Shown: piece after piece, positions 1 through 64,000 of the stretch
Layout of the letters: every line of letters begins with the position of its first letter
Numbering within the stretch: the stretch's first letter is position 1
Source of the DNA: a virus
IMG/VR virus record: IMGVR_UViG_3300029791_000448
Location: 1 to 64,000 of that record
Length of the DNA: 64,000 nt
Strand: one strand, 5' to 3'
Notes under the pieces: generated by a model
Told to the model about the DNA's origin: nothing
Database searches by the model: none
What the model saw: the letters and a program-made list of their open reading frames with translations, nothing else
Made by a program: the position numbers and the translations under genes

Positions 1-477
1 TCACAGCGTCCCACTGTCGCGTTTAATTGGCGAGGCCGAGGAACTTTCCGCAGCGGACAATCCTTCGCCACACAGGGGCTTTGTGAGGCTTGGATTTTCG
101 TCAAGAGCTTTCCCGTTTTCGACCAAAAACGGAGTGCCTAAATCGAAACTCACAAGTTGCTGTCTGGGGATGCTTTTCCCCTCCAGACGATATGTATTGT
201 TCCGGTTCCACCGCATGTCCCGGTAGATCATCCGCACCAATGCCACGCACTTGATCTCGCAGCTGTTGCTCACAGTCAGCTTCGGTGTCTTATGAGCTCC
301 TGCATCTTCAGCCGTACAGTTCTGCACAGCTACCTGTTTTGATTTCCGATTGTACAAAAAACGATAGTGGGTTGGCCAGCCTAATGCTTCCAATGTGCTG
401 CGGAAGATTGTGATCCTTCCATCTTCGACATTAAAAGTCAGACCCAGCATCCGCTGGTTCCATATTCTTTCGTTCAC
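1..477 (-). CDS. Standalone homolog of the C-terminal extension of large serine recombinases (DUF4368-like), 158 aa
   Basis: Complete ORF with stop at 1..3. It aligns by eye to the post-zinc-ribbon C-terminal region of the recombinase at 1219..3051 (motifs D-x-I-F-T..L....Y-V). Confidence 0.4.
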   Translation of the reverse strand: MNERIWNQRMLGLTFNVEDGRITIFRSTLEALGWPTHYRFLYNRKSKQVAVQNCTAEDAGAHKTPKLTVSNSCEIKCVALVRMIYRDMRWNRNNTYRLEGKSIPRQQLVSFDLGTPFLVENGKALDENPSLTKPLCGEGLSAAESSSASPIKRDSGTL

Positions 478-533
478 TTCTCTCCCCTCCTTAAAAATGG
501 GCGCACTTCTCCCTTGGTGTCCGAGTGATCTTT

Positions 534-1226
534 TTAATCTTTCCCGGTGTCGGGGACGGGCTTTCCTGTCAGGATTCCCATTGATACATAACCATCTATC
601 TGCTTGATTTCGTTTTCTTTCAAATGTTCTTCTACAGGTACGCCAAAAGTACCTGCAATATCATCCGGGTAAAATCCCTTTCTGCTATCCGCAGGCTTCG
701 TTTCCTGCGTAGCATTCTGGGTTGCTCCTTTTTTCCGTTTCTGGCTTTCATGGAAGATCTCCGGCACAAGCAGATCAAAAACGTACAGAGTTTCACCCTC
801 AAAGGAAATTCTGTAACCCAGCATCTTATATCGGCACTCGCTGTCCCAGCCCATTTCTTTGTAAACCAATTCTGCAAAAGGCTTGCAGGACATCTTCCGA
901 CTCTTACGCTTATCCGGTTTGGCAATGCACCAGCGCAGAGCATCCTTGTCATTTTCGTCACAGCCACGCACAACAATGCGCTTCAAATCACTGTTGAACA
1001 TGACATGTACATAAACTACATCCTCCAGCCCTGTGATGCAGGCTGTGTTGAATGTAATGCTGTCTTTGCGGATCACAATAGCCGGGTCCCGGAGGTGTGC
1101 AAACAGCTCTTTTCGCACGACCTGATATCCATCATAGGAAAATGTACTCTCTAATTCTTCCGCTCTCGCATCTCTATCATTTTCTGCCTGCTCTTCCGGA
1201 GGCACAATAATTGTATCTTCATTCAT
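534..1226 (-). CDS. Standalone homolog of the serine recombinase C-terminal extension (DUF4368-like), 230 aa
   Basis: Clear similarity to aa ~385-560 of recombinase 1 (SGYEVVRAQYFSTLRNPAMTISNGKLRFNTAC vs DGYQVVRKELFAHLRDPAIVIRKDSITFNTAC). It lacks the catalytic and recombinase domains. Confidence 0.5.
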   Translation of the reverse strand: MNEDTIIVPPEEQAENDRDARAEELESTFSYDGYQVVRKELFAHLRDPAIVIRKDSITFNTACITGLEDVVYVHVMFNSDLKRIVVRGCDENDKDALRWCIAKPDKRKSRKMSCKPFAELVYKEMGWDSECRYKMLGYRISFEGETLYVFDLLVPEIFHESQKRKKGATQNATQETKPADSRKGFYPDDIAGTFGVPVEEHLKENEIKQIDGYVSMGILTGKPVPDTGKD

Positions 1227-3051
1227 CCGTATCTGTCCATCCTTCCATTATCTTTTCCGCTTCATGGAGCAGTGCATTCAAACCATCTGCGGTAAATGTA
1301 TTCATTTCTTCTATTTCTGTGGCTGGCCGGAGTACATCCCAGTTTCCAGAGTAATGCTCCTGCTGCAAAATACCGACTTGTGCAATACTCGTAATCGGCT
1401 GTCCAAAAGTTCCTGCCCATTCTGGTGGGAAAATGTAGATTGTCTGCTTGACTGTCTTGCCTTCCGATTCTTCTTCCTTCGGTGGCAGAACAATCTCCTC
1501 AATTTTTACCATCTCCGGTTCATCCAGTTCAAAAAGCATCAGCTTATTATCTCTCTGCTCCACAAACTGACCCCGGAAACGGTATTTCAATCCTTCTTCC
1601 CATTCCATGATGTCAAAAAGGGTCTTTGCCAAACCACGGCATCCAAGTGTACTGGCACACCACCGACCTTCCTTCAGCTTTCCCCAGTGAATCGCATTCG
1701 GATTGCTCTTTTCACACGGCCGGATTGCAACACAGCGATCAACCGAGTTCAGAAGCAGTTCCACATACTCCACATCTTCAAATTTTTTCAGGCAGGCAGT
1801 ATTGAAACGCAACTTGCCATTTGAAATCGTCATGGCCGGATTCCGCAACGTTGAGAAATACTGCGCCCGTACTACTTCATAGCCAGAAAGATCCAGGCGA
1901 TTCATAACCTCTGTGGTATCGGCCGGCTTCTCTTGCATCACACTTTCAGATGCCTCCCGATATTCCTCCGCTGAAAAGCCAGTCCAGTCCTTGTCGAAAG
2001 GAACATATCCTCGTAGGATTCCATCATTCACGACACTCAAAACTGGCAAAGGACGATTTTTCTTTGCATAACTTCTGGATGCCCGCAGATGATTTGCTGC
2101 ATTATAGACTTCTCTGGACACGATTGCCTCGTGATGATCCCTTTGCCGGTATTGCGTCCGATCATTATTATTTTTCTTTGATTTATGTGTTAGAAAATTT
2201 GGCGTGAAAGTCTTTCTCGCCAGCACATCTCCACAATGGCGTTCATTGGCAATGACACCTGCAAGAGTGCCTGGGTTCCACTCTGTGTTCCCCAATTTTG
2301 TCTTCCGACCATATTCTGTCAAAAGCTCTGCAATCTCAGTAAATGAAAATCCATTCAGGTACAGATAGTAAACGACCTTTACCGTCTGAGCCTCCGCTGG
2401 ATTCACTACAAGATTGCCGTCCTCATCCTGATCATATCCAAGCAGAGCAGGCGTCAGGAACAGTCCGCGGCTGAACCGGCGGTCAATGGACCAGTTCATA
2501 ATGATTGACTTGGAATGAGATTCTTCTTCGGCAACTGATGCCAAAATCGTCAGGATCATACGACCGTTACTGTCAAGCGTATAAATATTATCCGCTTCAA
2601 ATTTCACACCTACAGGTGGATCAAGATCTTTCAGTGTTTCAATGACAGAAAGGCAATCCACAATGTTTCGGGCAAAACGGGCGATGGACTTCGTAAGGAC
2701 CAGGTCTATCTTTCCTGCTTTGCAATCTTCAATCAACTGCTGCATTCCCTTACGATGCTCCAGCGATGTTCCACTGATGCCTTCATCATCGTAAATTCCA
2801 ACGAACTCCCATCCCGGCTGTGCCTTTATGTACTCTGTATAATAATTTTTCTGAAGTTCATAAGAAGAAGTCTGCTCATCATTATCAGTAGAAACACGGA
2901 CATAAGCGGCGACACGCCGAATAGAGGTGCTTTCTCCAAGCCCCTCCACTGCTTTTGCCGGGATAACCTCTAATTCAGAGGTATCCACACCTTTGTATCT
3001 GTCTCTTATCCTTTGCTTGCGGTCTACCGCTTCTGCTTCACTTCTTATCAT
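1219..3051 (-). CDS. Large serine recombinase 1 (resolvase/invertase catalytic domain, recombinase domain, zinc ribbon, C-terminal extension), 610 aa
   Basis: N-terminal VAAYVRVSTDNDEQ...SIARFARN catalytic motifs (Ser nucleophile), then a recombinase domain and a Cys-rich ribbon. Confidence 0.9.
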   Translation of the reverse strand: MIRSEAEAVDRKQRIRDRYKGVDTSELEVIPAKAVEGLGESTSIRRVAAYVRVSTDNDEQTSSYELQKNYYTEYIKAQPGWEFVGIYDDEGISGTSLEHRKGMQQLIEDCKAGKIDLVLTKSIARFARNIVDCLSVIETLKDLDPPVGVKFEADNIYTLDSNGRMILTILASVAEEESHSKSIIMNWSIDRRFSRGLFLTPALLGYDQDEDGNLVVNPAEAQTVKVVYYLYLNGFSFTEIAELLTEYGRKTKLGNTEWNPGTLAGVIANERHCGDVLARKTFTPNFLTHKSKKNNNDRTQYRQRDHHEAIVSREVYNAANHLRASRSYAKKNRPLPVLSVVNDGILRGYVPFDKDWTGFSAEEYREASESVMQEKPADTTEVMNRLDLSGYEVVRAQYFSTLRNPAMTISNGKLRFNTACLKKFEDVEYVELLLNSVDRCVAIRPCEKSNPNAIHWGKLKEGRWCASTLGCRGLAKTLFDIMEWEEGLKYRFRGQFVEQRDNKLMLFELDEPEMVKIEEIVLPPKEEESEGKTVKQTIYIFPPEWAGTFGQPITSIAQVGILQQEHYSGNWDVLRPATEIEEMNTFTADGLNALLHEAEKIMEGWTDTDE

Positions 3052-3061
3052 GTACTTCCTC

Positions 3062-4042
3062 TCATTCTTCCGGCTTTATGCTCCAATACCACTGACGCAT
3101 CTTCCGATAACTTCGGATGCCGAGTTCTTTCTTTGTATTTTCTGCTGTCCTGCGGCTGATTCCTTCATCGCTCATCCGTATATAAATTTCTCTGGACCTC
3201 ATGTCTCCTTCAGATAGCAGCTTTTTTATCAGATATGCTGCTTTTTCAGTCTTCGATTCAAAATTTGGTGATTCCGGCTCCGCTGTTGGGTCTGGTGCAA
3301 TCTCACACTCCAGCCAACGAAATCCGTCTTCTGCAGTTATTGAAAAACGAATCTCTCCATCGGATGGAGCCAGACTGTTTTTTATCTGCCGCACGATACG
3401 AATGTCAGCGTCTTTAGGATCTCGTTCCACCTGAAGGACACTTCGTGCCGCTGCCACAACATCGATACTGCCAAGACTCCGGTAAAGTCCCTTTGTTCCC
3501 TCTTTTTTATTGAGGTGGCCGATCAGCACAATGGCACAGTCATATACAGATGCCCACATGCCCAGACGCTGCATCAGCTTTCTGGCTCTTCCGGCAATCT
3601 GAAGATCAGAATCGCTTCCGAGATACGCCTGTATCGGGTCGATTACTACCAGCCGCGGCCGAAATTCTATGATAGCCTGCCGGATACGTTCATCATCCAG
3701 TGTCAGACCACTGTATGTTTCTTCATTAATAAATGCAACATTTCTGCAATCAGCTCCGCATTTTTCCAGTCGGGGCTTTATGGTATCTGAAACACCATCT
3801 TCGGAACACTGATAAATGACCCTCTGCGGCATTCCGATGATTTTTCCATCTGGCAGAGTTCCGCCCTTGGACAGTTCTGCTATCAGATTCATCATCATTG
3901 TGGACTTGCCGTCACCGGGGTCGCCTTGCAGCAATGTGATTTTTCCAACTGCAATGAACGGATACCACAACCAGCGGACGGCAGTCGCCTGTACATCACT
4001 ATATAATGTAAGAATTCCTGTTTCTCCTTTGTTCGCCATCAT
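3062..4042 (-). CDS. AAA_25/RecA-like (RepA/DnaB-C-like) ATPase with C-terminal winged-helix region, 326 aa
   Basis: Walker A GDPGDGKST and Walker B VVIDPIQ, RecA-fold loader/helicase-like. It is co-oriented and contiguous with recombinase 1. Confidence 0.8.
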   Translation of the reverse strand: MMANKGETGILTLYSDVQATAVRWLWYPFIAVGKITLLQGDPGDGKSTMMMNLIAELSKGGTLPDGKIIGMPQRVIYQCSEDGVSDTIKPRLEKCGADCRNVAFINEETYSGLTLDDERIRQAIIEFRPRLVVIDPIQAYLGSDSDLQIAGRARKLMQRLGMWASVYDCAIVLIGHLNKKEGTKGLYRSLGSIDVVAAARSVLQVERDPKDADIRIVRQIKNSLAPSDGEIRFSITAEDGFRWLECEIAPDPTAEPESPNFESKTEKAAYLIKKLLSEGDMRSREIYIRMSDEGISRRTAENTKKELGIRSYRKMRQWYWSIKPEE

Positions 4043-4077
4043 CGTCCCTTTCTGTACGCAGTCTTTTCTACATTTAT

Positions 4078-4251
4078 ATTATAGAGTATGTGTGGCGTTT
4101 TGACTGCCACCCATCAGGTGGCACATCATCGTTTTTGCCACCCAACAGGTGGCAAAACAGCCTTAGACCACATAACAGATAGAGGTGTAGACCTTTGCGG
4201 CCTTAGAATTCCTGTAATCAAGTTGCTATGTATTTTTCTCTGCGGGATAAT
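4078..4251. promoter_or_regulatory. Divergent control region with two palindromic operators and a sigma-A-like promoter for the XRE gene
   Basis: TGCCACC-N5-GGTGGCA at 4105..4123 and again at 4136..4154 (centres 31 bp apart). TTGCTA-17-GATAAT lies at about 4223..4251 and an AGGAGG RBS before the ATG at 4292. A TATAAT-like box for the leftward operon is on the minus strand near 4078. Confidence 0.5.
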
Positions 4252-4291
4252 CGTAACAGCCTTATGCGGGTACACATAAGGAGGAACATAC

Positions 4292-4633
4292 ATGGCATTA
4301 GATTATACTGCACTTGGAAAGCGTATCAGCACTTTCCGTAACGCATCCGGATTAACTCAGGAACAATTTTGCGAAAAGTTGAATGTATCTCGCAAACACA
4401 TCAGTCAGATTGAAGCGGCAATCAGCCGCCCCAGCCTTGAAACTCTGGTCGACATTGCTAATATTCTTAACATCTCAGCAGATGATCTTCTTGTAGACAG
4501 TTTGGCGCACTCCGCGTCCACTGCCGATTCCGAGATCCACCGTCTGCTTTTAGACTGTAATGCAATTGAGCAGGAGATTCTCACCCGGATGGTAAAGGAG
4601 ATGAAAGCAATTTTATACGGCTTAGGAGTTTGA
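4292..4633 (+). CDS. XRE-family HTH transcriptional regulator (Cro/CI-like repressor), 113 aa
   Basis: HTH motif GLTQEQFCEKLNVSRKHISQIE. It is divergent from the ATPase-recombinase operon. Confidence 0.85.
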   Translation: MALDYTALGKRISTFRNASGLTQEQFCEKLNVSRKHISQIEAAISRPSLETLVDIANILNISADDLLVDSLAHSASTADSEIHRLLLDCNAIEQEILTRMVKEMKAILYGLGV

Positions 4634-4740
4634 TTTTATAACTTGTTGATCATATAACAAAAAAGCCCGCATAAGCCACAACTGCACTTTGGAACACACC
4701 GAAGTGCTGTCTGTGGTTTATACGGGTATGGACTAAAAAA

Positions 4741-4795
4741 GAAGCCCACCAGCGGACCATGTAGGAATCTACACAGTGCGCCAGTGGGCTGGTAT
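4741..4795 (-). terminator. Rho-independent terminator downstream of the 4799..4996 gene
   Basis: Minus-strand hairpin AGCCCACUGGCG...CGCUGGUGGGCU followed by a U-run. A second hairpin at about 4665..4720 may terminate the plus-strand XRE transcript. Confidence 0.5.
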
Positions 4796-4798
4796 GTT

Positions 4799-4996
4799 TT
4801 ATACTGCTTCTGCTGGAATTTGGTTCATCTTCTCTTTAAATTCTTCCACAGTCATGTTCAAGTCCTCAGCAGCTTCTTCAAGGGTAATCTTGCCCTTTTT
4901 ATAATACTTTACTGTCGTTCTAAGGTCGCCAATGTCGATGCCCTCAAGAATACTCTCATTTCTTAAATCTTCCATCTGCTTGCACACTTCGCTCAC
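4799..4996 (-). CDS. Small protein homologous to the C-terminal domain of Rpn/YhgA-like nucleases, 65 aa
   Basis: CKQMEDLRNESILEGI...LEEAAEDLNMTVEEF parallels the C-terminus of the adjacent Rpn protein (CKVMEDMRNEAARENS...YEEIAQATKLTVDEV). Confidence 0.5.
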   Translation of the reverse strand: MSEVCKQMEDLRNESILEGIDIGDLRTTVKYYKKGKITLEEAAEDLNMTVEEFKEKMNQIPAEAV

Positions 4997-5089
4997 TCTT
5001 TCAGTTTTTTAGACATCTGGTTTTCTCTGCCATCAATGGAAAAAGCATATCAATAGTTACACACTGCACCGGTAGGCGATGAGTTTCAA

Positions 5090-5896
5090 TTATGCACTTC
5101 TTCTCTCATCTAGTTCTTTTACCTCATCAACTGTGAGTTTCGTAGCTTGCGCTATTTCCTCATAAGTTAGCTTTCCAATCAACAGCAAGCTACGGGCTGT
5201 TTCCAGAGAGTTTTCTCTTGCAGCTTCATTTCTCATGTCTTCCATAACCTTGCACATAACCGCCACTCCTTTCTCATCTTCTTTGAAGTACTGTACTCGA
5301 TTAGCTAATACTTCATAATACATATCTTTTGCACTTGTACAAGAAAAGTCATGCATCAGTTTTCCAAGTGCCGTTTCATTTTTGATTTGAGAGTTCACAT
5401 ATATAATATGCGATTCGTCACCAAATGATTCTCCTGTTTCTTTAATCATACGGTCAATATGATATATCGGAAGTCCTCTTTTAAGAACATCATTCTCTGT
5501 GATGAAAATCACATAAGTTTCATTCAGGTATTCATACTGCTCGCCTGGTTCAGTAACATTCGCATCGATTATACCGCTGTTATACCTAGCTCGCTTAACA
5601 CCAGCACCTTTATCATTTCGCTGAATTTCAATATTGTATACACGGTTTTCCCTATCCACTGCAAGAATATCCAACCGCACAGATTTTCCCTGTAAATTTT
5701 TAACGCTATACTGGCTATTGGATTTTTTCACTTTCAGATCGTCTCGATTCAGAATAATCTGCAACAAAAATTCTGCACACTTTATATCTTCAAAGACTTT
5801 GCTCATGAAATCATCATCCAAAAGCCTAAAACCTCGCAATCTTTGAAGATCTTCTTCATGCTTTCGCTCGAAATCCAAATCTCTACACTTATTCAT
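5090..5896 (-). CDS. Rpn-family (YhgA-like, PD-(D/E)XK, transposase_31) recombination-promoting nuclease, 268 aa
   Basis: N-terminal PD-(D/E)XK core (DILAVDRENRVYNIEIQ) and the characteristic C-terminal helical domain. Confidence 0.8.
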   Translation of the reverse strand: MNKCRDLDFERKHEEDLQRLRGFRLLDDDFMSKVFEDIKCAEFLLQIILNRDDLKVKKSNSQYSVKNLQGKSVRLDILAVDRENRVYNIEIQRNDKGAGVKRARYNSGIIDANVTEPGEQYEYLNETYVIFITENDVLKRGLPIYHIDRMIKETGESFGDESHIIYVNSQIKNETALGKLMHDFSCTSAKDMYYEVLANRVQYFKEDEKGVAVMCKVMEDMRNEAARENSLETARSLLLIGKLTYEEIAQATKLTVDEVKELDERRSA

Positions 5897-6045
5897 CGGA
5901 TATCACCCTCTTTCAGGTTGTGAAGAATAAATCTCCCCATCAATATCTTACCATCAAAGCACGCTTATTTCAAGCGGTCATGCTCTTCTAAAAAAATAAT
6001 CAACCCCATCAACGCCTTGGAAATGATCACCTGTAAATTTTTTCA

Positions 6046-6450
6046 TTAATATTCACGCCGATGCAAACTCCTATATACATCCTCGATAAAACTCATGAAC
6101 TCCACGCTGGCACACTTGATCAGACATTTTCCATCCACGGCTTTCAGCTTTTCCATAACCATTTCTGCCAATGCATCCCCACGCCCTCTCATCTTCTGAG
6201 CAGCAAACACCACAGACTCATCGATGAACGCAGCGTACTTTGCACCATCAATATTGCTTTGTACCGGCACGCCTTCGCCACTGTCAAGCCGGATCACTTT
6301 TGGCTCATACACAGACCTCACCTTTCTCAGTGCCTCTGCCGGCTCCATGCTCTGAAGATATAATTTCATAGCACCGGCCGCCACAATCTCTTCAGCTTTT
6401 GCACCATATTTCTCTGCCAGCATCCCAGCTACATCTTTCATTCCAAACAC
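6046..6450 (-). CDS. Hypothetical protein, 134 aa
   Basis: Intact ORF with good coding appearance between the Rpn gene and the recombinase 2/3 operon. No recognisable motif. Confidence 0.4.
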   Translation of the reverse strand: MFGMKDVAGMLAEKYGAKAEEIVAAGAMKLYLQSMEPAEALRKVRSVYEPKVIRLDSGEGVPVQSNIDGAKYAAFIDESVVFAAQKMRGRGDALAEMVMEKLKAVDGKCLIKCASVEFMSFIEDVYRSLHRREY

Positions 6451-6590
6451 TCCTCGCTATGTGTATTTTCTGTCGTATGTGTATTTCTCGCCACCCACAA
6501 CATATAACAGGATTCTGCACATAGCAATCCTTACGGGTAAAAAAGGCCAGACAAAAAAAGGCAAAATAGCAGTACAATAAAACATTAAAC

Positions 6591-6640
6591 AAAAAAAGCC
6601 CTGCCAGATGCAGCCACAAAAGCCACACCCGGCAGGGTCC
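6591..6640 (-). terminator. Rho-independent terminator after serine recombinase 2
   Basis: Minus-strand GC hairpin (ACCCUGCC..GGCAGGGC) followed by CUUUUUUUGUUU. Confidence 0.55.
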
Positions 6641-6652
6641 TGTCTCCTTCCA

Positions 6653-8953
6653 TCACACCGCTTCTTCCCTCTCGCGCTTCGCTGCAGTTGTCAGGTATCT
6701 GCGGTACTGAATGCTGAATCCGTACACCTTATAAGGAGCATCCACATAGACCACATTGCCGTCCATGTCACTCCGCTTATAACCCATGAAGCTGTCGAGC
6801 GTTCTGCGGTTGCCTTTTGAGGTCAGTGTCACACCGAAGTTTGTCTTATAGGTTGCCACATCCCCCTTCAGTACCCCGCTCTCAACAAAAGCACAGTAGA
6901 TGCCTTTTTCAAAGTGGAGCATATCTGGTGCTTCTGCGATCCGCTCAGGAGTCAGCTTGAGCTTTCCGCTGGTGATGGCACGTTTCCGGCCTTCGATGGC
7001 ATTTCCGTCCACATCCCGAAGCAGGGTTCCCTGTACATCCAGACCGTTGACTCTTAACAGCATTCCGCTTGCATTGGTATCCGGCAGTTCTTTCAGACAG
7101 GCAAGGAAGTATTCAAAGTTCTTTTTCATGATCGCCAGCACACCCTGTTCTTCCTCTATCGTCTGCCGTTCCTGTTGGAGTGTTTTCAGCCGTTCCTGCA
7201 GGTCGTTCACAAGCTCTGTATAAATCTGGGCTTCCGAACCTTCCTCCGTTTCCGTTCCATAGAAGCTCACTCCGATGCTTCCCGGTGTCAGTCCGCTCCG
7301 GATGTCCAGGTCGATGTCGTCAATGGTCACCTCCCCGTTGGAAAGGGCTTCATTCAGTTCCACGTTCTGTTCCAGTGCAGCTTCCCGAAGTGCCGCCACC
7401 TGATGGCTGATGGCATCCTGCAGGCGTTCTTCCATCTCCTTGATCTGATTTTCTACCGTTGCCATCCTCTGCACCGAGATGCTGTTGTTATTCGCCAGCC
7501 GGACAGCCTGCTCATAGGCATTGTCAAACATCGTCACGATCATGGAGGCATCACCGTGCTGTTCAAAGTCGCGCTTCATGCTGTAGAGCAGTTCCATGAA
7601 ACTCTGCTCCAGCGCACACTCATGGTAGCGTTCTGAGGGGCAGCGCTTGTTTGCCGCTTCCTTTTCCTCATCCGACATGCAGCCTTTCTTGCTCCGGCAA
7701 TACGCTTTCTGGTCGGGAGAACCGTTCTTCGGCGGCTCACCGTCCCGCTCCCCGACCTTACGCTTGCACCGCCAAACGGGATACGAATAGGTGTATTTTT
7801 CCAGATACTCTCCGGTATCCTCACCAGTCGCCTTAAGACTTCGCTCATCGCTGTAACCATTTGCCACACCCGTGTAGGTTGTACGGAAGAATCCCTCCCC
7901 GCAGGGCTTTCCGGCATCCGGCCCATTCTCCAGGATCGCACCGCAGCGCAGGTTTCCAAACGGAGAACCCTTAATGCTCTTTACCTTTTTCTTGCCGGGG
8001 CCTTTCGTCATATCTGCCCTCGGCTTCTCGAACAGCATGGTCTGCACCTTGTCCCAAGTCACACGGTCGATGATGCCCACATGATGGTTCTTCACATAGT
8101 ACCGGGGTGCTTCGCCCTTATTGATGCTGGAACGGTGGGTAAGGAAGTCCTTCGTGATGGTCTTCTGCATCTCGATGTCGCCCACATACTTCTCATTCCG
8201 CAGGACGATCAGGATCGAGCTGGCACTCCACTTCTTCCCGTTGACCGTGAATTTTTCCATCTGATTCAGCTCCTGTGCGATCTTATTCGCCGTCTGGCCT
8301 TTCACGAAGCGGTCAAAAATGTACCGGATGATCTCTGCCTGCTCCGGCACGATGACCCACTGCTTATTTGCCCCAAGCTCATACCCCAGCATCCGTTTCA
8401 AATTGATATGCGGGACACCAGACTGGAACTTCTTCTGAATGCTCCAGCGGATGTTATCGGAAATGGAACGGCTCTCATCCTGTGCCAGTGCAGAAAGGAT
8501 CGTCAGGATCAGCTCACCTTTGGCATCCAGCGTGTCGATATTCTCTTTCTCGAAATAGATACCCACGGGCGGCTTCAGCTGCCGAAGCTCACGGGTACAG
8601 GTCAGGGAGTCAATGGTGTTTCGTGCGAATCGGGAAATGGACTTTGTAACGATGTAGTCCAGCTTTCCATCCATCGCATCTTTTATCATGCGGTTGAATT
8701 CCTCTCGATGCTCCCGGTTGGTACCAGATTTTGCTTCATCTGCGTAGATGCCGGCAAAGATCCAGCCGGGCTTCCGGGTGATGAGGTCTTTGTAGAATGC
8801 TTTCTGTGTCGTGTAGGAAGTCTGCTGGCTCTCATCGCCGGTGGAAACACGGCAGTAAGCCGCCACACGGATGTTGGTCTGGCTTTTCAGCTGCCCGCCG
8901 TTCTGTACCGAGCGCACACTGGCGGGGATCACATCCACTTTTTGTCTTGTCAT
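6653..8953 (-). CDS. Large serine recombinase 2, 766 aa
   Basis: VAAYCRVSTGDESQ...SISRFARN catalytic domain, recombinase domain, zinc ribbon and coiled coil. Confidence 0.9.
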   Translation of the reverse strand: MTRQKVDVIPASVRSVQNGGQLKSQTNIRVAAYCRVSTGDESQQTSYTTQKAFYKDLITRKPGWIFAGIYADEAKSGTNREHREEFNRMIKDAMDGKLDYIVTKSISRFARNTIDSLTCTRELRQLKPPVGIYFEKENIDTLDAKGELILTILSALAQDESRSISDNIRWSIQKKFQSGVPHINLKRMLGYELGANKQWVIVPEQAEIIRYIFDRFVKGQTANKIAQELNQMEKFTVNGKKWSASSILIVLRNEKYVGDIEMQKTITKDFLTHRSSINKGEAPRYYVKNHHVGIIDRVTWDKVQTMLFEKPRADMTKGPGKKKVKSIKGSPFGNLRCGAILENGPDAGKPCGEGFFRTTYTGVANGYSDERSLKATGEDTGEYLEKYTYSYPVWRCKRKVGERDGEPPKNGSPDQKAYCRSKKGCMSDEEKEAANKRCPSERYHECALEQSFMELLYSMKRDFEQHGDASMIVTMFDNAYEQAVRLANNNSISVQRMATVENQIKEMEERLQDAISHQVAALREAALEQNVELNEALSNGEVTIDDIDLDIRSGLTPGSIGVSFYGTETEEGSEAQIYTELVNDLQERLKTLQQERQTIEEEQGVLAIMKKNFEYFLACLKELPDTNASGMLLRVNGLDVQGTLLRDVDGNAIEGRKRAITSGKLKLTPERIAEAPDMLHFEKGIYCAFVESGVLKGDVATYKTNFGVTLTSKGNRRTLDSFMGYKRSDMDGNVVYVDAPYKVYGFSIQYRRYLTTAAKREREEAV

Positions 8954-8987
8954 AATCTGCTCCTTTCTTCCAGCCTTGCAACTGGTC

Positions 8988-11348
8988 TTATCTTACATGC
9001 CTCTTCCGCTGGCTGCCGTCGCGCATCGTATGCCCGTCATAATAGCTTGCGGTATTGCGGTAATCTTCGATATTGGAATCCATCTCTACCTCGGTCTTGG
9101 TGTCATCGAACCAGTGTACCGTAAACTTCAGCGGTGAATGAATCGTGATGGAGAGGAGGAATGCCTTGCAGTGTTCTTCGGTCACTTCATTCAGAAAGGC
9201 CACCGTACCATCCCGCCCCACCGGGAGGTTCTTCATCCACTCGATTGCCTTTTCCCTTCGTTCATAGTCGCCCTCCAGTTCTTCCCAGTAGTCTTCCATA
9301 TAGTCGAGCTGTTCGGTCAGTTTCTGCTCAGTGTCCGTGTCCTTCTGAATATCACACTCCAGTTTCTCAATGAGCTTTTTCTTCTCCTCAATAGAAGCAG
9401 GGTCGATCATCTCGTCACCGAGAAGTTCCAGACGGGTCTGCATCACATCCACCTGACTTTTCAGGAGCCGGATCTTCTTACTGGTGCTTTCCACACTGGT
9501 GTGTGCGGCTGCTATCTGCTTTTTATAAAAAGCACGGTCGCGTTCCATAAAATCCAGCTTCTGAATGCTCTCCAGCCGTGCAAGCATCTGGCTTACAAAA
9601 GAATCTGCTTCCGGGGTGAAGTTGTCATACTGCTCTTTGAACCGGCCGCTCATGATGTCTGCCACAGCCACGTTGTCATGGATGGGCTTAAGCGTCAGCC
9701 GGAACCGCTCCAGAACTGCTTTACGGAAGGCTCGGACAACCTGTTCCTCGTATACTTTTTCTGCATGGCAGATACTTTTTCCTGTCGTCCGGCTGCTCGT
9801 CGGGCACCGCCAGATGGGATAGTTCCCATTTCCGTTTGTCACATGGAAAAAGCGGCCGCACTCCCCGCAGATTAGTCTTTGGGAAAACGCTCTCGGCTTC
9901 TTGCCGGATCTTGTCCTGTTATATAAATCGCTGTTTACTTTTACGACTTCCTGTGCCTTTTCAAACAGGTCCTCGTCAACGATTGCCGGATGATGGTTCC
10001 GGACAAAATACTGAGGGACTTCGCCTTTGTTGTCCCGGACTTCATGTGTCAGGTAATCCGATGTGAACTTCTTCTGGATAAGGACTGCACCCATGTACCG
10101 CTCGGCACGGACGATCCGCGTGATATTCCCGCCTGTCCATCCATCCAGCAGATCACTGTTTAACTGCCCTTTCTTGGATTTTTTCTTTCTTACTCTCACT
10201 GCGTCGGTGACAGGAGCCGGAATCTTGTCCATGTTCAGTCCCCTTGCAATCTCCGTATAGGCTTTTCCTTCCACGACTTCATGGAAAATGCGCCGGACGA
10301 CCCTGGCTTCTTCCTCAACGATCTCAATATCTTTATACTCATATCCGCTCTCGGAGGTAACCATCTTCCCATTGTAGCGGTATCCGTACATGATCTTGTT
10401 GGGAACATCCCCCTTCGGAAAGCGCATCTTCTGCCCCAGCCGGATGTTGCTAGAAATGCTGCGGCTTTCTTCCTGTGCAATGGCTGCCAGTGTCGTAAGG
10501 ATGAAGTCGCTGGTCGGGTCTGCTGTATCCAGATTTTCTTTCTCGAACAGAATCGTTACCCCGCAGTCATGCAGGATATCCAGTGCGCTCATAAAGTCAG
10601 CCGTGTTTCGGGCAAATCGTGATATGGACTTGCACACAATGCGGTCGATCTTCCCGTCCTTACAATGGCGCATCAGTCGGCGGAATCCGGTTCTCTTTTC
10701 CTTGGAAGTGCCGGAGATGCCGTAATCGGAGTACACACCGACTGCATTCCATGCCGGATTATTTTCAATCAGCTGGTTAAAGTATTTTTCCTGCGTTTCA
10801 TAGGAGTTCTCCTGGTCGCTCATGTCCGTAGAAACGCGGATGTAAGCTGCCACATTAAGGGTTCCGGCTTTCTTTTTGGTAGCCCGGAAGGTCGCCGTCG
10901 AAACGAACTTGTTATCCTGCGGTTCTTCCGGTGTGAAGAGCTTCGTAAACTCACTCTCCATACTGCTCTGCAGCCGTTCTGCAATGTCCGGCTCTGCCAT
11001 GACCTTTTTGGCATCCAGAGCTTTCTGGATAAGAGCTGTGATACCGGCGTCCACGATGTCTTTTGATTTTTGGGGTGTCTGTTTTTTATCTGATGCGTTT
11101 TTGGGTTTTTGTTGAGTAGACTTGCCCTGGTGCGTATCAGCCAGTGGTAAAAAAGAAGCTGTGGCAGCATCCGTACTTTGACGAACATCTGCCACAGCTT
11201 CCACAGGTTTCTTTTTCCCAAGAGCGGCTTCCAGTAAAGCCGAGACATCCACAGCAGATGCATTTACTCTCTTCTGCTGTTTCTGCTGTACTGTATTCTT
11301 CACAGTCTTTTTCTGCAGATTTGCAAGGAAATCCGTACCAGTACTCAT
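8988..11348 (-). CDS. Large serine recombinase 3 with K/Q-rich low-complexity N-terminal extension, 786 aa (true start may be internal)
   Basis: VAAYIRVSTDMSDQ...SISRFARN catalytic domain from aa ~170, then recombinase and zinc-ribbon domains. It ends 35 nt upstream of recombinase 2. Confidence 0.85.
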   Translation of the reverse strand: MSTGTDFLANLQKKTVKNTVQQKQQKRVNASAVDVSALLEAALGKKKPVEAVADVRQSTDAATASFLPLADTHQGKSTQQKPKNASDKKQTPQKSKDIVDAGITALIQKALDAKKVMAEPDIAERLQSSMESEFTKLFTPEEPQDNKFVSTATFRATKKKAGTLNVAAYIRVSTDMSDQENSYETQEKYFNQLIENNPAWNAVGVYSDYGISGTSKEKRTGFRRLMRHCKDGKIDRIVCKSISRFARNTADFMSALDILHDCGVTILFEKENLDTADPTSDFILTTLAAIAQEESRSISSNIRLGQKMRFPKGDVPNKIMYGYRYNGKMVTSESGYEYKDIEIVEEEARVVRRIFHEVVEGKAYTEIARGLNMDKIPAPVTDAVRVRKKKSKKGQLNSDLLDGWTGGNITRIVRAERYMGAVLIQKKFTSDYLTHEVRDNKGEVPQYFVRNHHPAIVDEDLFEKAQEVVKVNSDLYNRTRSGKKPRAFSQRLICGECGRFFHVTNGNGNYPIWRCPTSSRTTGKSICHAEKVYEEQVVRAFRKAVLERFRLTLKPIHDNVAVADIMSGRFKEQYDNFTPEADSFVSQMLARLESIQKLDFMERDRAFYKKQIAAAHTSVESTSKKIRLLKSQVDVMQTRLELLGDEMIDPASIEEKKKLIEKLECDIQKDTDTEQKLTEQLDYMEDYWEELEGDYERREKAIEWMKNLPVGRDGTVAFLNEVTEEHCKAFLLSITIHSPLKFTVHWFDDTKTEVEMDSNIEDYRNTASYYDGHTMRDGSQRKRHVR

Positions 11349-11605
11349 AGTTTTCGCTCCTTTCCTGCCCGTTTTCTTCTCTTTGGGCAGTCACATATTC
11401 CCTCTGTTTCGTGATATTATCAAGTAATTTCGGCGCAGAAAGACGGAGAATAATCTGGGAGATTATTGTCTTATCTGCACGATTTTTATTTTTATTTTGT
11501 TTCTTTTTCCAGTTGCGATTTTTCCGATTCCGCATATACTATTACTGAGCGTGATAGTTCACACGCCACAAATTATTCCAGAGTACTTGTGTTCTGGTTA
11601 TTTTG

Positions 11606-11614
11606 TGCTATAAT
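11606..11614 (+). promoter_or_regulatory. Extended -10 promoter (TGCTATAAT)
   Basis: Perfect TGnTATAAT in an AT-rich stretch, about 200 nt upstream of the ATG at 11812. Confidence 0.45.
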
Positions 11615-11624
11615 GAACTTAGAG

Positions 11625-11811
11625 GATAGCGGCATTGACCAGCTATCGTGGCGTTGAAGCAGTGGACTGGTTCGGTTTCAGCCGATTGTGGAGCCTGCCC
11701 GTGGGTTATGCGACAACCACAAGCCGAATAGATTCTTTGAATCGAACAAAAACGCTTAATGAGAGCCTTGCTACGGCAGGGCTCTTATTTTTTGGCAAAG
11801 GAGATGATGGC
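11625..11811 (+). promoter_or_regulatory. Structured ~190-nt 5' leader (riboswitch/attenuator-like) ending in an intrinsic terminator immediately before the RBS
   Basis: Several complementary segments: GATAGC..GCTATC at 11633..11657, TTGTGG..CCACAA, and a terminal hairpin plus U-tract at 11762..11793 directly followed by AAAGGAG and the ATG. Class not identified. Confidence 0.3.
11762..11793 (+). terminator. Intrinsic terminator/attenuator hairpin at the 3' end of the leader
   Basis: AGAGCC-N12-GGCTCT followed by TATTTTTT. Confidence 0.5.
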
Positions 11812-12417
11812 ATGAGTACCGATATACTATATGAAGCGGCATTAACGTGGAAAGAACTAATGCAGTTCAATTACGTTTTTACATATGGCTACAAAAAGCA
11901 GCTTCATACCATCACTCTCGCTTTCCCACCTGAGCGATTTCCGCATCTTGCAGGTTTTCAATATTTGACTGATGTCAGTCTGCCACGATTCAACCGTTCA
12001 AAAACGCTTGACATGATCCTGCGTAAAAAAATCATGCTTTCTCAGATCGAAAAAGGCTCTCAATATCAGGAAAGTGTAAAGCCCCGCCTGGAAGCATTGG
12101 TTCGCTTAAAGCAAACAATTGAACAGGACTTTATCCTCCATTCCTACATGCCGCGTTTTTATTCCTTCAGCACCCAAATACAAGCTGATTACCTGATTTC
12201 TAAAGCTACACCGCCAATTGATTTTATCTTTATCATCCGATCAACTTCATCAGGTGACATTTCCGTTTGTGATTTTGTTTGCTGCTCTGCTTTTACACAA
12301 ACAGACCGAGATTACCGTGAGAACCAGCGCCCACGAACAATCCTGAAAAAAGAACGGATTTGCGTTTCAACATCTGAAACTGTTATCTTATATGATCGGC
12401 TAACCGGACAGGAATAG
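11812..12417 (+). CDS. Hypothetical moron protein, 201 aa
   Basis: ATG with AAAGGAG RBS. It is on the opposite strand to all neighbouring phage genes, between the lysis cassette and recombinase 3. No recognisable domain. Confidence 0.5.
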   Translation: MSTDILYEAALTWKELMQFNYVFTYGYKKQLHTITLAFPPERFPHLAGFQYLTDVSLPRFNRSKTLDMILRKKIMLSQIEKGSQYQESVKPRLEALVRLKQTIEQDFILHSYMPRFYSFSTQIQADYLISKATPPIDFIFIIRSTSSGDISVCDFVCCSAFTQTDRDYRENQRPRTILKKERICVSTSETVILYDRLTGQE

Positions 12418-12540
12418 CCCATTTTGAAAGGCACAGCCCACACCTGGTTCTGTGTCTTTTTTCATATTCTTTAACATTCAGCTAATTCACCTCGCAATAA
12501 TGTTTATGTACGCCCCGCCCTGTAAGGACGGGGACTGTTT

Positions 12541-14004
12541 TTAGATACGGGATGCAAAGTCAAGTGCGATCCAGCCTGCACCGGATTTCAGCTTGCCCCA
12601 GCCCTTTGCAGAACCAGCACCGGCAGCTTCTGCCACGATGGTAAACACGCCCTTTCCGGTGTAATAACCGGTCTTACCGTAATTCGTGCCCGGTCCCTTG
12701 CGGATGTTGAGGTCTTTAATGGATACACGCACAGTATACGGGACTGAAGACTTCGGTTCCGGGTAGACGGCCTTACCCGCCGGGTCAAAAACATAATAGC
12801 CCGGATTCTTATCCGCACACTGCTTTGCATAGGTGCGGTCGTGGAACGCACCTTTCTGGGAAGCGGCATTCTGCCAGCTCTTACGGACACGGTACCAGCC
12901 GGAAATGGTGGTGCTTCCAGCAGCCGCATTGTACTGCGTCAGGTTCCAACGCTCGATGATATTGCAGAGATCCTGCACATAGGTGTGACTGGTAGCATAG
13001 CCACCATCCTTGATGATCTGTGCCGCTTTCTTGTAATCAGTGCAGCCTGCCAGACCCTCGTAGCGTTTCCTGCTGCCGTTCATCGCACCGAGCAGATATG
13101 CCGCATGGTCGGCAATGGAGTCTTCCACACAGGCGTACTTACGGAAGTCAGCGGTGATCGTGACCATCGAACCGTCATCGTTCTGCTCCTGCGTTTTCTT
13201 GGTATAGACGGACTTGCCATCCCAACTGCTGCCGCTCCAGCTGTTCCCGGAAAGCGAAGTCTTCATGCCGAAGCAGTTATTGGCATTTTGTGCCAGCTCA
13301 GATTTACCGTAGCCGGATTCCAGAATGAACTGTGCCATCGACACGCAGGCAAGGATGCCAGTAGTTTTCTGGTTCGCAGTAAACAGCGGACCGATCTTTG
13401 CCACTGCCTCTGCTTCTGACAGGTTTTTCAGCGAAGAAGCCTGCATGCCGGATGAGGATGAACCGCCCAGTGCTGCAGTTACCCTTGCGGCCAGATCACC
13501 CAGGCGGGCATACAGCCAGTTTCCAGGGCAGCTTTTGTTGGCAAACCAGCGGTGAACGGTCAGCACCATTTCATCTGCCGCCGGAGCATAGTTGAGTGTC
13601 TTATTTTTATCACCCAGCCACAGGAGCTTCTTCTTCCCGTTACGCTTGCAGATATCGATGCAGAGCTTGACGAGAGAGTCATATACGGCACTGTTCATGG
13701 CATACGGCTCATTCATGTCGCTGGCGCACTCGATGGTGACAGCCCTCTGGTCATTGGCATTGCTGGACGAACACCAGCTGCGGTTCTTTTCCTCGACACA
13801 AAGTGACACCCGCCCATCCGTACCGATGCCGTAGTTGCAGCTTGCCTGACGGCTCGTGCTGGTAAAGCAGCCGCAGATGCTCTCCGCAGAAAGCTGACCG
13901 ACCACACAATGCGGTGTGATGCGGTCGATACTGTGTGTCCTCTGCCCGGAATGGTTCGGGGAGAGCTTGGTGTAAACAACGAGTGGACTATTGGTATATC
14001 CCAT
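12541..14004 (-). CDS. Bifunctional endolysin: N-acetylmuramoyl-L-alanine amidase, glucosaminidase and two SH3b wall-binding domains, 487 aa
   Basis: Amidase_2-like N-terminus, glucosaminidase motif FILESGYGKSELAQNANNCFGMK, and C-terminal SH3-like repeats (GWYRVRKSW..., YTVRVSIKDLNIRKGPG...). Confidence 0.9.
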   Translation of the reverse strand: MGYTNSPLVVYTKLSPNHSGQRTHSIDRITPHCVVGQLSAESICGCFTSTSRQASCNYGIGTDGRVSLCVEEKNRSWCSSSNANDQRAVTIECASDMNEPYAMNSAVYDSLVKLCIDICKRNGKKKLLWLGDKNKTLNYAPAADEMVLTVHRWFANKSCPGNWLYARLGDLAARVTAALGGSSSSGMQASSLKNLSEAEAVAKIGPLFTANQKTTGILACVSMAQFILESGYGKSELAQNANNCFGMKTSLSGNSWSGSSWDGKSVYTKKTQEQNDDGSMVTITADFRKYACVEDSIADHAAYLLGAMNGSRKRYEGLAGCTDYKKAAQIIKDGGYATSHTYVQDLCNIIERWNLTQYNAAAGSTTISGWYRVRKSWQNAASQKGAFHDRTYAKQCADKNPGYYVFDPAGKAVYPEPKSSVPYTVRVSIKDLNIRKGPGTNYGKTGYYTGKGVFTIVAEAAGAGSAKGWGKLKSGAGWIALDFASRI

Positions 14005-14074
14005 AATGATTTCCTCCTGCTAAAAAAGTTGAGGCCCAGATCACTCTGAACCTCGTGCTGTGGTTATTCTGTTG

Positions 14075-14803
14075 TTACGGGATCAGCAGTTTCATGCCGA
14101 CCCGGATGGCGTTGGAAGTCAGCCCATTCAGCACACGGATATCTGCACAGCGGCTGCCGCTTCCCAGTTCCTTATCTGCGATCTTCCAGAGATTATCACC
14201 AGGAACAACGGTATAGATCCTGCCTGCTGTGAACGCATAGGTATCCGCACTGTTCAGGACATATGCCACACCGTCCTCTGCCTCGGCACACTTGATCTTC
14301 AGCCAACCATCACAGAACTGCACCACTTCCACAAGGGCATTCTTCTTATAGACCGCTACGACCTCCGCTTCCAGACTCGGCTTTTTGCGGATGATCATGA
14401 GGGTCTTGAGCTTGCCGTAGGCAATGGTCGCCGGAAGCTCCTCCGCAGTCGGGAACTCATTCTCATCCACAGCGGACTCCTCATTCTTATCAACTTCATC
14501 CTCTGCTTCCTTTTCCGCCGGGGTATCTTCCACAGGGGTTGTGGTTTCCGGCTTATCTTCCGGGATATCGTCCACGACTGCTTTCTCCTCACTCTCATCT
14601 GCGCCGGTATCCGGGACAGCCTCTTCCGGATAGATCACGTTGCCGTCATTGTCGAACACTCGGCTGCCGGGGTTCTCATCGCACTTGGCTTTTGCATTCG
14701 CCAGCAGACGGTACGCGCCAAACTGGGATGCCTCATCTTCCCAGACTTCACGCACACGGTAATAACCGGTCGTCAGTTTTGCGGGACACTCTTTCTTACT
14801 CAT
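14075..14803 (-). CDS. SH3b plus LysM domain cell-wall-binding protein (lysis-associated), 242 aa
   Basis: N-terminal GYYRVREVWEDEASQ SH3-like segment, acidic linker, and C-terminal LysM (YTVVPGDNLWKIADKELG...GMKLLIP). Confidence 0.75.
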   Translation of the reverse strand: MSKKECPAKLTTGYYRVREVWEDEASQFGAYRLLANAKAKCDENPGSRVFDNDGNVIYPEEAVPDTGADESEEKAVVDDIPEDKPETTTPVEDTPAEKEAEDEVDKNEESAVDENEFPTAEELPATIAYGKLKTLMIIRKKPSLEAEVVAVYKKNALVEVVQFCDGWLKIKCAEAEDGVAYVLNSADTYAFTAGRIYTVVPGDNLWKIADKELGSGSRCADIRVLNGLTSNAIRVGMKLLIP

Positions 14804-14856
14804 ATTGCTTTCCTCCTAAAAATTGAGGGAGAGGCTGTTACACCTCTCCCCATTGA

Positions 14857-15300
14857 TTACTCGTCCTTATTCTCCTTTTCTTCCTTCAACTGTGCCAGCA
14901 TCTCCTTGAGCTTCTCCGGCACCGGAAGACCGATAACGGCTGCGTTTTCGAGGCAGCTCAGGCCCTCATTCGCCAGATAGAAAAACACCACTGCTGTACG
15001 GATGGCCGCTCCATTCTGGAGGATCTGTGTGTCAATGATGTTGGCAATGCCGACCAGTACGAAGATGCACACCTTCTTGGCGATGCCCTTAAAGCCAACT
15101 TCAGAAGAAAGCTCATGCTTGATCGCTGCCGCCAGCACTCCGGTGAAGTAGTCACAGACCACGAACACTACAAGTGCATACAGGAAGCCGTCAAACCCGC
15201 CAAAGAACCAGCCCAGGAAACCACCCAGACCTGCGAACATCCATTCAATCTTGTCGATCACATTCTGCATAATCTTGTCCTTTCCTGCCCATTTGGGCAT
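14857..15300 (-). CDS. Holin (phage_holin_4_1 / toxin-secretion holin-like), 147 aa
   Basis: Two or three transmembrane segments, a DYFTGV motif, and a charged C-terminal tail. It sits directly upstream of the lysis genes. Confidence 0.8.
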   Translation of the reverse strand: MPKWAGKDKIMQNVIDKIEWMFAGLGGFLGWFFGGFDGFLYALVVFVVCDYFTGVLAAAIKHELSSEVGFKGIAKKVCIFVLVGIANIIDTQILQNGAAIRTAVVFFYLANEGLSCLENAAVIGLPVPEKLKEMLAQLKEEKENKDE

Positions 15301-15398
15301 AAAAATAGACGGTCAATGCCGCCTTGTGTATACTCCTTCTATAATGAACACCGTTTCACAGGCATTTGGGAGGTATGTCTGTCAGGGACGGTGGAAAT

Positions 15399-18300
15399 TT
15401 ATTTGCTGTCTTCCGTCAGCCATGCACGGATCTGGCAGTAATAGCCGTCTGCCCATGCCTGATAGCCTCTTCCGGACGGGTGGATGCTGTTGGTCAGCGC
15501 CCGGCTGGTTTCCGTGAATCGGTTCGTCACCGGCTTATCCGAATACGGAAATGCCAGACGGCGGTCCGTGCGAAGACCGTGGGCAAAACAGGTCACGTTT
15601 TTGCGATACTTGCCAGCATCAAATGCCTTGATCAGTGCAAGGTTCAGCGTGTTAATGCTCATATGGAAGATACCCATGTTGGAACCGCACTGATAAGAAT
15701 AATCCGAGCCGGGACCACAAAGACCGATACCGATCTTGCAGTTCGGGAAGCCCGTTTCCTTATCCAGCAGCGCATCGATGAACTGCTTCGCCTGATCCAC
15801 GAACTTCTGCACCTCAGCTTCCGTGCGGTACAGTGTAGTGCCCTGCGACACATCATTGGTGCCAAGTGCGATCAGGAAGTAGTTGATACCCTCATAGCCG
15901 TTGGTCTCACAGTATTTCTGGAAATCCAGACGGCCTTTGATCTTATCCCAGAATGCATTCGTTTTGCCGGCGTAATCCGTGTCTGCCAGATACCGGGCAA
16001 AGGTCCAGCTGCCACGTCCTTCGTGCTTGCCGCCAGACGGTCCTCTCGTTCCCAGCTGGTGGATCACGCAGTCATTATCCTCTGCCAGCAGACGGTACAC
16101 TTCCGTTGCAACGGAGCCATTGTCCACGAGAGAGTCTCCACAGATGCAGATATTCTTTGTGAGCTTGTCCTTCAGCTTATGGTGAACCCTGACCTGGACA
16201 GGTTTGGACGATACCGTATGGCAGTCATCTTCATCCAGACGGCGGACGGTCAGTGCAAAATCCGTACTGTCCTTCGTCGGCGTGTAGTTCATGCAGTACT
16301 CGTTCCGGGTCAGGCTCGGTGCATTCGTGCCTCTGGCGAGCACATACAGATTTTCCTTGCCATCGTGGCGGGAAAGACAGTCAAAGAAGATGGAAAGCTG
16401 GCGTCCCTCCATGCAGTCCCAGTGGGACGGGGTCACGATGTCATCCTCTACAGCCGGAGTAATGGCTTTCTGCACATAATCCGTGATACGCTTCGGGATG
16501 AAAGATGCCGCGTTATCTGCGAAGAGATCACCCGCTTTGTATTCCTTACCGCCCACAATGAACTTCACATCCGGGTGAATGTGCGGATTATACAGCTTGC
16601 TCTGATACCAGGATGCAATATAGAAACCATTCGTACCCAGCTTTCGGAACAGGCTGGTGTCGTACAGATTGATGGTTTTCGTACCAGCGTCATAAGCGAG
16701 AATGCGCATCGGCATGCCAAAAGTCGAGCTGGGTGTGTTAAATGCCATCTCCACCGGATCGCCTGCCGTGATCCACTCATAGTGGAACGTATCCGGAACA
16801 CCCAGACACTTGGTACTGACCTGGATCGTACCGGCATTCTGGTCAATGGTAATGCCACCGCTTGCCAGATACATATGGCGGGAATCCTTACCGGCAAGAT
16901 CCGTGCGGAGCTGCTGGAAGCGGTCCTCATACTTCTTTTCGATATAGTAGTCACGCCGCTCTTCATCGAACAGCTCACCAGCCTTATAAGTCGTGCCATC
17001 CAGTACAATGCTGAAAGAAGAACCCATGTGCGGATACCAGAAATGGTTTTCATACCATGCAGCGATATAGTAGCCGTTTACTCCCAATGCCCGGAACTGT
17101 GCAGTGTTGTAAAGATTGATCTGATCTATGGACGAGTCATAGGCAAGGATCAGCATGTGATGCTTTTCTGCTTCCGTACTATCCAACATCGGTACCGGCT
17201 CCTCACTAGCACTGATCCAGTAGTAAGCACCGTTATCGACAACCGCCAGGATACGTTTCGTGACCTGAATGGTGCGGTTGACCGTATCGATCGCAAACTG
17301 GCCTGTAGCGAGGAACATCTTTGCTGAACGGTACTTGTGCCAGGTCATCGCAGTATTCGCAATCTTGGCTGGATTGCCATAATCGATCCCGTTGATGACT
17401 GTACCGTTGCTCGAAGGAGCTGCGTACACCACATTCCAGTCAAAAAAGACCGCAAACACAAAGCGGCCCTTTGTGAATAGATCGCCCCAGCTATCGCCGC
17501 TTGTATTTTCCACCTTAATGACAGGGACTTCTGTCTTTTCTCCCGTCTTGTTTGCGGATGCTTCCGCACCATCATAGTAGATCGCCCACCATTTTCCCAC
17601 TACTGCAAAGTCAAATGAGGTACTGTTTTCCGCCACCAGTTTCGTCTGCTCGTACTGTATACCATTTGTACGGCGGCAGACATACACACTCTTTCCCTCC
17701 GGGAATGTGACTGTCACCTTGCTGCCCGTGAACCTGATATCCACGCTGCCGTTCATCCACTGCCAGCCTGTTGCGTAATTTGACAGCAATCTCATCGGGA
17801 GCATGTTGTCATAGAGGTACACCGAGAGCTTCGAGAACAGCTTTTCATTGGTGGTGACAGAGATGAAACGGGTATTCGGAAGCAGTGTGATCACATAGTT
17901 GTCATAGACCTTGCCGCTCTCTGCCCGGAAACAGCCACCGAGGAACTTACGGTCCATGTCATAGCAGACCACGTTGTTATAGTCATTCCGGCCGCTCATA
18001 TAGCCGAACTGACCGTCCACCAGAATCGCATCACCGCTGACCGGGACCATGTGCGCCACGCGCCAGCTTTCCGAAGCTACAAGGTTGCCGTTCTGGTTTG
18101 CGTAACCATTTTTGATCACCCAGTTCTTCATGATATTCTGCATGGAACGCACCCTGCCGACCGCACGGATATTGTCACCGGCTGTAGGATAAGTCTTTCC
18201 CTCATCATCCACACGGGCATCTACAAGCTCCTGTGCATAGTTGGCATTTTTATCTGTAGATGCCTTGACGTTGGCATTGATCTGGGCTTTCAGCGTTTCT

Positions 18301-18704
18301 GCAGTCTTATCCATCTCGGACTTACTGGCCGCAACCGCACTATTTGCGGCATCGACCTTCTGGGTGATATCCGCTACATCCTGTGCGGTCATCTTGCGCA
18401 GGACCGCCACATCTGATGCAGTATCTGTACGAAGCTGCTCTACATCTGCCGCAGTATCCTTGCGGAACTGCTCCACTTCTTCTGCCGTATTCTGACGGTA
18501 CAGAGCCATCTGCTCCGAGAACCGGGAACACATCGCCCAGTATTCCTCCTGTGATAGAAGCGTTCCGGCCGGCACAGGTTTCCGGCTCATATAGCTGTCG
18601 CCTGTGGATTCCTCATACACAATTGTAAGAGGTTCATATTCTTTTGCTTTGTCCCAGACACCATCATGGCGAGGGACGATTCGGTTGCCGATATATTCCG
18701 ACAT
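15399..18704 (-). CDS. Tail fibre / receptor-binding protein with C-terminal SGNH (GDSL) hydrolase domain, about 1101 aa
   Basis: Start taken at the MSEYIG ATG with an AAAGGGGAAAA RBS. The N-terminus has repetitive DTA-x-DV coiled segments. The C-terminus has GDS(L) block CICGDSLVDNG, GTND block, and a D-x-x-H block (NSIHPS). Confidence 0.8.
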   Translation of the reverse strand: MSEYIGNRIVPRHDGVWDKAKEYEPLTIVYEESTGDSYMSRKPVPAGTLLSQEEYWAMCSRFSEQMALYRQNTAEEVEQFRKDTAADVEQLRTDTASDVAVLRKMTAQDVADITQKVDAANSAVAASKSEMDKTAETLKAQINANVKASTDKNANYAQELVDARVDDEGKTYPTAGDNIRAVGRVRSMQNIMKNWVIKNGYANQNGNLVASESWRVAHMVPVSGDAILVDGQFGYMSGRNDYNNVVCYDMDRKFLGGCFRAESGKVYDNYVITLLPNTRFISVTTNEKLFSKLSVYLYDNMLPMRLLSNYATGWQWMNGSVDIRFTGSKVTVTFPEGKSVYVCRRTNGIQYEQTKLVAENSTSFDFAVVGKWWAIYYDGAEASANKTGEKTEVPVIKVENTSGDSWGDLFTKGRFVFAVFFDWNVVYAAPSSNGTVINGIDYGNPAKIANTAMTWHKYRSAKMFLATGQFAIDTVNRTIQVTKRILAVVDNGAYYWISASEEPVPMLDSTEAEKHHMLILAYDSSIDQINLYNTAQFRALGVNGYYIAAWYENHFWYPHMGSSFSIVLDGTTYKAGELFDEERRDYYIEKKYEDRFQQLRTDLAGKDSRHMYLASGGITIDQNAGTIQVSTKCLGVPDTFHYEWITAGDPVEMAFNTPSSTFGMPMRILAYDAGTKTINLYDTSLFRKLGTNGFYIASWYQSKLYNPHIHPDVKFIVGGKEYKAGDLFADNAASFIPKRITDYVQKAITPAVEDDIVTPSHWDCMEGRQLSIFFDCLSRHDGKENLYVLARGTNAPSLTRNEYCMNYTPTKDSTDFALTVRRLDEDDCHTVSSKPVQVRVHHKLKDKLTKNICICGDSLVDNGSVATEVYRLLAEDNDCVIHQLGTRGPSGGKHEGRGSWTFARYLADTDYAGKTNAFWDKIKGRLDFQKYCETNGYEGINYFLIALGTNDVSQGTTLYRTEAEVQKFVDQAKQFIDALLDKETGFPNCKIGIGLCGPGSDYSYQCGSNMGIFHMSINTLNLALIKAFDAGKYRKNVTCFAHGLRTDRRLAFPYSDKPVTNRFTETSRALTNSIHPSGRGYQAWADGYYCQIRAWLTEDSK

Positions 18705-18726
18705 ATTTTCCCCTTTCCCGGCTCTA

Positions 18727-19395
18727 TCAGCCGTTTGCAAACTCTACGATCAGCCGTCCGTCACCGTCCATTGAAAAGATGAGCTTCAGACCGTCTTCAG
18801 TGGTGAAAGCAAAATAGCCGTCATCCGTAACCGTACAGTTCAAAAGATTTTCAATGAATTTCTGGATGGTGCTGGATTCCGACTTGTCACTGAAGCCGAG
18901 TCCATCCTCCGACACAACGGCAAAATAGCCATCATCCGTGATATACACTTCCAACAGACCTTTACGGATAGCTTCCACCACACCTGCGTAGGTATAGGTG
19001 GCGATCTTGCCGTTGTTGATGGCCGCCCGCTCCACCTTCAATGTGAGGGAGAACGAACCAAGGACATCACCCGCTGTGCTGAGCATAACAACATCCAGCG
19101 GAAACCGCCCGGCCTGTGCGGTCATGAAGGTCGTGATCGTAAAGACGACCGCCCCATTTTCAACAAACACAAGGTCGGATGCTGTTTCGCTGGTGTAGTG
19201 AAAGATCGTACCGTCCGGTCTGGTACCGGAACAGGCAACGATGCAGTCCTGTGGCACGGAATACTGCACCGAGTTGTTATACAAAACACAGCGAACTTTC
19301 CGTGCTTTGTTGTCATACTGCTTAACCGGAACTGTCACCGGGATCAGGTTCTCCGTCAGCGACAGCTCCACTTCCTGATAAATGCTTGTGACCAT
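18727..19395 (-). CDS. Phage tail/baseplate accessory protein with internal duplicated TDDGYFA..EDGL segment, 222 aa
   Basis: Position between Tal and the fibre. Internal repeat TDDGYFAVVSEDGLGF / TDDGYFAFTTEDGLKL. Confidence 0.5.
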   Translation of the reverse strand: MVTSIYQEVELSLTENLIPVTVPVKQYDNKARKVRCVLYNNSVQYSVPQDCIVACSGTRPDGTIFHYTSETASDLVFVENGAVVFTITTFMTAQAGRFPLDVVMLSTAGDVLGSFSLTLKVERAAINNGKIATYTYAGVVEAIRKGLLEVYITDDGYFAVVSEDGLGFSDKSESSTIQKFIENLLNCTVTDDGYFAFTTEDGLKLIFSMDGDGRLIVEFANG

Positions 19396-21359
19396 TACGC
19401 GCCCCCTCCTTCCTGATCGGTCTTCTTATCATCTGTTTCTTCTTTGTTCCCATTATCTTTTCCTTCGGTGTCCGGGTTCTCCGGCTCCGGCTTTTCCGGT
19501 TCCGTCGGTGTGGTCGGTTCCGTTGGCTGTTCCGGCTCATAGCCGATGGTCTGCCACTGTTCTCCATCCCAGAGCTTTAACTGCAGGTTCTTCTTATCGA
19601 CCCAGAGCGTATCTGCTACCGGGGCTTCCGGTGCGGTTTCCGATACCGGGACACTCGGCTGGTACTTTTCATCCAGTTCTTTTTCGACCTCTTCCGACAG
19701 CTTCTTCGCCACACTGTATCTCTCGTCCAACTCCTTTTGCAGATCTTCCGAGATTTCCGTAAGAGTGCCATACCGCTTATCCAGTTCCTCATATAAATCC
19801 TTGGACAGCTTTTTTGCTGTTTCGTACCGCTGATCGAGCGTTTTCTGAAGCTCGGCAGAAATGGCGGTCGCTGTTTTGTACCGCTCATCCAGTTCCTTCA
19901 GCAGCTCCTCGGAAAGCTCCGTGGCTTTCTTATAGCGGTCATCCAGTTCTTTGAGGGTCTGTTCCAGCAGGATCGCTGTCCTGACTGCAGTGTCATCCTC
20001 CTCCCAGCCATAGCCCCACGTCTTACCGCCATCCGTGGATACAAACAACCCGGCAGAGCTGTTCTTCCATGCGACCGTTGACTGTTTCAAAGTCGCCGCA
20101 TTGAATGCATACCGGGTCGTATTTCCCTTATTGTCAGTTTCATTTTTATAATGAAGGCCAAACAGCGCAGCAAAAAGCGTACCGTCATAAATGATGGATG
20201 CCGTGATTCCACCGACCTGCTCTCCCACTGCTGTCTCCGCACGGACTGCCGTATCGTAGGCAATCGTTGCTGTATTCCGGATGCTGTTGAGCGAACCAGT
20301 CAGAGAAGAATTCCGGCTGCTGACCGTGGAGTTCGACAGCGTAATGCTGTTATAGCGTTCCAGTAGCGCATCATACTCGGTTTCGGTGACTTTGGAACTG
20401 ACCTCAATGCCCAGCTTTGAGATATACACATGGACCGTATCGCAAAGGGAGACACGCTCTGCTTCCACGATGTCCTCATACCCCGACGTATTCCAGAGCT
20501 GTAAAAAGTCGATCTTGATGTCGATCTCCGGCTCCGTTAAGTCCGTGGTGTCGATATAGTTCTGTGCGTATTCCCGGAGTGCCGCTTCACTCGGCTTTTC
20601 CTGAAAATTGCTGGTACAGTCCAGCACGGTAACCTTCTGGTAAGGAATTGACCGTTTGCTTTGCAGCACCACCTTCTCCGGCAGTTCCATAACCGCCTGG
20701 GTTTCATTGTCCACCCAGTACGGATGCACACCAGTGATCGTGTTCTCGATGGATTTTTCCATCTTGAAATCCGTCAGGTTCTTACCGTAGATGATGTGGA
20801 CATTGTGATCCGCACCTCTGGTTTTATGAAACTTGACCGTATACCGGTTCCACTCGAATTCACCGCCAAAAACATCCAGAACTGACCCGGTCATACCTCC
20901 AAGGCAGTTTCGGAAGGAGGATGGAACTCCCAGCGTAAAGGTTGCACTGGATTCCACATCCGTCCAGACATTAAACGGACAGTCAGAAGCCGCATGGCTT
21001 TTCAGCCCCTGCATTGCTCCCGCACACCCAGTCACTGAGAACGGGGAAACTGTGATGAAGTTCAGCTGGTAGGAAATGTGCCGAGCCTGAACTTCCAGCT
21101 TTCCATCTATCGGGGTCGTGATCTTGTAGATGCGGAACGGCTGAGACTGCATGGTATCGGATGGCTTGGCAAGGATGATATTCCCCTCCTCCAGCATCTC
21201 TGCATGGATGCCATCTGCCGGACAGACCAGCTTCAGTTCATAGCTTCCGTTTCTCTTTTCCGTTACGGTACAAGACTGTGCATCTGCCAGCTTTCCAATA
21301 CCGTTATGATTGAACTTCATCTCTGTTGATGCATATAAACATGGGATCACTGGCTGCAC
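19395..21359 (-). CDS. Tail-associated lysin-type (Tal) protein, siphovirus prophage tail endopeptidase family, 654 aa
   Basis: Position after Dit. The conserved N-terminal Tal region is followed by six tandem 18-aa ELD-x-RY repeats and a PEPT-rich C-terminus. Confidence 0.75.
   Translation of the reverse strand: MQPVIPCLYASTEMKFNHNGIGKLADAQSCTVTEKRNGSYELKLVCPADGIHAEMLEEGNIILAKPSDTMQSQPFRIYKITTPIDGKLEVQARHISYQLNFITVSPFSVTGCAGAMQGLKSHAASDCPFNVWTDVESSATFTLGVPSSFRNCLGGMTGSVLDVFGGEFEWNRYTVKFHKTRGADHNVHIIYGKNLTDFKMEKSIENTITGVHPYWVDNETQAVMELPEKVVLQSKRSIPYQKVTVLDCTSNFQEKPSEAALREYAQNYIDTTDLTEPEIDIKIDFLQLWNTSGYEDIVEAERVSLCDTVHVYISKLGIEVSSKVTETEYDALLERYNSITLSNSTVSSRNSSLTGSLNSIRNTATIAYDTAVRAETAVGEQVGGITASIIYDGTLFAALFGLHYKNETDNKGNTTRYAFNAATLKQSTVAWKNSSAGLFVSTDGGKTWGYGWEEDDTAVRTAILLEQTLKELDDRYKKATELSEELLKELDERYKTATAISAELQKTLDQRYETAKKLSKDLYEELDKRYGTLTEISEDLQKELDERYSVAKKLSEEVEKELDEKYQPSVPVSETAPEAPVADTLWVDKKNLQLKLWDGEQWQTIGYEPEQPTEPTTPTEPEKPEPENPDTEGKDNGNKEETDDKKTDQEGGGA
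19620..19990. repeat. Tandem 54-nt (18-aa) coding repeats, about 6 copies, within the Tal gene
   Basis: Repeated LKELDDRYKKATELSEEL-type units. The periodic pattern is also visible in the plus-strand frames. Confidence 0.6.
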
Positions 21360-21366
21360 CTCCCTC

Positions 21367-22149
21367 TTACAGCGTCCACCAGCGTGGAGTCACCTCCACC
21401 GCCGTGATGCCGCCTGTCCATGCGATTTGTGTCTTTCCCTCCGGCAGTTCCGGGAAATCATCCGAAAGGATGGTCTCATTGCAGAAGCCGGAAGCGTTGT
21501 AAGCGTTGTGCGTTTCACAGTTGAGCAGCACGTAGTCCTTGATGCTGTGGATGGTGATCTTCTCCTCACCCACATACAGTTCGCCGCCAGAATCCCCGTA
21601 GATCTTGAAGATAGGCTGTGCCGGAAAAGCGAATGGGTTCTTTAAGGTCGACCTGCCATCCAGCCGGATCACCCTCTGCCCATCCACGCTCCAACGCTGG
21701 GGCTTACAGTTGAATGTCAGCTCCATCTCAGCGGCTTTCTGGGCTGTCACATCAAATTCCAGGGCGTCCTTGCAAACTGCCATCCGGAAGAAATCCGGGT
21801 CGTAGGTGTCCTGCAATTTCTGATACCCGATCGGAGATAACAGCCATGCCTTGACCGCTGCGGTCTTGGCAGGCAGACCGTTGAAGAAAAATGCCTTATA
21901 CTTGATATCCACGTTCTGATACCTACGCCTGCCTGTCCTTGCATTCTCGGTGATGATGTCCCCGTTCCTGCCGGGTACGGAGGTGCTCTCCACATCCGCA
22001 GCCGGGGAATCATACACACCGGGACCAGACAAATATAAAAGGAAGTCCTTGCTGGACTTCCCGGCAAAGGACAGATACTGTCTGGCATATCTGCCTTTGA
22101 GCTGAAACTGTGATACTGTCTGCTTTGGGGTGTTATAGCCCATACGCAT
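21367..22149 (-). CDS. Distal tail protein (Dit), 260 aa
   Basis: Size and position immediately downstream of the tape measure gene. Confidence 0.7.
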   Translation of the reverse strand: MRMGYNTPKQTVSQFQLKGRYARQYLSFAGKSSKDFLLYLSGPGVYDSPAADVESTSVPGRNGDIITENARTGRRRYQNVDIKYKAFFFNGLPAKTAAVKAWLLSPIGYQKLQDTYDPDFFRMAVCKDALEFDVTAQKAAEMELTFNCKPQRWSVDGQRVIRLDGRSTLKNPFAFPAQPIFKIYGDSGGELYVGEEKITIHSIKDYVLLNCETHNAYNASGFCNETILSDDFPELPEGKTQIAWTGGITAVEVTPRWWTL

Positions 22150-22157
22150 CTCCTCCT

Positions 22158-25100
22158 TTACTTGAAGACCGAATCATCCTCGTGGATCATGCCGTTGATC
22201 TTATCGGCAACGGTCTGTGCGAGTTCATCATCGTTCCGGGCATTGTAGCCGTTGACCGTGATATATACGCCACCAAGGTTGGTCGTCCGGGTGGTACCGC
22301 CTCCGGCCAGAGCCGCCTGCGGGAAGTTCCAGCCAGAGCCATCGAAGTGCGGCAGGGTCAGTTCCGGCAGACTGAAGGAACTGATGCCCTCCATACCCTG
22401 CTGCACCTTTGCTGCCATCGACTTGATCTGGCTGATTAGTCCGCCCTCGCCTTTCTTGATGCCGCCGGAAAGCAGCTTCATAAAGTCTGGCATATAGGTG
22501 TCTGCATCTGCCAGAGGTCCTTCATCCGGCACAGAGAAGTGCAGGAACGAACGGATACCGCTTGCCACACTCTTGACCGCACTGCCGACCCAGCTCACAC
22601 CCTTCTTGATGCCTCCTGCAATACCGCCAACGATATCCTTGCCCCAGCTGACTGCCGAGGAAGCCACGTTCTTGATACCGCCCCAGATGGACGATGCCAC
22701 GTTGCCGATGGCAGAAGCCGCATTGGAGATACCGTTCTTGATGGCATTTACTCCATTCGAGAATACCGAAGTGACCTTGTTCCAGATATTCGTGACTCCT
22801 TCCCGGAAGCCATCGCAGTTTTTCCAGAGAGCGGTCAGTCCAAGACCGATGCCGCCAACGGCCGCCACTGCGATACCTGCAGGACCCGCCAGACCAGCAA
22901 GTGCTGTGCCTGCGGATGCGAGGAAACCACCTGCGGAGCTTGCTACGCCTGCAAGAGCCGTACCCGCACCTGCCGCCAGACCAGATACGGCCGTGCCAAC
23001 CGAGCCGAACAGTCCTGCGATTGCGGAGCCGGCAGAACCAGTAATTCCGCCCAATGTGGAACCCACACCAGACAGAAGCCCAGAAAGACTGCCGCCTAAG
23101 CCGCCGATCTTCGTCACTACACCGGAAAGCAGCCCGCCCAGATTCGACAGGATTCCCCCACCGCTGGAGCCAAGGCTTCCCAGCTTCGAGATGATACCGG
23201 AGATTCCCTCTCCCAGACCGCCCATTTTGGAGGTCAGCCCGGAGATCAGGTTGCCAAAGTTCGACACGATCTGACCGCCATCTGCGCTACCAATCTTCGA
23301 CAGGAAACTGCCGATGTTGGACAGCAGACCGCCTCCGTTTTCTGTACCGAGGACGTTGCCGAGGTTCTGCATCGTATTTCCGAGGTTCCCGATGGTGTTC
23401 TTCATGGAGCCGAGCTTGTCCACAAGGCCCGTGACCGTATTGACCGTGTCACCGACTTTGCTGATGCCGCTTCCCAGGTTCTTTAGGAAGTCCGAATTGA
23501 AGGTATCGCCAAGGCTGCGGATCGCATTCCCAAGGGAACTGGTCTGAGAACTCAGTTCTCCAATGGAATCCTTCATATCCGTAAAGCCCTGCTTCACTTC
23601 ATCGCTCATACTGCCGACTGCAGTTTTGGTGATGCCCTGCAGGTCAGTCCAGAGCTGCTGGAACTGGGTCTTCACCCCGGAAAGCCCGGACATGAGCTGG
23701 GTCTGGATGCCACTGCCCACATCCCTTGCAGCACTGCCGATACCGCTCTGACTTTTCTTGATCGTGGTAGCAAAACTGCCGACCACAGAATCCATCCAAT
23801 CGCCCAGCGAATCCACCGGGGTCGTGAGGTTGCTGCTCATAGACCCAGCAAGTCCCTGCACGGCTTTCACCACCGACTTGACATTTTTCTTAATGCCGGT
23901 CGCCAGCAACTTCATGAAGTCCGGCATATAGGTGTCTGCATCGGACAGAGGTCCTTCGTCCGGCACAGAGAAATGCAACAGACTTCTGACCCTGCTTGCA
24001 ACATTTTCTGCCGCTGCAATCACGGAACCAGCCGCTGCCCGGACACCTGCCGCCATCTGGGAACAGATATCTGCACCCCAGCGGTATGCCGAAGAAGCAA
24101 TCGAACCGAGCGAGTTAAAGCTGCTCCTGATACTTGCAACACCAGAAGAAACCGTGCTGCGCAGGCTGGACATTGCCGAAGACACCGTGGACTTGATGCT
24201 GTTGAAAGCAGAGGCCGTAGTGGATTTCAGTGTGTTCCAGCCGCTTGTGACCGTACTACGGACAGCTGTGACAGAAGAAGTCGTAAGGGACTTGATACTA
24301 TTCCATGCAGTCGTAATGACTGTTTTGATACCATTCCAGCTAGTGTTTGTCAGAGTTTTCACTGCGTTCCATGCGCTGGTCATGGACGATTTTACAGAAG
24401 CAGTCGCCGAAGTAGTCAGAGACTTAATTCCGTTCCATGCTGTGGTGATAACGCTCTTGATTCCGTTCCAGCTGGTCGTTGTCAGCGACTTCACTGCATT
24501 CCATGCACTCATCATGGACGTTTTCACTGCTACTGTTGCGGAAATCACATTAGATTTCACCGCCGCAAAGCTGGTTTGGATGGTGGTCTTGATACTGTTC
24601 CATGTGCTTGTGGTACTGGTCGTAATGGAACTCCATGCGGATCTCATCGCGGCACTTACACCTACCGTTCCGGTTTTCACCGTCTGGCTGATGGCTGCCC
24701 AGCTCTTACTGTATGCCTGCTCTACTCCCCTCATGGAGTTGGTAATGGAGGTAGACAGCGTGGTGGACAGGTTCTCTGCCGCCGCAGTCACAAGACCGGT
24801 ATTGGTCGTGATGCCGTTTGCCACTCCCTGCATGAAGTCCGGCATCCAGCTTTCCATATCCGCCAACGGTCCTTCATCTGGTACAGAGAAGTGCAGGAAG
24901 GAACGGATACGGTCCGCCACTCCCGATACGGCACTTGCCACATCCTGAATTCTCGACTGGATACCGGACACAATGTTGCCGATCATGTCAGAGCCCCACG
25001 AAAATGCCTGTCCAGCCAGCCCCTTGATAAAGGAGACTGCACTGTTAAAGCCGTTCGTGATGGTGTTTTTGATACCGGAAATCGTAGAGGAAATCCCGGA

Positions 25101-28100
25101 TTTCATCGAATTAAAGGCTGTGATCGCCGCGCTCTTGATGCTGTTACTGAGGGACGAAACCGTAGACTTCATGGCATTCCAGCCGGAGGAAACCACCGAT
25201 TTGATGCTGTTAACCACACCGGAGATCCTGCTGCTGATGGCGCTCCAGATGGAAGAAACCGTGGACTGGATTGCAGAAAGGACTGTCGAAATGACCGTCT
25301 TGATTGCATTCCATGCCGTACTCATCCGGGTCTGGATGCCAGTCAGCAGCGGAGACAGGAACGATACAATGGCATTCCACACCGTCGTCACTGCAGTCTG
25401 GATCGCAGTCAGCACCGTGGAGATGGCTGTCTGGATCGCAGACCAAACCGTAGAGAAAGTCGTCTGCAATCCGGTCAACATCGGGGTCACAAAAGCGACG
25501 ATGGCGTTCCAGATGGAAGTAATCTTCGTCTGAATCGCGGTCAGTGCTGCGCCGATCAGGATCTGGATTGCCTGCCAGATGGTCTCAAACAGATATTTGA
25601 ACGCATCCAGCAGAGGTTTCATGGTGTTGTAGATTCCGTTCCACACTGTAGTGATCGTGGTACTGATGGTGTTCATGACCGTAGAGATTGCGGTCGAGAT
25701 CGCCGTCCACACAGTTATCACCGTGGTATGGATCGTATTCAGCACAGAAGAAACTGCTGTGGAAATAGCCGTCCAGATCGTGCTGAAAGTCGTCTGGATA
25801 CTGGTAAGGACTGTGTTAAAGAAGCCCGAAACAGCAGTAAACACAGTCGTTGCTACACTTTGGATGGTAGAAACTGTGTTTGAAAAGAAGCTGCTGATTC
25901 CACTCCACACGGTCTCGAAGAAGCTCTTGATACTGCCCCAGACCGTCTGCCAGTCCGTACCGAACAGACCGAGGAACACATCCAGTGCGCTCTTTAGTGC
26001 GGTAAGCGTCGTGGAGAATACAGACTTCACACCATCCCAGATGCTGGAGAAGATGCCTTTTACTGCTTCCCATGCGCCGCTCCAGTTGCCGGAGAACACA
26101 TTGGAAAAGACATCGAACAGGCCAAGCAATGTATCCAGAACCACACCGAGAATGGTGGCAATATTCTGGAATGCTCCCTCAAACAGCGGTGCAAGCACCT
26201 GACAGAAGCCATCCCAAACTGCTTTCAGTACCTCAGTGACATCCTTAAAATCAAAGCCCAGCCCGTTGATCCGCTGTGTCAGCTGGTCGCAGAAGCCTTT
26301 CACCTTGGAAACAATGTCGTTCCAGATGCCGGTAATGGCAGTACGGAACTCCTCGTTGGTGTTCCAGAGATTCATGAACGCTGCCACCAGCGTACCGATG
26401 ACCGCCACCACGGCTACGACCGGCCCGGACAGACCACCCAGAACCACACCCAGCTTGCTGAACACACCGCTGGCACTGCCCACATGGGTGATGAGAAGCC
26501 GGACACCCTTTGCAAGAGAACTGAATCCCCGCATCGCTGTGCCGACGGTCGATATGGTCTTGCCCAGCACAATGAGCAGCGGACCGATGGATGCTGCCAA
26601 GAGCCCTATCTTGATGATTGTTTCCCTGGTACTTTCATCCATGCTGTTGAGCTTGTCCACGAACTGCTGCACGGCAGATACGATCTTGCGGATGGTGGGC
26701 ATCAGAATGTCGCCAAAAGAAATAGCCAGCTCCTCCAGCTGAGATTTCAGGATGGTGAGCTGACCATTTAAATTGTCCTGCATAGTCTCTGCCATGCTCT
26801 CGGATGCGCCATCGCAGTTTTCAATGGCTCCACGCAGTTTGTTGATGTCTGTCTCGCTGGAATTCATCAGGGCAAGGAAGCCGGACATGGCATTCTTGCC
26901 AACCAGTGCCTCTGCATTGGATGCTTTTTCAGATTCAGTCAAGCCAGAAAATGCTACACGGCAGTCTGCAAGGATATCGTTCAGGCTCCTCATACTGCCA
27001 TCTGCATTGCTGGTGGCAATCGTAACTTCACCGATGTTCTTGCCCGCAAAGGTCACTTCACCGGAAAGGTTGTTCATGATGGTACGAAGGGACGTACCAG
27101 CCTGCGAAGCCTTGATACCACTGTTTGCCATCAGACCGATGGCTTCTGCGGTATCCTCTGCCGAGAACCCCAGCGCACCGGCGATAGGCGCGCAGTACTT
27201 GAACGTCTCGCCCATCAAGCTGACGTTGGTATTCGCATTGGAGGAAGCGGCTGCAAGGATATCTGCAAAATGCCCGGAATCCGCAGCAGATAAGCCGAAC
27301 GCGGTAAGAGCATCCGTGACGATATCCGAAGTCGTGGCGAGGTCTTCACCGGACGCCGCCGCGAGGTTCATGATACCTTCGATACCATTCAGCATGTCCC
27401 CCGTTTTCCATCCGGCCATGGCCATATATTCCATTGCCGAAGCTGCCTCAGATGCGGAGAACTTGGTCTTCGCACCCATCTCACGGGCTTTCGCACGAAG
27501 CTGGTCAAAGTCATCCCCTGTTGCACCGGAAATGGCAGAAACCTTGCTCATCTCGGAATCAAAGTCGGCTGCGGTCTTCACTGCGGCAGTGCCAAGACCC
27601 GTTACAGCGGCAGTCACCGGCAGGAACTTCTTACCGACATTCTCCACAGAAGACCCGATGTTCTGGAGCTTTTCTCCGGCTTCATCGATCTTGGCAAGGG
27701 TCGCATTCGTGGTCGCCGCCTGATCCTGTAAGGATCGCAGATTCTGTTCGGTCTCCACGATCTCACGCTGGAGGGCATCGTACTGCTGCTGGGTGATCTC
27801 ACCGTTGGCAAGCTGCTCATTGGCCTGCTGTGCGGCAGTTTTCAGAGTTGCCAGCTTTTCCTTGGTGGCTTCAATGGCATCCTTGAGCATCTTCTGCTTC
27901 TGGACGACCAGCTCTGTATTAGAGGGGTCCAGTTTCAGGAGTTTATTGACATCCTTCAGTCCGGACTGCGTCCCCTTGATTGACTTGTTTACACTTTCCA
28001 GTGCTTTGGAGAGCTTTGTGGTATCGCCGCCGATCTCAACGGTGATGCCCTGGATTCTGGATGCCATTTGTGTAACCACCTCCTCGCAGGCATAAGAAAA

Positions 28101-28112
28101 GCCCATCTGCAC
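22158..28112 (-). CDS. Tail tape measure protein (TP901-family), 1984 aa
   Basis: TMP core motif MAMAGWKTGDMLNGIEGIMNLAAASGEDL, long low-complexity T/S/A-rich helical repeats, Gly-rich segment, and three copies of the module RSFLHFSVPDEGPLAD..YMPDFM. Confidence 0.9.
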   Translation of the reverse strand: MQMGFSYACEEVVTQMASRIQGITVEIGGDTTKLSKALESVNKSIKGTQSGLKDVNKLLKLDPSNTELVVQKQKMLKDAIEATKEKLATLKTAAQQANEQLANGEITQQQYDALQREIVETEQNLRSLQDQAATTNATLAKIDEAGEKLQNIGSSVENVGKKFLPVTAAVTGLGTAAVKTAADFDSEMSKVSAISGATGDDFDQLRAKAREMGAKTKFSASEAASAMEYMAMAGWKTGDMLNGIEGIMNLAAASGEDLATTSDIVTDALTAFGLSAADSGHFADILAAASSNANTNVSLMGETFKYCAPIAGALGFSAEDTAEAIGLMANSGIKASQAGTSLRTIMNNLSGEVTFAGKNIGEVTIATSNADGSMRSLNDILADCRVAFSGLTESEKASNAEALVGKNAMSGFLALMNSSETDINKLRGAIENCDGASESMAETMQDNLNGQLTILKSQLEELAISFGDILMPTIRKIVSAVQQFVDKLNSMDESTRETIIKIGLLAASIGPLLIVLGKTISTVGTAMRGFSSLAKGVRLLITHVGSASGVFSKLGVVLGGLSGPVVAVVAVIGTLVAAFMNLWNTNEEFRTAITGIWNDIVSKVKGFCDQLTQRINGLGFDFKDVTEVLKAVWDGFCQVLAPLFEGAFQNIATILGVVLDTLLGLFDVFSNVFSGNWSGAWEAVKGIFSSIWDGVKSVFSTTLTALKSALDVFLGLFGTDWQTVWGSIKSFFETVWSGISSFFSNTVSTIQSVATTVFTAVSGFFNTVLTSIQTTFSTIWTAISTAVSSVLNTIHTTVITVWTAISTAISTVMNTISTTITTVWNGIYNTMKPLLDAFKYLFETIWQAIQILIGAALTAIQTKITSIWNAIVAFVTPMLTGLQTTFSTVWSAIQTAISTVLTAIQTAVTTVWNAIVSFLSPLLTGIQTRMSTAWNAIKTVISTVLSAIQSTVSSIWSAISSRISGVVNSIKSVVSSGWNAMKSTVSSLSNSIKSAAITAFNSMKSGISSTISGIKNTITNGFNSAVSFIKGLAGQAFSWGSDMIGNIVSGIQSRIQDVASAVSGVADRIRSFLHFSVPDEGPLADMESWMPDFMQGVANGITTNTGLVTAAAENLSTTLSTSITNSMRGVEQAYSKSWAAISQTVKTGTVGVSAAMRSAWSSITTSTTSTWNSIKTTIQTSFAAVKSNVISATVAVKTSMMSAWNAVKSLTTTSWNGIKSVITTAWNGIKSLTTSATASVKSSMTSAWNAVKTLTNTSWNGIKTVITTAWNSIKSLTTSSVTAVRSTVTSGWNTLKSTTASAFNSIKSTVSSAMSSLRSTVSSGVASIRSSFNSLGSIASSAYRWGADICSQMAAGVRAAAGSVIAAAENVASRVRSLLHFSVPDEGPLSDADTYMPDFMKLLATGIKKNVKSVVKAVQGLAGSMSSNLTTPVDSLGDWMDSVVGSFATTIKKSQSGIGSAARDVGSGIQTQLMSGLSGVKTQFQQLWTDLQGITKTAVGSMSDEVKQGFTDMKDSIGELSSQTSSLGNAIRSLGDTFNSDFLKNLGSGISKVGDTVNTVTGLVDKLGSMKNTIGNLGNTMQNLGNVLGTENGGGLLSNIGSFLSKIGSADGGQIVSNFGNLISGLTSKMGGLGEGISGIISKLGSLGSSGGGILSNLGGLLSGVVTKIGGLGGSLSGLLSGVGSTLGGITGSAGSAIAGLFGSVGTAVSGLAAGAGTALAGVASSAGGFLASAGTALAGLAGPAGIAVAAVGGIGLGLTALWKNCDGFREGVTNIWNKVTSVFSNGVNAIKNGISNAASAIGNVASSIWGGIKNVASSAVSWGKDIVGGIAGGIKKGVSWVGSAVKSVASGIRSFLHFSVPDEGPLADADTYMPDFMKLLSGGIKKGEGGLISQIKSMAAKVQQGMEGISSFSLPELTLPHFDGSGWNFPQAALAGGGTTRTTNLGGVYITVNGYNARNDDELAQTVADKINGMIHEDDSVFK

Positions 28113-28221
28113 AGGGCAGACAGGCGGAAAATAATCTGAAATTTACAATTCTGTCGTTGCTAAGCGGCAGAAAAAGAGCTATACTTAAATTGAGAAATTG
28201 TACTCAAAGGAGGTACGCTCT

Positions 28222-28443
28222 ATGAGTGAATATAATATTGACATTGCCGATATGCAGTGCTGGGTTTTCCGCATGGCTCAGTCCAAGTGGAAAATGTCTC
28301 CCAGCGACTGTGCTGAACTGTTTAAGAAATACGACATTCTTGGATTTATTTCTGAATGCTATGACATCCTTCATCTAAACGGTTACGCCTGTGTTCTTCA
28401 CGATGTTGAAACCTTGTTAAAGAATCGAGGTGTATCCGTATGA
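28222..28443 (+). CDS. DUF3791-like small protein, about 73 aa
   Basis: ATG with AAAGGAGG RBS. Plus strand within minus-strand tail genes. Pattern ...F..Y.ILGFISECYDILHLNG...DVETLL is similar to the third gene of this cassette. Confidence 0.55.
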   Translation: MSEYNIDIADMQCWVFRMAQSKWKMSPSDCAELFKKYDILGFISECYDILHLNGYACVLHDVETLLKNRGVSV

Positions 28444-29021
28444 TCGAATTGCAGGATGGGATGCTTCTGTACCACGGTAGCTACATTGGTATCCCGGCGA
28501 TTGACCTGAATCGCTGCTTTGGTGGACTCGATTTTGGCCGAGGTTTTTATCTTACATCTTCCTACGAGCAAGCGTACAATTACGTTCAGCTTTCGGTTAG
28601 GAAAGCGATGCGTATTGGTACAGTTCCAAAAGATTTCAACCCGGAAGACGGACAGATATCTGTTTACAAATTCCACTACGATCCCAACATATTAGCTTAC
28701 TGTTTCCAAGGAGCCTCTGTTGAATGGCTTCATTTTGTAGCAGCAAACCGAAAAAAGGATTTGTTCCCACAACTTTTGAAAAAATACGGCACCATCGACA
28801 TCATCGGTGGAAAAATTGCAGATGACCAAACAGCCCACACCTTACAGCAGTATATCGGTGGCGTTGACTTTGGTATCCCCGGCACACCGAAAGCAGACAA
28901 AATAGCTATTGAAAAACTTCTTCCCAATCGCCTAAAAGACCAATTCTGTTTTCGCACGCAGGACGCCGTTAATCATCTTGAATATATAAGGAGTGACCGC
29001 TATGGAGATGTCAAACTATAA
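28440..29021 (+). CDS. DUF3990-like protein (possibly ADP-ribosyltransferase-fold), 193 aa
   Basis: N-terminal LYHGS motif and DUF3990-like organisation. Start overlaps the preceding stop (ATGA). AT-rich relative to flanks. Confidence 0.6.
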   Translation: MIELQDGMLLYHGSYIGIPAIDLNRCFGGLDFGRGFYLTSSYEQAYNYVQLSVRKAMRIGTVPKDFNPEDGQISVYKFHYDPNILAYCFQGASVEWLHFVAANRKKDLFPQLLKKYGTIDIIGGKIADDQTAHTLQQYIGGVDFGIPGTPKADKIAIEKLLPNRLKDQFCFRTQDAVNHLEYIRSDRYGDVKL

Positions 29022-29244
29022 CTTCACAGATACGCAGAAAGAAAGCTGTGCTGTCAGTCTCATGCGCGATACGGTCAAAGAACTCGCTTTGCGTGATACT
29101 ATTTCCTATGAAGATGCACTGTTACGCTTCACAAATTCAAAAGTATATGAAACACTTTTCGACTATGATACCGGAATTTGGAGAGAAAGCCCCGACTATC
29201 TTCTGAATCTCTATGACTATTGCAATTCTAAAAAGACTGCCTAA
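29002..29244 (+). CDS. DUF3791-like small protein, about 80 aa
   Basis: AGGAG RBS then ATG at 29002 (a GTG at 28993 is also possible). Motifs ALLRFTNSKVYETLFDYDTGIWRESPDYL. Confidence 0.55.
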   Translation: MEMSNYNFTDTQKESCAVSLMRDTVKELALRDTISYEDALLRFTNSKVYETLFDYDTGIWRESPDYLLNLYDYCNSKKTA

Positions 29245-29360
29245 GTTTTTTTCTACCTGACTAGCACTACTAAATCGGCTATACTTTCAGCAGCAATCAG
29301 GTTTCGGTAACCTTGCGAGGTCCGAGGCCGGGAAGATGACCTTTAGGCCACCTTCTTTCT

Positions 29361-29391
29361 CCCCCAGTTGTGCACGGCTGGGGGATTTTTT
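29361..29391 (+). terminator. Rho-independent terminator of the plus-strand moron cassette
   Basis: CCCCCAG-N10-CTGGGGG followed by ATTTTTT. Confidence 0.6.
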
Positions 29392-37974: not shown

Positions 37975-39600
37975 TCAAAAAACGATCATGTCACGTTCGT
38001 CGTAGACGCTTCCCTGCTGCTGTCCTTCATTTCGGATACAGCGATCCAGTGCCATGATTGCAGCGACGATACCATCGATCTTCTCCGGCGACTTCGCCTT
38101 TGTCGGCTTGATGTTGCCAGCCGGATCAGTATCCACGACCACATTCCCCGCCATCCATGCCATGACCGGGTTGCCGCCGTGGATGATCCCGCCTTCCATC
38201 AGGAGCTTGTAAAACTCCTTAGTAGGCGGGCTCATATCTTTGAAGCCTTGACCGAAAGGAATGACTGTGAAGCCCATCCCCTCAAGGTTCTGGGTCATCT
38301 GCACCGCTCCCCATCGGTCAAAGGCAATCTCTAAAATGTGATAGGTCTTGCCCAGTTCTTCGATGACCTTTTCGATAAATCCGTAATGGATAACATTGCC
38401 TTCTGTCGCCATCAGGTAGCCCTGCTGGTACCAGACATCATACGGAACGGATGCCCTGCGCACACGCTGGGGGATCGTATCCTCCGGAATCCAGAAGAAT
38501 GGAAGCATGATGTACTTCTCCTCTGGAACTCTGGGCGGGAACATCAGCACAAAAGCCGTAATGTCTCCGGTGCTGGACAAGTCCAGTCCGCCATAACAAT
38601 CACGGCCTTTAAGGGCTTCCAGGTCGATTGGCTGGTTGCCGAGGTTGTAGATGTGTTCCGGGATGAATCTCGTCAGCGAGGACACCCACATATTCAGACG
38701 GAGCTGCTTGAATACATTCTCCTCTGCCGGGTTATCAAGTGCTTCCTGGTACGCATCCCGGACACGCTGAATCTGGATGGTCTGGCCCAATGAGGGATTT
38801 GCCTTATACCAGTTCGCTTCATCGTGCCAGTCATCCTCATCCGTCAGGCCATAGACCACGGGGTAGAAAGTGTGGTCGATCTTACGTCCGGCCAACAGGT
38901 CAAGTGCCTTCATGTGGAGCTCGTAACAGATGCTCTCTTTGTCCGTGCCGGCCGTGGTGATTAAAAAGAACAGAGGCTGTTCACGGGCATCACCGGAACC
39001 TTTGGTAAGGACATCGTAGAGTTTTCGGTTTGGCTGGGCATGAACCTCATCCAGAACAAGACCTGACACGTTCAAGCCGTGCTTCGTACCGACTTCCGCA
39101 GACAGAACTTGGTAGAATCCTGCGTTCCCGTAGTTCACGATTCGCTTCGTAGCTGCCATGATCTTGCACCGTTTCAAAAGTGCCGGGGTCATCTGCACCA
39201 TCTGATGGGCGACATCAAAGACAATGGATGCCTGCTGGCGGTCAGCTGCAGCACCATAGACTTCGGCAGAAGGCTCATTATCGGCAAAAAGCAGATACAG
39301 AGCCACCGCAGCGGCAAGCTCAGACTTGCCGTTTTTCTTACCGATTTCGACATAAGCCGTGCGGAACTGACGGTTTCCTCTCTCGTCCACGATGCCGAAC
39401 ACATCCCGGATGATCTGCTCCTGCCAAGGAAGCAGCCAGAACCGCTTGCCTGCCCATTTGCCTTTGGTATGGCGCAGGTTCTCAATAAAGGTCACCGCCC
39501 GGTCTGCTTTGGCGGCATCGTAGTGGCAGGTCGGAAGCATGAACCGGCTGGGTTTGTAGTCCTTCAGTTTCGGATAGTTTTTCGGTCTGCACTCTGCCAT
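37975..39600 (-). CDS. Terminase large subunit (Terminase_1 family), 541 aa
   Basis: ATPase Walker motifs (GKKNGKSE; LVLDEVH) and a C-terminal nuclease domain. Confidence 0.9.
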   Translation of the reverse strand: MAECRPKNYPKLKDYKPSRFMLPTCHYDAAKADRAVTFIENLRHTKGKWAGKRFWLLPWQEQIIRDVFGIVDERGNRQFRTAYVEIGKKNGKSELAAAVALYLLFADNEPSAEVYGAAADRQQASIVFDVAHQMVQMTPALLKRCKIMAATKRIVNYGNAGFYQVLSAEVGTKHGLNVSGLVLDEVHAQPNRKLYDVLTKGSGDAREQPLFFLITTAGTDKESICYELHMKALDLLAGRKIDHTFYPVVYGLTDEDDWHDEANWYKANPSLGQTIQIQRVRDAYQEALDNPAEENVFKQLRLNMWVSSLTRFIPEHIYNLGNQPIDLEALKGRDCYGGLDLSSTGDITAFVLMFPPRVPEEKYIMLPFFWIPEDTIPQRVRRASVPYDVWYQQGYLMATEGNVIHYGFIEKVIEELGKTYHILEIAFDRWGAVQMTQNLEGMGFTVIPFGQGFKDMSPPTKEFYKLLMEGGIIHGGNPVMAWMAGNVVVDTDPAGNIKPTKAKSPEKIDGIVAAIMALDRCIRNEGQQQGSVYDERDMIVF

Positions 39601-40079
39601 CAGCTTCCACCTCCTCCCAGCAGATTCTCCATTTCATCGGCTGCGTCCGCGGGACCGCCGTCCGAAGCAATGATCCGGCTTCGGGAGGACGGGGTCAGAC
39701 CGAACTGCTCTGCGAACTTGTTCATGATCTTCAGATAAGTCTGGGCGATAGATACCTGCGGCACTTGTTGCCAATACCCGGATGGGGTCTTGACGATGGT
39801 GCCATGCTGGGTGATGAACTCCTCCGCCTCTTTCCATCGGGCATACGCTTGACAATAACCGGCAAAGGCAGCCATATCTACTTCGGTCAGGATGCCGATG
39901 GCTTCCATCTGTTTGGCAAGTCTGCGCCATTCTTTCTTTGCTTCCGGCTCCAGCCACTTCGGACAGGCCGGTGCTTTCTTGTTGGGCTTCGGTTCACTGG
40001 TATTCAGCGGATGCTTGCCCGGATTGCCTTCCAGTTCCTTCATGGCGGTCGGCTTTGGTTTTCTGCCTCTGGTAGCCAT
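39600..40079 (-). CDS. Terminase small subunit (P27 family), about 159 aa
   Basis: Start MATRGRKPKP at 40079. N-terminal basic DNA-binding region. Overlaps the TerL start. Confidence 0.75.
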   Translation of the reverse strand: MATRGRKPKPTAMKELEGNPGKHPLNTSEPKPNKKAPACPKWLEPEAKKEWRRLAKQMEAIGILTEVDMAAFAGYCQAYARWKEAEEFITQHGTIVKTPSGYWQQVPQVSIAQTYLKIMNKFAEQFGLTPSSRSRIIASDGGPADAADEMENLLGGGGS

Positions 40080-40105
40080 TGGCTTCCCCTCCCTTCTGCA
40101 AAAAT

Positions 40106-40140
40106 GGGTAAAGAAAAAGGACCTCCGAAGAAGTCCTTGA
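40106..40140 (-). terminator. Putative terminator separating the accessory array from the late operon
   Basis: Minus-strand hairpin AAGGACUUCUUCGGAGGUCCUU followed by UUUUCUUU, just upstream of the terminase small-subunit RBS. Confidence 0.4.
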
Positions 40141-40270
40141 AATATCATTTTCCCAAACGGGAAACTTTTCCGTATGAATAGTAAATAGTTTCCCATTTCG
40201 GCAATTTTATATAAAACACATCAGATACGAGGCACAGCCCCTTTTCGGGGCGTGTACCTTTTGGGTGCTG

Positions 40271-40648
40271 TTATGCGTTGGGGTTGGCTTCCTTCCAAGC
40301 CTCGTATTCATCGACCAGCTCCGCTTCCTCGATGACCTGCCAGACGCTGCAGAAGCGGCTTCTTTGCTGCTCGATCTCCGCTGCTGTCCAGTCTTCCGGC
40401 TTGCGGCTCATGTCGTGGTAGGCATCCATCTCCGCTTTCGTCCGGAAGAAAAGGATCTGCTTCAGCTTCAGCGTTTCCTCGTTGTTCCGCAGGCTGTACC
40501 GCCTGTCCTCTGCCGCCCTGCAAAGGCTTCCGAGGTCGTTGCAGCTGAGGGTCATGTCCTGCTTGAAGGCGATCTCGATGCCGATTAGCTTCTTCTCGGT
40601 GTCGGCTTCCTGAATGTTCTTAAGGTAGGTTTTTGCTTTGTTCGTCAT
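40271..40648 (-). CDS. Hypothetical protein, about 125 aa
   Basis: Start MTNKAKTYLK directly after a copy of the promoter/UTR repeat and its GGAGGA RBS. Confidence 0.5.
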   Translation of the reverse strand: MTNKAKTYLKNIQEADTEKKLIGIEIAFKQDMTLSCNDLGSLCRAAEDRRYSLRNNEETLKLKQILFFRTKAEMDAYHDMSRKPEDWTAAEIEQQRSRFCSVWQVIEEAELVDEYEAWKEANPNA

Positions 40649-40654
40649 GGTCTG

Positions 40655-40755
40655 TATCCTCCGTGTGTTTTGTTTTCCGTAGGGCTTTCCCCTTCGTTGT
40701 GACTGTATATTACCGTCACTGCCGGATACTATCAAGCGGCTATGCTGCACGATCA
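40655..40755 (-). repeat. Promoter/5'UTR repeat copy 1 (minus-strand TTGATA-17-TAATAT, then ACCGAAAGGG...GGAGGA RBS)
   Basis: Plus-strand core ..CCCTTCG..GACTGTATATTACCGTCAC..CTATCAAGCGGCTA..CACGATC. Confidence 0.6.
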
Positions 40756-40847
40756 TACACACCTCTTTTTGTCGGATTTATGTGTATTTCCATACTGAAA
40801 GAATCCGCCACTACGAGCAAAAGCTCCCGAAGGAGCTCTGCCCTTTT

Positions 40848-41132
40848 TCAGTGTGCGTTCCTGATGCACCACTCGATTGCGTGACCAGCATCCGTGTAGG
40901 TCTCATCGGAAATCTTCAGAAGTTCCAGCCGGCACTCAATCGGTGACCAGCCTTCCTCCGGATCTTCCACAAAGCCGTATACCGCTCCCTCCAGCATGCC
41001 GTTCCAGTTCATCTGGGCAACCAGAACCCGGTCACCGAACTGCATGATGCTGTCGTAGCAAGGTCTGAGTCGGTCGTAGAAGCTCTCGATGCTGATGTTG
41101 TTTTCCGGGAAGTCGATCAAATGCTTTTTCAT
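40848..41132 (-). CDS. Hypothetical protein, 94 aa
   Basis: ORF preceded by a promoter-repeat copy and RBS. Confidence 0.5.
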   Translation of the reverse strand: MKKHLIDFPENNISIESFYDRLRPCYDSIMQFGDRVLVAQMNWNGMLEGAVYGFVEDPEEGWSPIECRLELLKISDETYTDAGHAIEWCIRNAH

Positions 41133-41149
41133 GGTGAATTCCTCCGTGT

Positions 41150-41245
41150 TTTCGTTTTTTCCTTGGGGCTTTTCCCTTTCGGTATGTGCATATTACCGTC
41201 AGGTGCAAAGGATAGCAAGCAGCTAAAGTACACGATCTTCCGTCT
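41150..41245 (-). repeat. Promoter/5'UTR repeat copy 2
   Basis: TTTCCCTTTCGGTATGTGCATATTACCGTCAGGTGC...GATAGCAAGCAGCTAAAGTACACGATC. Confidence 0.6.
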
Positions 41246-41267
41246 GGAATACCAAGCAGAATGTACA

Positions 41268-41474
41268 TCACTCTGCATCCTGCTCCATGAGTTCCACAAT
41301 GGTGTCGTAGAAGAACTGCGGGTCATATGCCAGCGGTTCCCGTCCGGCTTCCTTATCCATCCTGATCTGGTCTTCCACCATATCCTCGGCATCCTCCAGC
41401 GTGAAGGCATCCTTATCGCTGTCATCCATGTGGTTGTAGATTTCCACGATGACATCCATCATCCGCTCTTCCAT
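41268..41474 (-). CDS. Small acidic protein, about 68 aa
   Basis: Start MEERMMDV. Acidic, D/E-rich. Confidence 0.45.
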   Translation of the reverse strand: MEERMMDVIVEIYNHMDDSDKDAFTLEDAEDMVEDQIRMDKEAGREPLAYDPQFFYDTIVELMEQDAE

Positions 41475-41601
41475 GTGCTTCTCCTTTCTGGCGCATCCAC
41501 GCCGCCACATCTTCCCCTGTGCGGGGCGTTGTCGGTTCATTCGGACGTTTTGCCACCCGTGGCACAAGCCCCTGTGTGGGGCTGTGTCGGGGGCTGCTGG
41601 T

Positions 41602-41793
41602 TTATCTGGTCATCCGTCCCAGCAGGTAGGCTTCCTCCATTGCTTTTTGGATGCCCCAGACCGGAACCTCAATGAAGTCCTCGCTGTCATTGTCGCGGGC
41701 TTCGAGGTCGCCCCGGCTGTCTACCGCTGCCATCAGGCGCTTGGCGATCTCCAGCAGGGCTTTTTCCTCTTCCTTGGTGATGTTCTTCTTCAT
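41602..41793 (-). CDS. Hypothetical small protein, 63 aa
   Basis: Preceded by promoter-repeat copy 3 and an RBS. Confidence 0.45.
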   Translation of the reverse strand: MKKNITKEEEKALLEIAKRLMAAVDSRGDLEARDNDSEDFIEVPVWGIQKAMEEAYLLGRMTR

Positions 41794-41799
41794 AGTGGT

Positions 41800-41880
41800 T
41801 TCCTCCGTTTTTCTTGGTTTTCCCTTTCGGTATGTGCATATTACCGTCTATGTCACACACTATCAAGCGGCTATACTACA
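41800..41880 (-). repeat. Promoter/5'UTR repeat copy 3
   Basis: TTTTCCCTTTCGGTATGTGCATATTACCGTCTATG...CTATCAAGCGGCTATACTACAC. Confidence 0.6.
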
Positions 41881-41963
41881 CAAATATGTTCCCCCGGAAC
41901 TGTGCGTATTACGGCAGAAGAAAAGGGCCGCCGTTTCCGGCAAGCCCCATGTGTTTCTCTGGC

Positions 41964-42413
41964 TTAGTAGTCTTCGTCGTCCTCGTAATCTTCCTCTTCG
42001 TCCCAGTCATCTTCCTCTTCATCCCAGCTGTCATCCTGGTCTTCTTCCTCATCTTTGAAGTCCCACATATCTTCAGTCGGCTGGTTTCTAAGGTCTGGGT
42101 TCTGCTCGACATAGTCGGCAACCGCTCCGCAAAGGATGTCCAGGACCTTTTCGTAGGCTTCCTCGCTGTAGACTGCCCAGGCATCTGCAGTCAGCTTTGC
42201 GATTTTGTCGTTGCCCTTGACTCCAAGGAACCGCCCTGCAGGGTTGCAGGTTTCCTTGCCATAGCCGATGCCCAGCTGGTCGCCGTCGTTGTAAAAGCGG
42301 TATCCGATGCGGCTCATTGCCCTTACCAGCTCCCCTGCGAGGCTGCCTGCCTTGCCCGTCTCCGGTACCAGTTCCTTGAAAAGTTTATTGATGCGTTCTT
42401 CGTTCTTCGTCAT
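41964..42413 (-). CDS. Protein with extremely acidic C-terminal tail (DEEEDQDDSWDEEEDDWDEEEDYEDDEDY), about 149 aa
   Basis: Start MTKNEERINKL after repeat copy 4. The tail is DNA-mimic-like in composition. Confidence 0.5.
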   Translation of the reverse strand: MTKNEERINKLFKELVPETGKAGSLAGELVRAMSRIGYRFYNDGDQLGIGYGKETCNPAGRFLGVKGNDKIAKLTADAWAVYSEEAYEKVLDILCGAVADYVEQNPDLRNQPTEDMWDFKDEEEDQDDSWDEEEDDWDEEEDYEDDEDY

Positions 42414-42424
42414 TGTCGTATCCT

Positions 42425-42505
42425 CCGTTTTTGTTGTTTTTCCCTTTCGGTGACTGTATATTACCGTCACCTCGGAGCACTATCAAGCGGCTAAACTACA
42501 CGATC
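42425..42505 (-). repeat. Promoter/5'UTR repeat copy 4
   Basis: TTTTTCCCTTTCGGTGACTGTATATTACCGTCACCTCGGAGCACTATCAAGCGGCTAAACTACACGATC. GTGAC..GTCAC inverted repeat around the -10 box. Confidence 0.6.
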
Positions 42506-42615
42506 ATTCAATCCTGTAATTGTCATATTTATGTGCTTTTCATGCCAGCTTTCGGAAGACAGACACGAGCAAAAGGCTGGTCATTTCCAGCCCCTTGCGC
42601 CTGTCGGTCTTGCCT

Positions 42616-42876
42616 TTAGCGGATGATTTCAAGGTAGCTTACGTTGCCCCAGCAGTCCGTTCCCTTGAAGCGGATGCGATTTTCGTTCTCCCTGTCGAGG
42701 GTGAATTTCCGCAGGTGCTTCATCTTCTGGATGCGGTTCAGAAGGTCCTTGCCGTTCTTCGCATCCTCAACGGCATCCCTGATCTCGACCACCGCGCTGT
42801 CGCTTCCGTACCAGAGGTTGCTGAGTGCCTCTGGGATTCCGTTCGCAAGGTAAAGGTTGATTTTTGTGTAGATCAT
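42616..42876 (-). CDS. Hypothetical protein, 86 aa
   Basis: Intact ORF co-oriented with the 42892..43098 gene. Confidence 0.45.
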   Translation of the reverse strand: MIYTKINLYLANGIPEALSNLWYGSDSAVVEIRDAVEDAKNGKDLLNRIQKMKHLRKFTLDRENENRIRFKGTDCWGNVSYLEIIR

Positions 42877-42891
42877 TGTATTTTCCTCCTC

Positions 42892-43098
42892 TCAAAATGT
42901 CATCGTTTCCAGAATCTCATCCGTGGCTGTCTCCCAGTCGTGGCGGCTAAGTTCGATTTTGCTGTACATCTCTGCACTGTCTGGCTCATCGAAAAGCCGG
43001 AAGCATTCTCTTGCCAGCTCCTCGCTTGTGTGCTGCTGGATTTCATCTGGCTGTCCATCCAGCCGTGTAAAGGTGATTTCGTAAGTGTAGCGTTCCAT
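42892..43098 (-). CDS. Hypothetical small acidic protein, 68 aa
   Basis: Directly downstream of promoter-repeat copy 5. Confidence 0.45.
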   Translation of the reverse strand: MERYTYEITFTRLDGQPDEIQQHTSEELARECFRLFDEPDSAEMYSKIELSRHDWETATDEILETMTF

Positions 43099-43099
43099 G

Positions 43100-43180
43100 T
43101 TCTTTGCCCCTTTCGTTTTGGTAGCTGTATATTACCGTCACTGCCGGATACTATCAAGCGGCTAAACTACACGATCATCT
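43100..43180 (-). repeat. Promoter/5'UTR repeat copy 5
   Basis: CCCCTTTCGTTTTGGTAGCTGTATATTACCGTCACTGCCGGATACTATCAAGCGGCTAAACTACACGATC. Confidence 0.6.
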
Positions 43181-43237
43181 GCACCCTGATCTGGTGGATT
43201 TATGTGTTTATCCGGGGAGGTTTCCCTCCCCATTTTC

Positions 43238-43414
43238 TTAGCTGAACATCTCTGCTGTGTCATCGTCGATCCAAAGGTGCATGCCGTCTGCTTCCATGAT
43301 CGCGTGGTCTTCATGAACCTCGGTGATGATTCCTTCCCGGCTTCCGCTTCCATCGAATTCGTTCCAGTGCCATGTTGTCTTTCTCCCTTTTTTCCATGTT
43401 CTCCAATCAGCCAT
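43238..43414 (-). CDS. Hypothetical small protein, about 58 aa
   Basis: Start MADWRTWKKGRK after promoter-repeat copy 6. Confidence 0.4.
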   Translation of the reverse strand: MADWRTWKKGRKTTWHWNEFDGSGSREGIITEVHEDHAIMEADGMHLWIDDDTAEMFS

Positions 43415-43419
43415 TCTGC

Positions 43420-43500
43420 TGTCCTCCTTTGCTTTTTGTAGCTGTATATTACCGTCACCGCCCTGTGATAGCAAGGCCATAAAACGTCATATTATCAACG
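43420..43500 (-). repeat. Promoter/5'UTR repeat copy 6 (variant B: TTGCTA -35)
   Basis: TGTAGCTGTATATTACCGTCACCGCCCTGTGATAGCAAGGCCAT. Confidence 0.55.
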
Positions 43501-43623
43501 ATCTTTGCCCCTCATGTTTGGTACATATATGACCCCTGATTGACTTGCTATATATGTGTTTCTGCGGCATTATACACACAACGAAAGCAAAGAAAACCAA
43601 ACCAAAAACGGAGGACAAAAACC

Positions 43624-43875
43624 ATGAAAAAGACCATTACAGAAGTTGAAACCGCAATCGAAAACCGCATCGCAGAGCTTGAAGAAGAATACGAGCTGGA
43701 CATTTACGACCGCAACGACATCCGGGAAGAAGAATACCAGAAAGCCGGATGGCGACACGACCCTTTCCCAGAGGAGCTTGAGGAAGAGGACGAAGAAGAG
43801 GAAGAGGATTGGCACTACCACAGTATGGAGGAACGACTGAACGAGGTCGGCATGAGCATGAGGGATTTCTTCTAA
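43624..43875 (+). CDS. Small highly acidic protein (EELEEEDEEEEEDW), 83 aa
   Basis: ATG with AACGGAGGA RBS. The only plus-strand gene in the accessory array. Followed by hairpin CCCCAGC..GCTGGGG at about 43893..43910. Confidence 0.55.
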   Translation: MKKTITEVETAIENRIAELEEEYELDIYDRNDIREEEYQKAGWRHDPFPEELEEEDEEEEEDWHYHSMEERLNEVGMSMRDFF

Positions 43876-43989
43876 GGAATCCCCCAGAGGCTCCCCAGCG
43901 GAGGCTGGGGCTCTGCCTCGTATCCCCGGTTTTGGTTTGGTATGATACACAAAACCGCTGCCAGATGTTTGTGTACATTATGGCGGCGG

Positions 43990-44030
43990 TTCTCCTTGCT
44001 ATCGTTGCTTTCCAGAGGTAATATACAGTA
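43990..44030 (+). repeat. Inverted copy of the promoter repeat, giving a plus-strand TTGCTA-17-TAATAT promoter
   Basis: TTGCTA at 43996..44001 and TAATAT at 44019..44024, with ..GGTAATATACAG.. This is the reverse orientation relative to all other copies. Confidence 0.5.
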
Positions 44031-44036
44031 AACTGG

Positions 44037-44326
44037 AAGGGGGTTCTCATTCTTTTGAGGCTCCCATTTTCCGTCTAATCGGCTTCGCCCCGTATTGCCT
44101 GATGCATCACCCTGCGGTTATGCGCTCTGGCTTTCTTTTTCAGGTCCCTTTTCCATCTGCGGATGGTCACCGCCTTGCAGTGATTTCTCGACCATTCGTA
44201 TTCATCCAGAATGTATCTGCCGCTGTGTTCCCTCTCGCCATAAGCAGGCATCTTTCTGTGTCCCATAAGCTCCTCCTGTTAAACCAAGCCCTCCCGGTCT
44301 TTTCTGACCGAGAGGGTATTTTTTCT
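44037..44326 (+). ncRNA. Putative cis-antisense RNA (~290 nt) covering the minus-strand 44075..44266 gene
   Basis: Bounded by the plus-strand promoter at 43996..44024 and a plus-strand intrinsic terminator at 44289..44326 (CCCTCCCGG-N10-CCGAGAGGG plus TATTTTTTCT). No plus-strand RBS or plausible ORF. Confidence 0.35.
44075..44266 (-). CDS. Small protein with strongly basic C-terminal half, 63 aa
   Basis: Strong GGAGGAG RBS. The tail RRWKRDLKKKARAHNRRVMHQAIRG is highly basic. Fully overlapped by the predicted antisense transcript. Confidence 0.45.
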   Translation of the reverse strand: MGHRKMPAYGEREHSGRYILDEYEWSRNHCKAVTIRRWKRDLKKKARAHNRRVMHQAIRGEAD

Positions 44327-44338
44327 AATTGCAGTATC

Positions 44339-44710
44339 TTATTCCGGCTTCGTTCCATCATCCATCTGGATGACTGCCATCTGCCCAAACATGCTGACGA
44401 ATGCCTCCGGCACCCAGAACCGTTCCCTGAATTTCCGGATGAGGTCCTGGGGCAGCTCTGCGAAATCTTCCTCTCCCAGTCCACAGATGAAGAAGTTTCC
44501 CTTGATGGGCTGCTCCAGCTCCGGGATGTACCTGCTGAATGACTTCTCGGTGAACAGCCCATTGTCATCGGTGACCAGGGCAGCGCGTTCTTCCCACGGG
44601 TATGTGGCTGTGATGCAGTCGCAGTCGAGGATGCGGTAGAACTCTTTCAGGGAGTTTTCAATGTCCACCACCTGCGGATGCTCCATCGGTTTGATCAGAA
44701 GGACTTTCAT
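44339..44710 (-). CDS. DUF3846-like protein, about 123 aa
   Basis: Start MKVLLIKPMEHPQVVDIENSLKEF, the typical DUF3846 opening. Overlaps the upstream gene by ATGA. Confidence 0.55.
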   Translation of the reverse strand: MKVLLIKPMEHPQVVDIENSLKEFYRILDCDCITATYPWEERAALVTDDNGLFTEKSFSRYIPELEQPIKGNFFICGLGEEDFAELPQDLIRKFRERFWVPEAFVSMFGQMAVIQMDDGTKPE

Positions 44711-45174
44711 TCGACCCAGCCCCCTTTTACGATTGCCCAGTCTGCAAGCTGCATCTTCTGCTGTCCACCCCATGCAATGTCCTCTAACGCTTCCTCCGTT
44801 CCGCAGCGGTTGCAGATCTGGATGTCTGCCCTTCGGCTGAGTGCCTGCTGCTGATGGTCGTAGCAGTCGGGCTTTGCTCCGCACCTGGGGCAACGTGGGC
44901 CGGTCTGTCGCGTTTTACCAAGGCGGTCGAGCGACACCTTGACCTCGGCATCCGTTGCCACACGGTGGCAACTGTCCGCACCGTAGGCAACGTTCAGATG
45001 GCTTCCGGTATCCCAGCTCACTAAGATGTTTCCGGCATCATCGACCCCGTTGCAGGTTCCCTGCGTTCCGATGGACGGTGCCTGCCTGTCATCCATCTCA
45101 TCGAGGACGATCCGGCATCCGACCGGGAACTCTTTTCTCAACTTCTTGACCGTTTTCTGATCTGCGAAATTCAT
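44707..45174 (-). CDS. DUF4314 domain protein with C-terminal Cys-rich (zinc-ribbon-like) region, about 155 aa
   Basis: LRKEFPVGCRIVLDEMDD...GTCNGVDDAGNILVSWDTGSHLNVAYG core, then CPRCG...CNRCG motifs. Confidence 0.6.
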   Translation of the reverse strand: MNFADQKTVKKLRKEFPVGCRIVLDEMDDRQAPSIGTQGTCNGVDDAGNILVSWDTGSHLNVAYGADSCHRVATDAEVKVSLDRLGKTRQTGPRCPRCGAKPDCYDHQQQALSRRADIQICNRCGTEEALEDIAWGGQQKMQLADWAIVKGGWVE

Positions 45175-45650
45175 GCCTGCGCCTCCTCGATCATCTTCTG
45201 GGCGGCATCTTTGTCCATGCATTCCTTCAGCGCACCTTCGAGGATGTGCATCGGGAAGCGGAATGCCTTGTAGCCGTCATGCAGGACTTTGTAGTAATAC
45301 CGGCTCGGTGCGCGGTGTCCGAAGTCGTTCTCCATAATGTAAACCATTGCGGTCACCATCTCCGGATCTGTCCCTTCCCGGAGCAGTTCAATGTTCAGGT
45401 CTTCCTTGCGGTAGTAGTTCGGGTAGCCCTCATAGAGGTCGAGGTTTCCTTCGTCCCTTTCCGAGATCTCCCACACCAGAACCGGCGTGTTCTTCTTCGG
45501 GTTCGGTGCGATGGTAGCGCAGCCGCGGAACAAAAGCTCCCAGCCGGCCAGCACCGCCTGTCCTGCAATTTTTGCATCAGGACACCGGTATGCCATCTGC
45601 TCCACCGACAGGTTGCTGCCGTAGGCGATGTAATATTTCTTGTTCTTCAT
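45171..45650 (-). CDS. Gamma-glutamyl cyclotransferase-like (AIG2/GGCT fold) protein 1, about 159 aa
   Basis: N-terminal YYIAYGSNL...RCP signature of the GGCT/AIG2-like fold. Start MKNKKYY. Confidence 0.7.
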   Translation of the reverse strand: MKNKKYYIAYGSNLSVEQMAYRCPDAKIAGQAVLAGWELLFRGCATIAPNPKKNTPVLVWEISERDEGNLDLYEGYPNYYRKEDLNIELLREGTDPEMVTAMVYIMENDFGHRAPSRYYYKVLHDGYKAFRFPMHILEGALKECMDKDAAQKMIEEAQA

Positions 45651-45780
45651 TTGAATCTCTCCCTTCGGTTTTCTCCGCTCTTGTCTTGCGGTATGGTATA
45701 TATCACTCTTCTGCCCTGATTTATCAAGGCCTATGAGCATCATATACTGCACAATGTTTTTTGCTTTTGATCGTGTATTC

Positions 45781-46311
45781 TTACATCATCTGCTGCTTCT
45801 TCAGATACCGGATGGCTTCTGCCCTTCCGATACTGGCTGCCAGTCCACGCTTCAGTGTGTCCAGCGGAAATTCCCAGTCGCTGTATCCGCCACGCAGCAG
45901 TTCAAAATACTCGGCATCCGGGCAGCCAAGCTGTCTGTCCTCGTGCATCACATAGGCCATGCAGTTCTTCGGCTTCTTCATGCGGTTGCCGTTCATGTTC
46001 CAGATGGGAAGCTGGAACTGCTTTTTGTAGTAGTACCGTGGGAAGCCCTCGTACCGGTCCAGCAAAAGTTCATCATATTCTGAGAGTTTCCAAACCACGG
46101 CCGGTACACTTTCGTTGGCATCCTGCTCGATGGTTGCGTAGCTTCCGGTCTTGCTCTTCTTGAACAAAAGCCGATAGCCGTAAATCTCGGTCACACCGAC
46201 TGGCACTGCGTAGGGGCATCTCCGCCCCATCCGTTCCATGTCGAGGTTACTTCCGTAGGCAAGGTAGAACTTCGATGGTGTCCGGCTGATGAGTTCAAAC
46301 CGTTCATTCAT
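45781..46311 (-). CDS. Gamma-glutamyl cyclotransferase-like (AIG2/GGCT fold) protein 2, about 176 aa
   Basis: FYLAYGSNLDMERMGRRCP signature. Paralog of the preceding gene. Confidence 0.7.
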   Translation of the reverse strand: MNERFELISRTPSKFYLAYGSNLDMERMGRRCPYAVPVGVTEIYGYRLLFKKSKTGSYATIEQDANESVPAVVWKLSEYDELLLDRYEGFPRYYYKKQFQLPIWNMNGNRMKKPKNCMAYVMHEDRQLGCPDAEYFELLRGGYSDWEFPLDTLKRGLAASIGRAEAIRYLKKQQMM

Positions 46312-46540
46312 CCAAACCACCGTCCTCCCTGCCCGTGAATTCCACGCCTTGAAAATCTTCTGTTCCCAGCTCAATCTGGCTGTCCTGCCACCAGTCCTCT
46401 GCCACACGCTGGGCTTCCTCGACGGTCGGCTCTTTCATTTCGGATTCGTAAACTGTGATGGTTCTCTGGTAGGTTTCAGTGATGGTCACCTTAAAGGCTC
46501 TGCCACCCGGTGTGTTTTCATTTTTTAACGTGCTTTTCAT
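46304..46540 (-). CDS. DpnD/PcfM-like small protein, 78 aa
   Basis: KVTITETYQRTITVYESEMKEPTVEEAQRVAEDWW...GVEFTG matches the PcfM/DpnD-like pattern of conjugative-element and phage accessory regions. Confidence 0.55.
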   Translation of the reverse strand: MKSTLKNENTPGGRAFKVTITETYQRTITVYESEMKEPTVEEAQRVAEDWWQDSQIELGTEDFQGVEFTGREDGGLDE

Positions 46541-46607
46541 AAACCTGCACCTCCTTCTACCACCTCAAGGGCGGTTGCCCGCCCAAAAGGTGCCCGTGCA
46601 TCCCAGC

Positions 46608-47546
46608 TTATTTGTTCCGCCAGGATGCGTTGCCCTCCATGTTCCGCAGAAGGATCTCCCTTGCCGTTGCAAATTCATCCCCGATGAATCCCAGCCTCAG
46701 CATCCAGCACCGCATCGCGTACTTTTCGTTGTCGGTCTGCTGGGGCTTCGGGCTTGCCGTTCTGACCATCTTGGCAAGCTGGCTCATTGCGAGGCAAAGC
46801 TGGATGTAGGCTTTCATCTCACCGGCATGCAGTCCATTGCGCTTTCCGTCCGCTGGGTCTGCGAATTGGAAAAGGCGGAATTCAATGGTTCCCTTTGTGA
46901 AGGTGGCATGGAGGTTCAGCATATGGTACCGGCTTGAATTGTAGTGGGCATTTCGGTTTTCCCAGCTGGAACCGTTGCCTTCGTACCAAATGTCTTCCAG
47001 CTTGCGCATGGTGGTCGGCTTCTCGCGGTTCAGCCGGTCGAGGAAGCGGTGGTTGACCACCTGGCAATATTGTCCGGTGCGCCCTGCATCGATTCGGATG
47101 GCTCTGCCGATCTGCTGTTCGTGCGCCGCCATGATATTCACAAGGTTGCGGATGGTCTTTGCGGTGTGGTCGCCTTTGCCGATGTGGATGTGAACCCCGC
47201 ATCCGCGGCTTGGGCCGCTCTTTGCGCCTGCCTTTCGGAGCAGTCGGATAATCTCCTGCAGGGTTTCGATGTCGTCGTAGGTGAGGATCGGGGTGACCAG
47301 TTCGCATTTTTCTGCGTCCGGTCCGTAGATGCTCACATCCCTCTGGAATTTCCAAACCCTGCCCTGTCCATCCTTGCAAGCCCAGCTGTAATATCCGTAC
47401 TCGCTGGCCGCGTTCCATGCTCTGGTTCCGAAGTACTCGGCGACCTTTCTTGCCGCTTTTTCTCTGGTGATGTTGTTCATCTCGATCTCAACCCCGATGG
47501 TCTGGTTCTTCATGGCTTCAATCTGCTCTCTTGTTTTATCGTTCAT
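46608..47546 (-). CDS. Amidoligase_2-family (putative ATP-dependent amidoligase) protein, about 312 aa
   Basis: Start MNDKTREQ after repeat copy 7. N-terminal TIGVEIEMNN motif and overall amidoligase organisation. Its C-terminal region is shared with the 47779..48963 protein. Confidence 0.65.
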   Translation of the reverse strand: MNDKTREQIEAMKNQTIGVEIEMNNITREKAARKVAEYFGTRAWNAASEYGYYSWACKDGQGRVWKFQRDVSIYGPDAEKCELVTPILTYDDIETLQEIIRLLRKAGAKSGPSRGCGVHIHIGKGDHTAKTIRNLVNIMAAHEQQIGRAIRIDAGRTGQYCQVVNHRFLDRLNREKPTTMRKLEDIWYEGNGSSWENRNAHYNSSRYHMLNLHATFTKGTIEFRLFQFADPADGKRNGLHAGEMKAYIQLCLAMSQLAKMVRTASPKPQQTDNEKYAMRCWMLRLGFIGDEFATAREILLRNMEGNASWRNK

Positions 47547-47549
47547 GGT

Positions 47550-47720
47550 ATGTTCTCCTTTGTTTTTTCCTTGTTTTCCCTTTCGGTATGTGCATATTAC
47601 CGTCAGGTGCGGATAATAGCAAGGATATAAAAGAACATATATTCGACAAATATAAGGCAGAATGATCGTGTACATTTCTGCAGTTTATCCGCTTGATAAT
47701 GTACATTTTCAGAGCTAATA
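47550..47720 (-). repeat. Promoter/5'UTR repeat copy 7 with an added oppositely oriented TTGATA-17-TAATAT box at 47691..47719
   Basis: TTTTCCCTTTCGGTATGTGCATATTACCGTCAGGTGC...ATAGCAAGG on the minus strand, then ..CCGCTTGATAATG..-17-..TAATAT on the plus strand. Confidence 0.55.
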
Positions 47721-47778
47721 TCGGTACAATGGAAGAGGGTCTCGCATATTTTCCGGCCCCCATTGGGGGATTGGGAGC

Positions 47779-48963
47779 TTACGCTCCCACCTCCAGCATC
47801 TGCGCCGTGTCTGCCCCACAGTCGGGCTGTGTCGGCCGGGTCGTATCCGGTGCGACCGTTTCCCCTGTGGCAGGATCGCCGTTCTGTGCCGCCAGTTTCG
47901 CGGCTTTCAGGGCATCCCGTTTTGCCTTTTCCCTTGCAAGGAACTTCTGTGCTTCCTCATCCGTGCGGAAAGCCGCATGGCCGGAAAGGTTCTCCATGAG
48001 GATCTTGCGTGTCTCTTTGAAATCCGGACCGTTCATCCCCAGCCGCAGGAGCCATGTGCGGAGTGCGTATTTCTCATTCTCATCGTTGACATCCTTTGCC
48101 TGGATGCGCTTCTGGCTGATAGCCTGCTGGTTCATCAGCACCGCCAGCTGTGCAAAAGCCGTCAGATGTTCGTGGTCCGGTGCAGTCGGGAAGCCGGTAA
48201 AGGTGACCTTCTCGGTGGTGATTTTCAGGCCTTCCAGTGCAGCACCATGTTCAGTCTCATAGTCGCTGACCGCATTGATGAAGTTCATGATGGCAAAGGT
48301 GCAGCTATCGTCCTTCAGCTTCTCGACCAGCCCCTCTTCCACATGGAAGTGTCCTCCAGTCGCCTTGCCGATGAGCTTGCCGCGGCTGTAAAGAAGGTTG
48401 ACCAGGTTGCGGAGAGTCACACCGTTGTGCTGGCTGACCGGGAATGCAAGTTCCAAGTCCAGCGGCACCTCTTCCGGCTGATCTTCTGTCTCCTGCGATT
48501 CTGCATCCGGCTCATCCTCTATGGTATCATCCTCAGCCGTATTGTCCGGCTCCAATGCATCCTCGGCTCCTGCTTCCGCAGGTTCATCTTCTGCGGTATC
48601 TGCATCTTCGGATTCCTGCTCGTCCAGAACCTCCAGCTCTGCTTCGGGCATCTGCTCAGTTTCCGCTTCGGTCACAGGCTCCTCATCCATATCCGCTGTC
48701 AGCTCTGTGTCCTCCGGCTGGTCATCCGTGCTCTCAATACTCTCGCCGCCGCGGATCAGTCCCTCATTCAGCAGGGTCGTCAGCAGCTCGGCATCTGCAT
48801 TCTCCGGCTCGACCAGAAGGTTGCCATTCCGGTCGATGGTGTAGCTCCCGATGTCGTAAGAATACAGAGGTGCTTTGGTATAGTAAGGGTGGATGCCGGT
48901 CAGCTCCTCCATGCGTTTTGCGAGGGTCTTTCTCTCGGCTACGTTCAGTTTAAATTTCAACAT
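47779..48963 (-). CDS. Acidic protein with poly-D/E/T/A central region and a C-terminal domain homologous to the amidoligase C-terminus, 394 aa
   Basis: Central ~140-aa D/E-rich tract. C-terminal NEKYALRTWLLRLGMNGPDFKETRKILMENLSG parallels NEKYAMRCWMLRLGFIGDEFATAREILLRNMEG of the amidoligase. Confidence 0.6.
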   Translation of the reverse strand: MLKFKLNVAERKTLAKRMEELTGIHPYYTKAPLYSYDIGSYTIDRNGNLLVEPENADAELLTTLLNEGLIRGGESIESTDDQPEDTELTADMDEEPVTEAETEQMPEAELEVLDEQESEDADTAEDEPAEAGAEDALEPDNTAEDDTIEDEPDAESQETEDQPEEVPLDLELAFPVSQHNGVTLRNLVNLLYSRGKLIGKATGGHFHVEEGLVEKLKDDSCTFAIMNFINAVSDYETEHGAALEGLKITTEKVTFTGFPTAPDHEHLTAFAQLAVLMNQQAISQKRIQAKDVNDENEKYALRTWLLRLGMNGPDFKETRKILMENLSGHAAFRTDEEAQKFLAREKAKRDALKAAKLAAQNGDPATGETVAPDTTRPTQPDCGADTAQMLEVGA

Positions 48964-48964
48964 A

Positions 48965-49065
48965 ATTCATCGCTCCTTTTCGTTCATTTGTTTTTGTGCA
49001 TCCCGATGTTCTTTTCGGTAGCACATATATCACTCTAAAACGGATGAATAGCAAGGCCATTTCCC
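48965..49065 (-). repeat. Promoter/5'UTR repeat copy 8 (variant B)
   Basis: ..TTTTCGGTAGCACATATATCACTCT...GAATAGCAAGGCCAT.. Confidence 0.5.
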
Positions 49066-49186
49066 GATATTCTTCATGTTCGACCATTTACACAAGGGAC
49101 CGCAAAATCTGTTGTGTAAATAGGACCAATATGTAAGCCCACCATATCAACAGGTCGCTTTCTACCTAGTAATATAGCGGGCCAGT

Positions 49187-51445
49187 TTATTCTTCCAGAC
49201 CTGCACACCACGCGATGCCGGCCAGAACAAAGAATGCGTTGGCTAAGCAAATGCCGTTGCCCCAGATACGGTACTCTGCCGAATCCGTATACGGGTCAGC
49301 CAGCCATTTCCGGATCTGCTTCTCCGTCTTCGGCTTCTTGGCATGGGTCACGATCTTACGGTGTGTTTCAAACACATCCGCCCAGAACGCCAGATCTTCC
49401 TCGGTTGGGTTTTCCGTTCCGAGATCTCTGCACCACCAGTCAGGGAATCCCTGCAGTCTGGCACACTCGGTCGGTGTCAAACGGCGGACGGTATAGGTCA
49501 CAGGTGCGGGCTGTGCTTCCGGATTGTCGATGACCAGACGGTCATTGAAGGCATCCTGCCCGTTGAAGCCGCTGGGATGTGCCCCGGTTGCCACGGTTCC
49601 CATGACACCCTCGTTCAGATGCGGCACCGGTGCGATAGTGGTTGGGTCTTTGTAATCCCGTGCCATCAGGGTCGGTGCGACTTCTTTTGCCACCTGCATA
49701 TAGGAGCCGGTGGTCATGGCATACACATCCTCCGGTGCGCAGATTGCATGGCGGTCAGTGGCATCCAGTGTAAAGCAGACATCCTCATTGACGCCATCCC
49801 CCTGCGGACCGTTCTCATCCTTGCGGCCGATCATGTTGCCCTGCAGGACGAAGGTCTGCATCTGGTCACTCCGGGTCGCCATCAAAGCGCCGGATTTGCC
49901 ATGCAGATCGATCAGCTCATTGCGCTGGTTCACATGGAACGCAGTCATCTCTTCCGGCTGTGCCACAAAGGTCTGCTGCTTCATCCCCGGCTCTGCTGCC
50001 AGTGCCGCTGACTTCTCTCCCAGATCCCTGACTTCATCCCTCTGATTCTGGGTAAAGGCGACCGGCTCTACCACACAGATGCCGCCCTGATTGCAGGTCG
50101 GGTCACCACCGCTGCGGTCCAGTGTCCGGGAGGTCTCCGCTTCATAGAAACCGCTATGCGGATTGTCGGACATCATGGAGTGGCTGGCTTTGGAGCAGAC
50201 ACCATAGCATTTCGGAACGAACAGTGTCTGGTCGTTATTGCAGCCGAGGGTGGCCGACTTTTCTTCCTGCCAGATGGCTCCCTTGCCGCCGCCTTCACAC
50301 CCGGAACGGATCTTCAGTGTGACTGCCGGGGAGTTTTCAACTTCTTTCAGCGGACTTTCCACTGAATTTTCAACAGCGTTCATGACTATCGGGACATTAC
50401 CGCCACCCGTACCACACCTGCTTGTCAGTGTCTGCACCTTGCCATCCTCGGAAATCTTCACCCGGCTGTCTGCAGGATGGTTTTCCAAAGCGATAGCGGC
50501 AGGCACAACACCAGCCCGGAGGGTCGGTGACCGCTCTTCCTCATATCCGATGCTTCTGGCATCTGCCGAATGCTCGGTACAGAAACCAGCGGCTTCCAGG
50601 ACACACGGCTGATGCCCATGCTCCTCTGCCCGGAGGGTTCCGGTCACATCCTGGGAAACATCCATCTGCTTACCGCCCTGGTCGTTCAGACAGATCCGTC
50701 CTCCTGCTCCGCTGAAGCCTGCCTCTCCAGTGCCGCTTTCAGCACCGGCGGCAGCTCTTTGCCACGCACGGAAGCCCTCCGCAGAATACCGAGACACGCC
50801 TTCGGACTCAAATAGTACCTTTGGGGCACTCTGGTCTGCAAAATCTGCGACAAGGTAGATACGTTTTCTTCTTTGGGGAACGCCCCACCATTGTGCATCA
50901 AGAACTCGATACGCGACGCTCCATCCGTCTCCCACGTAATAGTCAGCGTCGGGCCATCCTTTCTTCTCAGGCGCAGGCACCGAGGCGGCCGGTTCTTTAA
51001 CACCGATGACTGCTTCGAGGACTGCTTTGAAGTCCTGTCCTTTGTTTGAGGAGAAGGCCCCTGGCACATTCTCCCACACGATAAATCTTGGTTTTTCTCC
51101 ATTGGTCTTACACCTCATTTCCTTCACGATTCGGATTGCTTCGTAAAACAGGCTGGACCGTGAACCATCCAGACCGTCCCGCTTACCAGCGATGGACATA
51201 TCCTGACAGGGACTGCCAAAGGTGATGATGTCCACAGGCGGCAGGTCTGCACCGCTGATGGCGGACACATCTCCATAGTGCTTCACCTGCGGCAGACGCT
51301 TGGTCGTGACCCGGATGGCAAAGGGCTCGATCTCGCTGCTCCACACCGGAGTGATCTGCCCAGTCAAAAGACCGCCCAATGGAAAACCCCCGGAGCCATC
51401 AAAGAGGCTGCCGAGGGTCAAAGTCTTATTCTGTTCTGTGCTCAT
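49187..51445 (-). CDS. DNA (cytosine-5)-methyltransferase with very long variable/target-recognition region, 752 aa
   Basis: Motif I FDGSGG, PCQ motif GSPCQDMSIAG, ENV motif WENVPG, and C-terminal TVRRLTPTECARLQGFP. About 450 aa lie between motifs VIII and IX. Confidence 0.85.
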   Translation of the reverse strand: MSTEQNKTLTLGSLFDGSGGFPLGGLLTGQITPVWSSEIEPFAIRVTTKRLPQVKHYGDVSAISGADLPPVDIITFGSPCQDMSIAGKRDGLDGSRSSLFYEAIRIVKEMRCKTNGEKPRFIVWENVPGAFSSNKGQDFKAVLEAVIGVKEPAASVPAPEKKGWPDADYYVGDGWSVAYRVLDAQWWGVPQRRKRIYLVADFADQSAPKVLFESEGVSRYSAEGFRAWQRAAAGAESGTGEAGFSGAGGRICLNDQGGKQMDVSQDVTGTLRAEEHGHQPCVLEAAGFCTEHSADARSIGYEEERSPTLRAGVVPAAIALENHPADSRVKISEDGKVQTLTSRCGTGGGNVPIVMNAVENSVESPLKEVENSPAVTLKIRSGCEGGGKGAIWQEEKSATLGCNNDQTLFVPKCYGVCSKASHSMMSDNPHSGFYEAETSRTLDRSGGDPTCNQGGICVVEPVAFTQNQRDEVRDLGEKSAALAAEPGMKQQTFVAQPEEMTAFHVNQRNELIDLHGKSGALMATRSDQMQTFVLQGNMIGRKDENGPQGDGVNEDVCFTLDATDRHAICAPEDVYAMTTGSYMQVAKEVAPTLMARDYKDPTTIAPVPHLNEGVMGTVATGAHPSGFNGQDAFNDRLVIDNPEAQPAPVTYTVRRLTPTECARLQGFPDWWCRDLGTENPTEEDLAFWADVFETHRKIVTHAKKPKTEKQIRKWLADPYTDSAEYRIWGNGICLANAFFVLAGIAWCAGLEE

Positions 51446-52215
51446 GCGGAAGCCTCCTCTCCGAGCATCTGCTCATTCGCTTTCCGGTAAAAATCTCTGG
51501 ATACTTCAAATCCGTAACTGTTGCGCCCCAGTTCCCGTGCAGCACGAAGAGTCGAGCCGCTGCCGGCGCAGGGGTCAATGACCACATCGCCCTCATCTGT
51601 AAAGGTCTCGATCAGTCGTTTCAGCACAGAGATCGGTTTCTGGGAGGGATGGATCTTCGGATACTCCTTGCCGTCCCTCTTCCAGTCAAACCAGTTGAAG
51701 ATCATGTGGGGCTTTCCATCCTCACCGAGATTGCGGAACTTCGGGAGCTTGCCCCGGTACAGCACCAATGCATACTCCGTTGCACCTACGATCTTCATGT
51801 TGGCCTTTAAGACCTGCGGACTGTAGTTCTTGCAGAACACCAGCGGGATATAATTTTTGAAGCCGTATTTTTCCGCTTCGGTGATTACCTTCGGGATCTG
51901 CTGGAACGCACAGAACACGATCATGCACGGCGCATCCTTCTCGCCCGTGCCGGGTTCTTTCTTCAGCAGGCGGTTGCAGAAGTGGAAATACTCTGCAATG
52001 TTGAACGTGAAGTCGGTATTGAACGCCGCCTTCCTCGCCTTTCTGCTCTCCCCGTTTTTGTTGTCGCCATCCACATACCAGTCCGGCCGGCTGGCGTAGA
52101 AGTCCGTACCGATGTTGTACGGAATATCTGCGATCACCAGCTGTGCCTTGGGGATGTTATAGGACTTGAAGTTCTGGAAGTTGTCGTGGATGAGGACGCA
52201 TTTCACATCAGGCAT
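51442..52215 (-). CDS. DNA methyltransferase (N6-adenine or N4-cytosine, beta class), 257 aa
   Basis: D/N-PPY-like motif IADIPYN near the N-terminus and SAM-binding IDPCAGSGST near the C-terminus. Confidence 0.8.
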   Translation of the reverse strand: MPDVKCVLIHDNFQNFKSYNIPKAQLVIADIPYNIGTDFYASRPDWYVDGDNKNGESRKARKAAFNTDFTFNIAEYFHFCNRLLKKEPGTGEKDAPCMIVFCAFQQIPKVITEAEKYGFKNYIPLVFCKNYSPQVLKANMKIVGATEYALVLYRGKLPKFRNLGEDGKPHMIFNWFDWKRDGKEYPKIHPSQKPISVLKRLIETFTDEGDVVIDPCAGSGSTLRAARELGRNSYGFEVSRDFYRKANEQMLGEEASA

Positions 52216-53476
52216 CGGTATCCTCGCTTTCCGGCTCGAAGGTCGCTACTTCCTCGAACTTCAGTTTCTGGCCGTCACGGATGACATACACATCATCGTA
52301 GTGACCATCATTGTGTTCGATGTACCGCTTCACGATTACATCCACAAACTTCGGGTCCAGCTCGATACCCCGGCACACACGGTCGGTCTCTTCACAGGCG
52401 ATCAGGGTCGAGCCGCTTCCAAGGAACGGATCAAGGACGATGCCGTTGGTCATGGTTGAATTGCGGATCGGATAGCTCATCAGACCGATGGGCTTCATGG
52501 TCGGATGGTCCTTGTTGGACTTCGGCCGGTCATACTCCCAGATGGTCGTCTGCTTGCGGTCGGAATACCACTGGTGCTTCCCCTTCTGCTTCCAGCCGTA
52601 GAGACACGGTTCGTGCTGCCACTGGTAAGGACTGCGGCCCAGCACCAGCGCATTCTTCTTCCAGATACAGCACCCGGACAGGTAGAACCCGGCATCCTTG
52701 AATGCCTTTCTAAAGTTCAGCCCTTCCGTATCTGCATGGAAGATGTAGATGGAACCGTCGTCTGAAAGATGGTCGTGCATCTGCTGGAACGCTGCCAGCA
52801 GGAACTGGTAGAATTCCGAATCGCCCATATTGTCATTCATGATCTTACCGGCAGTCTCTTCCACATCCACGTTATAAGGGGGATCGGAAAGGACCAGATT
52901 TGCCTTGGTTCCGTCCATCAGGGTGTCGTAGCATTCTGCTTTGGTGGAATCACCGCACAGAACGATGTGCTTTCCCAGATGCCAGAGGTCACCATCTTTG
53001 GAAAAGCATGGCTGCTTCAGCTCGGATTCCACATCGAAGTCATCTTCCTTGACCTCTTTGCTGTGGACTTTGTTGAACAGCGTCTCAATCTCCGGCGGCT
53101 CAAAGCCGGTCTTACCAAGGTCGAAGTTGGAATCCTCGATGTCCTTCAAAAGATCAGCCAGCAGAGAATCATCCCATGCACCCGTAATCTTATTGAGCGC
53201 AATGTTCAGGGCTTTCTCCCTGGTCTTGTTGATGTCCACCACCGCACAAGGCACTTCGGTGTAGCCCAGCTCCATCGCTACGGTCAATCTCTGGTGGCCG
53301 CCGATGATTGTCATATCGGCATTGACCACCAAAGGATCTGCGAACCCGAACTCCGTGATGGAGTTCTTGATCTTCTCGTACTCTTTATCCCCCGGCTTCA
53401 GCTTCTTCCGGGGATTGTATGCGGCCGGCTTGAGTACGGACACCGGCAGCATCTTCAGTTCAGCAGTCGCTTTCAT
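52208..53476 (-). CDS. ParB-like nuclease domain fused to DNA methyltransferase (DPPY-type), about 422 aa
   Basis: Start MKATAELKML with an AGGAGGA RBS. ParB/Srx N-domain (LKPAAYNPRK..GGHQRL), then SDPPYN and DPFLGSGST motifs. Confidence 0.8.
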   Translation of the reverse strand: MKATAELKMLPVSVLKPAAYNPRKKLKPGDKEYEKIKNSITEFGFADPLVVNADMTIIGGHQRLTVAMELGYTEVPCAVVDINKTREKALNIALNKITGAWDDSLLADLLKDIEDSNFDLGKTGFEPPEIETLFNKVHSKEVKEDDFDVESELKQPCFSKDGDLWHLGKHIVLCGDSTKAECYDTLMDGTKANLVLSDPPYNVDVEETAGKIMNDNMGDSEFYQFLLAAFQQMHDHLSDDGSIYIFHADTEGLNFRKAFKDAGFYLSGCCIWKKNALVLGRSPYQWQHEPCLYGWKQKGKHQWYSDRKQTTIWEYDRPKSNKDHPTMKPIGLMSYPIRNSTMTNGIVLDPFLGSGSTLIACEETDRVCRGIELDPKFVDVIVKRYIEHNDGHYDDVYVIRDGQKLKFEEVATFEPESEDTDA

Positions 53477-53498
53477 GTAGGCTCCTCCTAATTCAGAT

Positions 53499-53723
53499 TC
53501 ACATGCGCATGACCCCGGAGAAGGGCACGAAAAAGGAGCCGAACAAAAAGCCCGACTCCATTTCATCTCCATCTTCCTGCGGCTGTTCAGCCATCTCGCA
53601 CCATTCCGGTTTTTCCCCGTTCACAGATGCCAGCACCTTATCTTCCGCATCGTCAATCGCATGTACACAGATACCCCCGGTGTTGAACATCGGAAACATA
53701 CCGATAATCTTACTCATCCTCAT
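53499..53723 (-). CDS. Hypothetical small protein, 74 aa
   Basis: ORF between the zinc-ribbon proteins and the methyltransferase block. Weak support. Confidence 0.3.
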   Translation of the reverse strand: MRMSKIIGMFPMFNTGGICVHAIDDAEDKVLASVNGEKPEWCEMAEQPQEDGDEMESGFLFGSFFVPFSGVMRM

Positions 53724-54210
53724 CCACTCCCTTCATCCCGTATCGATAATCCCAGTAACAATTCAGACTGCAAAACTTCCGCTGCCGTTTTCCTTCATCT
53801 ACGGCATGGAACTCCCTTCCACAGTTTTTACAGACCGCGATCCGAAAAGACTTATGCTGCCTGTAATATTCCTCCCGGCAAGCTGGAGAACAGAACCGTC
53901 TCCGACCACTGTTCCCTCTCTGCACGAGAATCCGTCCGCACACTGGACAGCGCCGTTCCCCCGACCCATCCGGTGGCTGTAACTGGCAGCTCCCCGTTTC
54001 CGGCAGGCCCAGTTCCCGGCAGTAATCCGTGACCTGTTCCAAAGAAAGCCCGGTGTTTTCTGCGATCTCCACACATCCAAACCCGGCAAGCCGCTGGCTT
54101 CGGACTTCTTCTCTCTCCGGGCGGTACTCATAGCCCTCAAACACACAGTCCAGCCGGACACCGTTCTTTACCACATCACGCTCTATGTTCAGCGGTCCTT
54201 CCATTTGCAT
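53710..54210 (-). CDS. Putative regulator: sigma-70 region-4-like HTH plus repeated zinc-ribbon motifs, about 166 aa
   Basis: HTH IAENTGLSLEQVTDYCRELGL, and repeats RFCSPACREEYY and KFCSLNCYWDY. Confidence 0.5.
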   Translation of the reverse strand: MQMEGPLNIERDVVKNGVRLDCVFEGYEYRPEREEVRSQRLAGFGCVEIAENTGLSLEQVTDYCRELGLPETGSCQLQPPDGSGERRCPVCGRILVQRGNSGRRRFCSPACREEYYRQHKSFRIAVCKNCGREFHAVDEGKRQRKFCSLNCYWDYRYGMKGVDEDE

Positions 54211-54496
54211 CGCCCTCCTTCCAGCGTCCTTTGTTTGCACAGGCACGGCTGCAATATTTCCGTTCCAGACCATACTGGTGCCGGTAGGAAAACTCCCTGC
54301 CGCACACCGGACAGATCTTTGACCGCACGGTCTTCCAGTTCTCTGGTTTCGGGTGGGTGTTGTTCCACCGTGACCGGCATTCCGGTGAGCAGAACTTCCG
54401 TGGTCTGCCTTTATGGTTTGGTACGATTGCCGTACCGCACTGAGGGCAGAAGGAAAAAGCCATGTCCCTGATCATCTCAGCCGTGTAATCTTCCAT
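54176..54496 (-). CDS. Zinc-ribbon repeat protein paralogous to the C-terminus of the preceding regulator, 106 aa
   Basis: CPQCG, RKFCSPECRSRWNNTH, CPVCG and KYCSRACANKG repeats. Confidence 0.45.
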   Translation of the reverse strand: MEDYTAEMIRDMAFSFCPQCGTAIVPNHKGRPRKFCSPECRSRWNNTHPKPENWKTVRSKICPVCGREFSYRHQYGLERKYCSRACANKGRWKEGDANGRTAEHRA

Positions 54497-54896
54497 CTGC
54501 CCTCACCTCACTCTCATTTTTCGCCGTTTCTTCGGCGGTTTCTTAGAAAAATCTCATAATTCATGCGAAAAGCGGCGAAGTGGAAATCGGCACTGCCCCG
54601 CCAAGTTGGATCGTTGTTGCGGCGGCCGATTCCCGCTCGCCCCTGCTCCTCCCGGAACAAGCTAAAATGTGCGAAAGCTCCCTGTTTACGAGAAGTTTCA
54701 CACACTTTGGTTCATTTCGTGGAAAAAGAATGGCACCGGAACCGAAGATCCGATGCCTGTACATTTTCCTGTTTCATTTTGCGCCGTTAATCCTCTGACC
54801 CCCGGCCTATCAATTTTGCGCTTTTTCACAGAAAAGGGGCCACCGGTCTCCGTGTGACTTCACCGTAGAGAAGTGACCCCGGCCCCGGTGGGGCTG

Positions 54897-55256
54897 TCAG
54901 TAGGTGTAAATCGGGTTGATGTCTTCGGTCAACGTCTTCTTATCGTGACAGCTCTTGCAGAGCGGCTGCCAGTTGTTCTGGTCCCAAAAAAGTTTCTGGT
55001 CACCACGGTGTGGAATGATGTGATCCACAACCGTTGCCCGGACGTACTTGCCCTGCTTGGCACACTGCACACAGAGTGGATGAGCTTCCAGATACGACTT
55101 TCTGGCTTTCTGCCACCTCCTGTTGTATCCACGCTTCGCTGCCGGGCGGGTCACCTCTGGATGGAGAGGCAGGTGCTTCTCACAGTAGAGCCGACCGGCT
55201 TCCACCAGCTCTGGGCAGCCGGGGTGATGGCACGGTGTCTTTGGTCTGTATGGCAT
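54897..55256 (-). CDS. HNH endonuclease, 119 aa
   Basis: CxxC...HH...N...CxxCH HNH/zinc arrangement (CVQC...VDHIIPH...CKSCH). Confidence 0.8.
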   Translation of the reverse strand: MPYRPKTPCHHPGCPELVEAGRLYCEKHLPLHPEVTRPAAKRGYNRRWQKARKSYLEAHPLCVQCAKQGKYVRATVVDHIIPHRGDQKLFWDQNNWQPLCKSCHDKKTLTEDINPIYTY

Positions 55257-55259
55257 GGG

Positions 55260-64000: not shown

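Follow-up and report, generated by a model that had tools for sequence, protein, structure and literature searches.

Why should a single non-coding sequence recur again and again before the small genes of one phage region, and does it serve to express those genes, to exchange them, or both? The question is raised by a 9-kb accessory region in a viral stretch of 64,000 nucleotides (positions 1 to 64,000 of IMG/VR record IMGVR_UViG_3300029791_000448; hereafter the window), which comprises twelve copies of one promoter-plus-leader unit, most of them heading a small gene cassette. The array belongs to a siphovirus-type temperate prophage with an HK97 capsid and serine integrases that carries the 'Ca. 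Heliusviridae' gene signature. The module is flanked by three DNA methylases on one side and by TerS, which starts at 40196, on the other, and its position between the C5 methylase and TerS is fixed among relatives. Near-identical prophages are found in the cultured isolates Blautia faecis DFI.3.66, Faecalibacterium intestinale CLA-AA-H281 and Clostridium fessum SNUG30386.

Alignment placed the twelve units in 40646-49110, nine on the minus strand and three on the plus strand, and a search of the whole window recovered none outside 40.7-49.1 kb. The array is thus real, with a copy number far above chance, and the sequence-only reading, which had counted nine copies, understated it. The sequence GACGGTAATATRCA occurs exactly seven times, always on the minus strand (40704-47604), against 0.32 expected; the pattern CTTGMTA-N17-TAATAT, allowing at most one mismatch, occurs ten times against 0.05 expected, with nine of the ten inside the region. 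Self-comparison recovered repeat families of 57-89 nt. The two sequence classes proposed earlier were confirmed, and the conserved unit, put at ~90 bp in that reading, proved to be ~105 bp long, spanning about -55 to +50 with the -35 box as reference. Reversed copies number three, not two as first thought, with -35 boxes at 43544, 43995 and 47692, and one of them, unit G, heads a real plus-strand gene. The twelve window copies have a mean pairwise identity of 50%.

At its upstream end each unit has an element containing an imperfect dyad; then come a -35 box of the form CT(T/G)G(A/C)TA, a spacer of 16-17 bp, a -10 box, which most copies have as TAATAT, an A start, a leader and a Shine-Dalgarno (SD) sequence. 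The predicted start is an invariant A 7 nt downstream of the -10 box, and the spacer ends in GACGG, with G at -14, in seven of the twelve window copies. With 8-9 of 12 consensus positions matched, plus the G at -14, the promoter was generously described as near-consensus in the sequence-only reading. In a logo of 287 unique copies the G at -14 reaches 2.0 bits and the invariant A is followed by CCGAAAGGGAA; conservation is located precisely at the positions required for a sigma-A promoter, among them some that the search pattern had left free. The leaders (25-55 nt, 69-79% purine) have folding z-scores near 0 and end in a strong GGAGG-type SD, and across the family an SD plus ORF follows 472 of 518 units at a median leader length of 43 nt. 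As had been proposed, the units appear to be genuine promoter/leader/RBS cassettes placed before accessory genes. Upstream, conservation in every unit runs from -55 to -1 and includes two motifs, TRCACAWAT (distal) and ATnnTYGTGTA (proximal); a 10-bp displacement of the motif in unit K and class 3 leaves it on the same helical face. In the diverged lineage L102 this upstream sequence forms an inverted repeat with ~17-bp arms that is homogenised: paralogs are 0.60 identical inside the lineage, against 0.35 across lineages. The GTGAC/GTCAC inverted repeat, which had been put forward as an operator, is present in only two of the twelve window units and in 53 of 216 unique units family-wide, and being slot-specific and confined to 25% of units it is unsupported in that role. 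Several further conserved positions (the C at -36, GACGG, the transcribed ACCGAAAGGG and the upstream dyad) exceed the needs of a plain sigma-A promoter and hint at an additional factor, and the TGG variants of the -35 box would be weak for sigma-A alone.

Read along the minus strand, the array begins with unit L (48961..49110), whose class-2 promoter CTTGCTA-16 nt-TGATAT at 49055-49027 is followed by a leader, an SD and the ATG at 48963 of g1 (47779..48963, minus strand; 394 aa, net charge -51, with an acidic linker). Unit K (47658..47728, plus strand) is a reversed promoter, CTTGATA-17-TAATAT at 47692-47721, that aims into the 3' end of g1 and whose leader ACAATGGAAGAGGG is kept in diverged lineages. 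It lies back to back with unit J (47544..47657, minus strand), which has a class-2 promoter at 47623-47594, a predicted start at A 47587, the leader ACCGAAAGGGAAAAC and an ATG at 47546, and which heads the minus-strand cassette of g2 (Amidoligase_2), g3 (DpnD/PcfM) and g4 (GGACT) at 45781..47546. The class-2 promoter CTTGATA-16 nt-TGATAT of unit I (45648..45783, minus strand) at 45728-45700 precedes the ATG at 45650 of the minus-strand cassette g5 (GGACT), g6 (DUF4314), g7 (DUF3846) and g8 (44075..45650), in which a hairpin at 44316-44289 separates g7 from g8. Into the 3' end of g8 (63 aa, pI 10.5) runs the reversed K-type promoter of unit H (43940..44031, plus strand; 43995-44024), which no ORF follows. 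Unit G with g9 occupies 43510..43875 on the plus strand, its promoter CTTGCTA-17-CATTAT lying at 43544-43573 and g9 (83 aa, net charge -22) at 43624-43875, back to back with unit F; in both pairs, J/K and F/G, 69 bp separate the starts of the -35 boxes.

The remaining units are all on the minus strand: unit F with g10 (43238..43509; promoter 43475-43446; 58 aa); unit E with g11 and g12 (42616..43213; promoter 43158-43129), closed by a terminator hairpin with a U-tract; unit D with g13 (41964..42542; promoter 42487-42458; predicted A start 42451), a 149-aa protein of net charge -27 with an acidic C-terminal tail, followed by a terminator; unit C with g14 (DUF6900) and g15 (41268..41922; promoter 41867-41838; predicted A start 41831); unit B with g16 (Nmad4; 40848..41274; promoter 41219-41190), again followed by a terminator; and unit A with the 125-aa g17 (40271..40791; promoter 40736-40707), followed by a hairpin. 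The start codons served by the nine minus-strand units are at 48963, 47546, 45650, 43414, 43098, 42413, 41793, 41132 and 40648. Cassettes contain one to four small genes and most close with a hairpin: stable hairpins follow g2, g7, g9, g10, g12, g13, g14, g16 and g17, lying outside the conserved unit, on its upstream side, and bearing U-tracts in some cases only.

Turning to the cargo, 13 of the 17 module proteins are acidic, with g8 the only basic one, and the earlier identifications of Amidoligase_2, two GGACT proteins, DpnD/PcfM and acidic proteins were correct. Nine of the 17 genes have no Pfam family. Among the ten genes scanned against PHROGs none matched a functional family, the single match being g1, which shares its C-terminal domain with the amidoligase g2, to PHROG 2443, labelled amidoligase. 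No cargo protein matched a characterised anti-defence protein or any of 5027 defence models. Pfam and PHROG searches, which small proteins can escape, found no DNA-binding domain in the module proteins, nor the gene for the RHH repressor of the EGeRS2 system discussed below. The acidic majority, the Pfam families present and the lack of defence-model matches are consistent with an anti-defence role, and expression of the module may be early.

The same units were found in more than 200 viral or genomic stretches; these loci were retrieved by exact core matches, so that part of the core's conservation across them follows from the way they were selected. The majority of relatives are close (88-98% amino acid identity), and hence conservation of the promoters among them is no greater than that of the coding sequences. 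Units persist in lineages where cargo protein identity is down to 53-65%. In the diverged lineages L088 and L102 (65-70% nucleotide identity) the array is preserved with its GACGGTAATAT core, +1 A, leader and back-to-back pairs, here at 71 bp. Paralogous copies are 50% identical against 83% for orthologs and are not homogenised over short times.

The sequence-only reading had proposed that recombination between units shuffles the cassettes. Among close relatives their order is fixed, and only gain, loss or replacement at individual slots is seen; remodelling through the units is otherwise borne out by indel breakpoints and by distant relatives, cassette content varying across the family. Approximately four independent indels (J x I, F x D, F x E and a C-flanked insertion) have both breakpoints inside promoter units, at overlapping homology. 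Given that units make up 10% of the region, indels with both ends in units have probabilities of 1.3e-4 to 1.5e-6. In locus L014 a J x I recombination removed g2-g3-g4 as a block, an F x E recombination accounts for loss of the g10 cassette in 14 loci, and in L093 an inserted cassette has a copy of the C unit on either side. The g8 slot is variable among relatives, and two distant relatives, L176 and L171, with TerS/TerL 72-89% identical, carry new cassettes in changed order behind the same units. These comparisons show the units to be the places where cassettes are lost, gained and replaced.

The closest analogy is with the PeSLs (promoter-early stem-loop cassettes) of T4-type myoviruses, which are likewise ~100-bp composite units in many copies (Arbiol et al. 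2010, PMC2839356; Comeau et al. 2014, PMC4122927). They too combine a sigma-70-type promoter and a conserved upstream region with a terminal SD and ATG, cluster in a plastic region before small ORFans with terminator hairpins insulating the cassettes, and are the sites to which indels and replacements between related phages map, with crossovers within the promoter-to-SD interval (PMC2839356). The resemblance is by analogy only: the siphovirus considered here is temperate, belongs to Gram-positive anaerobes and is unrelated to the T4 group, and its unit sequence is unrelated too. The hairpin, embedded in the promoter in PeSLs, lies here at the 3' end of the preceding cassette, and the present units add a conserved initial transcribed sequence, an upstream dyad and back-to-back pairs at fixed spacing that include apparently non-coding antisense promoters. 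We accordingly regard the array as PeSL-like, a clear new example of a known principle rather than a new kind of system. A second parallel is provided by EGeRS2, among the establishment-gene regulatory sequences of p576 of the pLS20 family (Val-Calvo et al. 2021, PMC8708921). There, diverged copies (50-68% identical in p576) of a strong sigma-A promoter region, with a conserved motif abutting the -35 box, precede separate operons in a mobile element of Firmicutes; the operon genes are variable and mostly of unknown function or anti-restriction, and gene content is mosaic between relatives. That element, however, is a conjugative plasmid with four copies, against twelve in the phage, and its dual-heptamer operator TTATCCCnnTTATCCC gave six matches at three mismatches versus 4.5 expected, none of them at a promoter.

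Other repeated or modular phage elements also invite comparison. The start-associated sequences (SAS) of Cluster K mycobacteriophages, short conserved non-coding repeats present just upstream of genes a dozen or more times per genome, are translation-start-proximal motifs devoid of -35/-10 promoter anatomy, and the stoperators of Cluster A are 13-bp repressor sites dispersed over the genome. They share with the present units a short non-coding sequence repeated before genes within one phage genome, and neither is known to be a site of cassette exchange. Morons, in the Hendrix/Juhala concept, lack a shared flank and presumably enter genomes by illegitimate recombination, whereas all cassettes here carry one regulatory unit that is also the recombination substrate. 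What they have in common is the autonomous promoter-gene-terminator unit between phage genes (PMC2839356).

We consider it probable, if by no means certain, that this temperate siphovirus has here a hyperplastic accessory module built as an array of self-contained expression cassettes sharing a ~105-bp regulatory unit. The anatomy of the unit, its restriction to the module, its retention in diverged lineages and its use as a crossover site can be read directly from the aligned sequences, while activity, strength and timing of the promoters are predicted. The units would be read by RNA polymerase with the host housekeeping sigma-A, with no need of a phage-specific sigma, and each cassette would obtain strong, autonomous and insulated expression wherever it lands. 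Homology between units would allow general recombination to add, delete and, over longer times, reorder cassettes with their regulation intact. With less confidence, the cargo of mostly very acidic small proteins and an amidoligase/GGCT set may serve host takeover or counter-defence shortly after the DNA has entered, and one common regulator may switch the whole set through the conserved upstream dyad. Twelve strong unregulated promoters would be costly in a prophage, which implies some control.

One form of such control, which we regard as a realistic but minority possibility, is a repressor-gated establishment regulon resembling EGeRS2 of p576: a phage repressor on the upstream dyad would keep the strong promoters off in the lysogen, allowing them to fire transiently when the DNA reaches a cell free of repressor or once the prophage is induced. 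Such gating would add a regulatory layer to the favoured explanation and not replace it. The universal distal and proximal motifs, the lineage-homogenised inverted repeat of L102, the helical phasing of the 10-bp shift and the precedent of p576, where operators adjoin the -35 box in diverged copies of a promoter (PMC8708921), all argue for it; against it, no repressor candidate and no module protein with a DNA-binding Pfam domain was found, the only basic protein, g8, sits in a variable slot, and both the p576 Reg operator motif and the early-region palindrome next to an XRE gene are absent from the module. Alternatively, the dyad could be left over from an ancestral unit that was bidirectional, or be an UP-like element. 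More speculatively still, the unit might be a portable expression socket with dedicated control, in which a factor reads the lineage-homogenised dyad and/or the conserved transcript 5' end (A-CCGAAAGGG), antisense promoters of the K/H type make short hairpin RNAs that gate the neighbouring cassette, and the whole constitutes a co-regulated counter-defence regulon of hundreds of gut phages in two orders of Clostridia.

It is unlikely that the array consists of morons for lysogenic conversion, with cassettes expressed in lysogeny to benefit the host (e.g. by superinfection exclusion or metabolism) rather than the infecting phage. Insulation of the promoter-gene-terminator cassettes from the flanking lytic operons and a published annotation placing amidoligase under 'host metabolism, phage defence' (PMC11318856) favour this reading, but the failure to match defence models does not, small highly acidic proteins together with DpnD/PcfM, DUF3846, DUF4314 and Nmad4, families of conjugative elements and phages, are more typical of takeover or counter-defence, and a place between replication/methylase genes and terS is typical of lytic-cycle genes. 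Less probable again is a middle-gene regulon whose promoters are recognised or activated by a phage sigma-region-4 protein rather than by host sigma-A alone. The phage does encode such a protein (251 aa, the second gene of the early operon, just beyond the window; region-4 HTH; TIGR02937, E=1e-14; Xpf-like PRK06930, E=3.5e-8), it is present on 18 array-bearing contigs, and the units have an invariant non-consensus C at -36, TA at -31/-30 and TAATAT. Yet region 2 is not detectable in it, and it varies most in the recognition helix, of which there are at least four variants; the arrays on those contigs are identical in their -35/-10 boxes. Because this helix varies as the promoters stay constant, and because TTG- and TGG-type -35 boxes stand side by side in one array, dependence on this protein was rejected and one host polymerase is favoured. 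Finally, the repeats are most improbable as nucleic-acid structures, be it ssDNA (Frpo-like) promoters formed by inverted pairs or structured cis-regulatory RNA leaders, and both were rejected: tailed phage DNA enters the cell double-stranded, the pairs fold as ssDNA no better than shuffled sequence (z=-1.65 and +0.21) with no hairpin rebuilding a -35/-10 duplex above that background, and the leaders are unstructured, with no Rfam match in 40200-49300 even at E<=1. The idea had drawn on the two back-to-back inverted pairs and on cargo families common to conjugative elements, whose leading regions use ssDNA promoters (PMC11541004).

Under the favoured explanation of self-contained cassettes on a shared unit, the array would mean that the PeSL principle, by which one repeated unit both expresses accessory genes and serves as a recombination site, is not peculiar to T4-like lytic phages and would extend to temperate phages of human-gut Clostridia that form a very widespread family. 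Since near-identical prophages sit in cultured isolates, the predictions are directly testable. In practice the unit serves as a sequence tag, exact matches to its core in more than 200 viral stretches pinpointing accessory or counter-defence candidate genes of uncultured phages, bounding the individual cassettes and predicting their transcription starts.

Alignment of every candidate copy showed that the promoter repeat array claimed by the sequence-only reading is real and consists of 12 units (A-L), each combining a promoter, a leader and a Shine-Dalgarno (SD) element in about 105 bp, within a module spanning 40646-49110; the self-comparison proposed there recovers repeat families of 57-89 nt. 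The string GACGGTAATATRCA has seven exact occurrences against an expectation of 0.32, and CTTGMTA-N17-TAATAT occurs 10 times against 0.05 expected, with nine of these ten lying inside the region. Nine units (A-F, I, J and L) are on the minus strand, with start codons at 48963, 47546, 45650, 43414, 43098, 42413, 41793, 41132 and 40648; the remaining three, G, H and K, are on the plus strand, and G has a real plus-strand gene behind it (43624-43875). A position weight matrix built from relatives detected no further copy in the 64 kb, and none is present in L103, a contig identical to the window at 99.94% over 12 kb that adds 9.3 kb of phage, indicating that this promoter type is exclusive to the module.

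Nearly all of the window is a single siphovirus-type prophage, with transcription on the minus strand. Its gene order begins with a primase/D5 helicase (56600-59029, minus), followed by a SAM synthetase, an HNH gene and, just ahead of the module, a ParB-methylase, an N6/N4 methylase and a C5 methylase (49187-53572). Just after the module comes TerS (39600-40196), and then TerL, portal, ClpP protease, HK97 capsid, tape measure, tail, lysin and, at the end, three large serine recombinases. The extension in L103 supplies the start of the early operon, with an XRE-type HTH gene, a 251-aa sigma-region-4 protein and a DUF2800/PD-(D/E)XK gene, as well as an Enc34-type SSB, PolA, DUF932 and SNF2. This gene set matches the published signature of 'Candidatus Heliusviridae' (PMC9226167). 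Several other features of this prophage were observed. A protein with a PemK/MazF-like toxin domain (59035-59715, minus) adjoins the primase, and the SAM synthetase upstream of the three DNA methylases (55260-56327, minus) is phage-encoded. The recombinases (610, 766 and 786 aa) are tandemly oriented at 1219-11348 (minus) at the prophage end, where an AAA_25 ATPase and a PD-(D/E)XK transposase-like gene also occur; together these may represent nested or piggy-backing elements. Between the lysin gene and the first recombinase, beside a plus-strand ORF, lies a full-length drum RNA (RF02958; 11649-11760, plus; 91.9 bits, E=3e-16), and a sigma-A-like promoter (11395-11424, minus) is found ahead of the recombinase.

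A logo of 287 unique copies shows that conservation in the units extends from about -55 to about +50 relative to the -35 box. Among the informative positions that the search pattern did not impose are a G at -14 (2.0 bits), a GACGG ahead of the -10 box, and an invariant A exactly 7 nt past the -10 box, the expected start site, with CCGAAAGGGAA next. In the window this predicted start falls at 49019/20, 47587, 45693, 43439, 43122, 42451, 41831, 41183 and 40700 on the minus strand and at about 43580, 44031 and 47728 on the plus strand. The promoter hexamers match 8-9 of 12 consensus positions, and the leaders, of 25-55 nt and 69-79% purine, close with a GGAGG-type SD. Class 1 units are typified by GATCGTGTAGTTTAGCCG-CTTGATA and class 2 units by ATATATG...CCTTGCTAT, while the K/H-type has its own leader, A.TGGAAG.GGG.TCTC. 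Stable hairpins, some with U-tracts, lie 3' of the module genes g2, g7, g9, g10, g12, g13, g14, g16 and g17 (numbered from the methylase side towards TerS). In both back-to-back pairs, J/K and F/G, the -35 boxes start 69 bp apart. Only two of the 12 units in the window carry the GTGAC/GTCAC inverted repeat, earlier put forward as a possible operator; among unique units the count is 53 of 216, which makes it a slot-specific accident rather than an operator. Neither does an RNA-level or single-stranded device account for the units: a structured leader or riboswitch is rejected as the purine-rich leaders are unstructured and fold no better than shuffled sequence, with no Rfam family matching in the region even at E<=1, and the inverted pairs are rejected as an ssDNA (Frpo-like) promoter because, folded as ssDNA, they too do no better than shuffled sequence (z=-1.65 and +0.21).

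Exact copies of the 28-specified-base core were found in 87 stretches from IMG/VR and 15 from GTDB genomes, the latter spanning Lachnospiraceae (Blautia, Acetatifactor, Wujia and C. fessum) and Oscillospiraceae/Ruminococcaceae (Lawsonibacter and Faecalibacterium), and a variant with the -35 box TGGATA in at least 120 further stretches; because the core also served to retrieve the loci, its conservation among them is partly by construction. Most relatives are close (median 88-98% amino acid identity), and in these promoter identity equals coding-sequence identity slot by slot. The informative comparisons are those with two diverged lineages, L088 and L102 (65-70% nucleotide identity; 53-65% for cargo proteins), both of which retain the array, the core, the +1 A and the leader, along with both back-to-back pairs, at 71 bp, and an unchanged K leader. 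The module was also observed at 94-95.5% nucleotide identity in 8-kb stretches of the genomes of cultured isolates (L089, L096 and L099) of Blautia faecis, Clostridium fessum (Lachnospiraceae) and Faecalibacterium intestinale (Oscillospirales), which implies either that near-identical prophage DNA has an unusually broad host distribution or contamination/misassignment.

The reversed units H and K are without an ORF and are aimed at the 3' ends of upstream minus-strand genes. Promoters of this type lie at 47692-47790 (plus) and 43995-44075 (plus) in the window, at 7159-7215 (plus) in L102, and at 11680 and 10967 in two further relatives, L171 and L176. Their leader, ACAATGGAAGAGGG, and the hairpin after it, GGG(G/T)C(C)-loop of 11-13 nt-GG(C)CCC, are kept in lineages whose cargo is about 60% identical; in L102, CGCTTTTCTTTT comes after the hairpin. 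A coding role for K-type units is rejected, given that the ATG is not kept across lineages; these promoters could give rise to short antisense or convergent RNAs, with a predicted length of 40-60 nt for units K and H.

The sequence-only reading further suggested that the repeated promoters allow cassettes to be shuffled by homologous recombination. Across about 100 loci the first genes behind the units belong to the same ~12 families in a fixed order, g1 > K(rev) > g2 > g5 > H(rev) > g9(rev) > g10 > g11 > g13 > g14 > g16 > g17, ruling out free shuffling among close relatives, in which the only changes are slot-wise loss, insertion or replacement. Ongoing gene conversion among the copies is likewise rejected, as orthologous units are 83% identical as against 50% for paralogous ones, lineage-level homogenisation being confined to the upstream element. 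Mapping of breakpoints against the window as reference yielded 34 event classes, six of which, about four independent events, have both ends within promoter units, with overlapping homology: g2-g4 are lost by J x I, g10-g12 by F x D and, in 14 loci, g10 by F x E, and C units are duplicated around an inserted 552-bp cassette. Since units make up 10% of the region, chance alone would place both ends in units for about 1% of events, giving P=1.3e-4 for 4/25 and P=1.5e-6 for 6/34. Of the other events, some are indels within g1's acidic tract and the rest are in-slot replacements between start codons and terminators. Among more distant relatives the content does turn over, as in L176 (89% identity in TerL, 84% in TerS), whose array reads g9(r) > n16 > g14 > n17 > n18 > g13 > n19 > g16 > n20 > g17, with five new cassette families (n16-n20) and g14 now preceding g13, and in L171, where all cassettes past g7 except g14 are replaced. 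Given the slot-wise turnover, the unit-bounded indels and these changes, the locus is not one of fixed order without cassette variation. The shuffling mechanism is thus supported in tempered form, with unit-bounded gain and loss frequent and reordering rare; that cassettes are gained and lost through the units is shown by direct comparative evidence.

An obvious candidate for reading the promoters is the phage sigma-region-4 protein, in which region 2 was not detected. Its HTH recognition helix is its most variable part, the rest being conserved, and at least four helix variants occur on contigs whose arrays share identical -35 and -10 elements. Further, -35 boxes of the TTG and TGG types coexist within one array. 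We accordingly reject this protein as the reader; helix variation and the coexistence of both box types disfavor a co-evolving dedicated factor, and argue for the unit promoters being read by the host housekeeping (sigma-A) holoenzyme. The sigma-region-4-only protein itself (L103 1096-1851; homologs in L227-L270), with a conserved 160-aa N-terminal domain and a hypervariable recognition helix, shows a pattern like that of immunity-type specificity switching. The upstream 55 bp of the units contain an imperfect dyad (distal TRCACAWAT, proximal ATnnTYGTGTA), which in L102 is an inverted repeat with ~17-bp arms that has been homogenised at lineage level: identity between paralogs in this element is 60% in L102 and 39% in the window, against 35% across lineages. 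The dyad could serve as an operator/activator site or a UP-like element, or be left over from a bidirectional ancestral unit; no protein binding it was found. The 470 bp separating the XRE and sigma-4 genes contain a near-perfect palindrome, AAATCTACAAATATGTAGATTT (L103 688-709), a candidate immunity operator. An operator shared with the module is rejected, since this palindrome is absent from the module and window. The Reg operator of plasmid p576 is also absent from the module.

Pfam domains recognized in the cargo are Amidoligase_2 (g2), DpnD/PcfM (g3), GGACT (g4 and g5), DUF4314 (g6), DUF3846 (g7), DUF6900 (g14) and Nmad4 (g16); the 'amidoligase' PHROG match of g1 covers a non-catalytic part. 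A C-terminal domain, KYA.R.W.LRLG..G.EF...R.IL..N, is common to g1 (47779-48963, minus) and the amidoligase g2 (46608-47546, minus), and the acidic linker of the acidic, non-catalytic g1 is a hotspot for indels when relatives are compared (48742-48465 and 48662-48532). Acidic proteins account for 13 of the 17, with extreme net charges in g1 (-51), g13 (-27), g9 (-22) and g15 (-18). Sequence searches of the PDB recovered no solved relatives, PADLOC models gave no match to known defence proteins, and PHROGs and annotated plasmid and phage collections added almost no identification beyond the Pfam domains, apart from one match of the DUF3846 protein (29% identity) to a gene annotated ArdA. An anti-defence or takeover role for the cargo is therefore a plausible inference.

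The searchable literature yielded no relevant match to the unit motif; the Heliusviridae paper (PMC9226167) does not mention promoter repeats, and neither does a C. clostridioforme prophage paper that lists the same amidoligase/GGCT trio. By analogy, the closest counterparts are the promoter-early stem-loops (PeSLs) of T4-type phages, ~100-bp composites of a strong sigma-70 promoter, stem-loop and SD repeated ahead of ORFans in hyperplastic regions, where sister phages differ from one another at the units and crossovers fall between the -10 box and SD (PMC2839356, PMC4122927). Second comes EGeRS2 of p576, in which a strong sigma-A promoter recurs in diverged copies, with an operator immediately beside the -35 box. 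These copies precede variable establishment operons and, through an RHH repressor, give transient expression after entry (PMC8708921). The present array is unrelated to either in sequence and resides in a different kind of element. Expression timing, the regulator and cargo function are inferences here. The module itself is a real, well-defined array of 12 PeSL-like regulatory cassettes, which has the architecture and evolutionary behavior of PeSLs in common with them and may follow EGeRS2 in its control logic.

Follow-up and report, generated by a model that had tools for sequence, protein, structure and literature searches.

Five adjacent genes of a phage genome raise the question of whether an amidoligase, two GGCT-fold proteins, a small DpnD/PcfM-like protein and a strongly acidic protein act together, and in what capacity the acidic protein takes part. 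The genes (45171-48963) lie in the window, the 64,000-nucleotide stretch of an IMG/VR virus record analysed here (Table 1). All five are co-directional on the minus strand, where the preliminary description had placed them, and the starts of the 394-, 312-, 78-, 176- and 159-residue proteins are identical to public gene calls.

Table 1. Features of the locus and its flanks, by position in the window.
Feature	Position	Strand	Basis or remark
Terminator-like hairpin after DUF3846 gene	44289-44316		11-bp stem
DUF3846 protein	44339..44710	-	Pfam DUF3846 3.9e-22; start overlaps DUF4314 stop
DUF4314 protein, C-terminal CxxC...CxxC segment	44707..45174	-	Pfam DUF4314 9.1e-27
GGCT paralog 2 (GGCT2), 159 aa	45171..45650	-	Pfam GGACT 6.7e-12, AIG2_2 9.3e-7; PHROG 2520 3e-42
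Diverged copy of promoter-like element	~45660-45745		Upstream of GGCT2; alignment
GGCT paralog 1 (GGCT1), 176 aa	45781..46311	-	Pfam GGACT 5.8e-9; PHROG 2520 1.1e-35
DpnD/PcfM-like small protein, 78 aa, acidic tail	46304..46540	-	Pfam DpnD-PcfM (PF14207)
Amidoligase, 312 aa, intact GS/GCL-fold carboxylate-amine ligase	46608..47546	-	Pfam, fold, catalytic residues
Promoter-like repeat, TTGCTA-17-TAATAT plus conserved leader	47551..47631	-	In 232-nt gap before amidoligase gene
PARA, pseudo-amidoligase, 394 aa, 'acidic protein'	47779..48963	-	Paralog of amidoligase
C-terminal helical module common to PARA and amidoligase (PARA residues 264-334)	47962..48174	-	
Predicted disordered polyanionic insertion of PARA (residues 76-170)	48454..48738	-	pLDDT, composition
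C5 DNA methyltransferase	49187-51445	-	Pfam match; upstream context
N6/N4 methyltransferase	51442-52215	-	Pfam match; upstream context
ParB-domain N6 methyltransferase	52208-53572	-	Pfam match; upstream context

The 312-residue protein is an Amidoligase_2 enzyme, as had been proposed. It matches PF12224 with an E-value of 7.7e-55 (186.9 bits against a cut-off of 22) over profile positions 1-244 of 245 and protein residues 13-254 of 312, and shows a GS/GCL-type carboxylate-amine ligase fold whose nearest relatives are gamma-glutamylcysteine ligases and YbdK, with PafA and Dop also among the fold neighbours. Its metal/ATP-type set is complete, residues E20, E22, E82, H119, H121, R206, E222 and R224 being invariant across 42 homologues. 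Amidoligase_2 ligases occur in phages and plasmids, and their linkage to AIG2/GGCT genes was reportedly predicted by comparative genomics by Iyer et al. in Mol Biosyst in 2009. Here, too, the amidoligase adjoins GGCT-fold genes, as initially noted, and the pairing recurs in unrelated phages, namely Bacillus phage 031MP004, Ruminococcus phage NatCom_28775 and the LUZ24-like phage UFV-P2 (PMC3890496). The description of the pathway as biochemically uncharacterised holds: the literature searched yielded no characterised member and no PDB structure was retrieved by sequence, and PADLOC, NCBIfam and literature searches gave no functional anchor for the proteins of the module.

The two tandem GGCT/AIG2-fold proteins both score above the Pfam GGACT cut-off, in agreement with the first assignment (PF06094, 37.0 bits for GGCT1 and 46.5 bits for GGCT2, cut-off 22.8), and are paralogs of one another (32% identity, E 6e-29). 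Compared with the human GGCT (C7orf24), GGACT and BtrG enzymes, both align full-length to human GGCT, which is the solved structure nearest to GGCT1 (2PN7), and both retain the YGSNL motif and the Glu98 position (RYEG in GGCT1, LYEG in GGCT2); the matches are, however, distant (E 2.5e-6 and 7.6e-5, respectively), and the phage carries two diverged copies in tandem. The YGSNL and Glu98-equivalent positions are conserved in 53 phage GGCT homologues, and PHROGs places GGCT in the category 'moron, auxiliary metabolic gene and host takeover'. The PcfM/DpnD-like call for the 78-residue protein is upheld by a full-length, marginal profile match (1.5e-6, 28.6 bits against a cut-off of 25). Its stop codon overlaps the GGCT1 start, and the identical protein sequence occurs on 247 public contigs.

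The 394-residue protein, here called PARA, had been thought to share only its C-terminal module with the amidoligase. That similarity survives alignment far above chance (BLASTP, 40% identity over 67 residues, E 2e-14), but the homology is full-length and colinear. Residues 2-342 match PHROG 2443 'amidoligase' (8.5e-39), a profile-profile alignment pairs PARA 166-334 with amidoligase 114-311 (probability 99.9%, E 3e-32), and the AlphaFold model of PARA shows the same reduced GS/GCL ligase fold, so that PARA shares both homology and fold with true amidoligases. In Pfam, neither PARA (at E ≤ 0.01) nor nine further members of its family reach the threshold for any family. The positions equivalent to E20, E22, H119, H121, E222 and R224 are occupied by K, K, E, A, T and T, and two segments, the Glu82 strand and the R206 region, have been lost. 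Indeed, catalytic positions are variable or non-catalytic in 73 of 73 PARA members, none of which has a histidine at the HxH positions. Judged by these alignments, PARA is a complete, catalytically dead amidoligase paralog and not an unrelated borrower of the C-terminal domain. The family comprises ~2,320 representatives at 50% identity and, where it is named at all, goes by 'hypothetical protein' or 'virulence-related protein'. With dN/dS values of ~0.15 in its folded parts, against ~0.03-0.04 for the amidoligase, PARA is under purifying selection and evolves four to five times faster than the active enzyme; this constraint, together with the size of the family, indicates a working gene.

The acidic tract of PARA, first given as ~140 residues long, spans ~95-100 residues (44 Asp/Glu, no Lys/Arg). 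AlphaFold block-mean pLDDT values of ~42-60 over residues 81-160 predict a disordered surface loop, and no tandem DNA repeat was found in the insertion. The equivalent loop varies from 5 to 184 residues across the family and measures 4-17 in many members, so it cannot define the function of the family; the tract is a lineage-specific insertion in a surface loop. A role for the acidic protein as a DNA mimic, raised at the outset, is possible, and a folded DNA-like charge surface was rejected on account of the predicted disorder and variable length of the segment. Long acidic loops occur mainly where two GGCTs and a PcfM-like gene are present, the fullest enzyme set (median 92 residues versus ~8), which suggests that PARA and the enzymes are connected, though shared ancestry confounds the association. 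A view of these genes as separable units underplays this link.

The C-terminal module, in contrast to the loop, is the most conserved part of both PARA and the amidoligase. It carries the motif N-E-K-Y-x-x-R-x-W-L-x-R-L-G-x-x-G-x-E/D-F/Y-K-x-x-R and contains most of the invariant and near-invariant columns of A1. The module is basic and clade-specific and is not covered by the Pfam Amidoligase_2 match; the amidoligases of Clostridia phages have it, the Bacillus phage enzyme does not. Because it is shared by PARA and a live enzyme, it is the best candidate surface for binding a common target, and the common interaction partner envisaged in the preliminary description is possible.

The gene content of the window points to a siphovirus-type (pro)phage, temperate in type, of gut Clostridia. 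An ICE setting, which had been considered, does not hold, nor does a plasmid leading region marked by conjugation genes: the window encodes the terminase, portal, protease, capsid, tail and tape-measure genes for packaging, head and tail of a tailed phage, and a plasmid search returned only five matches, weak and all from non-mobilisable replicons. The block of amidoligase, GGCT and PARA genes is flanked by three DNA methyltransferase genes, which lie upstream of it together with a SAM synthetase gene, and on the other side by the terminase. Part of the gene order is conserved in related genomes. PARA usually follows a methyltransferase gene, which ends <450 nt before it in 41 of 50 loci (median gap 86 nt), and lies upstream of the terminase, but the company of amidoligase and GGCT genes is not constant. 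The promoter-like element ahead of the amidoligase gene is one of seven copies of a 57-110-nt direct repeat, of which a promoter scan detected four related copies, and can be aligned to copies upstream of small genes at 40.6-43.5 kb. The block shares these sigma-70-like repeated promoter elements with neighbouring genes for small acidic proteins. Further small acidic proteins are encoded in the same block, for example at 41964-42470, where the product has a D/E-rich tail.

PARA and the enzymes are separable in both directions. Among 52 PARA genome loci, 15 have neither amidoligase nor GGCT, 7 have an amidoligase only, 18 an amidoligase and one GGCT, and 11-12 the full set, PARA and amidoligase occurring together in 37. 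Annotated Clostridium and Streptococcus phages likewise carry PARA without an amidoligase, four IMG/VR loci (L027, L028, L030 and L052) combine PARA and GGCT2 without one while keeping the long acidic loop, and Ruminococcus phage NatCom_28775 has amidoligase and GGCT without PARA. Moreover, synonymous divergence of PARA and amidoligase differs sharply in the same phage pairs, which implies independent exchange of their alleles. Since each occurs without the other, any obligate complex is weakened, as is the earlier suggestion that the acidic protein is the tagged substrate of the enzymes.

Taking these observations together, we tentatively favour, at slightly under an even chance, an accessory module that forms a gamma-glutamyl amide and cleaves it again, accompanied by PARA as a separable, non-catalytic binder or decoy, in the service of host takeover or anti-defence. 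By analogy with every characterised member of the fold, the amidoligase would couple a glutamate-type carboxylate, activated with ATP, to an amine, yielding a gamma-glutamyl amide; one or two GGCTs would split such a bond again, turning the glutamyl group into cyclic 5-oxoproline. Acting together, the enzymes would place a gamma-glutamyl mark on a molecule of host or phage and take it off again, or else produce such a mark and use it up. If their substrate were a free gamma-glutamyl compound, the two activities would amount to a futile, ATP-burning cycle, and ligase and cyclotransferase may therefore act on different molecules. PARA is a duplicated amidoligase that has lost all its catalytic residues while keeping the fold and the basic, clade-specific C-terminal helical module, through which it most likely works as a non-catalytic binder or decoy. 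The acidic loop, a lineage-specific addition, would act as an electrostatic decoy resembling nucleic acid or else be autoinhibitory; as the loop is nearly absent in many members, a loop decoy cannot be the core function of the family. It is the neighbourhood of the module that suggests anti-defence, and its likely purpose would be host takeover or counter-defence and not virion building.

The alternative that fares best, though we consider it unlikely, makes PARA a non-catalytic regulatory or adaptor subunit that forms a heteromer with the amidoligase through the C-terminal module and recruits substrate, its acidic loop gating the active site or mimicking the substrate. The two are adjacent paralogs with their best-conserved region in common, they co-occur in most PARA loci, long loops accompany the fullest enzyme sets, and YbdK, the nearest fold relative, is dimeric. 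However, the amidoligase is missing from the 15 loci, the annotated phages and the four long-loop loci listed above, amidoligase and GGCT also occur without PARA, a promoter-like element of its own separates the amidoligase gene from that of PARA, and the alleles of the two genes are exchanged independently.

Next in standing, and rather improbable, is a stand-alone anti-restriction or anti-defence decoy, in which a polyanionic loop on a dead-enzyme scaffold would mimic nucleic acid and titrate DNA-binding defence proteins, the amidoligase and GGCTs being unrelated neighbours. The exclusively acidic charge of the 95-residue loop, the position of PARA downstream of DNA methyltransferases, the other small acidic proteins of the block, and the relatively fast evolution and allele exchange of PARA are consistent with it. 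Like Ocr and ArdA, PARA is strongly negative and lies among anti-restriction-type genes (the methyltransferases); in contrast to their rigid charge arrays, its acidic part is a predicted disordered loop that is dispensable across the family and not a folded DNA-shaped surface. Members whose loop measures 4-17 residues retain the conserved scaffold and sit at the same place in the genome, and no match to ArdA, Ocr or another anti-restriction family was found for PARA in Pfam, PHROGs, NCBIfam or PADLOC.

Somewhat less probable again is an auxiliary metabolic pair with PARA as a bystander, a phage-run gamma-glutamyl cycle that would rewire host pools of glutamate, gamma-glutamyl peptides and 5-oxoproline, draining glutamate or ATP or destroying a gamma-glutamyl thiol or signal. 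The fold relatives of the amidoligase, the resemblance of the GGCTs to human GGCT, whose substrates are free gamma-glutamyl amino acids, the PHROGs category of GGCT and the nearby SAM synthetase, an instance of a metabolic gene carried by the phage, all favour such a cycle. Against it, 7 of the 52 loci have an amidoligase without a detectable GGCT, the four IMG/VR loci have a GGCT without an amidoligase, and no transporter or further pathway genes lie nearby.

A lineage-specific variant, to which we assign a small probability, would make PARA the working partner of a reversible gamma-glutamylation of protein or loop, its glutamate-rich disordered loop having expanded in step with the acquisition of the PcfM-like protein and the second GGCT. 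Amidoligase and GGCTs would then add and strip amide marks and so adjust the charge of a polyanionic decoy against host DNA-targeting defences; if so, the phage would encode an enzymatically adjustable nucleic-acid mimic. Very improbable is PARA as plain substrate, with the amidoligase modifying loop glutamates or ligating the PcfM-like protein in a Pup-like manner and the GGCTs erasing the mark: PafA and Dop are fold neighbours, some PcfM-like homologues end in GGE as does Pup, and long loops co-occur with PcfM and a second GGCT, but PcfM-like proteins vary in their last residue (the ends ...EADV, ...EADA and ...PPM account for most close relatives), long-loop PARA persists in lineages without amidoligase and PcfM, and a glutamate with its alpha-amine in a peptide bond cannot be cyclised by GGCT chemistry.

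Comparison with known systems places the favoured reading, an amide-forming and amide-breaking module with a separable binder, among its relatives. The Amidoligase_2 enzymes of LUZ24-like, Bacillus and Ruminococcus phages share HMM family, fold, catalytic residues and GGCT adjacency with the 312-residue enzyme, whereas the clade-specific basic C-terminal helical module and the dead paralog set the present system apart. Its block also lies after methyltransferases and before the terminase, unlike a classical early operon. Identity to gamma-glutamylcysteine ligase, YbdK, glutamine synthetase and PafA/Dop is only 9-15%, the phage enzyme is much smaller than these, and PARA is without their catalytic set. 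Pup, proteasome and glutathione genes are not present, and a PafA/Dop-family ligase or deamidase with proteasome partners was rejected. A conserved Pup-type GGQ/GGE tag was rejected as well, the protein of the window ending in ...GGLDE and its close relatives mostly in V, A or M. As in other pseudoenzyme paralogs, PARA keeps the fold, loses catalysis, adjoins an active paralog and is under purifying selection; in contrast to partner pseudoenzymes, it often occurs without that paralog.

The pairing of Amidoligase_2 with GGCT is one of the older predictions of phage comparative genomics, and a very abundant protein family of human-gut and rumen phages, with thousands of clusters, is a dead amidoligase. 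Should the module serve anti-defence, it would bear on host range among the dominant gut phages of Clostridia. Given that its parts are naturally separable, loci with PARA only, with PARA and enzyme, and with enzyme only form a natural deletion series for comparison. Downstream of the module, the DUF4314 start overlaps the GGCT2 stop; in related loci a DUF4314 gene lies ≤4.5 kb downstream of PARA in 41 of 52 cases, and its start lies ≤150 nt from the PARA stop in 17 of 61.

All genes from PARA, the 394-aa acidic protein, through to the DUF3846 gene lie on the minus strand (see table), and the chosen gene starts yield proteins found, identical at every residue, among public gene calls from hundreds of contigs. 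Overall, the preliminary description is borne out in part, as is its interpretation, and the family assignments are secure. The Pfam match of the 312-aa protein bears out the Amidoligase_2 enzyme recognized in the preliminary description. The two γ-glutamyl cyclotransferase (GGCT)-fold paralogs noted there are also recovered, GGCT1 and GGCT2 sharing 32% identity and both matching PHROG 2520 ('gamma-glutamyl cyclotransferase'), as is the PcfM/DpnD-like neighbour (PcfM), the last with a narrow margin. The gap from PARA to the amidoligase gene is 232 nt and that from GGCT1 to GGCT2 is 130 nt; the start of GGCT1 overlaps the stop of PcfM. NCBIfam and PADLOC searches gave no matches, defence-system membership being set aside on the empty PADLOC result, and an Rfam scan of 40000-50000 detected no structured RNA in the intergenic gaps. 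Near-identical amidoligases (P0407 and RHP01745.1, in the cluster of the window's enzyme, and P0292) go by the name 'alpha-L-fucosidase' at NCBI, which is evidently a mis-annotation.

Features of the PARA-amidoligase region and its surroundings
Feature	Position	Strand	Remarks
PARA, 394 aa, acidic	47779-48963	-	first in transcription order
Amidoligase, 312 aa	46608-47546	-	Amidoligase_2, 7.7e-55
DpnD/PcfM-like protein, 78 aa	46304-46540	-	DpnD-PcfM, 1.5e-6, barely over cut-off
GGCT1, 176 aa	45781-46311	-	GGACT 5.8e-9; PHROG 2520 1e-35
GGCT2, 159 aa	45171-45650	-	GGACT 6.7e-12; PHROG 2520 3e-42
DUF4314 protein	44707-45174	-	start overlaps stop of GGCT2
DUF3846 protein	44339-44710	-	start overlaps stop of DUF4314 gene
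Terminator-like hairpin	44289-44316		after DUF3846 gene
Promoter-like repeat copies	40680-40791, 41147-41227, 41795-41875, 42415-42542, 43102-43213, 43419-43475		before minus-strand genes
Promoter-like repeat copy	47551-47631		before a minus-strand gene, in the gap preceding the amidoligase gene
Diverged repeat copy	near 45660-45745		precedes GGCT2
Partial, diverged repeat copy	near 49013-49036		precedes PARA
Small protein with acidic tail, about 150 aa	41964-42470	-	own promoter-like repeat copy
Putative small protein	43540-43875	+	EEEDEEEEED run
Three DNA methyltransferases	within 49187-53572	-	one fused to ParB N-terminal domain
SAM synthetase MetK	55260-56327	-	all three Pfam domains
PemK/MazF-like protein, 226 aa	59035-59715	-	toxin domain, residues 89-203

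The similarity between the C termini of PARA and the amidoligase holds in alignment (40% identity over 67 aa, E 2e-14, BLASTP). The earlier view that only this domain is shared is excluded by profile and fold comparisons. PHROG 2443, named 'amidoligase', covers PARA residues 2-342 at 8.5e-39. When a profile of 73 PARA-family proteins (A1) was aligned by hhalign with one of 42 true amidoligases from related loci and annotated phages (A2; 24-99% identical), amidoligase residues 114-311 paired with PARA 166-334 at a probability of 99.9% (E 3e-32). The N-terminal 75 residues of PARA align weakly but colinearly with the enzyme, in the same order of strands and helices, and the top structural matches of PARA among viral models are phage amidoligases. 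Its AlphaFold model has pLDDT values >95 over residues 1-70 and 171-360 and block means <50 over 81-140, reaching 77 by 161-170, and predicts disorder beyond about residue 365. PARA does not reach the Pfam Amidoligase_2 threshold. A second BLASTP segment (LELAFPV against CELVTPI) was discarded as a mis-registration; MAFFT and hhalign set PARA 166-200 against the HxH strand and following RNLVN helix of the amidoligase.

Residues E20, E22, E82, H119, H121, R206, E222 and R224 are invariant in 42/42 true amidoligases, including the Bacillus phage enzyme at 24% identity, in an ExE...E...HxH...R...ExR pattern typical of the site that binds metal and ATP in ligases with the GCL/GS fold. The amidoligase of the window has the complete catalytic set. 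The PARA equivalents are K3, K5, a deleted strand (E82), E171, A173, a deleted segment (R206), T254 and T256; these positions vary across the 73 family members, none of which carries His at either HxH position (0/73). By this replacement, deletion and variability, PARA is a pseudoenzyme, a catalytically dead, full-length paralog of the amidoligase. Clustered at 90% identity, the family numbers over 2,065 clusters among the best 8,000 candidates scored; at 50% identity it has 2,320 representatives, of which 222 score below 1e-30. Database names for its members are 'hypothetical protein' or 'virulence-related protein'. No informative domain fusions were seen in the long members, a resolvase 'fusion' in one of them looking like a gene-call run-on. 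The amidoligase-GGCT pairing is an already known, uncharacterised theme; the novelty here lies in recognizing a pseudo-amidoligase family that is very large and has gone unannotated.

Residues 264-334 of PARA and 241-311 of the amidoligase share the motif N-E-K-Y-x-x-R-x-W-L-x-R-L-G-x-x-G-x-E/D-F/Y-K-x-x-R. This segment lies outside the Pfam Amidoligase_2 domain, accounts for the majority of invariant columns in each of the two families, and has conserved residues that are mostly basic or aromatic. Clostridia-phage amidoligases carry it, that of Faecalibacterium phage Taranis carries part of it, and the Bacillus phage enzyme lacks it. As judged from conservation, the module is apparently the sole functional surface retained by both live and dead paralogs, which makes the previously suggested common interaction partner a reasonable idea.

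The acidic tract, put at ~140 residues in the preliminary description, measures about 95 aa (residues 76-170) and contains 27 Glu, 17 Asp and neither Lys nor Arg. The tract is inserted into the loop which, in the live amidoligase, enters the HxH strand; a tandem-repeat origin was set aside, as a search of the DNA detected no such repeat. Across the family the equivalent loop spans 5 to 184 residues, averages 35% D/E and is poor in K/R in most members. In this lineage the pseudo-amidoligase carries a polyanionic loop that is predicted to be disordered. Loops are 34-138 residues long (median 92) at loci with two GGCTs and have a median of about 8 residues in all other composition classes, a difference (Mann-Whitney p = 4.5e-6) that is confounded by ancestry because the two-GGCT loci are also the closest relatives of PARA. 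Four IMG/VR loci that combine a long loop with no amidoligase are counter-examples, and the tie between long loop and two-GGCT enzyme set is a lead rather than a result.

Among close relatives, amidoligases are 96-99% identical, whereas identity drops to 77-82% in the folded C-domain of PARA and to 36-79% in its loop, which also shows indels. Codon analysis put dN/dS at 0.03-0.04 for the amidoligase and at about 0.15 for PARA, with the GGCTs, PcfM and the C5 methyltransferase near 0.1. At one related locus (L046), dS is 0.91 in the folded parts of PARA and 0.13 in the adjoining amidoligase. The divergence of PARA therefore has two causes, allele exchange and looser constraint, and an arms-race reading of its faster evolution is tempered because much of the divergence among close phages is allele exchange, beyond faster substitution alone. 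Decay of a pseudogene is ruled out by the dN/dS of about 0.15 and the thousands of family members; the PARA gene is functional and purifying selection acts on it.

The gene order is kept across relatives, a point raised in the preliminary description: 54 IMG/VR close-relative loci show the order C5-MTase, PARA, amidoligase, PcfM, GGCT1, GGCT2, DUF4314, DUF3846, with exceptions. In 4 of the 54, a long-loop PARA is followed directly by GGCT2, without amidoligase, PcfM and GGCT1, and 4 have one GGCT only. Distant relatives were represented by eighty loci from species-representative genomes, mostly those of Lachnospiraceae, Oscillospiraceae and Ruminococcus, and also of Oceanobacillus and Pelotomaculum. 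A methyltransferase gene ends <450 nt upstream of PARA at 41/50 distant loci (median gap 86 nt), a terminase lies downstream at 36/45 (median 2.5 kb) and a DUF4314 gene within 4.5 kb downstream at 41/52. Composition was counted at the 52 distant loci with sufficient downstream sequence: PARA stands alone at 15, with the amidoligase at 7, with amidoligase and one GGCT at 18, with amidoligase and two GGCTs but no PcfM at 1, and with amidoligase, two GGCTs and PcfM at 11. Conversely, Ruminococcus phage NatCom_28775 carries amidoligase and GGCT without PARA at the same genomic position, and the combination is also found in other phage lineages (one of them in PMC3890496). Separability of PARA and the enzymes thus runs both ways.

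At six prophage loci (L105, L109, L111, L115, L119, L131), the ORF for PARA directly adjoins that for the amidoligase or overlaps it by about 14-26 nt, GGCTs were not detected and the loop is 9-17 residues long; this compact two-paralog arrangement could serve well as a minimal system. The 17-kb PARA loci of Blautia faecis (L058) and Faecalibacterium intestinale (L060), genomes assigned to two different Clostridia families, are identical in layout and coordinates, which points to a wide range of hosts, a recent transfer or contamination in the assemblies. The same phage module occurs in MAGs labelled Woesearchaeota (L095), Bacteroidales (L076/L081), Succinivibrionaceae (L078) and Chloroflexi (L082), most likely mis-binned phage contigs.

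Seven copies of a repeat of 57-110 nt precede minus-strand genes in the interval from 40.6 to 47.6 kb. The repeat contains TTGATA or TTGCTA, set 17 nt apart from TAATAT, together with a conserved ACCGAAAGGGAAAA leader and an RBS. A short inverted repeat spanning the -10 hexamer (GTGAC...GTCAC or CGGTA...TACCG) could be an operator. With copies before PARA, the amidoligase gene and GGCT2, the block looks like three transcription units (PARA; amidoligase-PcfM-GGCT1; GGCT2-DUF4314-DUF3846), which appear, by consensus match only, to be driven by sigma-70-like elements common to neighbouring small genes. Several of these small genes encode acidic proteins, and the pattern would fit early or middle expression by the host polymerase as well as an accessory role for the block. 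One encodes the protein with an extreme acidic tail (...DEEEDQDDSWDEEEDDWDEEEDYEDDEDY), which is conserved in related phages, matches nothing in Pfam, PHROG, NCBIfam or PADLOC and may be of DNA-mimic type. The sole plausible plus-strand ORF of this otherwise all-minus-strand block is divergent from the adjoining promoter-like element.

By fold the amidoligase is nearest to YbdK and GCL, with Dop, GS and PafA next. All characterised members of this fold known to us act on a γ-carboxyl(amide) group of glutamate or glutamine, which the ligases among them activate with ATP. GGCT1 and GGCT2 each align over their whole length with human GGCT (2PN7) and retain the YGSNL motif and a glutamate opposite its Glu98, positions conserved in 53 phage homologues. 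A PDB sequence search returned no entry for either family, and a literature search found no experimental paper. Given the fold chemistry and the retained catalytic residues, the simplest reading is that the amidoligase would form a γ-glutamyl amide, which the GGCTs would remove as 5-oxoproline. We tentatively propose, with slightly less than even confidence, that the amidoligase writes and the GGCTs erase a γ-glutamyl bond, while PARA, non-catalytic and separable from them, would serve as a binder or decoy during takeover of the host or counter-defence.

PARA could instead be a regulatory subunit, a rival favoured by the shared C-terminal module and disfavoured by the loci with PARA alone. A stand-alone DNA mimic, suggested earlier for the acidic protein, would suit the polyanionic loop of this lineage more than the short loops elsewhere in the family. 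The amidoligase and GGCTs might also form a metabolic pair. A substrate or tag role is a further rival. Pup ends in GGE, and in one clade (L063, L065, L067, L068) the PcfM-like protein beside the amidoligase, a PafA-like-fold ligase, ends in ...GGE; a Pup-like tag is unsupported, the endings in the closest relatives of the window being mostly ...EADV and GGE not conserved.

The element is a phage. Downstream of the module lie genes for the small and large terminase subunits, portal, prohead protease, major capsid, major tail and a 1,984-aa tape-measure protein; the earlier framing in terms of ICEs, and a plasmid context likewise, do not apply because of these structural genes and because almost nothing similar occurs in plasmid databases. 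The same module is present in annotated Ca. Heliusvirales gut phages; the window phage was not placed among them, its TerL being nearest to Streptococcus Javan prophages (76%) instead. Thymidine-hypermodification genes accompany amidoligase genes in other viral contigs (PMC8989533). No such partner enzymes were found among the neighbouring ORFs scanned, a subset of those in the window, and a DNA hypermodification pathway was set aside on that basis. Upstream are C5, N6/N4 and ParB-domain N6 DNA methyltransferases and a SAM synthetase, along with a D5-type primase-helicase, a MazF/PemK-like protein and an SNF2 helicase. MetK and the three methyltransferases look like a self-supplied methylation toolkit. 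The PemK/MazF-like protein, encoded in the replication module, carries an N-terminal extension.
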